A stretch of DNA of 64,000 nucleotides from Phyllobates terribilis. Lineage: Eukaryota. Below, piece by piece: positions 1-64,000 of this stretch. Position numbers and translations under genes: made by a program. The notes under the pieces were generated by a model, which ran no database searches, was not told the origin of the DNA, and saw only the letters and a program-made list of their open reading frames with translations. How positions within the stretch are numbered: the first letter of the stretch is position 1; each line of letters starts with the position of its first letter. The DNA lies in the NCBI RefSeq assembly GCF_046119375.1, contig NW_027362772.1, positions 222,952,001-223,016,000 of the forward strand, in the 5' to 3' direction.

Positions 1-257
1 CTCTTCTACTGCCACACTTCCTCTTAGGGTGCAATACAGCTGTCCCTCTCTGCTCTGGACACTTCTCAGTGCTGAGACAGGTCGTCCAGTTCTCTCTAAC
101 CCTGCCCCCAGTTCCAGCTTTTATAGGGGCAGCCTGCTCCCCCTACAGGCCTGAGACAGGAGGTATTCCATGCTAATGTTCCCCTGACTAGAGAACCTCC
201 CCCTTGCTCTCAGACACAGCTTTATTATACTTGTGGCATCCAGGCCAGGGTGACACA
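1..257 (-). repeat. A1 3' LTR (partial)
   Basis: Direct repeat of 6901-7157. Minus-strand start TGTG follows the PPT. Confidence 0.95.
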
Positions 258-269
258 TTCCCCCCTAGT
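258..269 (-). promoter_or_regulatory. A1 polypurine tract
   Basis: ACTAGGGGGGAA on the minus strand directly before the LTR TG; identical to the A2 PPT at 53610-53621. Confidence 0.9.
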
Positions 270-642
270 AAAATTTAGTACTCCGGGACTAAACAATAAG
301 CAAAGACAATATGCATAACCATAAAACATTAACAGACCGACGACGCACAGCTTGAGTTCTTAAGGTCACAGTGTGGTCTGTGACCGGTGTCCATATCACC
401 AATACAACGTGGAACTTTAACCAGGTGGGGGTCTGTCCTACTCCAAGTCCTTTACAGTCTTAGTTCATTCCTTGGTTAGGCTCCGAACGCAGTCCATACA
501 AGGTCCCGGTTATAAAAAGTCCATAACCTTTGAGTCCTTACGGTAACTGCAAGAAACTGAAACACAGAATTACCAAACATGCATGTAACTTGGCAAACAT
601 TTCAACATTTGGCAACAGGGTTATTTATAATTTTAGTGCACC

Positions 643-1800
643 CTATATTCTCCAGCGAGCGGGTATCTGCCCCTTTGTGGTTCTGGTTGACCTCCTTAAC
701 CCACTGTCTGGTGGTGGACCGACCTGGCTTTCCCCACTAGCGTTAGGGGTACAGCTACCAGCTGGACTTACAGGCAGGGCAGGCAGCTGTCTGCAGGTCC
801 TTTGGCTTACCGCAGGCATGGCAGGCTCACTGTCAGCAGAGGGTTGACTCTCCTGGGCTGCTGGTACAGGCTCTTCTGTCTCTGGAACTGCTTGCTTTTC
901 TTCACCTTCCGGCTCTGGTGCAGGTTGTTGTTGAGCCGGTTGCAGGAAATGCAGGACGGGTACCACTATGGCATCGTTTATTCGGGTCCAGGACTGAGGA
1001 AACTCTCCGAGAACGGTGCTGATCATTTCTTCCTTGTCCTCTGCGGGTTCAAGGTCACTTTGATCCTCTTCTGCACTACGAAGTTGCTCAGGGCACCTTT
1101 TTAGGTGGTCTCTGGAGACGGTACTAGTGGTTTCTCCTCCATCCTTGGTGATCACGCACACCTTCAGGTTGTCGTGATCAGACTGCAGTACGGTGTAGGG
1201 TTCCCTTTCCCACTGGTTGTCCAACTTATGTAGCCTTCTCTTTCGCTTCAGGACCTGCTCACCAGGTTCTAGGGGACCAGCAGGGGCGTGTTGGTTGAAG
1301 AGTCTTTCTTGCTTCTCTCTCACCTGGGCCAGGCTCTTCTCCACACTCTCCTGTACCTTCTTGTACTGCAGTTGCCTTTCCGTATCCCAGTCCGCATCCG
1401 GGGAGGTGTCCTCAGGTGTTAGGGCTCCCATCTCCAGGTCTACGGGCAGCTTACCTGGTCTGGCTCGCATCAGGTAAGCCGGGGTGCAGTTTGTAGCATT
1501 CACCGGGATATGATTGTATAGGTCTATCAGATCCGGCAGTTTTTCTGGCCACAGGCTGCGTTCCTCCAGGGGCAACGTCTTTAGGAGATCAATGACTATG
1601 TTGTTCATTTTCTCACACATCCCGTTAGTTTGTGGGTGGTAAGGCGTTGTCCGAATCTTCTTACAGCCATAGAGGTTGCAGACCTCTTGGAAGATTTCAG
1701 CCTCGAACGCTGGACCCTGGTCTGTCAGGACCTGTTCCGGATACCCGTGTGGATGGCAGAAGTATTGCTGGAAGGCTCTGGCCGCCTTTTGGGCTGTCAA
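643..1800 (-). pseudogene. A1 integrase core and C-terminus (frameshifted part of pol)
   Basis: DQGPAFE and TTPYHPQTNGMCE DDE-core motifs. Separated from the upstream pol by a 26-nt deletion of LVVVPVKD relative to A2. Confidence 0.92.
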
Positions 1801-4786
1801 AACGGGAATAGTGGTCCACGATTGTCAGGGCGTAGATGTATCCTGACCGGCTTGGAGCCAATTTGACGTGGTCCACAGCTACCAGCTCAAGAGGCTGCGT
1901 GGTGACGATGGGCCTCAAGGGTGTCTTCTGGCTGGCGTGGTCCTTCCTCCTTAGGTGATAAGGGCCACAGTCTCTGCACCACTTCTCTACAGCCCCTCTC
2001 ATGCCGACCCAAAAGAACCGTCCTCTTAGCAGGAACTCCAGTTTCTTCCAACCGAAGTGCCCCGCTCTGTCATGGTAAGCCCCCAGGACCATAGCTGCAT
2101 CCCGCCTTGGAACTACGACTTGCCAGGTCAGCTCGTGCGTCCGGTGGTTGACAATCCTTCTGCACAGCTTGCCTTCATAGAGGAACAGCTTGCTCTTCTC
2201 TTTCCATAGCTGCTTGGCTTCCTCTGGAGCATCCGGATCCATGCGGGCATCTTCCTGGGTCAGCAGATCTTTCACTAGGCGGATGGCAGGGTCACTATCT
2301 TGGGTCTCGGCCCAGCTGTGGTGAGGTAGGGGATTGATCATCACGGTTGTTAGATCCTCCTCCTTCACGCGGTGGGAGTATTGAGCGGCTCCATACCGGT
2401 GAAACGTGGCGAGTTCTACCTCCTCCAGCTCTTCTGGGTCTTCGTCACCTTCAGGTAAGTGAGGCATTCTCGATAGGGCGTCAGCGTTGGCATTGGTTTT
2501 GCCTGCCCGGTACTTGATCACGAAGTCATAGTTGGAGAGACGGGCCATCCACCGCTGTTCCAGGGCACCCAGTCTCGCTTTGTCCAGGTGTGTCAACGGG
2601 TTGTTGTCCGTGTACACGGTGAACTTTGCGGAGGCCAGGTAATGCTTGAAGCGTTCCGTCACGGCCCACACCACCGCCAAGAATTCTAGCTTGAAGGAGC
2701 TGTAATTCTCCGGGTTCCTCTCGGTGGGCCTCAGCTTCCGGCTGGCGTACGCGATCACCCTTTCTCTGCCCTGTTGGTTTTGGGACAGTACGGCTCCCAG
2801 TCCCACATTACTGGCATCTGTGTGGAGGATAAAAGGCTGGCCATAGTCAGGGTAGGCCAGGATCTCATCCCCCGTGAGGGCCATCTTTAACTGGCGGAAG
2901 GACTCCTCTTCCGGTTTATCCCACTTGAAGGGTGGCTTTTGACTTCTGGACTTAGACTGTCCTATCAGGAGGTCCTGCATAGGAGCTGCCATCTTAGTGA
3001 ACCCGGGGATGAACCTTCGGTAGTAGCCTACCAACCCGAGAAACTGCCTCACTTCTTTGATGTTCGAGGGGCTTGGCCAGCTCTTGATTGCCGTGACCTT
3101 GTCAGGGTCGGGGGCTACTCCTTCCGCACTTACCACGTGCCCTAGGTACTGTAACTTTGGTTTCAGCAGGTGACACTTCGATGGTTTCACCTTCAGGCCG
3201 TAGCCTGCCAGGGCTTCGAACACCTCGGCCAGGTGCTTTAGATGGTCCTCGTAGGTCTTCGAATAGACGATCACGTCGTCCAGGTAAAGGAGGACCGTCT
3301 CGAAGTTTCGGTGCCCTAGACAGCATTCCATCAGGCTCTGGAAGGTCCCTGGTGTGTTGCAGAGTCCGAAGGGCATACAGTTGAACTCACTCAGTCCCAT
3401 CGGGGTGGTGAAGGCGGTCTTCTCCATGTCAGCCTCTGCCACAGGAACCTGCCAGTACCCGCTAGTAAGGTCCAAAGTAGAAAAGAAGTTAGCTGATTTT
3501 AGTGCGGCTAAAGACTCCTCTATTCTCGGCAGCGGATATGCGACTTTGTTGGTGATACGGTTGATTTGTCTGTAGTCCACGCACATTCTCATGGTGCCGT
3601 CTTTCTTTTTTACCAGAACCAGGGGGGCTGCCCAGGGGATACAGCTATCTCTAATGACCCCAGCTTCTTTCATTTCCCGCAGCATACCCTTGGCGTTCAG
3701 ATAATGTGCAGGGGGTACAGGCCTGTGTCTCTCTTTTATTGGTGGGTAGCTCCCTGTGGGGATGTGGTGTTCTATCCCTTTTACTCTGCCGAAGTCCAGC
3801 GGGTGCTTACTAAAGACTCTCTCGTACTCCTGTACCACCCGGTAGACTCCTTGTTTTTGGTGCAGGGGAGTGGAGTCAGCACCCACATGGAGTTTCTGGC
3901 ACCTGTCCTCCTTTTGTTTCTGGGAGCCATTACCCTCCGCCTGAGGAGATGGAGGCAAAGGCTCCACGGCCCTGATAGCTTTGTGTTCGACAACAAACAG
4001 TTTGGCAAGTGTAGCGTACCTGGGTAAGTGTACCTCTCTCTCCCCAATGTTGAGAATGCGAACGGGCACCCTCCCATGACAGACATCAACGACCCCCCGG
4101 GCTGTCAAAATGGTGGGCCTGCTGTCCGAGTACACGGGTTCTACCATGGCTTGGTAGTCTCTACCTCTCAACCCGATTGCAGTCCGACACCAGATCATCA
4201 TTTCACTTTTGGGAGGCATGGAAATGGGGAATGGATCACTCAGTCTTACGCTACCGATCTCACCACCAGACAGTTCTACCTGCTGCCGTCTTATCAGTTC
4301 TTTTATCTCCTTGTTGAGGACTCTCTGTTGGCTGGAACTAGCATTCACCGCCACCTGTTGTAGAATTACAATTACCTCTGAAAGACAATTTTCAATCACG
4401 TTAGTACCTACAGTTATTTTAGGGTGACTTTCACGACGGTCAATGTCCAAAATAATCACTCCCTGTGCCGGCAGTTCAACTTTACCAATTTTAATGGTCA
4501 TCTCCTTGAACCCCATCTGCGGCACGAGTAAGCCATTACTGGCGATGATGCTCAAGTTACTGTCTGGATACCGTGTGATATCAGCATCAGTCCAATACTG
4601 CTTAAAAAGTATATAAGGGATAGTGGTTACTTGCGACCCAGTATCCAGCAAGGCGCTCATGGGGATACCGTCCAGCACCACGGGTAAAACCGGGCGCCCC
4701 CCAACATACTTATCACGCCAATTATAAGGGCCTGGTGATCTTATACCTGGGGGTTGGCCCTCTGCCCCAGGTTGGACCCGTTTAAA
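1697..4786 (-). pseudogene. pol: A1 pol: aspartic protease, reverse transcriptase, RNase H, integrase zinc finger
   Basis: LLDTGS, YLDD, TDASNVGLGAVL and HDRAGH motifs in ORF 1697-4681. The frame is open up to the slippery site at 4780-4786. Confidence 0.95.
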
Positions 4787-5721
4787 TTACAGTACCTGGA
4801 AATGTGTCCGGGCTGGTTGCATCGACGGCAAATGGGCTGTCCATCCTCTACGTAGCGGTCTGTGGGCCTCCCTCGGAACGACGGGATCCTCCTCTGTCGA
4901 CGCCACAGGACATCCTTCGGACTTGAAGCCAGCTCGATGGGTCTTGACGGGTCCACTTGTAACGCCTGGACGGTCCTGGTCAACGCCGCGACGCTCCTGG
5001 TCAGCTCCTGGACTTGGTGGTGCAGATCTTTCAACGGGACTTGGTTCAGGGCCTGTGCATCAGCCCCCACGGAGTCCATAGAGGAGGGCACCGCCTCCTA
5101 GTGGTAGGTGAGAGCAGGGCGCCGGTGGTTTATAGCGCCACTTGTTGCGGGTTCACGGAGCACCCTTATGGCTCTGTCCTTGAATTGGGCAAAGGTCAGA
5201 TCAGGGTTCTGAAAGAACATGAGGCGCAGCTGGGTCCTGTGGGTGCTAGACAGCAGACCTTCTATGAACTGTTCTGTTAGGAGCTTATCCATATCCTGCA
5301 CGCTGCCTGGGTCAGCTTGTTGGATGGCCCTCAGGGCTTCCTGCAAATTTAGGGCATAGTCCTGTGCCCGCTGCTTACATCCATAGAACCTCATTTTAAT
5401 TTCAGCGGAGGTACGTGTGTCAAAGGTACCCCGCAGCCGGGCCAGAATACCCTTTACGGTCCTTTTCTCCTCAGCGGGCCATGACTTTACCTCCCTTTGG
5501 GCTGCGCCAGTTAACTGCCCTGTTAGTATGCTAACCTTCTGTTCCTCTGTCAGGGGGTAGACTTGGAACAAACTGTACAGCCTTTCCTTAAAGTCAGTTA
5601 GGGCATGGGGCCCCCCTGAATACTTAGGCAGCCAGGCCGCTCCAGGATTGTAGGGCAGGGAAAAGGGCATCACCGCTGCTGCAGCTGCGTTGGTGGTAGT
5701 GGGCGCCTCCGTGTCCGACAT
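4741..5721 (-). pseudogene. gag: A1 gag with one in-frame TAG at 5098-5100
   Basis: Collinear with A2 gag (TYH*EA versus TYHQEA). CCHC knuckle CRRCNQPGHISRYC. Confidence 0.93.
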
Positions 5722-6098
5722 CTTCCTCCCCCCTAGTCAAGCGTGGCCTACCTTCCGACGATCCTCTTCTGTAGGCCGCGGCTCCGCTGGTGCTGCTCCG
5801 GACAAGCACCTTGTGTCACGTCCTGGTGATGTCAGCGTCGCTCTCTCTCCCTTCCAGGACCTTGCGCAGCGTCGGTGCGTGGGGCAGAGCTTCGGGTCTC
5901 GCGCCGTTTGGACGTCCACGCCCCTCTTCTTCCCGCGCGGCGTCCTGAAGATGGCGTCCGATCGCGGGAAAGCGGCTGAAGATGGCGGGAACCGACGGAA
6001 GATGGCGGGAGACGGCTGGAAATGGCGGGAAACCTCTTTTCAGGTAGGTGAACAGTCTTTTTCAGGCACGCAATACCCGTTTGTGGCGGGTTGGTCTC

Positions 6099-6117
6099 AA
6101 TCCTGCTGACTACGCCA
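6099..6117 (-). promoter_or_regulatory. A1 primer-binding site, tRNA-Ser (GTAGTCG-acceptor type)
   Basis: TGGCGTAGTCAGCAGGATT is complementary (1 mismatch) to the vertebrate tRNA-Ser 3' end AATCCTGCCGACTACGCCA, recalled from memory. Confidence 0.85.
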
Positions 6118-6121
6118 AAGC

Positions 6122-7157
6122 TGACTCACCCCCTGGGCCATGGGGCACTCGGATCCGGGCAATAAGGGAACGATGGGGGTAGTAGTGGCAACCCGGTTCC
6201 GTGGCTCAGGGTGGTCAAGCCAGTGGTAGTCCGTTATGTGCTGATGATTATGTCCGACTACGCCACCCGTGGATTTGTGGTCATTAGGAACCGCCGCTGC
6301 AAGGCAGACCGCTGGGGCTGATGATGTATGCAGCTGGGATGGTGTGACTCCCCACGGGAAGAGTGCGGCCCCAAGGCAGTATAATGGATGGTGGGAGTGA
6401 TGGTGGTGAGAGTCCCAGTGCCGTTAGTGCTGGAGGAGCAAGGAGCACACAGACAACAGGTTGCAGTCCAGGGTCTTTACTAGAACAGGTAAACTGACCC
6501 ACAAACAGTCCCGGCTAGGAGGGGACCTGGATGTCTGAGAGCAATGGGGAAATTGGCCCTGGTCAGGGTGAGGGTGTAGGCCTACCGTGCTTTCTGCGAT
6601 CCTTCTGGCTATCTCCTCCTTATTTGGTTACAGCCCACGTTTCCGAGCTCTCCGTGTATTCTCGCCTGTATGGCCTGCGACGTGGGTTCCTTTCTGCTCC
6701 CAGCCTGGTACGGCTTTGCTGGTCCCTTCTGTTGTGGCAGAGCCTCCAGGCTTCTTAGGCCAAGGAATGTACAGTCCCCTGTGGACTGGTTATCTGCTGT
6801 AGGATGTGGAATCCTCCCAGCCTCAGACACCAAAGTCTGGTAAATTAAGTCCTTTATCTGCCAAGACAGGCGCACTTCGCCTCTAATCTCTGGCTTGTGG
6901 CTCTTCTACTGCCACACTTCCTCTTAGGGTGCAATACAGCTGTCCCTCTCTGCTCTGGACACTTCTCCGTGCTGAGACAGGTCGTCCAGTTCTCTCTAAC
7001 CCTGCCCCCAGTTCCAGCTTTTATAGGGGCAGCCTGCTCCCCCTACTGGCCTGTGACAGGAGGTATTGCATGCTAATGTTCCCCTGACTACACAACCTCC
7101 CCCTTGCTCTCAGACACAGCTTTATTATACTTGTGGCATCCAGGTCAGGGTGATACA
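6122..7157 (-). repeat. A1 5' LTR (about 1036 bp)
   Basis: TG...CA termini, TATAAAA near 7018-7025 on the minus strand, adjacent PBS. Confidence 0.93.
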
Positions 7158-7294
7158 TATCCCTATCCGGGCTCCCTCTGGTGGTCTGAGGTGGTGGGGT
7201 GGAGGTGTGTGAATGCTATGAGGGCCTCTTGTGGAGAAGTCCATCCATGCACCCCTCTGGGATCTGTGGCACCAATGCGCAGCAGGGCGCCACA
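7158..7294 (-). mobile_element. LTR fragment Y (first 137 bp of a B2-type LTR, interrupted by A1)
   Basis: Matches 58987-59123 with 2 mismatches in 137 bp. Confidence 0.9.
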
Positions 7295-7418
7295 GTTCCA
7301 TATTGTTGTCTTTGATCACGCACATAATGGCGCTCGTTCTTCTGGGGCGGGCGCCACATTCAGTAACATAACACAGTTCTTTAGGCACACTTCACCCGAC
7401 AGTGCGGGCTGGTCACGC

Positions 7419-7436
7419 ATCCTGTTCGTGACGCCA
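7419..7436 (-). promoter_or_regulatory. Primer-binding site of element X, tRNA-Ser (GTCACG-acceptor, CGA type)
   Basis: TGGCGTCACGAACAGGAT, identical to the B1 PBS at 42837-42854. Confidence 0.82.
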
Positions 7437-7441
7437 GAAGA

Positions 7442-8686
7442 TGACGCGCCCCCAGGGCCATGGGGTATTCGGCAGCCGGGCCTCTGGCTGCTTGCTGGGG
7501 ATATCACGGTGGCTGGCCCAGTCCATGGCTCAGAGCGGTCACTAACATAAGATGGAAATATGTATAGGGGATTTTGTCGTGATGCCACCTGTGGTGTCTG
7601 GTGACTATCACCAGCGCTGCAACAGTCCTCTGAGGCAGGTGGTAGGGCAGCTTGTGATGGAACGGCTCCCCACAGGTGAAGCAGGCCTCAGGGCAGTGTA
7701 GGTAGGGATGGTGGAGGTGCGCTGGGCTTTGTAGTGCAGTGAGGGAAAAGGTACCGGCGAAATGAAGGAGCGGAGGCAGTTCAGTGCAGTCATCCGAGTT
7801 TACTCACAGTTCCGTACAAGTTCCTCAGGCGCACAGTACTGGTGCAGTCCTCCCACGTCACACTGCGTTCACCGAGCAGGGGTTCAGTCCTTCCTCAGGA
7901 GCTCGGGTGTACCTGGCAGAACCCCACTTTCAAATGTACCTTCCTAGACTGACTTCACGCCGGGTCTTTACTCCCTCCTGTCCTCCGCTTCTCATTGTGA
8001 ATCCTATTCGGGTGCTGCAAGGTCCCCCCTGTCCGTCGGAGTTGCTCAGACCTGCTCGACCTTACTGGGATTGTAGCGAGAGTTTGGCTCCTGCTATAGA
8101 AGACAGAAGCCTCCGGTATTTTCCAGCCGAGGCTTGAAGCGGCACGACTGGGCCCGGGGCCGGTCCCCTTTTTGCGGCCTAGATCCTCCTGACACCTGGC
8201 AGGTTCCGGGGTGTACGGGTGCTACCAGCACTCGCCGTACCCCTTAGGATCCCTTCTGAAGATCGGAGCCTACTCCCTGCTCCCCTCCTGGGCCTCAGTC
8301 CTGGGCCCTTGTAGTGGAGCAGAGCTCCTAGACAGACTCTGCTCCCTGACTGTACTCCAACTACTAGACTCTCTGTTCTGCCACCCTAAGATGGCTTCCC
8401 TATTTTATATCTTTACTGTATGAGTGCTCCCATGAACTAGTTCCTCCACCCACACCCACTACTGGTTCCCCCTAACTCTGGGTTCCCCCCACCCCAGCCA
8501 GGGTCAGGGCTCAGCAGAAAACTACATTGCGTCTTGCCCCTACTGCTGGCCTGGGGTAATGTAGTGTTGGATGCAGGTGTTGGGGTTCCGTGCAGCACAC
8601 CCTCCTTACCTGAGAGAAAGGAAGACACCACACCTCTGGGTGAGGTGCAGTACCTCTGTGGTGACCGAACCCTCAGGGGTGCCACA
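7442..8686 (-). mobile_element. 5' LTR of Gypsy element X (about 1245 bp), related to the B1/B2 LTRs in U5
   Basis: TGTGGCAC...GCGTCA termini, followed by PBS and a short leader. Shares blocks with 42859-43200 and 57972-58330. Confidence 0.85.
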
Positions 8687-8925
8687 AGTGATTCACTGCT
8701 AAAATTTAAGAAGGGCATGGATGCCTTTCTTGAAAAGTATAATATTACAGGTTATATATACTAGATTCCTTGATAGGGCGTTGATCCAGGGAACTAGTCT
8801 GATTGTCGTATGGAGTCAGGAAGGAATTTTTTTCCCCAATGTTGAGCTTGGTGTTTGCCACATGGTTTTTTTGCCTTCCTCTGGATCTACATGTTAGGCT
8901 ATGCGTTGAACTAGATGGACTTAGT
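8687..8925 (+). mobile_element. CR1 LINE 3' end fragment
   Basis: Encodes FKKGMDAFLEK (CR1 ORF2 C-terminus) followed by a GTTGAACTAGATGGAC-type 3' UTR motif. Confidence 0.72.
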
Positions 8926-9875
8926 AACATAGTTTAAGGTTGAAGGAAGACTGTTAAAATGAGAATGCTCATTTAGCACACAGTACTTTACACTATGTTG
9001 AACATTTCCAGTAAGATCAGCAGGAAGCTTTTTCACAGCGTGTTTAAAAGTTTTCTGCAGCTTTATAGTAAAACCTACTCCTAAAGAAAAAAACAAACCA
9101 CCACACCAAGACAAGGCACTGTACACAGGCCATCTATGTAACTCATACTCCTTTCTAGAGTGCCAACCAGGTCAGTAGACCCCTTTCTCCTGACATATGA
9201 GGCATGCAGAGATGTCTACACAGGGCACTGTTAGCACTTGCCAGTTCTGCAAATAATCAAACCCTCATATCATGTTTATGTGGACAGAAAGTTAAAAATA
9301 AGTCATGGCTCTGGGAAGAAGAAGAAGAAAAAACGAAAGAGCAAAAAAGAAAATTGAAGGGGTTCATAACCTATTTTTAGGACCTCACCCACTAAGATCA
9401 CACAAAGACTACAGGGGTGCACAAAGCATTTCCCATGTGCCACTACCCAAATGCCACAATTCTGCATGAAATGTCCTCCAGCAGCAGCAATGCCACATTA
9501 CAGCAGAAAATGCCTCCCCAATGCCGCAGTTGAGCACGACGCATATCACAGCAACTCCAAACAGAGAAATTGATGCCGAAAATACATCTTAGCGGCTCAA
9601 AGCAGATAAGACGTAGCGGGACCCATGGATGTTCGGGTTCGTCGAGTTCGACCGAACTTTAGTCCAAAGTTCAGTTCGGGGACTAGAACTGTACCTGAAT
9701 CCGAACCCCATAGAAATCTATGGTGAGGTGACCCGAACTTTTGATTTCTCTCTCTCTCTTTTGTGCCAGACTGGGGTGTCTGTGGCTCATAGGTAGGCGC
9801 CACACTACAGCTACATGCTGTAACTGTCAGCTGTAAAATACAGATGGTTCCCGCACATCTACTGTGCCCACACCA

Positions 9876-10291
9876 TAAGGCAAAGTTCACATGAGCATAT
9901 AAAAAAATCATCTGTGTTTCATCCAGAAAAAGCAGATCATTTTTCATTTGTATTGTTATCCATATGGCATTAATTTTTAATACATCAGCAGTTATTAAAA
10001 TTTACAAGATCAAATACAGTTTCCTATGCATAAGAATTGCAAGGTAGCCATAAGAATCAGATGCTATATGGTTTATCTGTATGAAATCCAATTTTTTTAG
10101 CACGCCCATAGTCTTGAATAGGCGCAGGAAACTAGTGCATGCTGCAATTTTTTTCCACGTGGACAAGTGGTTAGTTGAAAAAAAAAAACGATCATCTGAG
10201 TAGCCCTACTGATTAACATTGGTCTGAGTGCTGTCAGTTTGTTCAAGAACAGCACACAAACTGAAAATAGGGATGTGTGAACTTAGCCTTA
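9876..10291. mobile_element. MITE (T2/Kolobok-like non-autonomous element)
   Basis: 17-bp terminal inverted repeats TAAGGCAAAGTTCACAT and GTGTGAACTTAGCCTTA (2 mismatches). Confidence 0.7.
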
Positions 10292-10782
10292 CTGTGATGT
10301 ACAATTATGCTGGTTTGCATTAAGAGGGGTTCTGCGGTGAAAACTACTTTCAGCTTTCCCATTGAGTAGGTGCAGGGCGGGGAAAACTAGGCATTTTTCT
10401 AGGTACCCCACTTCCCCAGGGGCCCCCAGCCAGTGGCATGTCACAAATAATGGCACACCACACAGTCGCAATGGGGCCCGTGAGTCAGAGGGGGCCTGGT
10501 GCAATTGTCGGCCCGGGCCCCCTCCCCCGCGCACGGCGTCGCACATTCAGCTGTATCAACATCGCTAGATACCGATACAGTTGAAAGCAATGGTGCTGCT
10601 CCCTCTCCCATGCCCCCTCTGCCTCTGACATCTCAGCCAGGGGGCACGATGATGCCACTTCATCGCGTCTTGCTGTGCCAGGCAGTGGAGTTGCTGAGGA
10701 GACGTGCTGCAGAGACCGGAGTAGTGGGGGAACTGGGAAAGGTGAGTATTGCATTTTTTTTTAATCAGTGAGTACTTGGTGG

Positions 10783-13002
10783 CCATTATACAGGAGGACT
10801 ATGGGGCTGCATTATACTATATAGGGCTGCATTATACTATATGAGGCTACATTATACTATATGGTGAGTGCATTATACTATATAGAGTTATATTATACTC
10901 TATGGGGCTACATTATAGCATTATACCATATGTGGGCTGCATTATACTATATGGCGGCTGCATTATACTATATGGGGATATGGGACTGCACTATACTATA
11001 TGGAATGTGCATTATACTATATTGGGGCTGCATTATACTGTATTGGGCTGCATTATACTATATGGGGCCGCATTATACCCTATGGGGCTGCCTTATACTC
11101 TATAGGGCTGCATTATACTATATTAGGATGCATTATACTATATGGAGCTGCATTATACCACATGGGGGCTGCATTATACCATATGGGGTGCACATTATAC
11201 TATATGGGGGCTGCATTATACTATATGAGGCTACCTTATACTATATTGGGCTGCATTATACTATATGGGGGCTGCATTATACTATATAGGGGCTGCATTA
11301 TACTATATGGGAGCTGAGTTATACAATATAGGGCCTGCATTACACCATATTGGGTGTGCATTAAACTATATAGGGCTGCATTATACTATATGGGGCTGTA
11401 TTATACTATATTGGAAAGCATTATACTATATGGGGTGCGCACTATACTATATGGGGGTGCATTATACTATATTGGGCTGCACTGTACTATATTGGGCTGT
11501 ATTATAACATATGGGGTGTGCATTATATTATATTGGGGCTGCATTATACTATATGGGGGCTTCATTATACTAAATAGGGCTGCATTATACTATATGGTGC
11601 TGCATTATACTATATGGCAGCTGCATTATACTATATGGGGGCTGAATTATACCATATGGGGGCTGCATTATACTATAATGAGCTGCATTATACTATATGG
11701 GGGCTTCATTATACTGTATGAGGCTGCATTATACTATATGGGGGCTGGATTATACTATATAGGACTGCATTATATCATACAGGGACTGTATTATACTATA
11801 TGGAGCTGCATTATACTATATTGGGCTGTATTATACTATATAGGGCTGCATTATACCATATGAGGGCTGCATTATACTATATGAGGGCTGCATTATACTA
11901 TATGGGGCTGCATTATGCTATATGGAGCTGCATTATAATATATTGGGCTGCATTATACTATATGGGGCAGCATTATACTATATAGGGCTGTATTATACTA
12001 TATGGGACTGCATTATACTATATTTTGGCTGCAATATACTATATGAGGGCTGCATTATATTATATGGGGCTGCATTATGCTATATGGAGCTGCATTATAC
12101 TATATGGGGCTGCATTATACTATATGGGGCTGCATTATACTATATAGGGCTGTATTATACTATATTTTGGCTGCATTATACTATATTTTGGCTGCATTAT
12201 ACTATATAAGGGCTGCATTATAGCATATGAGGGCTGCATTATACTATTTGGGGTCTGCATTATATCATATGGGGCTGCATTATACTATATGGGGCTGCAG
12301 CATACCATATGGGGTATGCATTATACTATATGGGGCTGTATTATACTATATAGGTCTGCATTATATTATATGGGGCTGAATTATACTATATGGGGCTGCA
12401 TTATACAATATGGGTTGTGCATTATACCATATGGGGTTGCATTATACTATATGGGGCTGCATTATACTATATTGGACTACATTATACTATATCGGGCTGC
12501 ATTATACTATATGGGGCTGCATTATACTATATGGAGCTGCATTTACACCATATGGGGCTGCATTATACAATATGGGGGCAGCATTATACTATATGGGGGC
12601 TGCATTATACTCTATCAAGTATTATGTGCAGTGTATTATACTATATGTACTATATGGGCACTGCATTATACTCTATCGAGGACTATGGTGTGCATTATAC
12701 TATGTGTACTATATGGGGGCTGCATTATACTCTATACAAAAACTATGGGGTGCACTATACTGTATGGAGGACCATGGGGAGTGCATTGTACTATATGGAG
12801 GACTATGGGGGGTGCATTATACAATATGGAGGACTATGGGAGCATTATACTGTATGGAGGACTATGGGGTGTGTATTATAGTATATGGAGGACCATAAGG
12901 AGTGCATTATACTATATGGAGAACTATGGGGTGTGCATTATACTATATGGAGGACTATGGGGTGCATTATACTATGTGGAGGACTATGGGATGCATTATA
13001 CT
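10783..13002. repeat. Satellite-like tandem array, unit about 20-22 bp (GGGGCTGCATTATACTATAT), lengthening to about 30 bp at the right end
   Basis: Directly visible, about 100 degenerate copies. A possible hAT-type terminus TCTAATCCTGGCCCTG lies at 13346-13361. Confidence 0.95.
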
Positions 13003-13519
13003 AAAAAAGCAAAATGGTGCCTATTCATTGAGTGATTGGATTGTTTATGCCGGAACAAAAATCATTGTTCAGCACATCGCCCAGTGTGAACTTACAGAAG
13101 TGCTGCTGATAACATGATACTGTATGGAGACAGATTAATCTACTGGTGATCATTCTGTCCCCATCATTCTTTGTCATCCTGTGTACAGAGACCAGGAAGC
13201 AAGAGTAGAATGACTTTAATATTGTCGATCGTGCTCGTTTAACGGCCTGAACTCAGCGCATGTAAATACAACCAAAATGTTTCTGTGTGCTTGTATGTTA
13301 GCATTTTGGGCCCCACTTTAATCTTTTGCCCAGGACCCCACTTTGTCTAATCCTGGCCCTGAGTAGGTGATAACATATTGATTGGTGGGGGTCTGATCGC
13401 TGGGATCCCCACTCACTGGGAATTGTTATCTCCAACAGAGCACTGTTATCCCCTTTTCAAAATGGAGCTGCAGGTCAAATGCCCAATGACTGCTTCATTC
13501 ATTTTCAATGGGTATGTTT

Positions 13520-14480
13520 CGGTGCCAGTTCAGACTGACAAGGATAAGGGTGAGGATAAAATCATGTTGAAGAATAGAGAAAAAGGAGAGGTTTATATGT
13601 GTATTGAGGGTCCTCTAGGGGCCCATTTAAAAAAGGAGGTAAAGGAAAAATTTTGGAAAGACGAATTTGTACAAAATTTTTCTCTTCTCCTGTTGGAGAA
13701 ATTTAATTTGGTCAAAAAAATAAGAGAAAAAGGAGAGGAAAAACATAGGTGCCAGCTGATTCCACAGATGTTAACAAATTAGTTGCAAACTTTTTCTACT
13801 CTGTCATTGGCAAAAGAACTTGGAAGCATTGCACCTGGCGATTTTGTTATGTGGATACCATAGTGGGTGCTCATTGCACTTACTGTGGGAGGACTTGGCT
13901 GCGGTAAGATGAGAAGTTTAGACAGAGAAAAGCAATGAAGCCCAGCAGTCGCTGGGACCACAAGACTATAGTCGGTCCTAGATAGACATAGATGGGCTAG
14001 TCCTTTCCAGATGGGGCTAGCCCATCCAGCCATTATGGGTTTCAGGGTCCTTTGCTCAGGCTGTGACTACAAGGACGAAATTTGAGTTGCCCTGGCATTT
14101 TAACAAAAGTCAATGTAAGTTTGGGGTTGGACTCCTTATCTAAATAAATACCCCAAATGGAATAAAGCTGGGGGAGGAGTTTAGTTTGGTTTTGGTATCC
14201 TCCCTTTGTTGCATGTGGTTCATTTTGGATTAAAAAATGTAAAGTTTGCCTACCAGCACCCCTTGGTCATGTCTCAAAAACGGACTCAGGAGGTTTCATT
14301 AGGACGTATGGCGGGACTTTCTGAGTCTCCCTTTTTTGACAAATAAATTTTGCCTCACTCGCCATCTCTCTTACCCCAAAGTGTGTGCAGTGAATTTTGA
14401 TGTGGCAGTTAGTTGGCTTAGGCCTTACAGGAGGGTGTCTCTTTTAGCGAAAACAGATATTGAGTCTGCTTCCACTAATT
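13520..14480 (+). mobile_element. Degraded tyrosine-recombinase retrotransposon (DIRS/Ngaro-like) ORF1 and RT fragments
   Basis: VYMCIEGPLGAHLKKEVKEKFWKDEFV resembles amphibian DIRS-type ORF1. HLSYPK and LLAKTDIESA match this group's RT. Many stops and deletions. Confidence 0.75.
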
Positions 14481-15500
14481 GCTTGTTCACCTCAAGAGTT
14501 AAAATTTGTTGGGATGTTTTTAGGTTGGTGGTTATTTTGTGGATTGGAGTCTTCCAATGGGTTGTTCGATTGTCGCTTGTTATTGTGATTGATAGAGTTG
14601 GTAGCTTGCCTTTATGGGGTTCCTTAAGGGATATTCCCATCTTCAAGATCCTATCCCAATATGTAGTAGGTGTAATAGTAATAATATTAGCAAATACCTA
14701 CAATTAGAAATGTAGCATAGTTCTTCTGATTCGTTATCTCGATTACCTCATGTGCAGGGTATTGAAGTAGCTTATTGAGGAGGGTGTGGAGATGTCACTT
14801 TTGTTGGTGACGTCATTTGCATTCTTAAGGGAGTCAAGTCATGCTCCCTGTGACAATTGAGAGGGGTTCTTGGAGTTGGTAAAATTGTTGAGGCAGGGTT
14901 TTAAACTGGGTTGATGGTACCATTGGATTGTGTTTATAATTTGGTACTGGCCTGGAATATTGGGACCCTTCAAGGTGGGGACCCTTGGAGTTGATTGCAT
15001 GATATTGGGTTCCTGAAATTATAGGTTCTCCAGGCACTGTGGTTGTGAGAGGGGGTATTGCTGAAAGGTTAACATTTTCCGTACAGCTAAACTCTTGGAG
15101 CTCCAAGAACCTCCTTACCTAAAATTTGTTATTTATTTATGTTTGCAATAAAGGCCATTTTTTACCAGTTTAGTCCAAAACCATTAGACTGTCTTAATTT
15201 GGAATTTGGGGAGATTGGTGGAGGAAAGCTAAGTTAGATAGCAGCCAGCCTCTAAAATACAGGAATCATATAACAATGACAACTCCAGGTGCAAACTAAA
15301 AATGTTATAAATTATATATTATTAATATTGGAAAATATTAATTATTTCAATGCATAACTTGCATTTACTATTATTTCCTGCAGTAAAATTGTTATTACTA
15401 TTTATTATAGTTCAAGTCATAAGTTTGGCGTAGGATAAGTACACAGTTTGTCTTTTGCACTCTAAGGTGGAAGCTGGACAGGAACTGGATGGGAGATATC

Positions 15501-16114
15501 TGTCACTGAGATGGTTAGCAGTGGTGATGTGAAGGATAGAAAATCAGGCTCTGGCACAGATAGAGCTGAGAGGGTTTTTTAATGGGGCCTGGATTTTTAG
15601 GTCCAGGTTTTAGGAGCGTTCAGAAGAGCTTGTTGGACCCAGCAGTGATCTCCACTTTCTGCTGCTAATTGACACCCCGTTGCTTGATATTTAAAAACCC
15701 TCATTGTCTACAGAGATTCGCCAGTGATTGAACTATTTTCCCTTTCTCAGGCCTGAAGTACTATCAGTCGGCTCGTTTCTTCTTTGAGTTTCTAGGTGGA
15801 TTATTGTCGTCTTCTCTCTGGTGTCTTCTCAAGCTAAGTGTATCCCCTTGTCTGTTTTCTTTGTTTGTCTATAGTTGCAGTGGGGGCTGACTAGTGCTCA
15901 CCCCTTCCCCTCCCTATCTAGGACCTAGCTCTAAGGACAGTTATGGATTAGGTACCCTGCTCAGCGATAGGTGCGGAACCTATTTTGGGATGGTAGTGTA
16001 GTCAGGGTGTTGTAAGATCGGCCTAGGGGTCTCCACTCTCCTATTCCCTAGTTGTTGGGATTCCCCCCTTTTCCCATCGTCATACACTTGGTCCTTCTTT
16101 TACCTAGCGTGACA
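15501..16114 (+). mobile_element. Probable isolated LTR
   Basis: TGTCA...GTGACA termini and ATTTAAAA TATA-like box near 15689. No matching target duplication. Confidence 0.45.
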
Positions 16115-17647
16115 GTAGGTGTACCTTCCCAGCATCTTTTCCTTTGATCACAGTTAGAGTTCTGGGAGGTTATTCTTGCTTCATTTATTTTTGGTTCTCC
16201 TTAGTTTTCCTGATCTCCCCATTATGAATGGGCTTTAAGTTTGTTCACCCTGGGTCTTAGTGTCCACCTGCACTCTTTCCTCTCCCCTTGTTAGTCTTTG
16301 TGTAGTGGCCTCCCCTCTTCTTCCTCAGGAGGCACCAGAAACCCCTCGATGGGCTTTTAGGGAGTAAGGTTCAAGATGGTCTTTTTAGTTGTGCAGCTAG
16401 GGATTGTCTAGTCTGTACAGGGACCAGTAGGATGTGAGTTCGGCTTCTCTCCGTAATAGGTCGTCCTTATTCCGGTTACCCGTGTGTGACTGTGTCACGT
16501 TCATAAAAGCATAGAGCTGAAATGGAGCTCTATGTTTTATTTATTTTACTCACTTATACACAACCATTAATTCCACAGCGCTTTACGATCATCAGCGCCG
16601 AACATGTTTCTCTCTAGCGATTAGATGAGATTGCCACTTGAAATACTCTTCCTATTTATTTCTGTTGTAAAATGGCCTACTGTTCATATGTCCAGTCTTT
16701 TAAGCTTTCTTTCTGCTCAAGGATTTAAAAAATGACTGATGGGAGAAAAAATGAGTGCCTCACTTTTATAAAACATCTCCCGGAGGAAAACTTTCTAAAT
16801 TATGCACTGTCAAATCAAAAGGCTGTAACAAAAAAGGCTCCAGGAAAATTACTCTGCAAACTCCACCAAAAACTCTTCAAAGAAAAAAAATGTTTCTTTA
16901 AACAGTTTCCACTAGAAAACTCTGCTTACTTGAAGTCGCTTTACTTTTTTGACTGGTTTTCACTGATGTTTTTTCATTCAAATCCATCAAAATGGCACAT
17001 GTAAATCATGAATTTAGCACAAAATCCAATATTGTCCTTTTTGCACGATCTGTGAAAGGATGTAAAAAATGCACTAAAATAACTTTCATACGTAAAATCA
17101 CTCCAGTGGGCGACTGGAGTAGAGTGGAGCTAAATTTGATGACTTCTTGAAAAAGTTTAATTTCATGAATTTATCTAAAATATGTGGAAAAGTCACACTG
17201 ACGTAAAAAACAGAAAACGAGCTAAACCCCAAATACGACTTCAAATTGTTTGATGAATTTGTCACAAAAGTCACTAATTGAGAAGTAATAATGCCAAAAA
17301 ATGGCGGAAATGCAATGATGAATCCGGCCCTCTGTGTTTACACAACCTTAAATGGACCAGAATCACTGGTCCTCTTCTCCACTTACTAATTAGACATGTA
17401 TGTTGTATATCATTGATATGCCATAAATGTTAGTAATATTAAATGCAAAGAAACATTAAATTTGTATTTTTTTTTAAAGATTTTTTTAATAAGAATTGCA
17501 TGGAGGAATTAATAGATGTTCTTGGAGGGGCCATTGCCTTCTGCAGTTATTTCTTGGTGGTCAGGTACATGGCACAAGTCCTTCCGCACAGGTACAGCCT
17601 TGATGGTGGAGATGCTGTACTTCCTTCAGGGCGCTAGATGTGGAGGT

Positions 17648-17653
17648 TTTATT
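17648..17653 (-). terminator. Candidate polyadenylation signal of the kinase gene
   Basis: AATAAA on the minus strand about 23 nt after the stop codon. Confidence 0.45.
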
Positions 17654-17675
17654 CCTATGAGTTATCTCTGGTGCC

Positions 17676-20600
17676 TCAGCGGCAGCCGGCAGGAATACAG
17701 CTTCCTCCGATGAAGCGAGCAGCCCTGGATAATCCTCGCCGGCAGGATGATATCACCCGGCGGAAGATGGAACCTATGAGAAGAGATATAAAAATAATGT
17801 CAGTAATGGGCCTCCATATTAGAGGATACTGGGACAGGACAGTAGAGGGGTCTTCTCCATACAGAGGTACGGGGTCATTGTCAGTCATCATACATGTGAC
17901 AATCCCACCACTGACAGGTAACATCTGCTCCACGTGACTTCTTCTCACTGACGTCATACAACATGGAGCCTATTGTCACACTTACCTCTTCTACTTTCCA
18001 CTTCTTCTACTTTCTCCGGTTTCTGTTTTTTTCTCAGTTTTAATACAGATTTTCTGCTCTTCTTAACTGGAAATTCTTATAAGAAAGTAAAAAAACATGT
18101 TATTATAAACTCCTAACACATTAGCTTTATATCTTTATGTAGCAGAACTATTTTATTCTTATACCCTATAGTCCGGGCATTCTGGTATTTCATCAGCGCA
18201 GAATATGTCATATGTACAAGGCATCACCTGAGAGCTTGAGCATTAGATTAATATGGACTAGTAGGTTTCATGTGGTGTCTGTTCCCTTATTAATATACAA
18301 ATTGCCTCTTCAGAGAGGAAGAGAACTTGAACTCTAGCACCCCCTATTGGAAGTCGCAATCCTAAAAGTCAATATCGACTCTTTAAAGGGGATCTGTCAG
18401 CACACTTTTTCTATGTAATCTGAGAGCAGCATTATGTAGACCCTGATTCTAGAGATGTGTCACTTACTGGACTGTGTTTTGCTGTTTTAATACAATCAGT
18501 ATTTTATCAGCAGGAGATTATCACTGCAGGAAAAGATGCCTTGTGCATCTTAGTCCAACCACACAACACTGATTAGCAGCTCTCTGTCACTATATAATGT
18601 ACACAAAAACTGAGCTCTGCTGGATCTGCAGCAGAGAAAACTATTCCTCAATCCTAACTGCTGCACCCAGTAACTAAGTGACACATCGCTGGAATCAGGG
18701 TCTCTGTTCCCACCTCATGCTGCTGTAGGATTTCATAGCAAAAACCTGCTGACAAATTCCCTGTAACTAGCGCTGCCACATGACGTGGGATAAAAGCCAA
18801 ACCGGACGCTCAATCTGCAGACGTGTTTCGGGGTGATTGCAAAGCAAGAGTTTTATTTCTAGGGGAAATGTCTCCACTTGTGGAGAGTGACTTGCCTGAC
18901 ATAGCCAGAAGGAAAGTGAATAAAAACCAGCCGGTGATGTACTTCTTCCAATAAATATTATGTTGGTTACAGAAGAAGAAAAGTTACAATTAGGATAGGA
19001 GAACATCTCCGCGATATTTCACATAACAGCAGAAAGCGACAGATCTCACCTGCTGGAAATCCTCCTATCACCGCACACTGCAGACGCATCTACTGTCACT
19101 GCATGTGGCATCGAGAGAACTGATCGTCTGCCCCGTGGTGGGAACAGAAAAAGCCATTTACTGCATACAGACACTTTCTGGATGTTCACACTACTGTAGA
19201 TATGATTTTTCCCAATGGAATGAACTTATAAAGGGAACTAATGTTTCATTACTAGCGCCACAATATTCCTTTCCATGTAATTATCTGATATTCACTGTTA
19301 CAATAGATTTGCCTTGTTACTGGTTTTGGTTTTCCCTTTTTCCCCCTTGCTATGGATTATGCATCATCACTGTGGGTTGCGTTGAGGCTTACATCCTATA
19401 CCCACTGAAGTTCAGCTGCTACATTCTCTATTTTCCTGTGATGGCTTACACTGGTAAGACGTCTTAAAGACCAGAGGAGCATTGCATGCCCTATAAGACT
19501 CATCACGCTGGCATGTGACTCTCCACAAGGCGAGACGTTACCCCTTAGATCTCTTATTCATATGGTATTATTTGCAGCATGCCACAGTGTTCTCATATAA
19601 TCAATTAGATAAAACCTCAATGTAACTATAACGGCATAAAAGCCCATATCAAGCTATAGGCAAAGTGTTCAAGATCAGTTTGGCTCAAAACTGTGAGACC
19701 GCATTTAACGGACACCAAAAAAGAGAATTTCTACGCACTGAAGTTCAAAAAAGTAATGATCTTCTGAGCCTCCTTGTACACATTCACATTGTACTCTGAT
19801 CATAGACTATAACAAGATGTGCTATACACCTGCACATACCTGACGATGTGGAGGAGGATGACGTGCCTTCTCTAGCAGTGAGATCAGTTCCAGGAGAAGA
19901 TTCTTTCTGTCTGTTTGGTAGAAGAAAAACATGTAAATTACAAGTAAATCAATAGAAAATGTTAAGACACCAGTATGCAAGGCCAATTAGATCAACATGG
20001 AGGGGATATTCTGTCCAGGACCCTCCTCTTCTATTAGGAAGAATTGAGATCCACTAAATATTATGGCCCTCAGTGACTGGAAATAAATGACTGGTAGTCA
20101 GAGTAATCACAAGCCAGAGCCACAGTGATCAGCAATAATGGATTGGTGACTGCTGGATTTTATGTTGTGTTACTTGTATCTTGTATATGTTGTTCTGATC
20201 ACATTATATCGGATCTAAACCCCACAATATTAATCTACTCACATTTCTGAGTGTTTTTTTCTTTTTTCTATGGGAGAATTCACTGGAGGCTCATTGGGAT
20301 CCTCATTATCCATCACCCTAGTATTGGTGGTACATAGCTAAAATACAGAGAAAGATAAAATGTAAAACATACATCGTTCTGAACTTTTTTTAATTATAGG
20401 TTTTGCAGTTGTAATGGGTCTCAGACTTACATTAACAAGCCTTTGAGTAGATGATACAAAGTTGTGGCTTTCTTGCCAGTCATTCTCCTCGCTTGTATCC
20501 CCTTCACTTGAGTCCATATGTTTGTATATCCAGGAGTGAGCTACAAAGTGTAAGTACAGTAGTATCAGAGATTATTAGAATAAAACACTGTCACACAAAA

Positions 20601-23600
20601 TCACCATGTTATCACTAATAATGATAGGAACTGATTGTCACATAAAGTGAAAAACAAGACAAACAACAGTTTGTTCCAGATGACGTCTCATTCTACTTAC
20701 GTTCAAAGTGGCTGGTGTCCACGTCTGACACCAGATGAGGAACATACAGGGGCCTCTGACTTAGAAGGTTGGCAAAGTCTAAGTTACGCAGGAACGGATG
20801 ACTCTTAATCTCATTTGCTCCTCCTGGAAAAGGAAAACAAAAAAAAATCTTATACAGACATTATCAGAGACTGCTACAAATCCGTATAGTTTGCATTTAT
20901 CTCAACTGCAGATGTAGCAAAGCCTATGTGAGTTAAATATACTGAAAATCATAGCATGACGAATGGGAATAGGACAAGTAGGAAAAGTAGAGAATCTCAG
21001 TGCTAATTCACATGGACATGATCTTCTATAATAACTTATTATTAATAATATTATATACATTACTTGTCCCAAGTCTTTGCGCTGGATTTTTTCTGAGCAT
21101 CGCAGTGATGATGTCCTGAGCTTTGGGTGGGAGAAGGAAATTGTAAAATTTCCAAGCTACATTATCTGTCAAAAAAGGAAAAAAAAAAATATATTACAGA
21201 AAGTAAAATCTCTTCATTTATTGTAACATAAAAACCTCTGCTTAACAAAGAACTAAACCTAAGAACCAATCTAAGCAAGTGAACCAAATAACAAGGACAT
21301 TACATAGAATTCTGTTTATTTTACTTACCCCTGCAAATATTGTCAAGAACCTCAATTATAGAACTCCCATCAAATGGTACAAATCCTAAAAGAAATTTAT
21401 ATAGGATGATTCCTATTGACCACCAGTCAACAGGTCTTCCATAGCCTTTCTGAAGTATGACTTCTGGGGCTATGTAATAGGGAGTGCCAGGCATCTGGAA
21501 ACCAACAGAAGAATGAGATGATGATCAATGAATAGAATTGTCACAAATAACATCAATGGAAATGTTTTTTAGATGAGCAAATATCATAGAAGCTGAAATA
21601 GAAGAGATCTCTAAAGAATAAAACCCTATACGTAATGCTGACCTTGTCATCACAGAACTCTCTGGTGATGTTTTCCCTTAGAGACTTGTAGATGTCTGAT
21701 GTAGGTCTCATGAGGCCGATTTTTGAAAGCCCAAAATCGGTGACCTTAATGTGTCCAGTTGATGTTATCAGGAGACTGTGAAAGAAAAGACAGTGTTAGC
21801 CCCAAGTAATAACTCATAGATTGTATAACAAACTCTACATTTCTTCCCCTTTATTATAGGGGTCACTTACTTCTCAGGCTTTAGGTCTCTGTGCACCACA
21901 CCATAGCTATGCAGGTATTCCACAGCGAGAACCGTTTCTGCAATGTACATGCGGGCCAAGGGTACAGGTAAAGAACCATCGAAAGGACCTCCGAGCTTCA
22001 TAAGAGTGGCACAGTCTCCTCCTACAGCAGGAAAAAAAGACAGCTGAGGGTTTGTTACAATGTAAACCACACATGAATGAATGACCTTCTGAATGAAAGA
22101 TAAGTGGAGATATTGAGGTAGGGCGTAATACCTAGAGATATACTGTATAAGAGGAGCGTATATTATATACTTTAGAGTGGCCCTATATAAGAAAATAGAG
22201 GAGGACCCAATCTACAAGCCTCTTATTTCTCTATGAAAGTGCTCATCTATGCAAACTGCTAAAATAATGTCAAATCCTCCTTTTATCCGTAGCAGAAATG
22301 ACAGACTTTACTCAGTGAGGACGAACATGGGAGACTTTCACAGAGATAAGTAATTTTCCAGGCAATTTGGTAATAGATGACTAATAGTAATTGCAGTGTG
22401 GACATTTAATGGTCGTCCATGAGGACATTTAATGGTCGTCCATGTGGACATTTAATAGTCATCCATGTGGACATGTAATCGTCATCCATGTGGACATGTA
22501 ATCGTCATCCATGTGGACATGTAATCGTCGTCCATGTGGACATGTAATCGTCGTCCATGTGGACATGTAATCGTCTTCCATGTGGACATGTAATCGTCGT
22601 CCATGTGGACATGTAATTGTCATCCATGTGGACATGTAATCGTCATCCATGTGGACTTGTAATCATCATGAATTAGATGCTTGGAGTTCAGGAGACATGG
22701 GCCGAATGTAGATACAATATATAATGTCCTACCTGCTACGTACTCCATGACCATACACAGATGAGACTTGGTAGGAAAAGAGCATAACATGGAGACCACA
22801 AAGGGATTATCAGCGAATGCTAGGATGTCCCTCTCTTGAAAGGCCCGCTCAACTTGCTCTGGCTTCCTCAGGTTCTGCTTGTTCAGTTTCTTCATAGTGA
22901 ATACCTTGTTGGTGTCTTTATGATGCACTAAGTGGACGGCTCTGGAGGAGAGGAAAATCCATGATTTAAAATGAATCCTTATTAACAGACTGTTTATAGA
23001 CCACATCAAATGGTCTTCTGTACTAATGGTTACTAGGTTAACACTAGATGTACGGTCATTAGAAATCCATGTATAAATACATAAGATCACATTACATAAA
23101 TGATCACCTATGGGAGGTTCTCACGCCTGTCACATCCTAGCTGATTATATAGTGACATTGATGTGGGTAATGTATATAATGCCAACATAAAACTCACCCA
23201 AATGTTCCACTGCTGAACAGTTTGATTGATTCATAGTCGTTTTTACACGGCTTTTTCTCTGGATTCAATGATCTGATCAAGGCCTAGAAAAGAAAATTAC
23301 ATTTTTTAGACATAAAAGCTGCAGGAAAATCCTAGCTCCAGATGAAGGAACTTCTCACTGCCTGCCTGATACATGGACCTCCACAGACACTGTTGTATTA
23401 TAGGGGATATCCTCCATACACATATGTGACTGTACAACAGGGGGGTATAAGGGATATCACACAGAGGAGTCAGCAATAAAACTGCTGTCATCACACACAA
23501 TAGATATGATCTACACTGAGAATAGAGCTATCCCATCGTCTCCTGGGGTATAATATTGGATGGATTTCACTCCCCGTTATCTGATGATATACAGACGTCT

Positions 23601-25102
23601 CCCTCGGATACTTACACTGTCAGATTCGTGGATCTTTGGTGTCTCATCTATTCCATGATCAGTATTTCCAGATACAGTTATTTCTAAAATAATAAAGAGA
23701 CATCACGTATTAGACTACACCAATACCTGACATATAGCACATAATATATAACATATCACTATAAAAAGTCTGCAGGACTGCACCTCTGTAAATGGTATTA
23801 GCACTGGGTATATAGATATTCTGCTCACACTGTATATATTCATGGCATGTCCATAGATAGCAGTCACAGCCTCATATACAGGATAGAGCGTAAGGCCTCA
23901 TTCAGACGGCAGTTTGATCAGAGTTTCATCAGTTTTTTCACTGATGAGAAACAAAATTAAAGTTTCTCCACCTTCTCCTATCTGTCAGTCAGCGAAAATC
24001 AGAAAGGATAGCACTCGTCCATGAAAAACTGACGTGTGAATGAGGCCTAAATCTACATATTCTCAGGTGTCTCTATATTATTTAGATGTGTGTAAGAATA
24101 TTAGATGATCGGCTTACCTTCTATCAGATCACTGTTTAGCCCCCGCTGACTGGTATTAGGCTCCGGGACATATAGGTTTTTCACCTTTTCAAAGTAACCT
24201 TTTGATGTTCCCTGAGGGTTATATGTACAATTAATATAACATTTCATAAATAGTAATTTGCCGTATACATAAAACAGAAAGGACTAAACCTGATTTACTG
24301 GATAATTTCAGTATTGGACGGACTATACACGGCCGCTCCCTCCAGTAAATCCAGACTAATATATAACAAACTTGTATATACAATTGTTCTCTAATAACTG
24401 CTATTATCAGAACTTTACAAGAAGGAAGACTGTGATGATTGGATGAGAAAGAGGCGGAAATACAAACTCTGCGCCACTGAGTCCAGGCTGTCATCACAGA
24501 TGATGGAGACGCAGAGACAGGCCTGGAGCCAACATGGAGGTCTCCAAAATCATAAATCTGTCCTTCTACTAAATTACTGGTAATCTGGAGATCAGACCAC
24601 AAGGACATATGGTATAGAAGATGATGGATCCTTACCGGGACTTCCAGTGTATACTCCAGTACATACAGGACATTTTGGGCCAGTTGTTTGAAAAAGGCCA
24701 ACTCTCCACTCTGGGATTTTTTTTCAGCCTGTATAGATGAAAACAAAAAGAAAAATCAGAAAATCAGGTTCTATATTATATTAATAGAGGTCGAAAGAAA
24801 AGAAAAAATGTAAATAAACTAGTCTGCTATGATTATTATTCATTATTATTTTGTGCAGATTGTCTGCATCTTACCTGTTGTACTAATGTCCAGATGTTCA
24901 TCTGTAAATGCTCAAGATATTTTGAGCTTATTTGACCTTGGTGGTATTTGGTCAGGCAGTCTTTTACAAGCTCCATAACCAGCCGGTAAGTGAAGCTGAT
25001 GACGCCATCAGGCAGGGGTAGCACGAAGTCAGGGGTGTAGGTGGTAACAATCCCCTGGAGCAGTGCCAACACCTGAAGTTTTTCGGGAGGAATTCTCCGC
25101 AT
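17676..25102 (-). CDS. MAST-family (microtubule-associated Ser/Thr kinase-like) protein without a PDZ domain; 16 coding exons, about 638 aa
   Basis: Exons 5'->3': 25102-24875, 24728-24636, 24211-24118, 23683-23616, 23283-23198, 22941-22733, 22021-21871, 21775-21643, 21494-21329, 21165-21064, 20823-20701, 20540-20431, 20337-20243, 19910-19840, 18075-17986, 17773-17676. All introns GT-AG with matching phases; sum 1917 nt with no internal stop. DUF1908-like [11 protein letters not shown], then [41 protein letters not shown] and the AGC tail DTSHFE. The start ATG is tentative. Confidence 0.92.
18387..18762. mobile_element. Intronic MITE (TTAA-targeting, T2/Kolobok-like)
   Basis: TTAA|AGGGGATCTGTCAGCA ... 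TGCTGACAAATTCCCT|GTAA inverted termini. Confidence 0.72.
22397..22669. repeat. Intronic 23-bp minisatellite (GTGGACATGTAATCGTCATCCAT), about 12 copies
   Basis: Directly visible tandem array. Confidence 0.93.
23893..24048. mobile_element. Intronic MITE (156 bp)
   Basis: 16-bp inverted repeats AGGCCTCATTCAGACG and CGTGTGAATGAGGCCT (1 mismatch). Confidence 0.75.
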
Positions 25103-25734
25103 TTCAAAGAAATCCAAGCGCGGTTAGGATATCACTAACTTTGTAGCCAAAATCACTAACAACAATGACACCTGGGCTGTAAACACTGGTGTTAGTAGTG
25201 GTGGTGAATTGTGATGTCAGAATGGAATCCTGTGATGTCATGATGGAATCCTGTGGTGTAATCTTAAAGAGGCATCTTACTTTACAAGGAAGTTGCCTAC
25301 AAACACTTAAGGCGGCAACACCATAGTCTGAGCATCAGTACTAGACTCAGGCATGGAGGAAGAGCCATGGCTGCTCCTGAATACTGAAATTCTTAGGGGT
25401 CTTTATATTCGGAAATTCTTAGATGCTAGATTCCAGATGCAAATCGTTCTTCATATGTGTCCACATTTACACTTTTCTGGATATTGTGACTTCTTGTTTC
25501 ATAGATACGATTTCATTATATTAAGAAATTACATTATATTAAGAAATACTTGATTCATATCTGGCATACCAATTGACTACAATGTGAGCGTCCAATAGTA
25601 GTGACTCTCATACCAGTAGATAGGCTCCGAATCAAGAAAAGGGGAAAGAATATGACAAGAAATGCATCAAACCACGAGGCCATGTTCCTACGTAGCAGAA
25701 ATGCTGCATTTTTTTCACTGCCTTTTTTGTTTAA

Positions 25735-26390
25735 CCCCTTCACGACGCGGCCAATTTCCGTTTTTGCTTTTTTGTATTTTCCGCACCTTCATTCAGCACC
25801 AGAACTTTTTACATTTTCTCTCCACATAGACATACAAGGGCTTGTTTTATGTGGAATGAGTTGTACTTTTGAGAGATACCATTAATTTTATGACAGAGTG
25901 TTCTGGAAAACACAAAATAAGTTCCAAGTAGGGAGAAATTGTGAAGAAAACGCAATTCTGACATTGTTTCTTGGAATTGCTTTTACAGTGTACATTTTGT
26001 GGTAAAAATTACCATGCAGTATGATTCTGCTCCTCAGTATGATTATGGCGATTCCAAACATATCCAGTTTTCTTTTATTAATTTAATGGTGAAAAAAAGA
26101 TCAGAAGTTTGCAATAAAACATTTTAGTAGTTGTGTCGCCATTTTCCTCGACCTGTAATCTTTTCATTTATCGGTCAGTGGAGCTGAGTGATGGTTTATT
26201 TTTTGTGGGGTGAGACAACGTTTTTATTGATACCATTTTGGGATAGATAAGAAGTTTTGTTTGCTAGTTACTGAATTGTTTGTGGTGTTCTTGAATTCTT
26301 TTTCATTTATGGTGTTTACTGATTGGGTTCATTATTTTTAATTTTGAAAGATCTGACTTTTCTGAATGCAGCTATACCACTTTTTTTATA
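25735..26390 (+). mobile_element. Left part of a TTAA-flanked piggyBac-like non-autonomous element
   Basis: TTAA|CCCCTTCACGAC terminus. The interior resembles 55300-56216, which ends in AAGGGG|TTAA. Confidence 0.55.
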
Positions 26391-26394
26391 TATA

Positions 26395-26610
26395 CAGTAC
26401 AGACCAAAAGTTTGGACACACCTCATTTAAAGATTTTTCTGTATTTTCATGACTTTGCAAATTGTACATTCACACTGAAGGCATCAAAACTATGAATTAA
26501 CACATGTGGAATTATATACTTAACAAAAAAGTGTGAAACATCTGAAAATATGTCTTATATTCTAGGTTCTTCAAAGTAGCCACCTTTTGCTTTGATGACT
26601 GCTTTGCACA
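26395..26610 (+). mobile_element. Tc1-like transposon left terminal fragment
   Basis: TA|CAGTACAGACCAAAAGTTTGGACACAC, a Tc1-type terminus I recognise from fish and amphibian elements. Confidence 0.75.
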
Positions 26611-27004
26611 ATCTTTTTGACTTTTTACACACTGTTTTTGACTCTGGCTATTATGCATGATTCAATGTCCCCTGTCCATTCTCCTTTGAATATGATGGGC
26701 ACCTTGCCTTACGAGTCCCCAGCCCGCAAACTATTCACTTGATGTGGATGCATGGGGAATCACAGGCTATTTTTTGCTGTTACCACGTGACTCCTTTTGT
26801 ATCCCGATTTATGCCAATGCTATGACTTGAACACTGATGTTTGAGATTGATGTATTTAATAAAGACTGTTTTTTATTCAGCTACTCCTGTTTTTCTCTTG
26901 GTTTGGTATGCTGTTGGAGTAGAATTTATGCTGAGCTAACTTTTATGGTCTATCAGCTATGTTTGCTTTTGGGCATGTACTTAAGGCTGCTGTATATCTA
27001 CTAA

Positions 27005-28511
27005 TGGTCCCCATATTGCAGACATGGTCCCCATATTGCAGACATGGTCTCCCATCCAGGTCCCCCATATTGCAGACATGGTCTCCCATTCAGGTCCCCC
27101 ATATTGCAGACATGGTCTCCCATCCAGGTCCCCCATATTGCAGACATGGTCTCCCATCCAGGTCCCCCATATTGCAGACATGGTCCCCCATCCTAGTCCT
27201 TATCTTGCAGACATGGTCCCCCATCCAGGTCCCCCCCATACTGCGCACATGGTCCCCCATCCAGGTCCCCCCCCATACTGCGCGCAGGGTTCCCCCCCCA
27301 TACTGCGCGCAGGGTCCCCCCCATACTGTGCACAGGGTCCCCCCCCATACTGCACGCAGGGTCCCCCCCATACTGCACACAGGGTCCCCTGTCCCCCCCC
27401 ATACTGCGCACAGGGTCCCCCGTCCCCCCCCCATACTGCGCACAGGGTCCCCGCCCCCCGTACTGCGGACAGGGTCCCCCATCCCCCCCCATACTGCGCA
27501 CAGAGTCCCCCGTCCCCCCCATACTGCGCACGGGGTCCCCACCCCCCCCAATACTGCACACGGGGTCCCCATCCCCCCCATACTGCGCACGGGATCCCCA
27601 CCACCCCCAATACTGCGCACGGGGTCCCCATCCCCCCCTATAATGTGCACGGGGTCCCCGTCCCCCCATACAGTGTTCAGGGTCACCATCCCCCTATACA
27701 GTGTTCAGGGTCCCCGTCCCCCCATACAGTATTCAGGGTCTCCATCCCCCATACAGTGTTCAGGGTCCCCGTCCCCCCATGCAGTGTTCAGGGTCCCCGT
27801 CCCCTCATACAGTGTTCAGGGTCCCCGTCTCCCCCATACATTGTTCAGGGTCCCCGTCCCCCCACACAGTGTTTAGGGCCCCCATCCCTCCATACAGTGT
27901 TCAGGGCCCCCATCCCCCCATACAGTGTTCAGGGTCACCGTCCCCCCATACAGTGTTCAGGATCCCCGTCCCCCATACAGTGTTCAGGGTTCCCGTCCCC
28001 CATACTGAGCACAGGTCTCCTGTGCTGTATTTCACATGACAGAGAAAAAAAAAAAAAAGATTCTCACCTGTCCTCCGTTCCCTCGGCGTCCTTTCTGCAC
28101 CCGTGGCCCGCAGGCACAGACCCCATAACGATCACGGCTCTCTCCAGCAGCCACCATCAGCGTTGTAGTGCAGTGTATTGCCGCGCGGAGACTGGCTCTC
28201 TGCACAGCAATACCAGTGTCAGCCGCCGGCCTATCACAGGTCAGCAGCTGACATCTGCACATGGCAGTAATGTCATACGCTGCTGCGCTGGGACGCAGAT
28301 GTCAGCTGCTGGCCTCTGATAGGCCGGCGGCTGACACTGGTATTGCTGTGCAGAGAGCCGGTCTCTGCGCGGCAATACACTGCATTACAGCGCTGATGTC
28401 GGCAGCTGCTGGAGAGAGCCGCAGTCGTTACGGGGTCTATGTGCCTGCGGGCCGCAAGAAGCAACCGAAGGGGCCGCATGCGGCCCGGGGGCCCCGTGTT
28501 TGAGACCCCTG
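27005..28511. mobile_element. hAT (Charlie-like) non-autonomous element remnant with GC-rich minisatellites and a large internal palindrome
   Basis: Right terminus GTTTGAGACCCCTG (28498-28511) followed by GTATAGAT. Tandem arrays at 27005-28010 (34-bp, then about 22-31-bp units). Inverted repeat 28103-28258 / 28295-28455. Left terminus not found. Confidence 0.65.
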
Positions 28512-28532
28512 GTATAGATGCTCTGTTCAGGA

Positions 28533-28642
28533 AGGTTTTGATGTAGTCAATGAAGCAAAAATAGATCTCCGTGTTGTATTCTTTGGCTTTTTCCATTATC
28601 CATCTGTTAGTAGTCATATCTCTTGTTCCTCTGCCTTTTCCT
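28533..28642 (-). mobile_element. RTE/BovB-like LINE piece 5 (RT)
   Basis: KGRGTRDMTTNRWIMEKAKEYNTEIYFCFIDYIKTF. Confidence 0.85.
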
Positions 28643-28745
28643 GGCTTATCCTGTGAAAATCCATATTGGACAGAAGAGTGTGGTGCAGATGATAATCAAT
28701 TGAAGATGCCGGGAGACAGAAGAGGTTTCTATGCAGTTTATTATC

Positions 28746-28779
28746 AACGCGTTTTAAAGTCATCCGACTTCTTCATCAG
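28746..28779 (-). ncRNA. Minimal type I hammerhead ribozyme motif (G12A variant)
   Basis: CTGATGA-A-GAAGTC(GGAT)GACTTT-AAAA-CGCGTT. Confidence 0.6.
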
Positions 28780-28813
28780 GAGAAACCACAAATATTTGAG
28801 GTTGTGATTCCTC

Positions 28814-28847
28814 CTGATAAAGAAGTCGCATGACTTCGAAACACGTT
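28814..28847 (+). ncRNA. Minimal type I hammerhead ribozyme motif (G8A variant)
   Basis: CTGATAA-A-GAAGTC(GCAT)GACTTC-GAAA-CACGTT. Confidence 0.6.
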
Positions 28848-29099
28848 GATAAAAAAACGCATTGAAACCTCTACAGTCTCCTGAAATATTCAATTGGCTA
28901 TCATCAGCAGCACAGTTTACCCACTTCTTTCCAATATGGATTTTCATCAGATTTCACTCGTGGGCTTGCAACAGCTGACATTTTGAGCTACTACAGTTGT
29001 TGTTTATCACACAACCTCATCAGGTGAGTGTCTCCTCACACCATTATACTCCACCACCGAATAAGACCCTATTGCGTTTCTATTTTTCTTTCAGGCTCA

Positions 29100-29308
29100 C
29101 TCATTTTTCTGAATCCTGCTTGTTCTCCTGGCAGATCTTTCTTAAAGTAAGACTGTAACCATCTTTGTAGGATCGTAAGTAGTATTTTGCTGGCATGAGG
29201 TATGAACTAAATAGTCCTATAGTTTCAGTCGGTAGCATCTCCCTTCTTCGAAATAGAAATAAACACCAATCTTGTCCAGTCATTGGATCATTTACCAGTT
29301 GTCCATAT
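29100..29308 (-). mobile_element. RTE/BovB-like LINE piece 4 (RT)
   Basis: IWTTGK*SNDWTRLVFISISKKGDATD*NYRTI*FIPHASKILL...EQAGFRK. Confidence 0.88.
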
Positions 29309-30029
29309 TGTAACGCTGGTGGATGTGGACCCACTGTGCCACAGGCTGAGCTTACCTTAGAGGCGTGACTAAGTGTATAGTGTATTCACTAGAGCCTTTG
29401 ATGGTGCAGATAGACTGGGCCACCAGTGGACACCAGATACCACTCCAGGGCAGTCCACGGGACTGCAGCAGCTGACCGGAGTGTCAGAAACTCGGGTATA
29501 GGGTACAGGTAGGCAAGACAAAAGTATAGTCAGACAGTCCGAGGTAAGGGCAGGCAGCACAGGTTCAAAATTTGAAGCCGAGGTCAGGAGCGGAGAGATC
29601 TGAATAACGATAAACGAGAAGGCTAGCCTTGTCGATAACAGGTGAGACAAAACAGAAATACGCCAATACAGGAAGTTAGAGACCTAGCTACTAGAACTTA
29701 AGTTCAGGTGAGGAATTTAGGGTGGATTCGCCTGATATTTCACCTGTTGGCAGGTGATAGGCCGATGAAGCAGATCTCTGCAGGACAGAATGGGTACAAA
29801 TTCCTGCAGAGTTCGGCCACTCCGGCAAAGTGGATCCAACCATTGCAGGTGCACGTGTAGCAAGACGTCGCGATCTTTTGACCCCTCTCTGTTACGGTAT
29901 CTCCGCAACAGCAGCTCAGAGCGATGGTCAGGTACTAGGTGGAACAGAGCAAAACACGCAGTGAGTAGAAAGGCGCTTAGAAGGCGTGCAAGTGTCCGAC
30001 ATAACAGTATGCCCTCTTATGCCCCCTCC

Positions 30030-33000
30030 GGTGGATGTCCTGGGTGAAGGCCGCCAGCCAGCCAGCCAGAGAAGTCTGGCAACATGGAGGAGCTCATAAA
30101 GCACCTGGTGCAGAGCCAACAATAGATGCAACAGCATCACTTGCAAAGCCAGCAGCTGCACCAGGAGATGACCAAACTGTTGCTTCAACAGATCCAATTG
30201 CAGCAAAAGGCACAGCAGCAGCAGGAGCAGCAACAGCAGATACAGCTTCTGGCGGACGTCATCCAGGGCAGGGCAACCGCCCCAACCCCAGGGCCGACTG
30301 ATGACTCCCACGTCAGGAAGGAGGTAAGAAGTGCCATGAAGAAGATGACCCCTGGGGATGATGTGAAAGCATTTCTCACAGTCTTTAAGAGGGTGGCTAA
30401 TTGGGAGAGACTTCCACCAGAACAGTGGGCAGAGGTTCTGGCACCATATTTGTCGGTGCCAAGGAATACGCCAAGCTAAAGACAGATCTTAGCACACCTG
30501 GGAGTGAATATGGTGGTGAGAGCCCAACGAGTCTACCACTGGGCGTATGCCAACGACAAACCCCCTCGCTCGCAGATGTTTGACCTACTGCATCTCGTTC
30601 AGAAGTGGTTGCAGCCAGAGTCCTCCAATCCAGCCCAGATGGTCGAGCTGGTGGTGATTGATAGATTAGTACACTCCCTTCCCAAGCCAGTACAGACTTG
30701 GGTTGCCCAGGGTGATCCCAAGAACGCAGATGACTTCATCGGCCTGGTAGAGAGGTACCAGGTGGTTGAGAAATGCATCGGGAAACCGGATATAGTCACT
30801 TCTCCGCACTGGGATACCCAAAATAGGGCAGACTCACCACGGAAGGGGTCTAGAGCCACCACTGGGGGGCGTCCCACTCCCACTGAAGGTGCCACAAGGA
30901 CTGTTGATAAAGATATAGTCTGTTGGCGGTGTCACAACCCTGGACACGTAGCCGCCAGGTGTCATATGTTCCCTGAGCCCATGGACTGCAACCTAGGCAG
31001 ACGGGTTTCCTATTATGCTTATCCAGCCTGCAGTGTGGACTGTCGACCCGGCGAGGGGCCGCAAGCGTGTGCCGTGTCCATTAATTGAATAAAGGTGCTT
31101 GGACTGTTGGACTCTGGGAGTCTGGTGACTTTAATCAGAGCTACCCTTCCCCACCAGTTGATCCCTTCCAAAACTGTGGGCGTTCGGGGCATCTATGGGG
31201 ATGCCAAGGACTATCCTGTGGCCACAGTGACAGTGGGAACAGAGTGTGGTGCCCAGTCCCACGAAGACAGGGTGGTTAAGGACCTGATACATCCCGTCAT
31301 ACTGGGCCGTGATTTTTCTTTGTTTTGGGACTTGTGGGGGAAGGGAACAGGACTAAGCAGCGTGGGCAAAAGCCAGGTTCCTGGAGAAGAACCCCCGATG
31401 AAGTCTCAGGTGGAAGAGTTCCCACTGTGCGTCCTTGCCGGCGACGAGGGCAAGCCGGTGACCGAGGAGGCTGACCTCCCTGAGTTAGATATGTCCGGAG
31501 AAAACTTTGGGACTGCTCAAGTTCGAGACCTGACCTTAAAGGGGACATTTGACCAGGTTACCGTATGTAATGGGGTTGCCCAAGAACCGGGGGCCGACAC
31601 CAAGTTCCCCCACTTTGCAGGGGGAGTTGCTATATCGAGTGGCCAAACTAAGGGGCGGTGAGATAGTGGAACAGCTGTTAGTGCCGGAGCCATACAGACG
31701 GTGGGTACCAGATATGGCCCATTCACATGTCCTAGGGAGACACGTAGGGGTTGAGAAAACTTAGGAGAGGATACTGAGAAGGTTTTATTGGCCAGGGTGT
31801 TACCAAGAAATTCAGAACTATTGTAGATACTGCCCCACCTGCCAAATAACCGCTCCCTCTTCTCACTTCCGTAGTCCATTAGTTCCACTACCGGTGATAG
31901 AGGTCCACTTTGAGAGGATTGCTATGGACCTAGTAGGGCGCTTAGTCAAATCAGCCTGAAGTCACCAATATATCCTGGTGATCATGGACTATGCGACCCG
32001 GTATCCAGAAGCAGTGCCGCTCAGGATCTCATCGAGTAAATGCATAGCCAGGGAGCTCGTCCATATATTTGCCAGGACCAGTCTGCCGAAGGAAATCCTG
32101 ATGGGCCAAGGGACCTCGTTCATGAGTAAGGTAATGAAGGAGCTGTACAAGGTTCTCCAGATTACCCAGCTGCGAACCTCCGTTTACCATCTGCAGACAG
32201 ACGGCTTAGAAGAGCGCTTTAACAAGATCCTGAAAGTAATGCTCAAGAAAGTCGAAGAGAAGCATGGACGGGAGTGGGACTACCTGCTGCCCTTCCTGCT
32301 CTTCTCGGTAAGGGAGGTTCCACAAGCCTCTAGCATTTTTTCTCCATTTGAGCTCATGTATGGACGACATCCGCGAGGGCTCCTGGACATCGCTAAGGAA
32401 ACCTGGGAAACCGAGGTTACGACACACCAGAGCATCACTGAACATGTCGCCCAAATGCAAGAAAGAATAGTGAAAGTGATACCAATCGTGAAAACGCATC
32501 TCTTCCAGGCACAGGCAGCTCAGGCAAGGGTCTATAACAGATTGGCGAGGCTGAGGCAGTTCCAACCTGGGGACCATGTTTTGGTGCTAATCCCTAGCAT
32601 CGAGAGCAGGTTCCTGGCCAAATGGCAAGGTCCGTACGAGGTGGTGGAGAAAGTCAGCGAGGTTAATTATAAAGTCCACCAGCCTGGCCGAAGAAAGCCG
32701 CACCAAATATACCATGTGAATTTGCTCAAGCCATGGTGGGACTTGAAACCCGTGGAAACTCCTTGTTTGGGAGCCAGTCCGAAAGCCAAAGAAGAGGACG
32801 TCACGCTAGCAGGACGTCACGCTCTATCGCTGGCCCAAAAGCAACAATGTAAAGAGCTGCTGCAACGGAACCGTGACCTGTTCTCAGAGTTTCCAGGGCG
32901 TACGCAGGTGGTCGAGCATGACGTGCTGACAGAAGCGCATGTTAGGGTAAACCTCAAACCCTATAGGATTCCTGAAGCCCGCCGTGAGGAAATCTCAGCC

Positions 33001-34747
33001 GAGGTGAAGAGGATGCTGGCCCTCGGCGTGATAGAGGAATCGAAGAGCGGATGGTCGAGTCCCATCATTCTCGTGCCAAAGCCCAATGGGGCTGAATGAG
33101 GTTTCCAAGTGTGATGCATACCCGATGCCCCGCGTTGATTAACTCATCGAGAGGCTTGGACCTGCGAGATATATTACCACCCTCAAATTGACGAAGGGAT
33201 ACTGGCAGATCCCCATGTACCAGAGGGCCAAAGAGAAAACAGCTTTCTCAACACCTGATCGGTACTTCCAGTACACCCGAATGCCGTTCGGACTGCAGGG
33301 CTGCACCAGCCACTTTCCAGAGGGCCATGGATCGGATCCTCAGCCCACATAAGAAGTATGCCGCAGCCTACCTTGATGACATTGTTGTCTTTAGCCCAGA
33401 CTGGGCTAGTCATCTGCCAAAAGTAAACAGGCGATTCTGGATGCTCTAAGGAAGGCAGGATTTGTGATAAATCCGAGAAAATATGCCATTGGGAAGGAGG
33501 AGGCCAAGTACTTAGGCTACGTTGTCGGGAGAGGCGAAATTAAGCCACAGGTCAATAAGATCAAGAAAATTCAGAACTGGCCGCAACCGCTCTCCAAGAA
33601 GCAGGTGAGAGCGTTTTTTGGAATCGTGGGACATTACCGGTGGTTTATCCCAAATTTTGCCATGATTTCCGCACCACTTACAGACCTTCGGAAAGGCACA
33701 AAAACAACGATAGCGAAATGGATGGTTGAAGCTGAGATGGCGTTCCAACAGCTGAAGCTGGCACTCTGTAAGCAGCCAGTCCTGGTCGCACCAGACTTCA
33801 CTAAAGAATTTGTGCTCCAGACAGATACCTCAGAAGTTGGCCTAGGAGCTGTGCTGTCGCAGGAGGTAAATGGGGAAGAGCATCCCATCCTGTATATCAG
33901 CTCGTCCTGTGAGAAAAATTATGCCACTGTAGAGAATGAATGTCATAAAATGGGCCATAGACACGCTAAGGTATTACCTACTTAGCAGAAAGTTTAAATT
34001 AGTGCCAGACCATGCCCCTTTGAGATGTTTGAGGGAAAAGAAAGGTAAGAATGCCCGAGTAACTAGGTGGTTCTTAGGTCTCCAAGACTTTAATTTTCAC
34101 GTGGAGCATGGACCCGGGAAGTTACACGCTAATGCTGATGCCCTCTCCAGAATTCCCTGCTTGATGTCTGAAGGTGCCCAAACCCCCGGCTTTGGGCAGA
34201 GGGAGGGAATATGTGACAGAGTCACTGGTATTATATGTGAGGTGAGTTATGTGTCACTCAGGATGCTCTCCTGTGTGAACTAAGACCTACTGAATTTCTG
34301 CCAGCATGTTATGTGCTGGGAGTTTGCTCTTTTAAAGGGTGTGGTTTTATGGGAATGACATAGAGATGGGAGGGAAGTCATTCCCCATACCTCCCCCTCA
34401 GGGTGTGACTGAACAGGGTTTAAATGTTCAGTCAGTTTGTTTTCCTGTGTGGAGTGTGTGTTCTGTAGATTGAAGTTTCCAGCCTGTGTGTGGCTGATGC
34501 CAGAGAGCAACACCGGACGACTGGTGTTGTTGAAACTTCACAAGACTATCTGCAGCCGGCAAAGGCCCTGCTGGATAGAGGACTCTGTTATAGTTCATCT
34601 TTTGTTTTCCCGTTAACCCCGAGAGCCACTGTTTATTTTTATGGAACGCTGCTGGAGTTTATGCCGCACAATAAACCCGCAAGAAGTTTACCCAAACCGT
34701 GTGTGCTGTGTCTACCTCCAGAGAGCCAAGCAAGTTGCTTTACCACA
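30030..34747 (+). mobile_element. Gmr1-like Gypsy element G (PR-IN-RT-RH order), degraded, 5' LTR missing
   Basis: gag with SCAN-like segment (30504-30740) and CWRCHNPGHVAARC knuckle; LLDSGS at about 31100; integrase 31700-32730; RT with YLDD at about 33369; RNase H to about 34150. PPT then 3' LTR 34212-34747 with AATAAA at 34670. Confidence 0.92.
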
Positions 34748-34989
34748 GCATACAGGATAATATGATAATGATCATAAACAATGATGGCCATCACAAAACG
34801 ATTAAGCAAACATGAACAAGCCAGGTGCCTGGTAATGTGACATGGTTGTCCCAGATATGGTCAAGATGGTCATAAGATCACAGTCATGGGTCAAGTAGAA
34901 GTACATGTCACATGTAAAGTTTCAGGTATTCCCGGATTCTCCAGAGAGAATTACTGAAATAAATAAATCAGGAACTCTCAGTATGTACC

Positions 34990-36900
34990 AAATCAAGGAA
35001 ATATCCTGAATCTAATAATGGAACCAAGCAAAAGACTCATGAATGGATAAAGCTTGTAGGCTTTACTCCCAGATGTTGTACTGGAAAATACCAGAGAAGG
35101 GATATAGGGATACAACCTGCTGTGGTATATAGGGGACCACGAAGAGGAAGCTGCAAAGGTATAGAGATAGCGAGAAGCCCCACGCGTATCTCCGTCAGCC
35201 GACGGCTTCGTCAAGGGAAGGTAGTGAGGCAGCGAACCTCTCTTCCTGTCCGCATGAGTCTTCATCTTAGAAGAATAGAGGAAGAGAGACCTCAGCTTGC
35301 TACCAGATATGGAGGAAGTTGCCAAAAGAAGAATCAACTGCTGCTACCCCAGAAGAAGCAGACATAGGACAATGCACTTAAGGATGCTGGGAGTAAACAA
35401 TGAAGAATGGAGATGCCCCAGAATACTCCCCAATGTGGTTGCTGTAGGAGAACTCTGCCTATAGAAGACGTTGTATCCAGTCATCCTGGTGAGCAGAAAT
35501 AAAGTGGCAAACATACTGTAGTTTTCAAGAGTTTTGTTAACCAGTTTCACTTGTCCATTGGTCTGTGGATGGCTCACGGTGAAGAAATCCAGCTGGACAT
35601 TCAGCAGCTTGCAAAGATCTCTCCAAAATTTAGATGTAAACTGGACTCTGCAGTCAGAGACAATGTGGAGAGGGAAAGCATGAGGATGAAACTCATGCTG
35701 GAAGAACTATGTGGCAAGCTTGGGAGTCCAAGGTAGGCCGACCAAGGGGATATAGTGACCCATCTTAGAGAACTGTTCCACCATGACCCAGATGGTGTTG
35801 TAACCCTCGGAGAGGGGCAGGTTCATGATGAAATCCATAGTGATATGTTACCAAGGGGCGGAAAGAACTGGCAGAGGCTGAAGGAGACCAGCAGGCTTGT
35901 TCCTGGGAGACTTGTTTCTTGGGCACTGCGGACAAGCGGTCACAAAGTCCTGAACATCCTTGGACAGCGATGGCCACCAAAAGCGGTGTGCAATTAGCTC
36001 AGTGGATGTAAGTACTCCCACATGGCAGGCTAGGTTGGATTCTTGTCCCCACGACAGTATTTTCCTTCTTTTAGCACTAGGAACAAAGGTTTTCCCCAGG
36101 AGAATGTCTTTTAGGAGGACAAGGGCTGCTTCAACAATCCTGGCCGGATCTATGATATACTGAGCCTCTTCCACAAAAACAGTCACTTCAAAATATCAAG
36201 ACAGAGCATCTGCTTTAACATTCTTGTCCACTAGATTGAAATGTAACTCAAAATCAAAACAAGAGACGAAGAGTGCTCACCTGGCTTGACGAGGATTTAA
36301 CCGTTGAGTTGACTGCAGAAAGGTTAAGTTCTTATGATCCGTGTATATAATAACTGGAGAGCTGGTGCCTTCCAGTAGATGACACCATCCTTCCAGCACC
36401 ATCTTAATGGCCACTAGGTCGCAATCCCTAATAGAGTAATTATGCTCAGTCGGTGAGAACAGTTTAGAAAAGAATCCACAGGAGACAGATTCCCAGAAGA
36501 AGTTCTTTGCAGAGGAACTTCCCCCACCTTGGCGAGGCAAGCGGTAGTGCACGACAGTCCCCACTGAAGCACTTAAGCGGAGGACCAATCGACAGCTGGC
36601 ACGTGTGAACGCAACCATTGCAGACCCAGCAGGACAGAGTTCACCGATTTTGACAGCACGCAGAACAAAATCTTTTCAGAATGCAGGGCTCCAATCCGGA
36701 ACGTGACGAGCTATCTCATGAATTGGATAGGCTCAGCCAAGAGTTGTTCATGTATGGAAGCACTAGCCATGGGTTGATCAAGCCGTTGTGTCGGAAGTTG
36801 AAGCTCAAAAGCCATGTCCTGACAGGATGAAGTTGGCAGCTGAACTGGAATCAATATGGGCTGTAGTGTAGAGAGACTTTTCACCCCAGGCCACTGTGAC
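34990..36900 (-). pseudogene. Element C pol relics (protease, RNase H, integrase; RT largely deleted)
   Basis: AHIDSSSAANFI; YTDHKNLTFLQSTQRLNPRQAR; RFWWPSLSKDVQDFVTACPQC; HPQTNGQ; KTHADRKR. Confidence 0.85.
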
Positions 36901-36963
36901 TTCTGTCACTAGTTTATGAGATCAATCTTTTTCACCTAGGGTCATCTCTTTCCGACCTACCCT

Positions 36964-39900
36964 AGGGTGCACTTCTGGACTCTCCCCAGTGAGCGGGTAT
37001 AAGGCCTCCTGGTCCGTTGCTTCCTCTTTCTAAGCTTCTGACCTGCCTGGAGCTAGGCCTGGCTTCTATGCTGTTTCTCACTCTCTCTCTCTCTCTCTCT
37101 CACCTGCTGGCTTTGTAGTAGGACTTTCCTCTGGCAACCACTCTCCCTGGATGCTGGGGCCTTTGTGGTTCCTAGTCCTGTCGATGGGTTTAGCTTCAGG
37201 TCGACCGGGGACTTGTAGTCCTCCTGGTATGCCGGTGATCCCTACTGAGTGAAGATGCCCCCGTAGGCGCGGACCCGGTGTCCGGCTGGTATTTTGGGGT
37301 GAGCCTATGATGCTCCTCTGCCCCCTTATCACTTCTCTCCTTGCCTCCGGCCACACTCGGGGCCCTCAACTCAGGCTTCAGCATGTGCTGCAGGCCTCAA
37401 CTTGCCTCAGCACAGTAGCCAGCGTGCTGCTACTTCACTGAGCACTCTCTTAACTGATCTAGCAGACTGATCTGACTACCTAACTCCACCCTCCAATATA
37501 TATGTCCCTGACAGGCTCCCTCTGGTGGTATGAGGTGGAAGGGTGGAGGTGTTTGTGTGTAGCGAGTGCCTCTTGTGGAGAAGTCCATCCATGCACCCTT
37601 TTGGGTCCTGTGGTACCTGTGAACAGCAGGGCGCCACATTCCCCCCTAGTACAATTCAGTACTCCTGGACTGAAGCATTTTGTAAAAGGTTACAACAACA
37701 ACAATTATAATAACAATTTTAACATTTCCTTAAAACATATAATACACCCTTCTTAAAGTCTCAGTGAGATCCATTACAGGTGTCCATCTCACTGGTGAAG
37801 GTGCAAATGGAGCAGCATGAGGGACCTGTCCAAAAACCCTCAACGTAGGCCCTGGGCGTGGCTGCAGGGCATAGGTGATCCAGGTGTTGGACCACGTCTT
37901 CGGCCACGCCAAACGGGTTTTTGTTCTGAGGTCATGTGATGCATAAATAAAATCAATAAAGGGGGCACTTTAAGGAGTGCAACTATTTACAAATAAAGTT
38001 TTTGGCTGCTCACAGTCCTCAGCCTTCAAGTCTTTATACCCTTACGGGTAACTAAACGCACATATATATTTTCAGTTCACATAAATAATAACAGCAGGCA
38101 ATTCCCAACTGGGTAACTATTTACACTGCAGCCATTTTTAACTTATTCCCTATACCTGCCAGGGATTTGGCCTTGTGTGCTGCGTGTAGACCTATGTAGC
38201 ACTGGGGTGTTACTAGTGTCTGTGCGTGCACTATCCACTAACCTATCAGATCTACGTGTGGGTAAATCATAGAACTGCCTCAATCTCTCTATGGGAATGG
38301 CAAGTACACTGTTTACTGGGCCTTCTGGCTCTGCTTCAACTGGTGATCCTTCTTCTGGGGATTCTTCTTGTTCCTGAGCAGGCTCTTGCTGGGCGCTTAC
38401 AGGTTCTACTTGCAGTGGAGGTTCTTCTGGTTGCTGATAGAAGTGCATCAATGGTATGAGTGCTCCATCAAGTTGAGGCCAGTCCGCAGGGAAATCTCCT
38501 AGAACTGTATGAAGTACATCTTCTTTGGGTTCTTCCGATACTATAAGAGGTACTTCCTTCTCCTGTGGCTTAAATAGATCTGGGCATAATTTCATGTGGT
38601 CTCTTGAGACTGTTGCAATTGTCTTACCTCCGTCTTTACTGATCAGGCAGGTTTTGCTGTTGTCAAATCTAGAATTTAACACAGTGTAGGGTTCTCTTTC
38701 CCACTGGTCATCGAGCTTGTGACCTCTTTTCGGCTTTAGCACGATTTCTCCAGGTGCCAAGGGTTCTGCTGGTGCATGCTTATTATACTGGCCTTCTTGC
38801 TTTTCCCTTACTCTGTTTAGACTGTCTTCGACACGGGCCTGTACTCTTCTGTACTGCTCTTGTCGAGTTGTGTCCCAGTCTTCAGTGGACATATCTGCAT
38901 CAGGTTCTACCACTCCGAGGTCCAGGTCCATGGGCAACTTTCCGGGTTTTGCTCTCATGAGGTACGCTGGGGTGCTCACAGGTATGTGATTGTACAGATC
39001 TACCAGGTCAGGTAGTTTGTCTGGCCACTGGTTCCATTCTTCCAAGGGTAAGGTTTTCAGCAGGTCTATGATGATGTTGTTCATTTTCTCACACAAACCA
39101 TTGGTTTGAGGGTGATACGGCGTAGTCCGGATCTTCTTGCACCCATACAGATGACTGAATTCTTTAAACAGCTCGGCTTCAAAGGCAGGGCCTTGATCCG
39201 TCAGCACCTTGTCCGGGTATCCATGGGGCCTGCAGAAGTATGCTTGGAACGTTCTTGCTGCAGTTTCTGCTGTCAGATCTTTGACAGGGGCTACCACCAG
39301 GAACCGGGAATAGTAATCCACCATGGTCAGGGCATAGGAATAGTCTGACCTGCTGGGTGACAACTTGATATGATCCAGAGCGACAATCTCCAAGGGTCGA
39401 GTTGTTTTGATGGGCTGCAGGGGTGCTTTCTGGCTGCCGTAGTCATTCCTTCTGATGCTACAGGGCCCACAATTCCGGCACCACTTTTCTATGGAGCTCC
39501 GCATTCCAACCCAGTAAAACCGGTCTTTCAGCAGGGTTTCCAGTTTCTTCCAGCCAAAGTGACCTGCTTGATCGTGGTAGGCCTCTAACACCATCTGGAT
39601 GTCTGTCCTGGGTACTACGATCTGCCACACCATTTCATGGGTTCTGGGGTTGACATAGCTTCTGCACAGCTTCTCTCTGTAGATGAACAGCCGGCTTCTC
39701 TCATTCCACAGTTGCTTAGCTTGCAGAGGAGCATCCTTCTCCAGCTGAGAACCTTCTTGGGTTATCAGTCCTTTGATGAGGCTGACAACCGGGTCACTGT
39801 CCTGGGTCTCCTACCATCTGTGATAAGGTAAAGGGTTTAGTGTCTTACCACGACATCTTCTAGAGGTGCGCTGCTCGTGGACCATCCCATTTCTGTGGAA

Positions 39901-42900
39901 GGCAGGTAGTTCAATCTCTTCAATGACATCCACTTCATCCTCGATGTCCGACTGGTGGGGCATTCTTGACAGGGCATCAGCATTGGTGTTCTTGTGACCT
40001 GCCCGGTACTTGATCGTGAACTGATAATTTGACAGTCTGGCCACCCAATGCTGCTCCATCGCTCCCAACCTGGCTGTCTCCAGGTGTGTCAAGGGGTTGT
40101 TGTCAGTAAAAGCTGTGAATTTAGTTGAGGCTAGGTAATGCTTAAATCGTTCAGTGATGGCCCAGACCAAGGCCAGGAACTCCAGCTTGAAGGAGCTGTA
40201 ATTTTTTGGGTTCCTCTCGGTAGGGCGAAGCTTCCTGCTGGCATAGGCAATCACCTCTTTGCCATTCTGCTTCTTTGATAACACAGCTCCCAGTCCCTTG
40301 TTGCTGGCGTCGGTGTACAGCAGGAAAGGTTGGCTGTAGTCAGGGTAAGCCAGGATTTCTTCACCAGTTAGGATCTCCTTCATCACTGCAAATGATTCAG
40401 CCTGTTCCTTACCCCACTGGAATGGGGGGACTTTTGCCTCTCTTGGACTGTCCTACCAGGAGATCTTGTAAAGGTGCTGCCTTTTTGGTGTAGTCCTTTA
40501 TGAATCTCCGGTAGTACCCGACCAGTCCCAGGAATTGACGTACCTCCTTGATGTTCTTAGGCTAAGGCCACATCTGGATGGCTGTGACCTTCTCCGGGTC
40601 TGGTGCTACTCCCTCTGGGCTGACTATGTGTCCCAGGTACTGAACCTTCCGTTTGAGCAGGTGGCACTTGGAAGGCTTCAGTTTCATCCCATACCGGGAC
40701 AATGCTTCAAATACCTCGCCAGGTGCTTCAAATGGTCCTCATACGTCCTGGAGTACACGATAACGTCATCCAGGTATAGCAGCACTGTCTCGAAGTTACG
40801 GTGTCCTAAACAGCACTCCATCAACCTCTGGAACGTTCCGGGGGCGTTGCAGAGTCCAAACGGCATACTGTTGAACTCACAGAGTCCCATCGGGGTAGTG
40901 AAGGCTGTCTTCTCCTGGTCTTCCTCAGCAACAGAGACTTGCCAGTACCCACTAGTAAGATCCAGTGTAGGGAAGTAATTTGCAGACTTTAGTGCAGCCA
41001 GGGATTCCTCTATACGGGGCAAAGGGTATGCATCTTTATGTATTATGCGATTAATCTGTCTATAATCTACACACATTCTCATGCTACCATCCTTTTTCCT
41101 GACCAGGACCAGGGGAGCTGCCCAGGGGCTACAGCTATCCCTTACTACCAATGCCCTCTTCATGTCATACAACATTTCCTTCGCTTTCTGGTAATGTGCT
41201 GGTGGTATGGGTCTGTAACGCTCCTTGATGGGTGGATGGTTACAGGTGGGTATGTGGTGTTGTACCCCTTTAACCCTTCCAAAATTTGTAGAGGACATCA
41301 GGTATGATGGTTACCTGTGATCTGGTGTCCAGTAGGGCAGGTGTTTCGATGCCATCCAGCACAAATGGACAGGAAAGGTCTTCCTCCCACGAACCGGTTG
41401 TACCAGCTTGATGGGCCTGGTTGGTTTACTACTGGGTGTCGGCCCTCGGCCCCAGTGTTTGCTCGTTTAAAGGACAGGTCCGTGCAGTGTGGCCTGCCTT
41501 GCGACAATGGTAGCAGACGAATTCTCTTGGGGGGCAACAATGGTTGCTGGTCCTCCCACGGTGTGGCGTTGTCCTCATTCTCCTCATCCAGGGGACATCC
41601 TCAGGACTGTTGGCGAGTAGGATCCTTCCATCCGTCTTGGGCTCTGTCTGTAGCTGCAGGGCGCTCAGGACAGTGGTCAGAGTTTTGCTTAGCTGACGCA
41701 CTTCAGAGTGCAGACTGTCCAGCTCACTAGGGGTCGCTGTTTGCACTTTTGCTTCAGCTGCTAGCGAAGGAGTAGTGGGAGCTGCGGGCACTGGGGTGGC
41801 CCCACCCTGGTAACATTGGATAGCAGTATTTGATGTTTCCAGGGGCTGCAGACCCTTTATAGCCATGTCCTTCAGCGTGTCAAAGGTGGCATCTGGATGA
41901 TCTTAGGCCCACCACCGTACAGTTCTGCTCTCCTCCTGGGACCTTAACCCCTGGATGAATTGTTCTGTCAGTGTTTTACTCTCATCATGTATGCTGGCTG
42001 GACTAACCTGTTTCAGGGCCCGCAGCGCCTCTTGTAAGCGCCAGGCGTAGTCCCGGACACTATCCTCAGGTTTCTGGGTACAATGGTAGAACCTCATCCG
42101 GAGATCTGTCTCAGTGCGGTTCTCAAAGACAGCTTGGAGTTTCTTGAATATGATGGATACTGACTCCTGGTCTGCGGCTGGCCAAGTTTCAACTTCCCGC
42201 TCTGCAACACCAGTCAATTGTCCCAGTACAACAGCGGCTCTCTGTTTGCCAGTCATAGAGTACATATCCAACACACCGCATATTTTCCTTTTGAATCCAG
42301 ACAGGGTGTCTTGTTTACCATCGTACTGGGGAAGCCATTTTGCTCCAGGGATGTACGGCAGGGCCATGGGTATGACTGGAATCGTGACCCCTGCTGGTGG
42401 GGTGGGTGCTTCAGCTTGTTCAGCGCCGGGCGCGAGTTGAGCATAGGGAGCGTTAACCGATGCCCCGGCGTTTTGCTGGTCGTCGGCCATGGTTGCGCCA
42501 CCCTAGTGAACCGTAGCCTACCTTCTGTACTTTCATCGGGTAGGCCGCAGCTCCGCAGGTGAATGTCTTCTTCCAGGACCTTGCGTCTCTCTCACGGCTG
42601 ACGTCAGAGAATGCACTTGACGACGGTCTCTTTCCAGGACCTGACGCTTCCTGGTTCGACGTCGAGGCGCGAGGCGGGGCCTGGGTTTCACGCGCTTCCA
42701 GTAGTCACGCCTCTCTGGTTCCCGCGGTTATGCCCCTCTTCTTCCCGCGCGGCGGTGTGGTAATGACGGCGATGTTCACCACAGTTTAAACACAGTTCAA
42801 TTACAGCACACAGTACCCGGTGGCAACGGGCACGAAATCCTGTTCGTGACGCCAGAGATGACGCGCCCCCAGGTCAATGGGGTACTCGGCAGCCGGGCCT

Positions 42901-43903
42901 TTAGATACTGGGGAATGAGATATATGTATGTCACAGTGGCTGCGGCCCGGTCCATGGCCCAGGGCAGTCCACAAAAAGAGGATTATTTACAAGGGAGTTG
43001 TAGTTTGTCCGGTAATCGGTATCAGCGCTGCTGCAGACCTCTGGAGCAGTTGATAGGACAGCTTGGTTGGAACGGCTCCCCACAGGTGGAGAGGGCCCCA
43101 GGGCAGTGTAGGATGGATGGGGATGCAGGTGAGAGGTGGCCAGGTCGGATCAGGGGGAATGACGGACACGCACACAGGGGTTCGCTTCAGTACCTTTACT
43201 GGTGTGATAACTGGTACGGTCCAGGGTACTCGGTGGTAAGGGTGCACTTCTGGACTCTCCCCAGTGAGTGGGTATAAGGCCTCCTGATCCTTTGCTTCCT
43301 CTTTCTAAGCTTCTGACCTGCCTGGAGCTAGGCCTGGCTTCTATGCTGTTTCTCTCTCTCTCGCTCACCTGCTGGGTTTGTAGTAGGACTTTCCTCTGGC
43401 AATCACTCTCCCTGGACGCTGGGGCCTTCGTGGTTCCTAGTCCTGTCAATGGGTTTAGCTTCAGGTCGACCGGGGACTTGTAGTCCTCCTGGTATGCCGG
43501 TGATCCCTACTGGGTGTAGATGCTCCCGTAGGCGCGGGCCCGGTGTCCGGCTGGTATTCTGGGGTGAGCCTATGATGCTCCTCTGGCTTCTTATCACTTC
43601 TCTCCTTGCCTCCGGCCACACTCGGGGCCCTCAACTCAGGCTTCAGCATGTGCTGCAGGCCTCAACTTGCCTCAGCACAGCAGCCAGCGTGCTGCTACTT
43701 CACTGAGCACACTCTTAACTGATCTAGCAGACTGATCTGACTTCCTAACTCCACCCTCCAATATATATGTCCCTGACAGGCTCCCTCTGGTGGTATGAGG
43801 TGGAAAGGTGGAGGTGTTTGTGTGTAGCGAGTGCCTCTTGTGGAGAAGTCCATCCATGCACCCTTTTGGGTCCTGTGGTACCTGTGAACAGCAGGGTGCC
43901 ACA
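36964..43903 (-). mobile_element. Ty3/Gypsy element B1 (decayed)
   Basis: 5' LTR 42859-43903 and truncated 3' LTR 36964-37638 matching 43239-43903. PBS 42837-42854, PPT 37639-37650. gag 41429-42490 with in-frame TAA at 41903. Protease region mostly deleted near 41283. RT 40684-41298, RH 39811-40386, IN 38143-39633. Confidence 0.94.
38143..39633 (-). pseudogene. B1 integrase (open 496-aa segment)
   Basis: HDQAGH...CRNCGPC zinc finger, LDH/DQG/CEKMN core, GPY/F-like region, RSTRSTQGQIP tail. Confidence 0.9.
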
Positions 43904-44051
43904 TATGTATAGAGATGACTACTCTTAGTATGCACCTGTACACACCAGTTTTCTGTTTGGAAGTGACAATCAGTCTTTTGTTATTTATATACTGGAAGGC
44001 TGGGTCCAGCCTGGAGGGTCCTCTGGCATGGGATTATACTCGGACTTGTTC

Positions 44052-44622
44052 CTAAGCATGTTCGTGAAAGCGGAGATCAATGCTAGAAGCCAGAAGTATA
44101 AGAGCTTTCAGGGAAGATGGTAGATACCTGCCTGCCAATTCATCATTAATTCGACCAGACAGGCTCTGCCAGAAGGTTACCACCAAGGTTTCTTCTTTCC
44201 AGGCTAGCTTCACAGCCAGTGTATGGATGCATCGAGCATAGTCTGCTGGAAACAAGTAGGTGTGGAGAGAGAAGTATATCTGACACTGGTTAATGAAGAC
44301 ATGGCTCTCCTTGGGATCTCCATCGTAGCGGAACGGGGGCGGAAGCTGAAACTTAGCTGTTCCTCCAGAAACTGGAGCCATTGGTGGTTTCCTTGGAGAG
44401 GCAGTCTGTCCTGTAGTAGGATGGTCAGACAGAGTATAGGCGGGGGAGAGGAAGAACATCATGGCGGTCAGATCCTGCAACTGAGTTGCCACCACATTAA
44501 TAGTCTGCATCATCTGGTCTTGACACTCTCGTTGAAAATGGACTTTCTCGCACAGCACTTTTACGTTAGACTTGGGGTCTCTGGGTCCCGATTTGTCAGC
44601 AGAGTCCATGGCCTTAAAATCC
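44052..44622 (-). pseudogene. Element C gag relic
   Basis: PPPFRYDGDPKESHVFINQCQIYF, typical of Ty3/PEG10-type gag; lies just inside LTR 44623-45271. Confidence 0.85.
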
Positions 44623-45271
44623 TGTAACGCTAATGGGTGTGTGCCCACTGTGCGACGGTCCGGGCTTACTCTGGAGGGGTGTGACTAAGTGTCTACCGGG
44701 TATTCACTAAAGCCTCTGATGGTGAGGATAGGCTGGGCCACCGGTAGACACCAAGTACCACTCCAGGGCAATCCTGGGGACTGCAGCAGCTGACCAGAGT
44801 GTCAGAAACTCGGGCACGGGGTACAGTTGGGTGAGACAATAGCGTAGTCAGACGGTCCAAAGTCGGAGCAGAAAGGACAGGTTCTGAATTCATAGCCGAG
44901 ATCAGGAGCAGAGAGATCAGGATAAACGAGAAGGTAAGAAAGGTCAATAATAGGTGAGACAAAACAAGAATATGCCAATGCAGGAAGCAAGAGACTAAGC
45001 TACTAGAACCTAAGTTCAGGCGAGGAATGGAGGTGGAGACACATAATATATCACCTGCTGGCAGGTGATAAGCCAGGGAAGCAGATCTCTGCAGAGCAGA
45101 ATGGATACAAATTTCTGCATCGTTAGGACACACCCCTATCACTCACAAACAGCAGAGCTGGAAGAGAAGCATAAGGCAACTCAAAGGGACGGTCAGGTAC
45201 TGGGTGGAGCAGAGCGAAACACATGGTGAGTAGGGCTGCGCTTAGAAGGCATGCGATTTGCCAGCATAACA

Positions 45272-45343
45272 CATATCTGTTACACAGGCATGTTATAACA
45301 TCAACTCTTGCTTGAGAAGACTTTATTAGCTCTATTGGAATAT
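45272..45343 (-). mobile_element. RTE/BovB-like LINE piece 3
   Basis: IPIELIKSSQARVDVITCLCNR joins in frame to IWTTGK at 29308 once element C and one CATAT copy are removed. Confidence 0.8.
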
Positions 45344-46127
45344 TGTCACATCCAAAGGCTTTGTTGTTTGACAGAAGCTTTATCGCAGCAATGACATCGT
45401 CTTTCAGGATGTTTGGTTTTCCATCATTTCCAGTCTCAGTGTCATGCTCCTGGGTTCAAACCCTCAAGCCTGTGTTTTGTTGTCGGCTTCTCTGTCCACC
45501 AAGCCACAGCAGACACACCTTTTCTCCGGGTATTTAGGTTTTGTTATTCTGACTGCAGTCTGTTTAGCATTACACAGGTGTTTTTATTTGCCTGCCTTAT
45601 CACCTTATGGGTGCGGCTGTATATTGTTTTCTCCTGCTGGCATTTCCTGCTGTTGATAGTCTCTTTTTATGTTCAGCCATTCTGCTGTAGTTTAAAGCCA
45701 GTGAGTGAAATTCCAGCTAGGGTTTATCTCTTTGCTGTTTCTGTTCCTTACTCTGCACCCATTTTCTGTTTCTTTTTAGGAAGTAGGCTGCATATGATCT
45801 AACATTACGTACTTTATACTTTATTTTGGATTTTGTGGTTTATTTTACTCACTTTGGGATCTTTATTTTTCAGCACACTTTCCTTTTTGTAGGTAATTCA
45901 CACTCTGCTCTGCCTCCGGTTCTTTAGGAGGAACTTGAAGCGCTCACAGCCTATCAGGCAGCATAGGTCCGAGTTTACATCTGCTAGTTTGTGGTTAGGG
46001 CTATCTCAGCTCACATATGAACCACTAGGGACTGCGGGGTCAGGATCTCTTGTCTGTACAAGAACCGGCAGGGTCAGTTGCAGTTTTTTACCTATTATCC
46101 CGAGTGAGTTGCTGCTCTAGCATAACA
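45344..46127. mobile_element. Probable isolated LTR E inserted in the RTE LINE
   Basis: TGTCACA...CATAACA termini. Interrupts RTE homology. No target duplication, but about 25 RTE codons are missing at the junction. Confidence 0.55.
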
Positions 46128-46788
46128 CTCAGTTTTTTTCCCATATCACTGAATCGTCCTTGTAGAGGCGCTCTGTTTACTCTTTCCATCTTTCCTTGAT
46201 CTGTTCTGGCAGAGTTTGTTCCTGTTGGCATCTTTCCACATTTCCATTCTTGGTTGAATCTTTCATGGTATCTCTTTGATATTTAGTTATTTTGCCTTCC
46301 TGGTCTTGCCCCTCAGATGTTCGCTTTCTATCTCTGTACATATCTTTTGGTAATAAAGTTCTTTGTCTGCTCGAATGGCTCTCTTTAGTCTTTTACTGAT
46401 GCTATCTGTGTCCTGCTTGTTACCTTTTGCCATTCATCTTTCTTTGATGATCTTTAGGGTATCTTATGTTAAACATTGCTGTGGAGATCTCTTCTGCCGC
46501 TTATTTATTTTCTTACTGGCATCTTCAGTAATAATAATCTTTACATGTGTTCATCATTCCTTAGACTTTCTTTCATCCATGTCCAGTGATGTAAATTGGT
46601 TGTGCAGACCATTCCAAAAAACTTCAGATATCTTAGTCAAATCGAAGCTGGAACAGCTTGTTGTCTATTCCTTTTGCACAGCTTGACTTTAATCTTTGAT
46701 GTCAAAAGTTCATGATCAGTTCTACAGACAGCTACTGGCCTTGTTTTCACTGTAATGATTGACGACCTCCATCTTTGGCAAACACATA
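46128..46788 (-). mobile_element. RTE/BovB-like LINE piece 2 (end of endonuclease and linker)
   Basis: CQRWRSSIITVKTRPVAVCRTDHELLTSKIKVKL ... EQIKERWKE*TERLYK. Confidence 0.88.
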
Positions 46789-47783
46789 TGTGGCACCCCA
46801 GGGGTCTGGTCTCCACAATAATAGCAATATTATGTCTGAGAGCAGGTGGGAGGTCTCTTGGTCAGGGATCTTATGCATGCCACACCTCCTGCCCAGTCCT
46901 GGGAGGGGAAGAACTTCCCCTATATAAACCTGGGGCTGAGGCAGGGTTAGGAGAGAACAAGAGTAGAGAAGAGAAGCAGCATAGGAAGAAACAACAGGAG
47001 CTCTGTGGAGCAGTGCTACAAGGAGTCAGGGGCTGGCAGCTGCAGAGCTCGCCCTGACTGAGAAGTTATCACCGGACCCGGAGTCCGAGGCTGTGGGGAC
47101 TAATCCTTACCCAGCAGCAGAAACCGACCGGCAGGGGATTGCAGGTCCTCTGGCCCAGAAACCCGAAGGCACGGTCACACGCGTGGGACCAGCACCGCCA
47201 TCGTGGAGCGGAAGCCATTAGAAGGCCCCGAGTCACGGCCATACGGGTGAGCACCACACGGTACACTCAGGGACCTGGGCTACTTTTACCCGCCTCTAGC
47301 AAGGTAGCCAGAAGAGTACAGTTAGCTGGGAAGGCCTACAACTCCGCCTGGCCAGGGGAGATCCCATCTGCTCAAGGACTGACCAGGCCCCGATCGCTAG
47401 CAAGTACTCCGGGAGGGTCTATCTTTGTCACCAGTAAAGACCCTGAACTACACGCATCGTCTCTGAGTGGTTCCTGCTACCCCCATCATCCACGTCGGCT
47501 GCCCTGAGGCCATACCCCTCCCGTTGGGGGTTATACCATCCCCGCTGCACCATCCTTCCACCGGCCTCAGCGGTCTGCCCTGCAGCGGCAGCTCCAAAGC
47601 TGCATTCAACGGGTGGCGTAGTCATCCAACATCCACTGCTATTTTACCGCCACTTAATCTGACTCCCTGGGCACGGACCGGGTCACCGCCACAAGACTAC
47701 TACCCCCATCTGATCCGGCTCCGGGTAAGCCCCCGTGTACGCGATGCCGCACGGCACAGAAGGCCCAGGGGTGCGTCAACTTT

Positions 47784-47802
47784 TGGCGTAGTCGGCAGGA
47801 TT
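47784..47802 (+). promoter_or_regulatory. A2 primer-binding site, tRNA-Ser (GTAGTCG-acceptor type)
   Basis: TGGCGTAGTCGGCAGGATT, a 19-nt complement of the recalled tRNA-Ser 3' end. Confidence 0.88.
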
Positions 47803-48168
47803 TCGTGCCCGCAACCACCGGGTACTGTGTGCCTGAAAAAGACTGTTCAAACTTACCAGTGGTGAAGTTTCCCGCCATCCGGCGCCATCTTTTGCCTTCT
47901 TCCCGCCATCCGTGGAGTTTTCCCGCCGTTGGACGCCATCTTGAAGACGCCGCGCGGGAAGAAGAGGGGCGTGGACTCCGAAGGCGCGCGAGAACTGAAG
48001 CCCCGCCTCACGTCCGGACGTTGCGTAAGGTCCTGGAAGGAGCCCAGCAGACGCCGACGTCACAGGAGCGCGACGGAAGGTCCTCGACCCTGACGATCCA
48101 CTGCGGAGCCGCGGCCTACGGAAGAGGATCATCGCAAGGTAGGCCACGGTCCACTAGGGGGGAGGAAG

Positions 48169-49149
48169 ATGTCGGATACGGAGGAGAGCTTCACTGCCTC
48201 AACCCCCGCCAGCGTCAGCGCTGCTGCAGTCATGCCTTTCACCATGCCCTATATCCCGGGAGCAGCCTGGCTACCCCAATACTCAGGGGAGTCACATACC
48301 CTGAATGACTTTAGAGAAAAGCTGGATAGCCTCTTCCAGGTGTACCCCCTCACAGAAGAGCAAAAAGTGAGCATCCTGGTGGCCCAACTAACCGGGGCAG
48401 CCCAAAGGGAGGTAAAGTCCTGGCCACCTGGGAGGAGGACTGTCGCAGGGATACTAACCCGGCTGAGGGACACCTTTGATACCCGCACCTCAGCCGAGAT
48501 TAAGCTTAAATTCTATGGGTGCAAGCAGCGAGCACATGAGAGTATAAGGGACTATGCACTAAACCTACAAGAGGCCCTGAGAGCCATTAAGCAGACCGAC
48601 CCCGACAGCGTGGGAAACGAGGACAGGCTGTTAACCGAACAATTTATAGAGGGACTATATTGCAATGTCCACCGAACCCAGTTGCGGGCCATAGCCTTAC
48701 AGGATCCTCATCTGGACTTTGCACAGTTCAAGGACAGAGCTATCCGGGTGCTCCGAGAACCGGCACCGGGTGGCGTTGTGACCCACAGGCGCCCAGCTAT
48801 CACTTACCACCAGGAGGCGGCGCCCTTGTCGGCAGGGCCTGTGGGGGATGATGCGCAGGCTTTGAACAATGACCCGGCTCCAGATCTGCACCATCAGGTC
48901 CAAGAGCTAGCTAAAAGCGTTGCTGCGCTAACCCGAACTGTGCAGTCTTTACAGGTTTCCACTCCAGGGAAGATCCAGCTGGCATCCGGACCGGAGGACA
49001 TCCCGTGGCGCCGACCAAGGAGGACCCCACCGGCCAGAGGAAGACCCAGCGACCGATACAACGAGGACGGACAACCCATCTGCCGCCGCTGCAATCAACC
49101 CGGACATATGGCAAGGTACTGTCCTTTAAACTGGCACGACCTGGGGTAG
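48169..49149 (+). CDS. gag: A2 Gag (326 aa, intact)
   Basis: Open ORF with CCHC knuckle CRRCNQPGHMARYC. Confidence 0.95.
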   Translation: MSDTEESFTASTPASVSAAAVMPFTMPYIPGAAWLPQYSGESHTLNDFREKLDSLFQVYPLTEEQKVSILVAQLTGAAQREVKSWPPGRRTVAGILTRLRDTFDTRTSAEIKLKFYGCKQRAHESIRDYALNLQEALRAIKQTDPDSVGNEDRLLTEQFIEGLYCNVHRTQLRAIALQDPHLDFAQFKDRAIRVLREPAPGGVVTHRRPAITYHQEAAPLSAGPVGDDAQALNNDPAPDLHHQVQELAKSVAALTRTVQSLQVSTPGKIQLASGPEDIPWRRPRRTPPARGRPSDRYNEDGQPICRRCNQPGHMARYCPLNWHDLG

Positions 49150-52100
49150 AGGGCCAACCCCCAGGAAAAAGATCACCAGGCCCATCGAACTGGCGCGACA
49201 AATATGTGGGAGGACGTCCAGTCTTGCCTGTGGTACTGGATGGCATTCCTATGAGTGCCCTACTTGACACCGGGTCACAGGTCACCACCATCCCGTACGT
49301 GCTCTTCAAGCAGTACTGGAATGACTCGGATATAACCCGCTACCCTGACGACGACTTGAGTATCATCGCCAGCAATGGTCAACCCGTGCCGCAGATCGGA
49401 TTTAAAGAGATGACCATTAAAATCGGTAGAGTCGAACTGGCAGCACAGGGACTGATCATTGTAGACATTGACAAGCGTGAGAGTCACCCAAAGATAACTC
49501 TAGGAACTAATGTGATTGAAAATTGTCTTGCAGAGGTGATTTTCATTTTACAGCAGGTTGCCAAGAACGCCAGCTCCGGCCAGCAGCGAGTGCTCCAGAA
49601 AGAGATCCGGGCACTGATGCGACGGCAACAGGTGGAACTCTCCGGCGGTGAGATTGGTAGCGTAAGAATGTGTGACCCTTTCCCTATTGCCATGCCCCCG
49701 AAAATTGAAATGATGATTTGGTGCCGGGCAGCTATTGGTCTGAGAGGTAGAGATTACCAAGCAATGGTAGAACCAGCCTATTCAGACAGTAGGCCCACCA
49801 TTTTGACAGCCCGGGGGGTGGTTGATGTACGCCATGGGAGGGTGCCCGTTCGCATAATAAATATCGGGAAGAGGGAAGTGTACCTACCCCGGTATGCCAC
49901 GCTAGCCAAATTATACACCATCAACCAAAATTCTATACAGTCTGTGGAACCCTTGCCTCCATCTCACCCGGAGGAAGGTAACGGCTCTAAGAAAATAATG
50001 GAGGATTGGTGTCAGCAACTACATTTGGGTACTGACTCCACTCCCTCCCATCAGAAACAGGGAGTCTATCGGGTGGTTCAAGAGTACGAGAGAGTGTTTA
50101 GTAAACACCCGTTAGACTTCAGGCGAGTCAAGGGGGTGGAACACCACATCCCCACGGGAGACCATCCTCCCATAAAAGAGAGGTATCGACCCGTACCCCC
50201 TGCACACTACCAACACGCCAAGGGGATGCTTAGAGACATGAAGGAGGCTGGGGTAATCAAGGATAGCTGTAGCCCCTGGGCAGCCCCACTAGTCTTAGTC
50301 AAAAAGAAAGACAACACCATGAGAATGTGTGTAGATTACCGGAAAATCAACTGAATCACACACAAGGATGCGTACCCCTTACCAAGGATAGAGGAGTCTT
50401 TGGCTGCTTTAAAATCTGCTAACTTCTTCTCTACCTTGGATCTCACTAGCGGGTACTGGCAGGTTCCTGTAGCAGAGGCGGACCGGGAGAAGACCGCATT
50501 CACTACCCCGATGGGACTTAGCGAGTTTACTTGTATGCCGTTCGGACTCTGCAATGCACCAGGAACCTTCCAACGATTAATGGAGTGCTGTCTGGGACAC
50601 AGAAACTTCGAGACGGTCCTGCTGTACCTGGACGATGTCATCGTATATTCCAAGACTTATGAGGACCACCTGAAACACCTGGCGGAAGTGTTCGAAGCCC
50701 TGGCAAGTTATGGCCTGAAGGTGAAACTCTCTAAGTGTCACCTCCTGAAGCCAAAGGTGCAGTACCTGGGACACGTGGTGAGTGCTGACGGAGTGGCTCC
50801 CGACCCTGATAAGATCACCGCAATTAAGGAATGGCCAAGCCCCTCCAGCGTAAAGGAAGTGAGGCAGTTCCTCGGGTTGGTAGGCTACTACCGAAGTTTT
50901 ATTCCAGGTTTCACCAGAAAGGCAGCTCCTATGCAGGACCTCCTGATAGGCCAGTCCAGGAAGGCCAAGAACCAGAAGCCACCCTTCAGATGGGAGAAGC
51001 TGGAAGAAGAGTCCTTCCGCCAGCTGAAGATGACCCTCACGGGGGATGAAATCCTGGCATACCCTGATTATAGCCAGCCCTTTATCCTCTACACCGACGC
51101 CAGTAACATCGGGCTAGGAGCCGTACTGTCCCAGATTCAGCAGGGGAAAGAACGGGTAATTGCTTACGCCAGCCGAAAACTGCGACCCACCGAAAGAAAC
51201 CCTGAAAATTACAGCTCATTTAAGCTAGAGTTCCTGGCAGTGGTGTGGGCAGTCACCGAACGCTTTAAGCACTACCTCGCTTGTTCCCGGTTCACCGTGT
51301 ACACGGATAACAACCCGTTGACACACCTGGACACAGCAAGACTCGGTGCCCTAGAGCAGAGATGGATGGCCCGCTTGTCCAACTATGAGTTTACAATCAA
51401 ATACCGGGCAGGACGCTCCAATACCAACGCAGACGCCCTGTCCAGGATGCCAAACCTACCGGACGTAGGGGAAGATTCAGAGGAACTGGAAGAAGTTGAA
51501 CTCCCCGCATTCCACCGTCATGGGACTATCCAGTATTCCCACCGTGTAAGGAGTAAATCCGCTACGTTCAACCCTTTACCTCATTACAACTGGGCGGAGA
51601 CGCAAGACAGTGACCCTGCCGTCCGACTGGTAAAGGAGATGCTGACTCGGCCAGATGCACGCCTTGACCCAGACGCTCCGGAGGAAGCCAAGCAACTGTG
51701 GGCTGAGAAGAGTCGACTGTTCCTTTACAAGGGGAAGTTGTGCCGCAGAATGGTTAACTCCCGGACGCATGAACTAATCTGGCAAGTAGTGGTGCCAAGA
51801 AGAGACGCAGCTATGGTGATGGAGGCATACCACGACGGAGCTGGGCACTTCGGATGGAAGAAGCTGGAGTTCCTGCTGCGCTGGCGGTTCCATTGGGTGG
51901 GCATGAGAGGAACCATCGAGAGGTGGTGCAGAGACTGTGGCCCGTGCAACTTAAGAAGGAAGGACCGTGCCAGCCAGAAGACTCCCCTGCAGTCCATCGT
52001 CACCCGGCAGCCGTTGGAACTGGTAGCCTTGGATCATGTAAAACTGACCCCAAGCAGAAGTGGCTACGTCTACGCACTAACCATCGTGGATCACTACTCC

Positions 52101-53258
52101 CGGTTCTTGGTTGTCGTCCCCGTCAAGGACTTAACAGCTCGAACAGCAGCTAGAGCCTTCCAGCAGCATTTCTGCCGTCCACACGGGTACCCGGACCAAG
52201 TGTTGACGGATCAGGGACCTGCCTTTGAAGCGGAGGTCTTCCAAGAATTCTGCACTCTGTATGGCTGCCGGAAGATAAGGACGACACCCTATCATCCGCA
52301 AACTAATGGACTTTGTGAGAAAATGAACCAGGTGGTGATAGATCTTCTAAAAACATTGCCCCTGGAAGAACGCAGTCTGTGGCCCGAGAGGCTGCCCGAC
52401 CTAGTGGACCTATACAACCACATCCCGGTAGGTTCCACTAACTGTACCCCGGCTTACCTGATGAGGGCAAGACCTGGTAAGCTACCTGTTGACCTGGAGA
52501 TGGGAGTCCTGACACCCGAGGACACTTCACCAGAAGCAGACTGGGACACAGAGAGGCAGCAGCAGTACCGGAAAGTACAGGAGAGCGTGGAGCGTAGTCT
52601 CTGTCAAGCTAGGGAAAGACAAGAGAAAACTTACAACCAGTATGCTCCCGCTGTTCCCCTGGTGCCCGGAGAGCAGGTCTTGAAGAGGAAAAGACGGCTC
52701 CATAAGTTGGACGACCAGTGGGAGAAGGACCCGTACACCGTACTGCCCTCGAGCCACGACAACCCGAAGGTCTGTACCATCAGCAAAGACGGAGGGGAAA
52801 CCACAACCATTGTATCCCGGGATCACCTGAAGAAGTGTCCCGAACAGCTACGGAACCCTGAAGAGGAACAAGAAGACCCTCGACCCGTAGAGGAAGGGAA
52901 AGATATGGTTAGTACTGTGCTCGGAGACTTCCCTCGGTCCTGGACTCAAGTCAATGGTGCAGTTGTGGTACCCGTCCTCACGTTCCTCCAACCAGCATCC
53001 CAAGTACTTACAGAGCAACCGGTAGAGCTGGAAGAACAGCCGGTCCAGGAGGCAGAAGACTCCACACAAGCAGATCAGGAGGATCAACCCTCGGCTTATA
53101 GTGAGCCTGCCATACCCCTAGTGAGCCAAAGGGTCCGTAGACGGCTGCCCAGTTTACTCTTGACAGCTCCTATACCCTGTAGCTCAGGACCAGTCAACCA
53201 GCTTCGTAGGTCCACTAGGGTCACTAGAGGCCAGTTGCCCGTACGGTGGAGGATCTAA
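49125..53258 (+). pseudogene. pol: A2 Pol (PR-RT-RH-IN) in the -1 frame, with a single TGA at 50352-50354
   Basis: ORFs 49005-50354 and 50400-53258 are in the same frame. RKIN*ITHK versus RQINRITNK in A1 points to CGA->TGA. Confidence 0.95.
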
Positions 53259-54612
53259 GTGTTTAAGTTATTTTATTAATGTTTATCTGTTATTGTTGCT
53301 TGTGTATAATTTTGTGTTTCTAGTTATTTACAGGAGTCTTTGGTGGATTTACCGGGAATCCTTTGTGTATAGTTGGAGCGTAAGCCAGGACGGACTAAAA
53401 GACTGTTAAGGACTCGGGGCAGGACAGACCCCTACCTGGTTACGTCTCCCTGTTTTGGTGAAATGGGCACCTTTGTTTTCTTCAAAGACTGCACCCGGTT
53501 GCGGACACACCGTGACCATCTTTATGTGTTTCCTTATTGTATTTTATTGTTGTTGTTACACCCTGTTATGTTTTTGTAAAATATGTTTAGTCCCGGAGTA
53601 CTAAATTTCACTAGGGGGGAATGTGGCACCCCAGGGGTCTGGTCTCCACAATAATAGCAATATTATGTCTGAGAGCAGGTGGGAGGTCTCTTGGTCAGGG
53701 ATCTTATGCATGCCACACCTCCTGCCCAGTCCTGGGAGGGGAAGAACTTCCCCTATATAAACCTGGGGCTGAGGCAGGGTTAGGAGAGAACAAGAGTGGA
53801 GAAGAGAAGCAGCATAGGAAGAAACAACAGGAGCTCTGTGGAGCAGTGCTACAAGGAGTCAGGGGCTGGCAGCTGCAGAGCTCGCCCTGACTGAGAAGTT
53901 ATCACCGGACCCGGAGTCCGAGGCTGTGGGGACTAATCCTTACCCAGCAGCAGAAACCGACTGGCAGGGGATTGCAGGTCCTCTGGCCCAGAAACCCGAA
54001 GGCACGGTCACACGCGTGGGACCAGCACCGCCATCGTGGAGCGGAAGCCATTAGAAGGCCCCGAGTCACCTGCCATACGGGTGAGCACCACACGGTACAC
54101 TCAGGGACGTGGGCTACTTTTACCCGCCTCTAGCAAGGTAGCCAGAAGAGTACAGTTAGCTGGGAAGGCCTACAACTCCGCCTGGCCAGGGGAGATCCCA
54201 TCTGCTCAAGGACTGACCAGGCCCCGATCGCTAGCAAGTACTCCGGGAGGGTCTATCTTTGTCACCAGTAAAGACCCTGAACTACACGCATCGTCTCTGA
54301 GTGGTTCCTGCTACCCCCATCATCCACGTCGGCTGCCCTGAGGCCATACCCCTCCCGTTGGGGGTTATACCATCCCCGCTGCACCATCCTTCCACCGGCC
54401 TCAGCGGTCTGCCCTGCAGCGGCAGCTCCAAAGCTGCATTCAACGGGTGGCGTAGTCATCCAACATCCACTGCTATTTTACCGCCACTTAGTCTGACTCC
54501 CTGGGCACGGACCGGGTCACCGCCACAAGACTACTACCCCCATCTGATCCGGCTCCGGGTAAGCCCCCGTGTACGCGATGCCGCACGGCACAGAAGGCCC
54601 AGGGGTGCGTCA

Positions 54613-55245
54613 CATATGTTGTCAATCTGAATTTTATAGGCCCCATTAATTGATGTCCATGTATAGTCTTCGATTTGTGATTTTGGAAGAAGGTGTTCAT
54701 AATGGACAGTTGATTTGTCATACAAAAGGCAATGAATCTTCCTCCATCCCCATTTTGTTCACCAAGTTCAAAGTTGTCAACAACAGTTCCATGTTAGCCA
54801 TGGACCACTTTGGTATTCAAGTCTCCAATAATAATGAGTACGTCTTCTTTGGTGTCTTGCTAAATTCCTGTTGAACTTGATCGTAGCTTAGCATCCACCC
54901 CCTAGGCATCCATTGTTGGTCAATAGACTTGTATAACTGTGACATGGCTTGTCGCTCCTTGTAGTCGTATCGAGATGACTCTATTACTGACTGCATTGTA
55001 CTTCAGGACATAATCGGCCAATCTTCGGTTGATAATAAAAGTGACATTGTTTTAGTCTTCGGTATTGTTCCCAGAATAGCAGACCCAATGTACGTTTTAT
55101 TGGAAATGTCTGGATTGAGTCCATCTTAATTCATAAATTCTAATTCTAAGTAAGTCGAGTCCTGTTCTGTCTATTTCAGCTTTGACAATGTTGACCTTGC
55201 CTTGGTTCATGGTTCGTACATTAAGTTTCCTTTCGACCAAGCGAA
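54613..55245 (-). mobile_element. RTE/BovB-like LINE piece 1 (AP endonuclease)
   Basis: NVRTMNQGKVNIVKAEIDR and YTWTSINGAYKIQIDNIC. Joins in frame to piece 2 across A2. Confidence 0.88.
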
Positions 55246-55299
55246 ATAATCATATTTGTCAGTGAAATCACTTTGGAGTTTATATAACTTATTAACAAG

Positions 55300-56216
55300 C
55301 TTTCATTGGCTCTTTATTGGAAGGATTATAAACAAAACAGTAATTCTGCAACTGATTTTTGGCATTTTCAATTTTACCCTAGTCACCAAATAAAGTGTTA
55401 TCTTTATTCAGTAGGTCAGTATGATTATGGTGATGTCACATTTATATAGTTTTATTATTTTGAACAATTAATGCACTGTGAAAAAAAAAATCACTTATTT
55501 TTGTGTTGTCATATTTTGAGAGCCCTACGTTTTGAAATATGCCATCAGTGAATCTGTATCATGGCTTACTTTTTGGGTGACAATCCGTAGTTATCACTGG
55601 TGCTATTTTGCAGCAACTTTTGTAGCACTTTTTATTAAGTTAGGTTCCTTCACACAGGCGTATAAGAATCGCTCATAGTTTCATCCAGAAAAGTTGGATC
55701 ATTTATTTCTCCCTAGTCATCTGTATACAATCCTTTTTTTTTCTTTACAGCAGCAGCTATTAATTGTTTACGGGTCCATTTACAGTTTCCCATGCAACAG
55801 AATTGCAATGTATCCATAAAAAACGGATGCTGTACTGTGGCTCCGTATGGCACCTGATTATTCTTTTTGCACTTGAATTGGGTGAGTACAATTTACATAA
55901 GAAGCTAGTGTATGTTGAGATTTTTTTTAACATGGATGTCACAGGCACAAATCTTGCAATCAGAACAGTTAAAATATGAAGAAATGTGTCAACCCATCAG
56001 TGCCCCGCGATAATGTCACTGGCACATGGAATCACACCCCCATCTCAGCACCTGTTAAATGCCACTGGCAGATTGAAATTGGCATTTAATAGGTTACCAG
56101 CCACAGGGAGAACTGCGCTCCACCCACTGCTGTTAAATCATGGCTGATTGAAAGAGGCAGGCTCAGTGTGCATCAGGGTCAGGGACATGATGTAAATGTC
56201 TCATGTTGAGAAGGGG
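55300..56216 (+). mobile_element. Right part of a piggyBac-like non-autonomous element
   Basis: Ends GAGAAGGGG|TTAA; interior similar to 25900-26390. Confidence 0.5.
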
Positions 56217-56519
56217 TTAAAGCACGACAAAGTAGTGATCTAATAAAAGCTGCATAAAGAACACTCATTGTGGGAATGTAGCCGGTACATTCAGTTTATG
56301 TACAAGGATTTAGAGGTGGATTCTGCTTCTAAATCCATGTAAAAACTATATCAAATACTTTGAATACTACAGCAATTTGCCAAACTTACTATAACAAAAG
56401 TATGAATGATACCCATAAATAGGATAATAGAACAATATTCAGCGCATATCAATGCAAGAGATAAGAAACTAGAAAAGTTATATTTGATACAAAAATAAAA
56501 TTAAAAAATTTAAAAAAAA

Positions 56520-56662
56520 GTACAGATGGTGGGTATGCCATATATAGCCACAAGGTGGCACCAGTATTCAACTAGGTTTATCTACAATCCATGCAGCAGT
56601 TATTTCATATAAGACCTAGCTTGACACTGGTGCCACCTTGTGGCCTATCACCATTTGTACAT
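56520..56662. repeat. Small foldback (inverted repeat) element
   Basis: Perfect 19-bp arms at 56547-56565 and 56626-56644, plus outer arms GTACAGATGGTG / CACCATTTGTAC. Confidence 0.8.
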
Positions 56663-57408
56663 TTTATTTTTTTTATTTTAGGATCAATAAATATAATTGT
56701 GCACAGTTTTTATATGATTAAATACATTCTGAATATGTTTCTAACCAAAATTAGGTAATCAATACAGAGGAGGACAATTTTATATTACAGGAGGATCTAT
56801 GTAAGCTAGAAGCTTGTAATGAAAAACACAGTAGCCCACATATTGAGATTCACACTAAGGTGGTGTGGATGAAATACCACTCACACCCCATATCCGTGTC
56901 GCCAACTCGAACAAGATATATGTAAACAGGAGAAAAAACAAGTGTATTGGCATACAAAAATTTATTAGTAATACATATAAAATTACATTAATAAATGGCA
57001 AAAAGTATATATTGTAAAGTGCAGACATGCAGATCAGAGAACCCCACTTAATCTATAGCCCAAAAGGAAGGGTAATATAGATATATACAAGAAATTACAT
57101 AAATGTCATAAACCATACAAATATTACACAGATATCATCTTAAAAGGAGGGGATGCAATAAGTATTGAATAATAATGACAAGACAGTAGGGGTAAAAAAA
57201 GGGGGGATATAAAGCGGGGCAGAAAGAGGTGGTATACATGGACAATAAACATACCACTAAGTGTGTGGGGATCACGTATACCATAGTCCTGAACAATTAA
57301 TCAGTTGCCATAGTGCATATCATGTACAGGACACTGGTGCCTCACCCCAAATATTGTCACATGTAGAGAGGGGACCATATGAGGGCAGGTGTCTGTCATG
57401 GAGGACAG

Positions 57409-57444
57409 CCTCGACGCGCGTTTCGCGGGTGCTTTTTCGAGAGG
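57409..57444 (-). ncRNA. Degenerate Penelope-type hammerhead ribozyme motif
   Basis: CCTC-TCGAAAA-AGCACCCGC-GAAA-CGCGCG-TC-GAGG. Stem I, GAAA, palindromic stem III and GUC are present; the CUGANGA box is corrupted. Confidence 0.45.
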
Positions 57445-57679
57445 TGTAAGTAAGAAAAGCTCAAGGACCTTTTTAAATACATAGCTCCGCCCCCTCAGGG
57501 CATCACATGTGTGGTCATGTGATGATTAAAGATGGCCGACAATGGAATGGTGTAAACGGCACATGCGGCAGGATAATCACCACCCCCTGCCAGCCCCGCA
57601 CCGCCCATAATGACGTGGGCGCAACCCGGAAGCGTCACAGAGACCACATCCGGGAGGCGCGCCGATGCCATAGAGATAG

Positions 57680-57830
57680 ATGACGCGTTTAAATTCCAAT
57701 GATCGTGCTGTGAAGCTGACGTATACTTACCATCCTAAGCGGATCGATTTTCTGGATATCACACTTGAAGTGGATTCAGAACATCGGATCCAGACTGATT
57801 TATTCAGAAAGCCTACCTCTTTTGGGGGCG
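57680..57830 (+). mobile_element. Penelope-like element RT C-terminal fragment
   Basis: LNSNDRAVKLTY...IDFLDITLEVDSEHRIQTDLFRKPTS, the PLE FLD / LYRKPT signature. Confidence 0.75.
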
Positions 57831-60800
57831 GTCCCACGGTGATTTGCTATCGGTCACTCCCTGTGACGGCCTTCCTGCCTTGACGGAAACATTTATGCGG
57901 ACAGTCACAGTTGCAAGGGGCAGGGTATGCTTTTGGCGCCATTCTGGGACCCGGCCCACAATGGGAGGTTCTGACACGCCCAGGGGATGGGGATGATTCG
58001 GCGCCCGGGCCTTGTTGTTGCCTGATCTTGGGGGATGTCACGGTGGTCGGCTCCCGGGCCCGTACCCTGGGGTCACTCTTAAAAGAAAGGGGGGGAAGTT
58101 GTATGGGATAGGGAGTTCATGACGCCATCTCTGGTGTCTGGTGGGGATCACCAGCGCTGCGACAGTCCTCTGAGGCCGGTGTTTAGGCAGCTTAGTTGGT
58201 GCGACTCCCCACAGGTGGAGCGGGGCCTCAGGGCAGTGTAGATGAAGGATGCAGGACAGAGGGGACCCAGCCGGGTCAGAGGAAGAATAGGCACATGCAC
58301 AAGAGTTCACTTCAGTACCTTTACTGGTGGTGTTTCAGGCACGATCCAGGGCACTTGAGGGTGAAGGGTGCATATCAGGACTCTCCCCAGTGAGCGGGTA
58401 TTGGGCCTCCTGTTCCATGCCTTCCTTGGATGAGTTTCTGGCCTGCCTGGAGCTAGGCCTAACTCGGTCTCTGTATTACACCTGCTGACCGGGTGGTAGG
58501 GCCTTCTGTTGGAGTTCACACTCCCTGCTCTCTGGGGCCTCCGTGACTCCTGACCCTGGTATAACAGTCAGCTTCTGGTGAACCTGGGACGTATAGTTCT
58601 CCAGGGGTTCCGGTTATTCCTGATGGGGATATAGGCCCCCCGTAGGCGTGGACCCGGTGTCCGGTAAATGGTTTTGGGGTGAGCTGGTTAAGCTCCTCTG
58701 CCCCCTGTGTTGCTTGCTTACTCATTCGCCTTCGGCCACACTCGGGGCCCTCACTAGGCTTCACACGAGCAGTAGGCCTCGCTACTCTTCGCCGCTCTCT
58801 GAGCGTCAGCACGCTCCTGGCTCACTAATCTGAGCTCACTGAATCTGAACTCTCTCTAGAGGAACTGACTGAGCTCCACTGCAGACTGACCTCTCTCAGG
58901 CTCATCTTCTGCAGGGACTGGAACCAACTCTGTCCCCTGAGGAAACCGTTCTCTAGACTGCCTGCCTAACTCCACCCTCCAGTATATATCCCTATCCAGG
59001 CTCCCTCTGGTGGTCTGAGGTGGTAGGGTGGAGGTGTGTGAATGCTATGAGGGCCTCTTGTGGAGAAGTCCATCCATGCACCCCTCTGGGATCTGTGGCA
59101 CCAATGCGCAGCAGGGCGCCACATTCCCCCCTAGAAAAGCTCAGTACTCCCGGACTGAAGTAATTTTTATAACAGGTAACAACAATAACCCTTCCCTTTA
59201 TGGGAGGCACTTTGCTTGAACGTTGCATAATAAAACATTATAAATAATTAATATGTACATGCATACATACAATAAGCAACCTCAGAATTTAAGTCTGTTC
59301 CGGTGAGGTACCCTGACAGGGTGTCCATCTCACGGGTAAAGTACAAGGTAGCTTGAGGGACCTGTCCAAAGCAAACCCTCAACGTAGGCCCTGGGGTGGC
59401 TGCAGGGCATAGCGATCCTGAGTTGGACCTCCACTTCTGCCACGCCAGACTGGTTTTTGTTCTGAGGTCACCTAAAGGGGCGCTCCAGGGAGTGCAATTA
59501 TTTACAGCAAACAGTTTTTTGGGCTGCACACAGTCCTCAGCCACAAAGTTCTTTATGTACCCATACAGGTAACTAGAGATAACAAGGGAAGTGTCCATAT
59601 CACTTAAATTGTCCATTAGTAAGGCAAAGCACATATCAAGACACACATACATGAAAATACACAAGACAATACCCCAGGGGCAACTATCTACACTGTCAGA
59701 GTTTCCTTCTCTATTCTCTGTATCTGACAGGGGTCTGACCTTGTGTGCTGCGTGTCGACCTACATAGTACTGGGATGCGTGTGGTACTGGTGTTTGTACT
59801 ACCTCCCATTCTTTCAGTTCTAAGGGTTGAGGAACTGCAGGGTTGCCTTAACCTCTCTACGGGACTGGCAAGTATACCATTGGCTGGGCCTTCTTGCTCT
59901 GCTCCAACCGGGGATTCATCTTGAGCAGGCTCTTCCGAAGCACTTACAGGTTCTACTTGCTGTGGAGGGTCTTTTGGCTGCTGAAAGAAGTGGATCACAG
60001 GTATTATTACTGCTCCTCCTAGTTGAGGCCAATCTGCTTCTTTAGGCTCCTCCGGTACGTTGAGAGGCACTTCTTCTTGGGGCTTTAGCAGGTCTGGACA
60101 CAACTTCAGATGGTCTCTAGATACCGTTGCAGTCATTATTCCTCCGTCTTTGCTAATCAAACAGGTCTTCTTGTTATCAAATCTTGAATTTAACACAGTG
60201 TAAAGTTCTCTCTCCCATTGGTCATCAAGTTTGTGGTTTCTCCTTTTCCTCTTTAACACCACTTCTCCTGGTGTGAAGGGTTCTGCGGGCGCACTTTTAT
60301 TGTAGTGGGCTTCCTGCTTGTCCCTTACCCGAGTGAGACTGTCTTCAACACAGGCCTGTACTCTTCTGTACTGTTCTCGTCTGGTCGTGTCCCAGTCCTC
60401 AGTGGACATATCTGCTTCTGGTTCTACTACACCAAGCTCCAGGTCCATGGGCAACTTCCTGGGTCTTGCTCGCATGAGAAATGCTGGAGTACAATTGGTG
60501 GAACTCACATGTATGTGGTTGTACAGATCTACCAGGTCAGGTAGTAGGTCTGGCCAATGATTTCTCTCCTCTAGTGGTAAGGTCTTCAGCAGGTTGATGA
60601 CGATGTTATTCATCTTTTCACAGAGACCATTGTTTTGCGGGTGGTACGGTGTAGTCCGGATTTTTTTACACCCGTACAGATGGCAGAACTCCTTGAACAA
60701 TTCGGCTTCAAAGGCTGAGCCTTGAACTGTCAGCACCTGCTCCGGGTATCCATGGGGCCTGCAGAAGCACGCCTGAAACATCTTCGCCGCAGTTTCTGCC

Positions 60801-61276
60801 GTCAGATCCTTGACGGGGGCGACCACCAGGAACCGGGAGTAATGATCCACCATGGTCAGGGCATAGGAATATCCTGACATGCTGGGTGTCAGCTTGACAT
60901 GATCCAGGGACACGATCTCCAAGGGTCGAGTTGTCTTGATGGGTTGCAGGGGTGCCTTCTGGCTGCTGTAGTCGTTTCTTCTGAGGCTACAGGATCCACA
61001 ATCCCGGCACCACCTCTCTATGGAACTGCGCATTCCAACCCAATAAAACCGACCTTTCAGCAGGGTTTCTAGCTTCTTCCAAGTGCCCTGATTGATCGTG
61101 GTAGGCCTCCAACACCATCTGGATGTCCATCCTGGGCACTACGATCTGCCATACCATCTCATGGGTCCTCGGGTTGAGGTACCTTCGGCACAGCTTCTCT
61201 CTATAGGTGAACAGCCGGCTTCTCTCATTCCACAGTTGCTTGGCTTGTGGAGACACGTCCTTCTCCAGGGAGGAAC

Positions 61277-62966
61277 TGTAGCATACCTGGTGGCGGGCTT
61301 GCATGGTGCACCATCTCTCACTATGGAAGATCGCAAACTTGATCTTCAGTCCAGTCTGCTAGCCTGGCTTCTATTCATGCTGTGTGTTTGTCTCTGTTCT
61401 GACTGCTTAGGGCGGCGACCCGGTTACTTCCTGTTTTTTGTAGCTGCTGTGGGCACACCCCTAATGCGTCCTCAGCCTATTGCTGTCTGTCACAGGATAT
61501 TTAAACCAACTCCACCTTGAAGCTGGTGCCTGAGCAACTCTTATCCTCAGAGGGCTTCTTGCCTCTGATGTGCCAGGTCCTGTTCTGTTTTTCCTGCCTG
61601 TCTGACTTCCTGGAGGCTGTATTCCCACGCCTGTTTGAACACGATCCTAGCCTGTTCGTCCCGCCTTCTGGGGGCCGCATACCCAGACCTGTTATCTGTG
61701 TCTTCTAGCCTGTTTGTCCGCCATTCTGGGGGCCGCATAACCAGACTCACTCCTGTATCTCGCTGCAGTGTCAGTTCCTGTCTGAACACTGAGTTCCTGT
61801 CTGAACACTCTCCTAGCCTGTTACCTGTTTTTCTCTATGTCCGTACCTTCCCTTTTTCTGCAGAGTCTGAACCTGCACCTAACTCCTACTCGTTGTCGCT
61901 GTACTTCCGTTTGTGAGTTTAGAGTCCACTCGCTACTTCATTGCAAGTACCTTGTGTGCATCTGGTTCTGCTTTTCCCTTCCAGTCTGTTCAGTGTGAAC
62001 AGAGCCCTGTCCTCTCTGCCTTGCTCACCGCTCCGGCGGTTCCTGCCCGCTCTGCCTTGCTCACCACTCCGGCGGTTACTGACTGCTCTGCCTTGCTCAC
62101 CGCTCCGGCGGTTCCTGCCTGCTCTGCCTTGCTCACTGATCCGGCAGTTACTGCCTGCTCTGCCTTGCTCACCGCTCCGGCGGTTCCTGCCTGCTCTGCC
62201 TTGCTCACTGCTCCGGCGGTTCCTGCCTGCTCTGCCTTGCTCACCACTCCGGCGGTTCCTGCCTGCTCTGCCTTGCTCACCGCTCTGGCGGTTCCTGCCT
62301 GCTCTGCCTTACTCACCACTCCAGCGGTTCCTGCCTGCTCTGCCTTGCTCACCGCTCCGGCGGTTCCTGCCTGCTCTGCCTTGCTCACCGCTCCGGCGGT
62401 TTCTCCCTGCTCTGCTTGCTCACCGCTCCGACGGTACCTCGCTGCTCCGCCTTGCCCACGGCTCCAGCGGTTCCTCTCTGCTCTGCTTGTCTACCGCATC
62501 TGCGGTTCTGTTCCTGAATCCCAGTCTGTACTGGACCCTATCCCTGTGCTCCAACCTGCTAGTACCTCCCCGTCTGCACGCCAGCCGTACTTGTCAGTAC
62601 CCTGCTGTCTGCATACCAGCCATGCCTGCCAGTATCCTCCAGTCTGCACTCCAGTCGTGCCTGCCAGTGCCCACCTGTCTGCATGCCAGCCATGCCTGCC
62701 AATACCCACCTGTCTGTGTGCCAGCCTAACCTGCCTATTCTGTATTCCCCAGTGTGGGTCAACAGCCGTGTCCGGGGTCTGGCCTGGAGTAGCACCTGGT
62801 CCCTCTGCTTGATTCCTCCATGGTGCACGGCGTTGTTAGCCGTCGTGCGACCTTGGTCAGATCGGGTAGATACTTAGTTACGCTCCTCCAGGCACTCTCC
62901 GGTTCATGGCACAGTGGAATCACTAAATCACACACACGCCAGTCAGCCCGGGGCGTGTGCATAACA
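61277..62966 (+). mobile_element. Solo LTR D (1690 bp) inserted in B2 pol
   Basis: TG...CA termini with GGAAC 5-bp duplication (61272-61276, 62967-62971). TATA-like GATATTTAAA near 61496. Confidence 0.88.
62011..62445. repeat. 36-bp tandem repeat inside LTR D (about 11-12 copies)
   Basis: Unit GGTTCCTGCCTGCTCTGCCTTGCTCACCGCTCCGGC. Confidence 0.93.
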
Positions 62967-63837
62967 GGAACCTTCCTGGGTTATCAGTTCTTTGATATGG
63001 CTGACAACCGGGTCACTGTCCTGGGTCTCCTTCCAGCTGTGGTGAGGCAAAGGGTTTAACGTTTTACCGCGATGCCTCCAGGAGGCTCGTTGCTCGTGGA
63101 TCATTCCATTACGGTGGAAGGCAGGTAGCTCAATCTCCTCCAGGTCATCCACTTCTTCTTCAGTGTCCGACTGGTGAGGCATCCTGGACAGGGCATCGGT
63201 GTTGGCATTCTTGCGGCCTGCCCGGTACTTAATGTTGTACTGGTAGTTTGACAGCCGAGCCTTCCATCGTTGTTCCATGGCTCCTAACTTGGCTGTTTCT
63301 AGATGGATCAAGGGGTAATTATCATTGTAGGCAGTGAACTTGCTGGAGGCTAGATAGTGCTTGAACCGCTCGGTGATGGCCCAGACCAGGGCCAGGAACT
63401 CCAACTTGAAGCTGCTATAGTTCTCTGGGTTCCTCGCAGTCGGGCGGAGCTTCCTGCTTGCATAGGCGATCACCTTCTCTCAGCCATTCTGCTTCTGACT
63501 TAACACAGCTCCTAATCCCTCATTGCTGGCATCAGTGTACAGCAGGAACGGTTGGCTGTAGTCAGGGTAGGCCAGGATCTCATCGCCGGTCAGGATCTCC
63601 TTCATCACCTCAAAGGATTCAGCTTGCTCCTTACCCCACTGGAACGGGGGGTTTCTGCCTCTCCCGGACTGTCCTACCAGGAGATATTGCAAAGGCGCCG
63701 CTTTCTTGGTATAGTCCTTCACAAACCTCTGGTAATACCCGACTAGTCCCAGGAACTGGCGTACCTCCTTGAGGCTCTTCAGCTCCAGCCATTTCTGGAT
63801 GGCAGTGACCTTCTCCGGGTCTGGTGCTACTCCTTCT

Positions 63838-64000
63838 TGTTAGAACCCTCCTGTTAGTTTTTGCTATCTTGTGTTTTGCGGTCACGTGACCAGCTGCCTA
63901 TATATTCCAGCTCCGCCCTTCTGGCTTTGCTGGACTTCAGTGTTGTTTTGACTGTCTCTCTAGCCAGGTGCTTCGGTGCCTATCTCTGTCAGTTCTTGGC
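63838..64000 (+). mobile_element. Start of another LTR inserted in B2 RT
   Basis: B1-collinear RT sequence stops at TCCTTCT and is followed by TGTTAGAACCC... with a TATATAT box near 63899. Confidence 0.6.

What the first reader, a model, noticed from the sequence alone, without database searches (positions are those of the whole stretch)
17676..25102. Intact, compact MAST-family kinase gene with no PDZ domain and a novel basic C-terminus
Seen: 16 GT-AG exons with matching phases give an open frame of about 638 aa. It has a partial DUF1908, a kinase with Lys, alphaC Glu, HRDLKPEN, DFG and APE intact, an AGC tail, then a short Ser-rich and Lys/Arg-rich end ([22 protein letters not shown]...[21 protein letters not shown]). 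Known: canonical MAST1-4 are much longer and carry a PDZ domain after the kinase; MASTL/Greatwall has a large kinase insert, which is absent here. Inference: this is a fast-evolving, lineage-specific duplicate that lost PDZ targeting but kept catalysis. It stays intact in a 7.4-kb island surrounded by transposon debris, which suggests selection and possibly membership of an expanded, uncharacterised kinase subfamily. The basic or amphipathic tail could replace the PDZ as a localisation signal.
Basis: partly seen in the sequence, partly recalled or inferred. Interest (0 to 1): 0.8.

Follow-up and report, generated by a model that had tools for sequence, protein, structure and literature searches.

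The report
Short frog-only MAST4-like kinase gene
This is an intact, transcribed 16-exon gene for a shortened MAST-type protein kinase that lost its PDZ domain and gained a near-invariant basic tail; it belongs to a large, fast-evolving kinase family seen here only in poison frogs and a few related frogs, which databases name automatically but which no paper I could find describes.

Summary
On the minus strand, 25102-17676, sixteen exons with fifteen GT-AG introns give a 638-aa open frame: the DUF1908 four-helix bundle, a complete AGC kinase, an AGC tail, a Ser-rich stretch and a basic end. Spliced RNA contigs confirm eight junctions exactly, including the last two (N-O, O-P). A ninth (M-N) is placed 3 nt off, in the same frame. 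No contig splices onward, and the 64-kb window holds no PDZ exon.

The gene is not a one-off. It aligns end to end with about 100 predicted "MAST3/4-like" proteins of 600-720 aa from Ranitomeya, Dendrobates, Phyllobates, Anomaloglossus, Engystomops and Rhinoderma. These form one clade inside MAST4 on a long stem. Its closest relative is an Anomaloglossus protein (71% identity).

Catalytic residues are nearly invariant across the family. So is a tail motif, [20 protein letters not shown] plus a Cys cluster, which is absent from MAST1-4 and from Pfam.

Most likely this is an active minimal MAST kinase whose PDZ targeting was replaced by a new basic amphipathic, Cys-rich module. dN/dS could not be computed because no relative's DNA was served.

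The scan has noted the same family on other DNA of this genome (s1-217961 and four others). I found no paper describing it.

The parts
24875..25102 (-). Exon A: start codon (25102-25100) and the first three helices of the DUF1908 four-helix bundle. An in-frame TAA lies at 25126-25124 with no AG between it and the ATG.
   Evidence: DUF1908, E 3e-9; 2M9X residues 12-82. The start position is shared with relatives P0179, P0181, P0175, P0204, P0241 and P0215. Not tested with reads.
24636..24728 (-). Exon B: last helix of the bundle.
   Evidence: tblastn: 77-89% identity to P0178 and P0175, 84% to P0207; the bundle continues to 2M9X residue 111 in the family. GT-AG.
23616..24211 (-). Exons C (24211-24118) and D (23683-23616): variable linker between bundle and kinase.
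   Evidence: 37-55% identity to relatives. AF2 of relative P0178 gives pLDDT below 50 here. X11 contig 3 carries 123 further letters upstream of exon E, which fits D plus part of C but lies outside the laid stretch.
20701..23283 (-). Exons E to K: AGC kinase domain (residues about 173-452). G-loop in E/F, Lys207 and Glu226 in F, HRDLKPE|N split across G/H, DFG and T-loop insert in H, APE in I.
   Evidence: Spliced contigs confirm E-F, F-G, I-J and J-K.
20243..20540 (-). Exons L (20540-20431) and M (20337-20243): AGC C-tail (DTSHF...) and an acidic stretch.
   Evidence: K-L and L-M junctions are seen in contigs.
19840..19910 (-).
   Evidence: The N-O junction 19840/18075 is in an X11 contig. 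The M-N joint is placed 3 nt off, in the same frame. Family consensus S-[ED]-[IM]-Q-K-E-S fits the GT-AG model.
17986..18075 (-). Exon O: Lys/Arg-rich segment, ending in the RR of the tail motif.
   Evidence: O-P junction 17986/17773 in X23 (depth 41) and X25 (depth 25), with 0 differences over 94 nt. 59-74% identical to P0178, P0207 and P0175.
17676..17773 (-). Exon P: the tail motif [20 protein letters not shown], Cys-containing end, stop TGA at 17678-17676.
   Evidence: motif nearly invariant in 45 proteins; highest hydrophobic moment of the protein, 0.85, net charge +6; no Pfam family.
17485..17675 (-). 3' UTR, with AATAAA at 17653 and ATTAAA at 17490.
   Evidence: The X23 contig runs unspliced from exon P to the end of the laid stretch at 17500.
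22397..22669 (.). 23-bp x 12 tandem repeat inside intron F-G. Not part of the protein.
18380..18790 (.). MITE-like repeat with inverted ends inside the 1764-bp intron N-O. It is very abundant in RNA contigs and is not part of the protein.
   Evidence: word depth in the thousands over 18296-18892.

Best explanation
This is a functional, transcribed paralogue of a frog-specific family of 'mini-MAST' kinases derived from MAST4 by DNA-level duplication: all 15 introns are kept, so it is not a retrocopy.

The protein keeps what Mast2 biochemistry defines as the catalytically sufficient core. That core is the DUF1908 helical bundle, which supports the T-loop, plus the AGC kinase and its C-tail. It has shed the disordered N-terminus, the PDZ domain and the long C-terminal region. 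In their place it carries a family-specific 55-residue tail: a Lys/Arg-rich segment, then the near-invariant motif RRGSIFRR[14 protein letters not shown], predicted to be a strongly basic amphipathic helix, then a Cys cluster.

Shown here: the gene structure, transcription and splicing of the 3' two-thirds, family membership, conservation of catalytic residues, and conservation of the tail.

Inferred: that it is an active Ser/Thr kinase (about 0.75). Also inferred: that the tail replaces the PDZ domain as the targeting or regulatory element, most simply by binding acidic membranes with S-acylated cysteines, with the RRGS serine as a possible phospho-switch (about 0.35). The overall confidence given (0.8) is for the core claim: an intact, expressed, selectively maintained member of this family.
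For: - Open 638-aa frame, 15 GT-AG introns, and a start codon preceded by an in-frame stop.
- Spliced RNA contigs 97-100% identical to the window confirm E-F, F-G, I-J, J-K, K-L, L-M, N-O and O-P, plus a 3' UTR down to at least 17500 with a poly(A) signal at 17490. None splices elsewhere.
- End-to-end alignment (residues 1-638) with P0178 (64%), and P0204 of Rhinoderma (52.5%); P0179 and P0181 cover residues 1-637. 28 proteins align through residue 630 or beyond.
- Family monophyly 100/100 inside MAST4 (100/99); sister to Anomaloglossus P0207 (100/99).
- Catalytic residues are kept in at least 99 of 102 relatives and in this gene.
- Only 4 of 93 family-invariant positions are changed, against about 15 expected if the 0.18 terminal branch were neutral (p 3e-4). 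Neutral point substitutions alone would leave the frame open in 3% of simulations at K = 0.06.
- Exon A matches the solved bundle 2M9X.
- In Mast2 the bundle is necessary for activity, while the PDZ domain and the disordered part of DUF1908 are dispensable (PMC12732324).
- The tail is 71-76% identical to near relatives, as conserved as the kinase. The motif is nearly invariant in 45 proteins, 41 of which have at least 2 Cys after it.
- The tail has the highest hydrophobic moment in the protein, and AF2 of P0178 predicts a helix at 613-637.
Against:
- The ten exonic differences in the RNA contigs split 6 non-synonymous to 4 synonymous, which is weak and compatible with relaxed constraint.
- Ala205 of the VAIK motif, a catalytic-spine residue, is Thr here. 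It is Ala in 98 of 102 relatives.
- Junctions A-B to D-E were not tested with reads, and G-H and H-I are not among the rows shown.
- The M-N joint is reported 3 nt off, with non-canonical ends.
- Contigs differ from the window at up to 3% in some exons, so part of the RNA may come from an allele or a very recent paralogue.
- Depth on the exons is low (about 5-40) and the tissue is unknown.
- The 638-aa product itself is not among the database proteins, although other Phyllobates paralogues are.
- The tail helix has pLDDT of only 31-41, with no predicted docking.
- No experiment shows activity, acylation or localisation.
Confidence: 0.8

Rival explanations
1. A young, decaying copy: it is transcribed and still open by chance, but is no longer under selection and is on its way to becoming a pseudogene.
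For: - Thr replaces the near-invariant VAIK Ala.
- It ranks 8th of 103 for departures from family-invariant residues.
- RNA-contig differences split 6 non-synonymous to 4 synonymous.
- Depth is low.
- The product is absent from the database protein set.
- It is an isolated copy in a nest of retroelements.
Against: - The frame is open over 1917 nt and all 30 splice dinucleotides are intact.
- 89 of 93 invariant residues are kept (p 3e-4 against neutrality of the whole terminal branch).
- The tail and kinase are as conserved as in annotated relatives.
- It is correctly spliced and polyadenylation-competent.
- A loss of constraint only in the very recent past cannot be excluded.
Confidence: 0.12
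2. The spliced RNA comes from a near-identical paralogue or another haplotype, and this particular copy is silent.
For: Contigs carry 0-6 differences per 100 nt in exons L, F and E and in the 3' UTR, and different runs show different variants. The M-N joint does not fit the window's GT-AG pair. The family is highly multicopy.
Against: Several contigs match exactly over long spliced stretches: 338 nt over I-J-K, 147 nt over O-P, and 92 nt of M. The nearest known paralogues are only 60-71% identical in protein, so any such copy would have to be a very recent duplicate or an allele of this same gene.
Confidence: 0.08
3. This is a fragment of a longer MAST gene whose upstream DUF1908 exons or downstream PDZ exons lie outside the reader's coordinates.
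For: Some database relatives are 800-1100 aa.
Against: - tblastn of frog MAST4 finds nothing outside 25096-20696 in 64 kb.
- An in-frame TAA lies immediately upstream of the ATG, with no acceptor between them.
- The start and stop positions are shared with many relatives in four frog families.
- The O-P junction is followed by an unspliced 3' UTR and a poly(A) signal.
- Family members carry no PDZ domain.
Confidence: 0.03
4. Alternative for the tail only (not exclusive of the core claim): the basic amphipathic helix is a calmodulin-binding or pseudosubstrate autoinhibitory segment of the CaMK/MLCK type, or a docking site for a conserved partner, rather than a membrane anchor. RRGS-I-F would then mimic or act as an AGC-kinase substrate site.
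For: - Two Arg-Arg-x-(x)-Ser sites lie within a 23-residue near-invariant helix directly after a kinase C-tail.
- muH is 0.85 and net charge is +6.
- Weak language-model look-alikes include C-terminal parts of a calmodulin-dependent kinase and Pkinase_C tails, but at scores of 0.60-0.65, well below the 0.9 level needed to be meaningful.
- Such strict invariance is more typical of a protein-protein or intramolecular contact than of lipid binding (my inference).
Against: AF2 does not dock the helix on the kinase (pLDDT 31-41). Mast2 shows only a slight preference, for acidic/polar residues N-terminal of the phosphosite, not for Arg at -3/-2 (PMC12732324). The conserved Cys cluster after the helix is unexplained by this reading.
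Confidence: 0.25

Closest known systems
Canonical vertebrate MAST4 (e.g. Anomaloglossus MAST4, P0075, 2347 aa)
   Same: Same DUF1908 helical bundle directly before an AGC kinase, with the MAST-type T-loop insert of the same length. The kinase is 61% identical and the bundle 51%. The tree places the family inside the MAST4 clade.
   Different: It lacks about 340 N-terminal residues (including the disordered half of DUF1908), the PDZ domain and about 1300 C-terminal residues. The T-loop insert EKDARE is remodelled to a family consensus E-[DE]-I-[TS]-R-E. It has a new C-terminal motif with no counterpart in MAST1-4. It is multicopy and evolves roughly ten times faster or more.
Predicted 'MAST3/4-like' proteins of dendrobatoid and other hyloid frogs (NCBI automatic annotation; e.g. 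P0178 of Ranitomeya variabilis, P0207 of Anomaloglossus, P0204 of Rhinoderma, P0241 of Engystomops)
   Same: Same start inside the bundle, same domain order, same tail motif and same length class. Identity is 48-71% along the whole protein.
   Different: This locus's own product is not among them. It carries a few private changes (I184F, A205T, L432M) and a shorter Cys end (two Cys after the helix).
Recombinant Mast2 truncations (PMC12732324)
   Same: The frog protein corresponds to the construct type that stays active in vitro: the helical bundle plus kinase plus C-tail, without the PDZ domain and without the disordered part of DUF1908.
   Different: Those are engineered fragments of a mouse protein. 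Here the same architecture is a natural gene with an added tail, and its activity is untested.
MASTL / Greatwall
   Same: A short MAST-related AGC kinase without a PDZ domain.
   Different: MASTL has no DUF1908 bundle and has an insertion of about 500 residues in the activation segment (PMC11961639 abstract). This gene has the bundle and a MAST-length T-loop, and it groups with MAST4.

Membership tests
MAST kinases (MAST1-4) | DUF1908 helical bundle immediately N-terminal of the kinase | tested here: met
   Pfam DUF1908 on exon A (E 3e-9). Exon A aligns to 2M9X residues 12-82 (E 7e-13), and the family aligns to residue 111.
MAST kinases (MAST1-4) | AGC kinase domain with catalytic residues and a MAST-type T-loop insert | tested here: met
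   Pkinase on exons F-I; AGC kinases are the best PDB matches; K207, E226, HRDLKPEN, DFG and APE are present; the insert has the same length as in MAST4, but with a family-specific consensus.
MAST kinases (MAST1-4) | PDZ domain C-terminal of the kinase | tested here: not met
   No PDZ-coding match in the 64-kb window with frog MAST4 as the query. Five family members have no PDZ domain in Pfam, while P0075 does.
MAST kinases (MAST1-4) | Phylogenetic position within one of the four vertebrate paralogue clades | tested here: met
   Family plus canonical MAST4 form a clade at 100/99, next to frog MAST4 at 89/89. AU tests do not reject a position outside tetrapod MAST4 (p 0.32) or outside all canonical MAST4 (p 0.31), so the age of the duplication is open.
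MASTL / Greatwall | Kinase domain split by an insertion of about 500 residues; no DUF1908 | tested here: not met
   DFG to APE spans about 40 residues, as in MAST4, and the DUF1908 bundle is present.
Frog short MAST4-like family (unnamed) | Translation start inside DUF1908 at the beginning of the bundle; length about 600-720 aa | tested here: met
   Model residue 1 aligns with residue 1 of P0175, P0179, P0181, P0204 and others.
Frog short MAST4-like family (unnamed) | C-terminal motif RRGSIFRR[14 protein letters not shown] followed by Cys residues | tested here: met
   Present in exons O/P. It occurs in 45 proteins including this one, always 20-49 residues from the end.
Frog short MAST4-like family (unnamed) | Falls inside the monophyletic short-protein clade | tested here: met
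   Clade support 100/100; sister to P0207 at 100/99.
Frog short MAST4-like family (unnamed) | Protein kinase activity | not testable with these tools
   Only residue conservation is available.

The most novel reading that the evidence does not exclude
The mini-MAST genes are a previously undescribed, frog-specific branch of the kinome. They would be constitutively competent MAST cores tethered or regulated through a newly evolved, almost invariant basic-helix and Cys module. They were amplified to dozens of copies per poison-frog genome and evolve at least ten times faster than MAST4, because the variable parts are engaged in a lineage-specific conflict or specialisation, for example in the germline or in handling sequestered toxins. 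The tail would then be a new, portable targeting or regulatory motif.
Probability: 0.15. Interest if true: 0.8.

Novelty: new variant of a known kind. Interest (0 to 1): 0.55.

Why it matters
MAST kinases are treated as a fixed set of four long, slowly evolving PDZ-bearing proteins plus MASTL. Reviews of their evolution mention no amphibian expansion (PMC12024977).

Here a natural experiment has reduced MAST4 to the bundle-kinase core that Mast2 biochemistry found sufficient for activity. It then added a new, near-invariant tail and multiplied the result to more than 100 distinct predicted proteins across a few frog lineages, while catalytic residues stayed fixed.

That gives three things:
- an evolutionary test of which parts of a MAST kinase are essential;
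- a candidate new targeting or regulatory motif;
- an unexplained lineage-specific kinome expansion in poison frogs, whose giant transposon-rich genomes are otherwise mostly discussed for their repeats.

For this single locus the result is more modest. It is one further, apparently unannotated, intact and transcribed member.

Tried and rejected
- dN/dS: I tried to fetch DNA for the nearest relative P0207, for the Phyllobates paralogue P0227 and for the Ranitomeya imitator protein P0202. All three came back 'no DNA, file too large', so no codon analysis was possible. As indirect substitutes I used invariant-site retention and a stop-codon simulation.
- PDZ or upstream DUF1908 exons elsewhere in the window: none found.
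- Origin of the tail: no similarity to canonical MAST1-4, no Pfam family, and only sub-threshold look-alikes in the ESM Atlas.
- Docking of the tail on the kinase: AF2 gives a helix but at low confidence.
- Retrocopy origin: rejected, because 15 introns are kept.
- MASTL identity: rejected.
- Timing of the duplication: AU tests were inconclusive.
- ENE-like repeats reported downstream of another family member (s1-209069): no repeats or inverted repeats of note in 15000-17700, and no Rfam match in the window.
- Literature: seven full-text searches and three papers read found no description of the family.
- Finding this locus's own product in the protein databases: no protein more than 71% identical turned up.


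Full report
**What is there.** The feature lies on the minus strand. Translating the three minus frames of 16000-27000 shows a chain of short open stretches with MAST and kinase motifs. I fixed each boundary from the sequence and obtained 16 exons: A 25102-24875, B 24728-24636, C 24211-24118, D 23683-23616, E 23283-23198, F 22941-22733, G 22021-21871, H 21775-21643, I 21494-21329, J 21165-21064, K 20823-20701, L 20540-20431, M 20337-20243, N 19910-19840, O 18075-17986, P 17773-17676. All 15 introns are GT..AG, the phases fit, and the CDS is 1917 nt, which gives 638 aa plus stop. An in-frame TAA sits 21 nt upstream of the ATG with no AG between them, so exon A cannot be extended upstream in frame.

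Pfam on single exons gives DUF1908 for exon A and Pkinase for exons F-I. Against solved structures the kinase exon matches AGC kinases.

**Transcription.** RNA-type runs of the same organism hold 11-24% of the sampled words of the locus, about the exonic share. Spliced contigs 97-100% identical to the window reproduce the junctions E-F, F-G, I-J, J-K, K-L, L-M, N-O and O-P. The last of these is seen in two runs at depths 41 and 25.

One contig continues unspliced from exon P through the stop to the end of the stretch at 17500. An ATTAAA lies at 17490. No contig joins exons M, N or O to anything else.

One oddity remains. The M-N joint is placed at 20246/19913, 3 nt from the GT-AG pair, with the same intron length and the same frame. 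Relatives read S-[ED]-[IM]-Q there, which fits the GT-AG model. I leave this unresolved between an allele or recent paralogue and the aligner's placement.

Junctions A-B to D-E were outside the stretch. G-H and H-I are not among the rows shown.

**No hidden PDZ.** tblastn of a full frog MAST4 (P0075, 2347 aa, with complete DUF1908, kinase and PDZ by Pfam) against all 64 kb hits only 25096-20696. The flanks are Ty3/gypsy-type retroelement ORFs and satellites.

**It is one of a large family.** A whole-library search with exon F returned several proteins of about 700 aa among the MAST hits. In a local BLAST the spliced model aligns from residue 1 with them.

Word-index searches seeded with three of these proteins list more than 100 distinct predicted proteins of roughly 470-1100 aa, mostly 600-720 aa. 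NCBI names them 'microtubule-associated serine/threonine-protein kinase 3-like' or '4-like', among other variants. They come from Ranitomeya variabilis (at least 40), R. imitator, Dendrobates tinctorius, Phyllobates terribilis (at least 11), Anomaloglossus baeobatrachus (at least 20), Engystomops pustulosus (4) and Rhinoderma darwinii (1). There is also a 579-aa ORF on a 2.1-kb Logan RNA contig (P0277).

No other frog, and no other vertebrate, contributed a short form in these lists. The lists are capped at 120 rows, so absence is weak evidence.

The model aligns over residues 1-638 with P0178 (64%) and P0204 (52.5%), and P0179 and P0181 cover residues 1-637. 28 proteins align through residue 630 or beyond. 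Five members tested have DUF1908 (profile about 130-239) plus Pkinase and no PDZ domain. P0207 is the exception: its annotated N-terminus differs and it shows no DUF1908 hit.

No database protein is more than 71% identical to the model, so this locus's own product seems to be unannotated. Earlier notes of this scan identify the genome as the golden poison frog and report the same kind of gene on five other pieces. One follow-up reached the same general conclusion for a tandem pair.

**Origin.** In a 131-row tree and a 52-row tree with bootstraps, all short frog proteins form one clade (100/100) on a stem of 0.5 changes per site. That clade groups with canonical MAST4 (100/99), and within it next to the frog MAST4 (89/89). 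MAST1, MAST2 and MAST3 representatives fall elsewhere.

AU tests do not reject placing the family outside tetrapod MAST4 (p 0.32) or outside all canonical MAST4 (p 0.31). A MAST4 origin is therefore well supported, but the date of the duplication is not. Rhinoderma branches first. Engystomops groups with one of two large dendrobatoid clades (97/90), so at least two copies predate that split.

The window gene is sister to Anomaloglossus P0207 (100/99, 71% identity). The path between them is 0.44, against about 0.1 between frog and bird MAST4 on the same tree. Given the far older frog-bird split (established knowledge), the family evolves at least an order of magnitude faster than its parent.

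**Constraint.** Across 102 relatives averaging about 50% identity, the catalytic residues are almost invariant. These are Lys207, Glu226, the HRD Asp, Asn310, the DFG Asp, the APE Glu and Arg440. The window gene has all of them.

Of 93 columns at least 95% conserved in the relatives, the window gene departs at four: I184F, A205T, C235N and L432M. If its 0.18 terminal branch were neutral, about 15 departures would be expected (binomial p 3e-4). Neutral point substitutions alone would leave the frame open in 3% of simulations at K = 0.06 and in 0.9% at K = 0.08. That estimate does not count indels or splice sites.

Two caveats apply. A205T hits the catalytic-spine alanine. The ten exonic differences seen in RNA contigs split 6 non-synonymous to 4 synonymous.

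**What was kept and what was added.** Exon A aligns with residues 12-82 of the 112-residue solved MAST1 DUF1908 domain (2M9X) and with the MAST3 domain 1V9V. A family member aligns to residue 111. The 'partial DUF1908' is therefore the complete four-helix bundle, and only the disordered N-terminal half of the Pfam model is gone.

This matches Mast2 biochemistry. In Mast2 the bundle is required for activity, the disordered part and the PDZ domain are dispensable, and the bundle is proposed to support the T-loop insert (PMC12732324). The family's T-loop insert keeps its length but has its own fixed consensus: Ile346 in 100 of 102, Glu349 in 102 of 102 and Pro334 in 96 of 102.

AF2 of the relative P0178, run with a 56-row alignment, gives a confident bundle and kinase (pTM 0.70), a disordered linker and a low-confidence C-terminus containing a 25-residue helix.

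**The tail.** The last 55 residues have 17 Lys/Arg against 4 Asp/Glu. Residues 609-628 have the highest helical hydrophobic moment of the whole protein (0.85, net charge +6).

In 45 proteins from Rhinoderma to Ranitomeya, the motif [RK]RRGSIFRR[IM][IL][12 protein letters not shown] is nearly invariant, including the positions that were not used to find it. It always lies 20-49 residues from the end, and 41 of the 45 have two to four Cys after it. It is as conserved as the kinase between this gene and its near relatives, at 71-76%. It has no counterpart in MAST1-4, no Pfam family and only sub-threshold look-alikes in the Atlas.

The tail is therefore novel relative to known MAST kinases, but it is a family character and not a peculiarity of this locus.

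**Mechanism.**
- Shown: an intact, spliced, polyadenylation-competent gene of a MAST4-derived family, with fixed catalytic residues and a fixed tail.
- Inferred: an active Ser/Thr kinase built on the minimal bundle-kinase core.
- Inferred more weakly: the tail substitutes for the PDZ domain as the element that places or regulates the enzyme. A basic amphipathic helix followed by a Cys cluster is most simply a membrane-binding, S-acylated anchor. The RRGS serine at its start would be a candidate phospho-switch.
- The rival reading, a calmodulin-binding or pseudosubstrate helix or a docking site for a conserved partner, is not excluded. The strict invariance may even favour it.

**Novelty.** The proteins are in public databases under automatic names. 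Seven full-text searches, two MAST reviews or studies and the Phyllobates genome paper gave no description of a frog expansion or of PDZ-less MAST4 derivatives. I rate it a new variant of a known kind. This locus is one more member, apparently unannotated.

Noticed in passing
window 18296-18892 (intron N-O): A MITE-like element with inverted ends has a summed word depth of thousands to tens of thousands in all four RNA runs, with many internal 'joints'. It is evidently a genome-wide repeat that is abundant in transcripts.
   Followed up: no
window 17699-17897: Depth of 250-460 over exon P and the adjoining intron in three of the four runs (0 in X11), against 5-40 on the other exons. This possibly reflects reads from many paralogues that share the near-invariant tail exon.
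   Followed up: no
window 643-4681, 31978-33099, 38143-39633, 49005-53258, 59711-61033: Several long ORFs have reverse transcriptase, RNase H and integrase domains (Ty3/gypsy-type LTR retroelements), on both strands around the kinase gene. They were only described, not reconstructed.
   Followed up: partly
window 10800-13003; 27004-28005; 62006-62735: Long satellites: a 20-bp unit x 88 copies with 31/59-bp variants; G/C-rich 23-90-bp minisatellites; and 35-36-bp arrays.
   Followed up: no
window 22397-22669: A 23-bp x 12 tandem repeat (94% matches) inside intron F-G of the kinase gene. It creates long spurious open frames on the minus strand.
   Followed up: no
An Rfam scan of the whole window at gathering thresholds found no family at all. 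I did not try laxer thresholds.
   Followed up: partly
window 21774-21875: One X23 contig (depth 194) joins 21774 to 21875 with 5 extra letters and AC..CT ends, over the HRDLKPEN/DFG exons. It most likely comes from another kinase or paralogue rather than from this gene.
   Followed up: no
proteins P0195, P0234, P0238 (Ranitomeya imitator, Phyllobates terribilis): Some database models of family members are fused to reverse-transcriptase or RNase H domains. These are probably chimeric gene predictions caused by retroelements lying next to the kinase genes.
   Followed up: no
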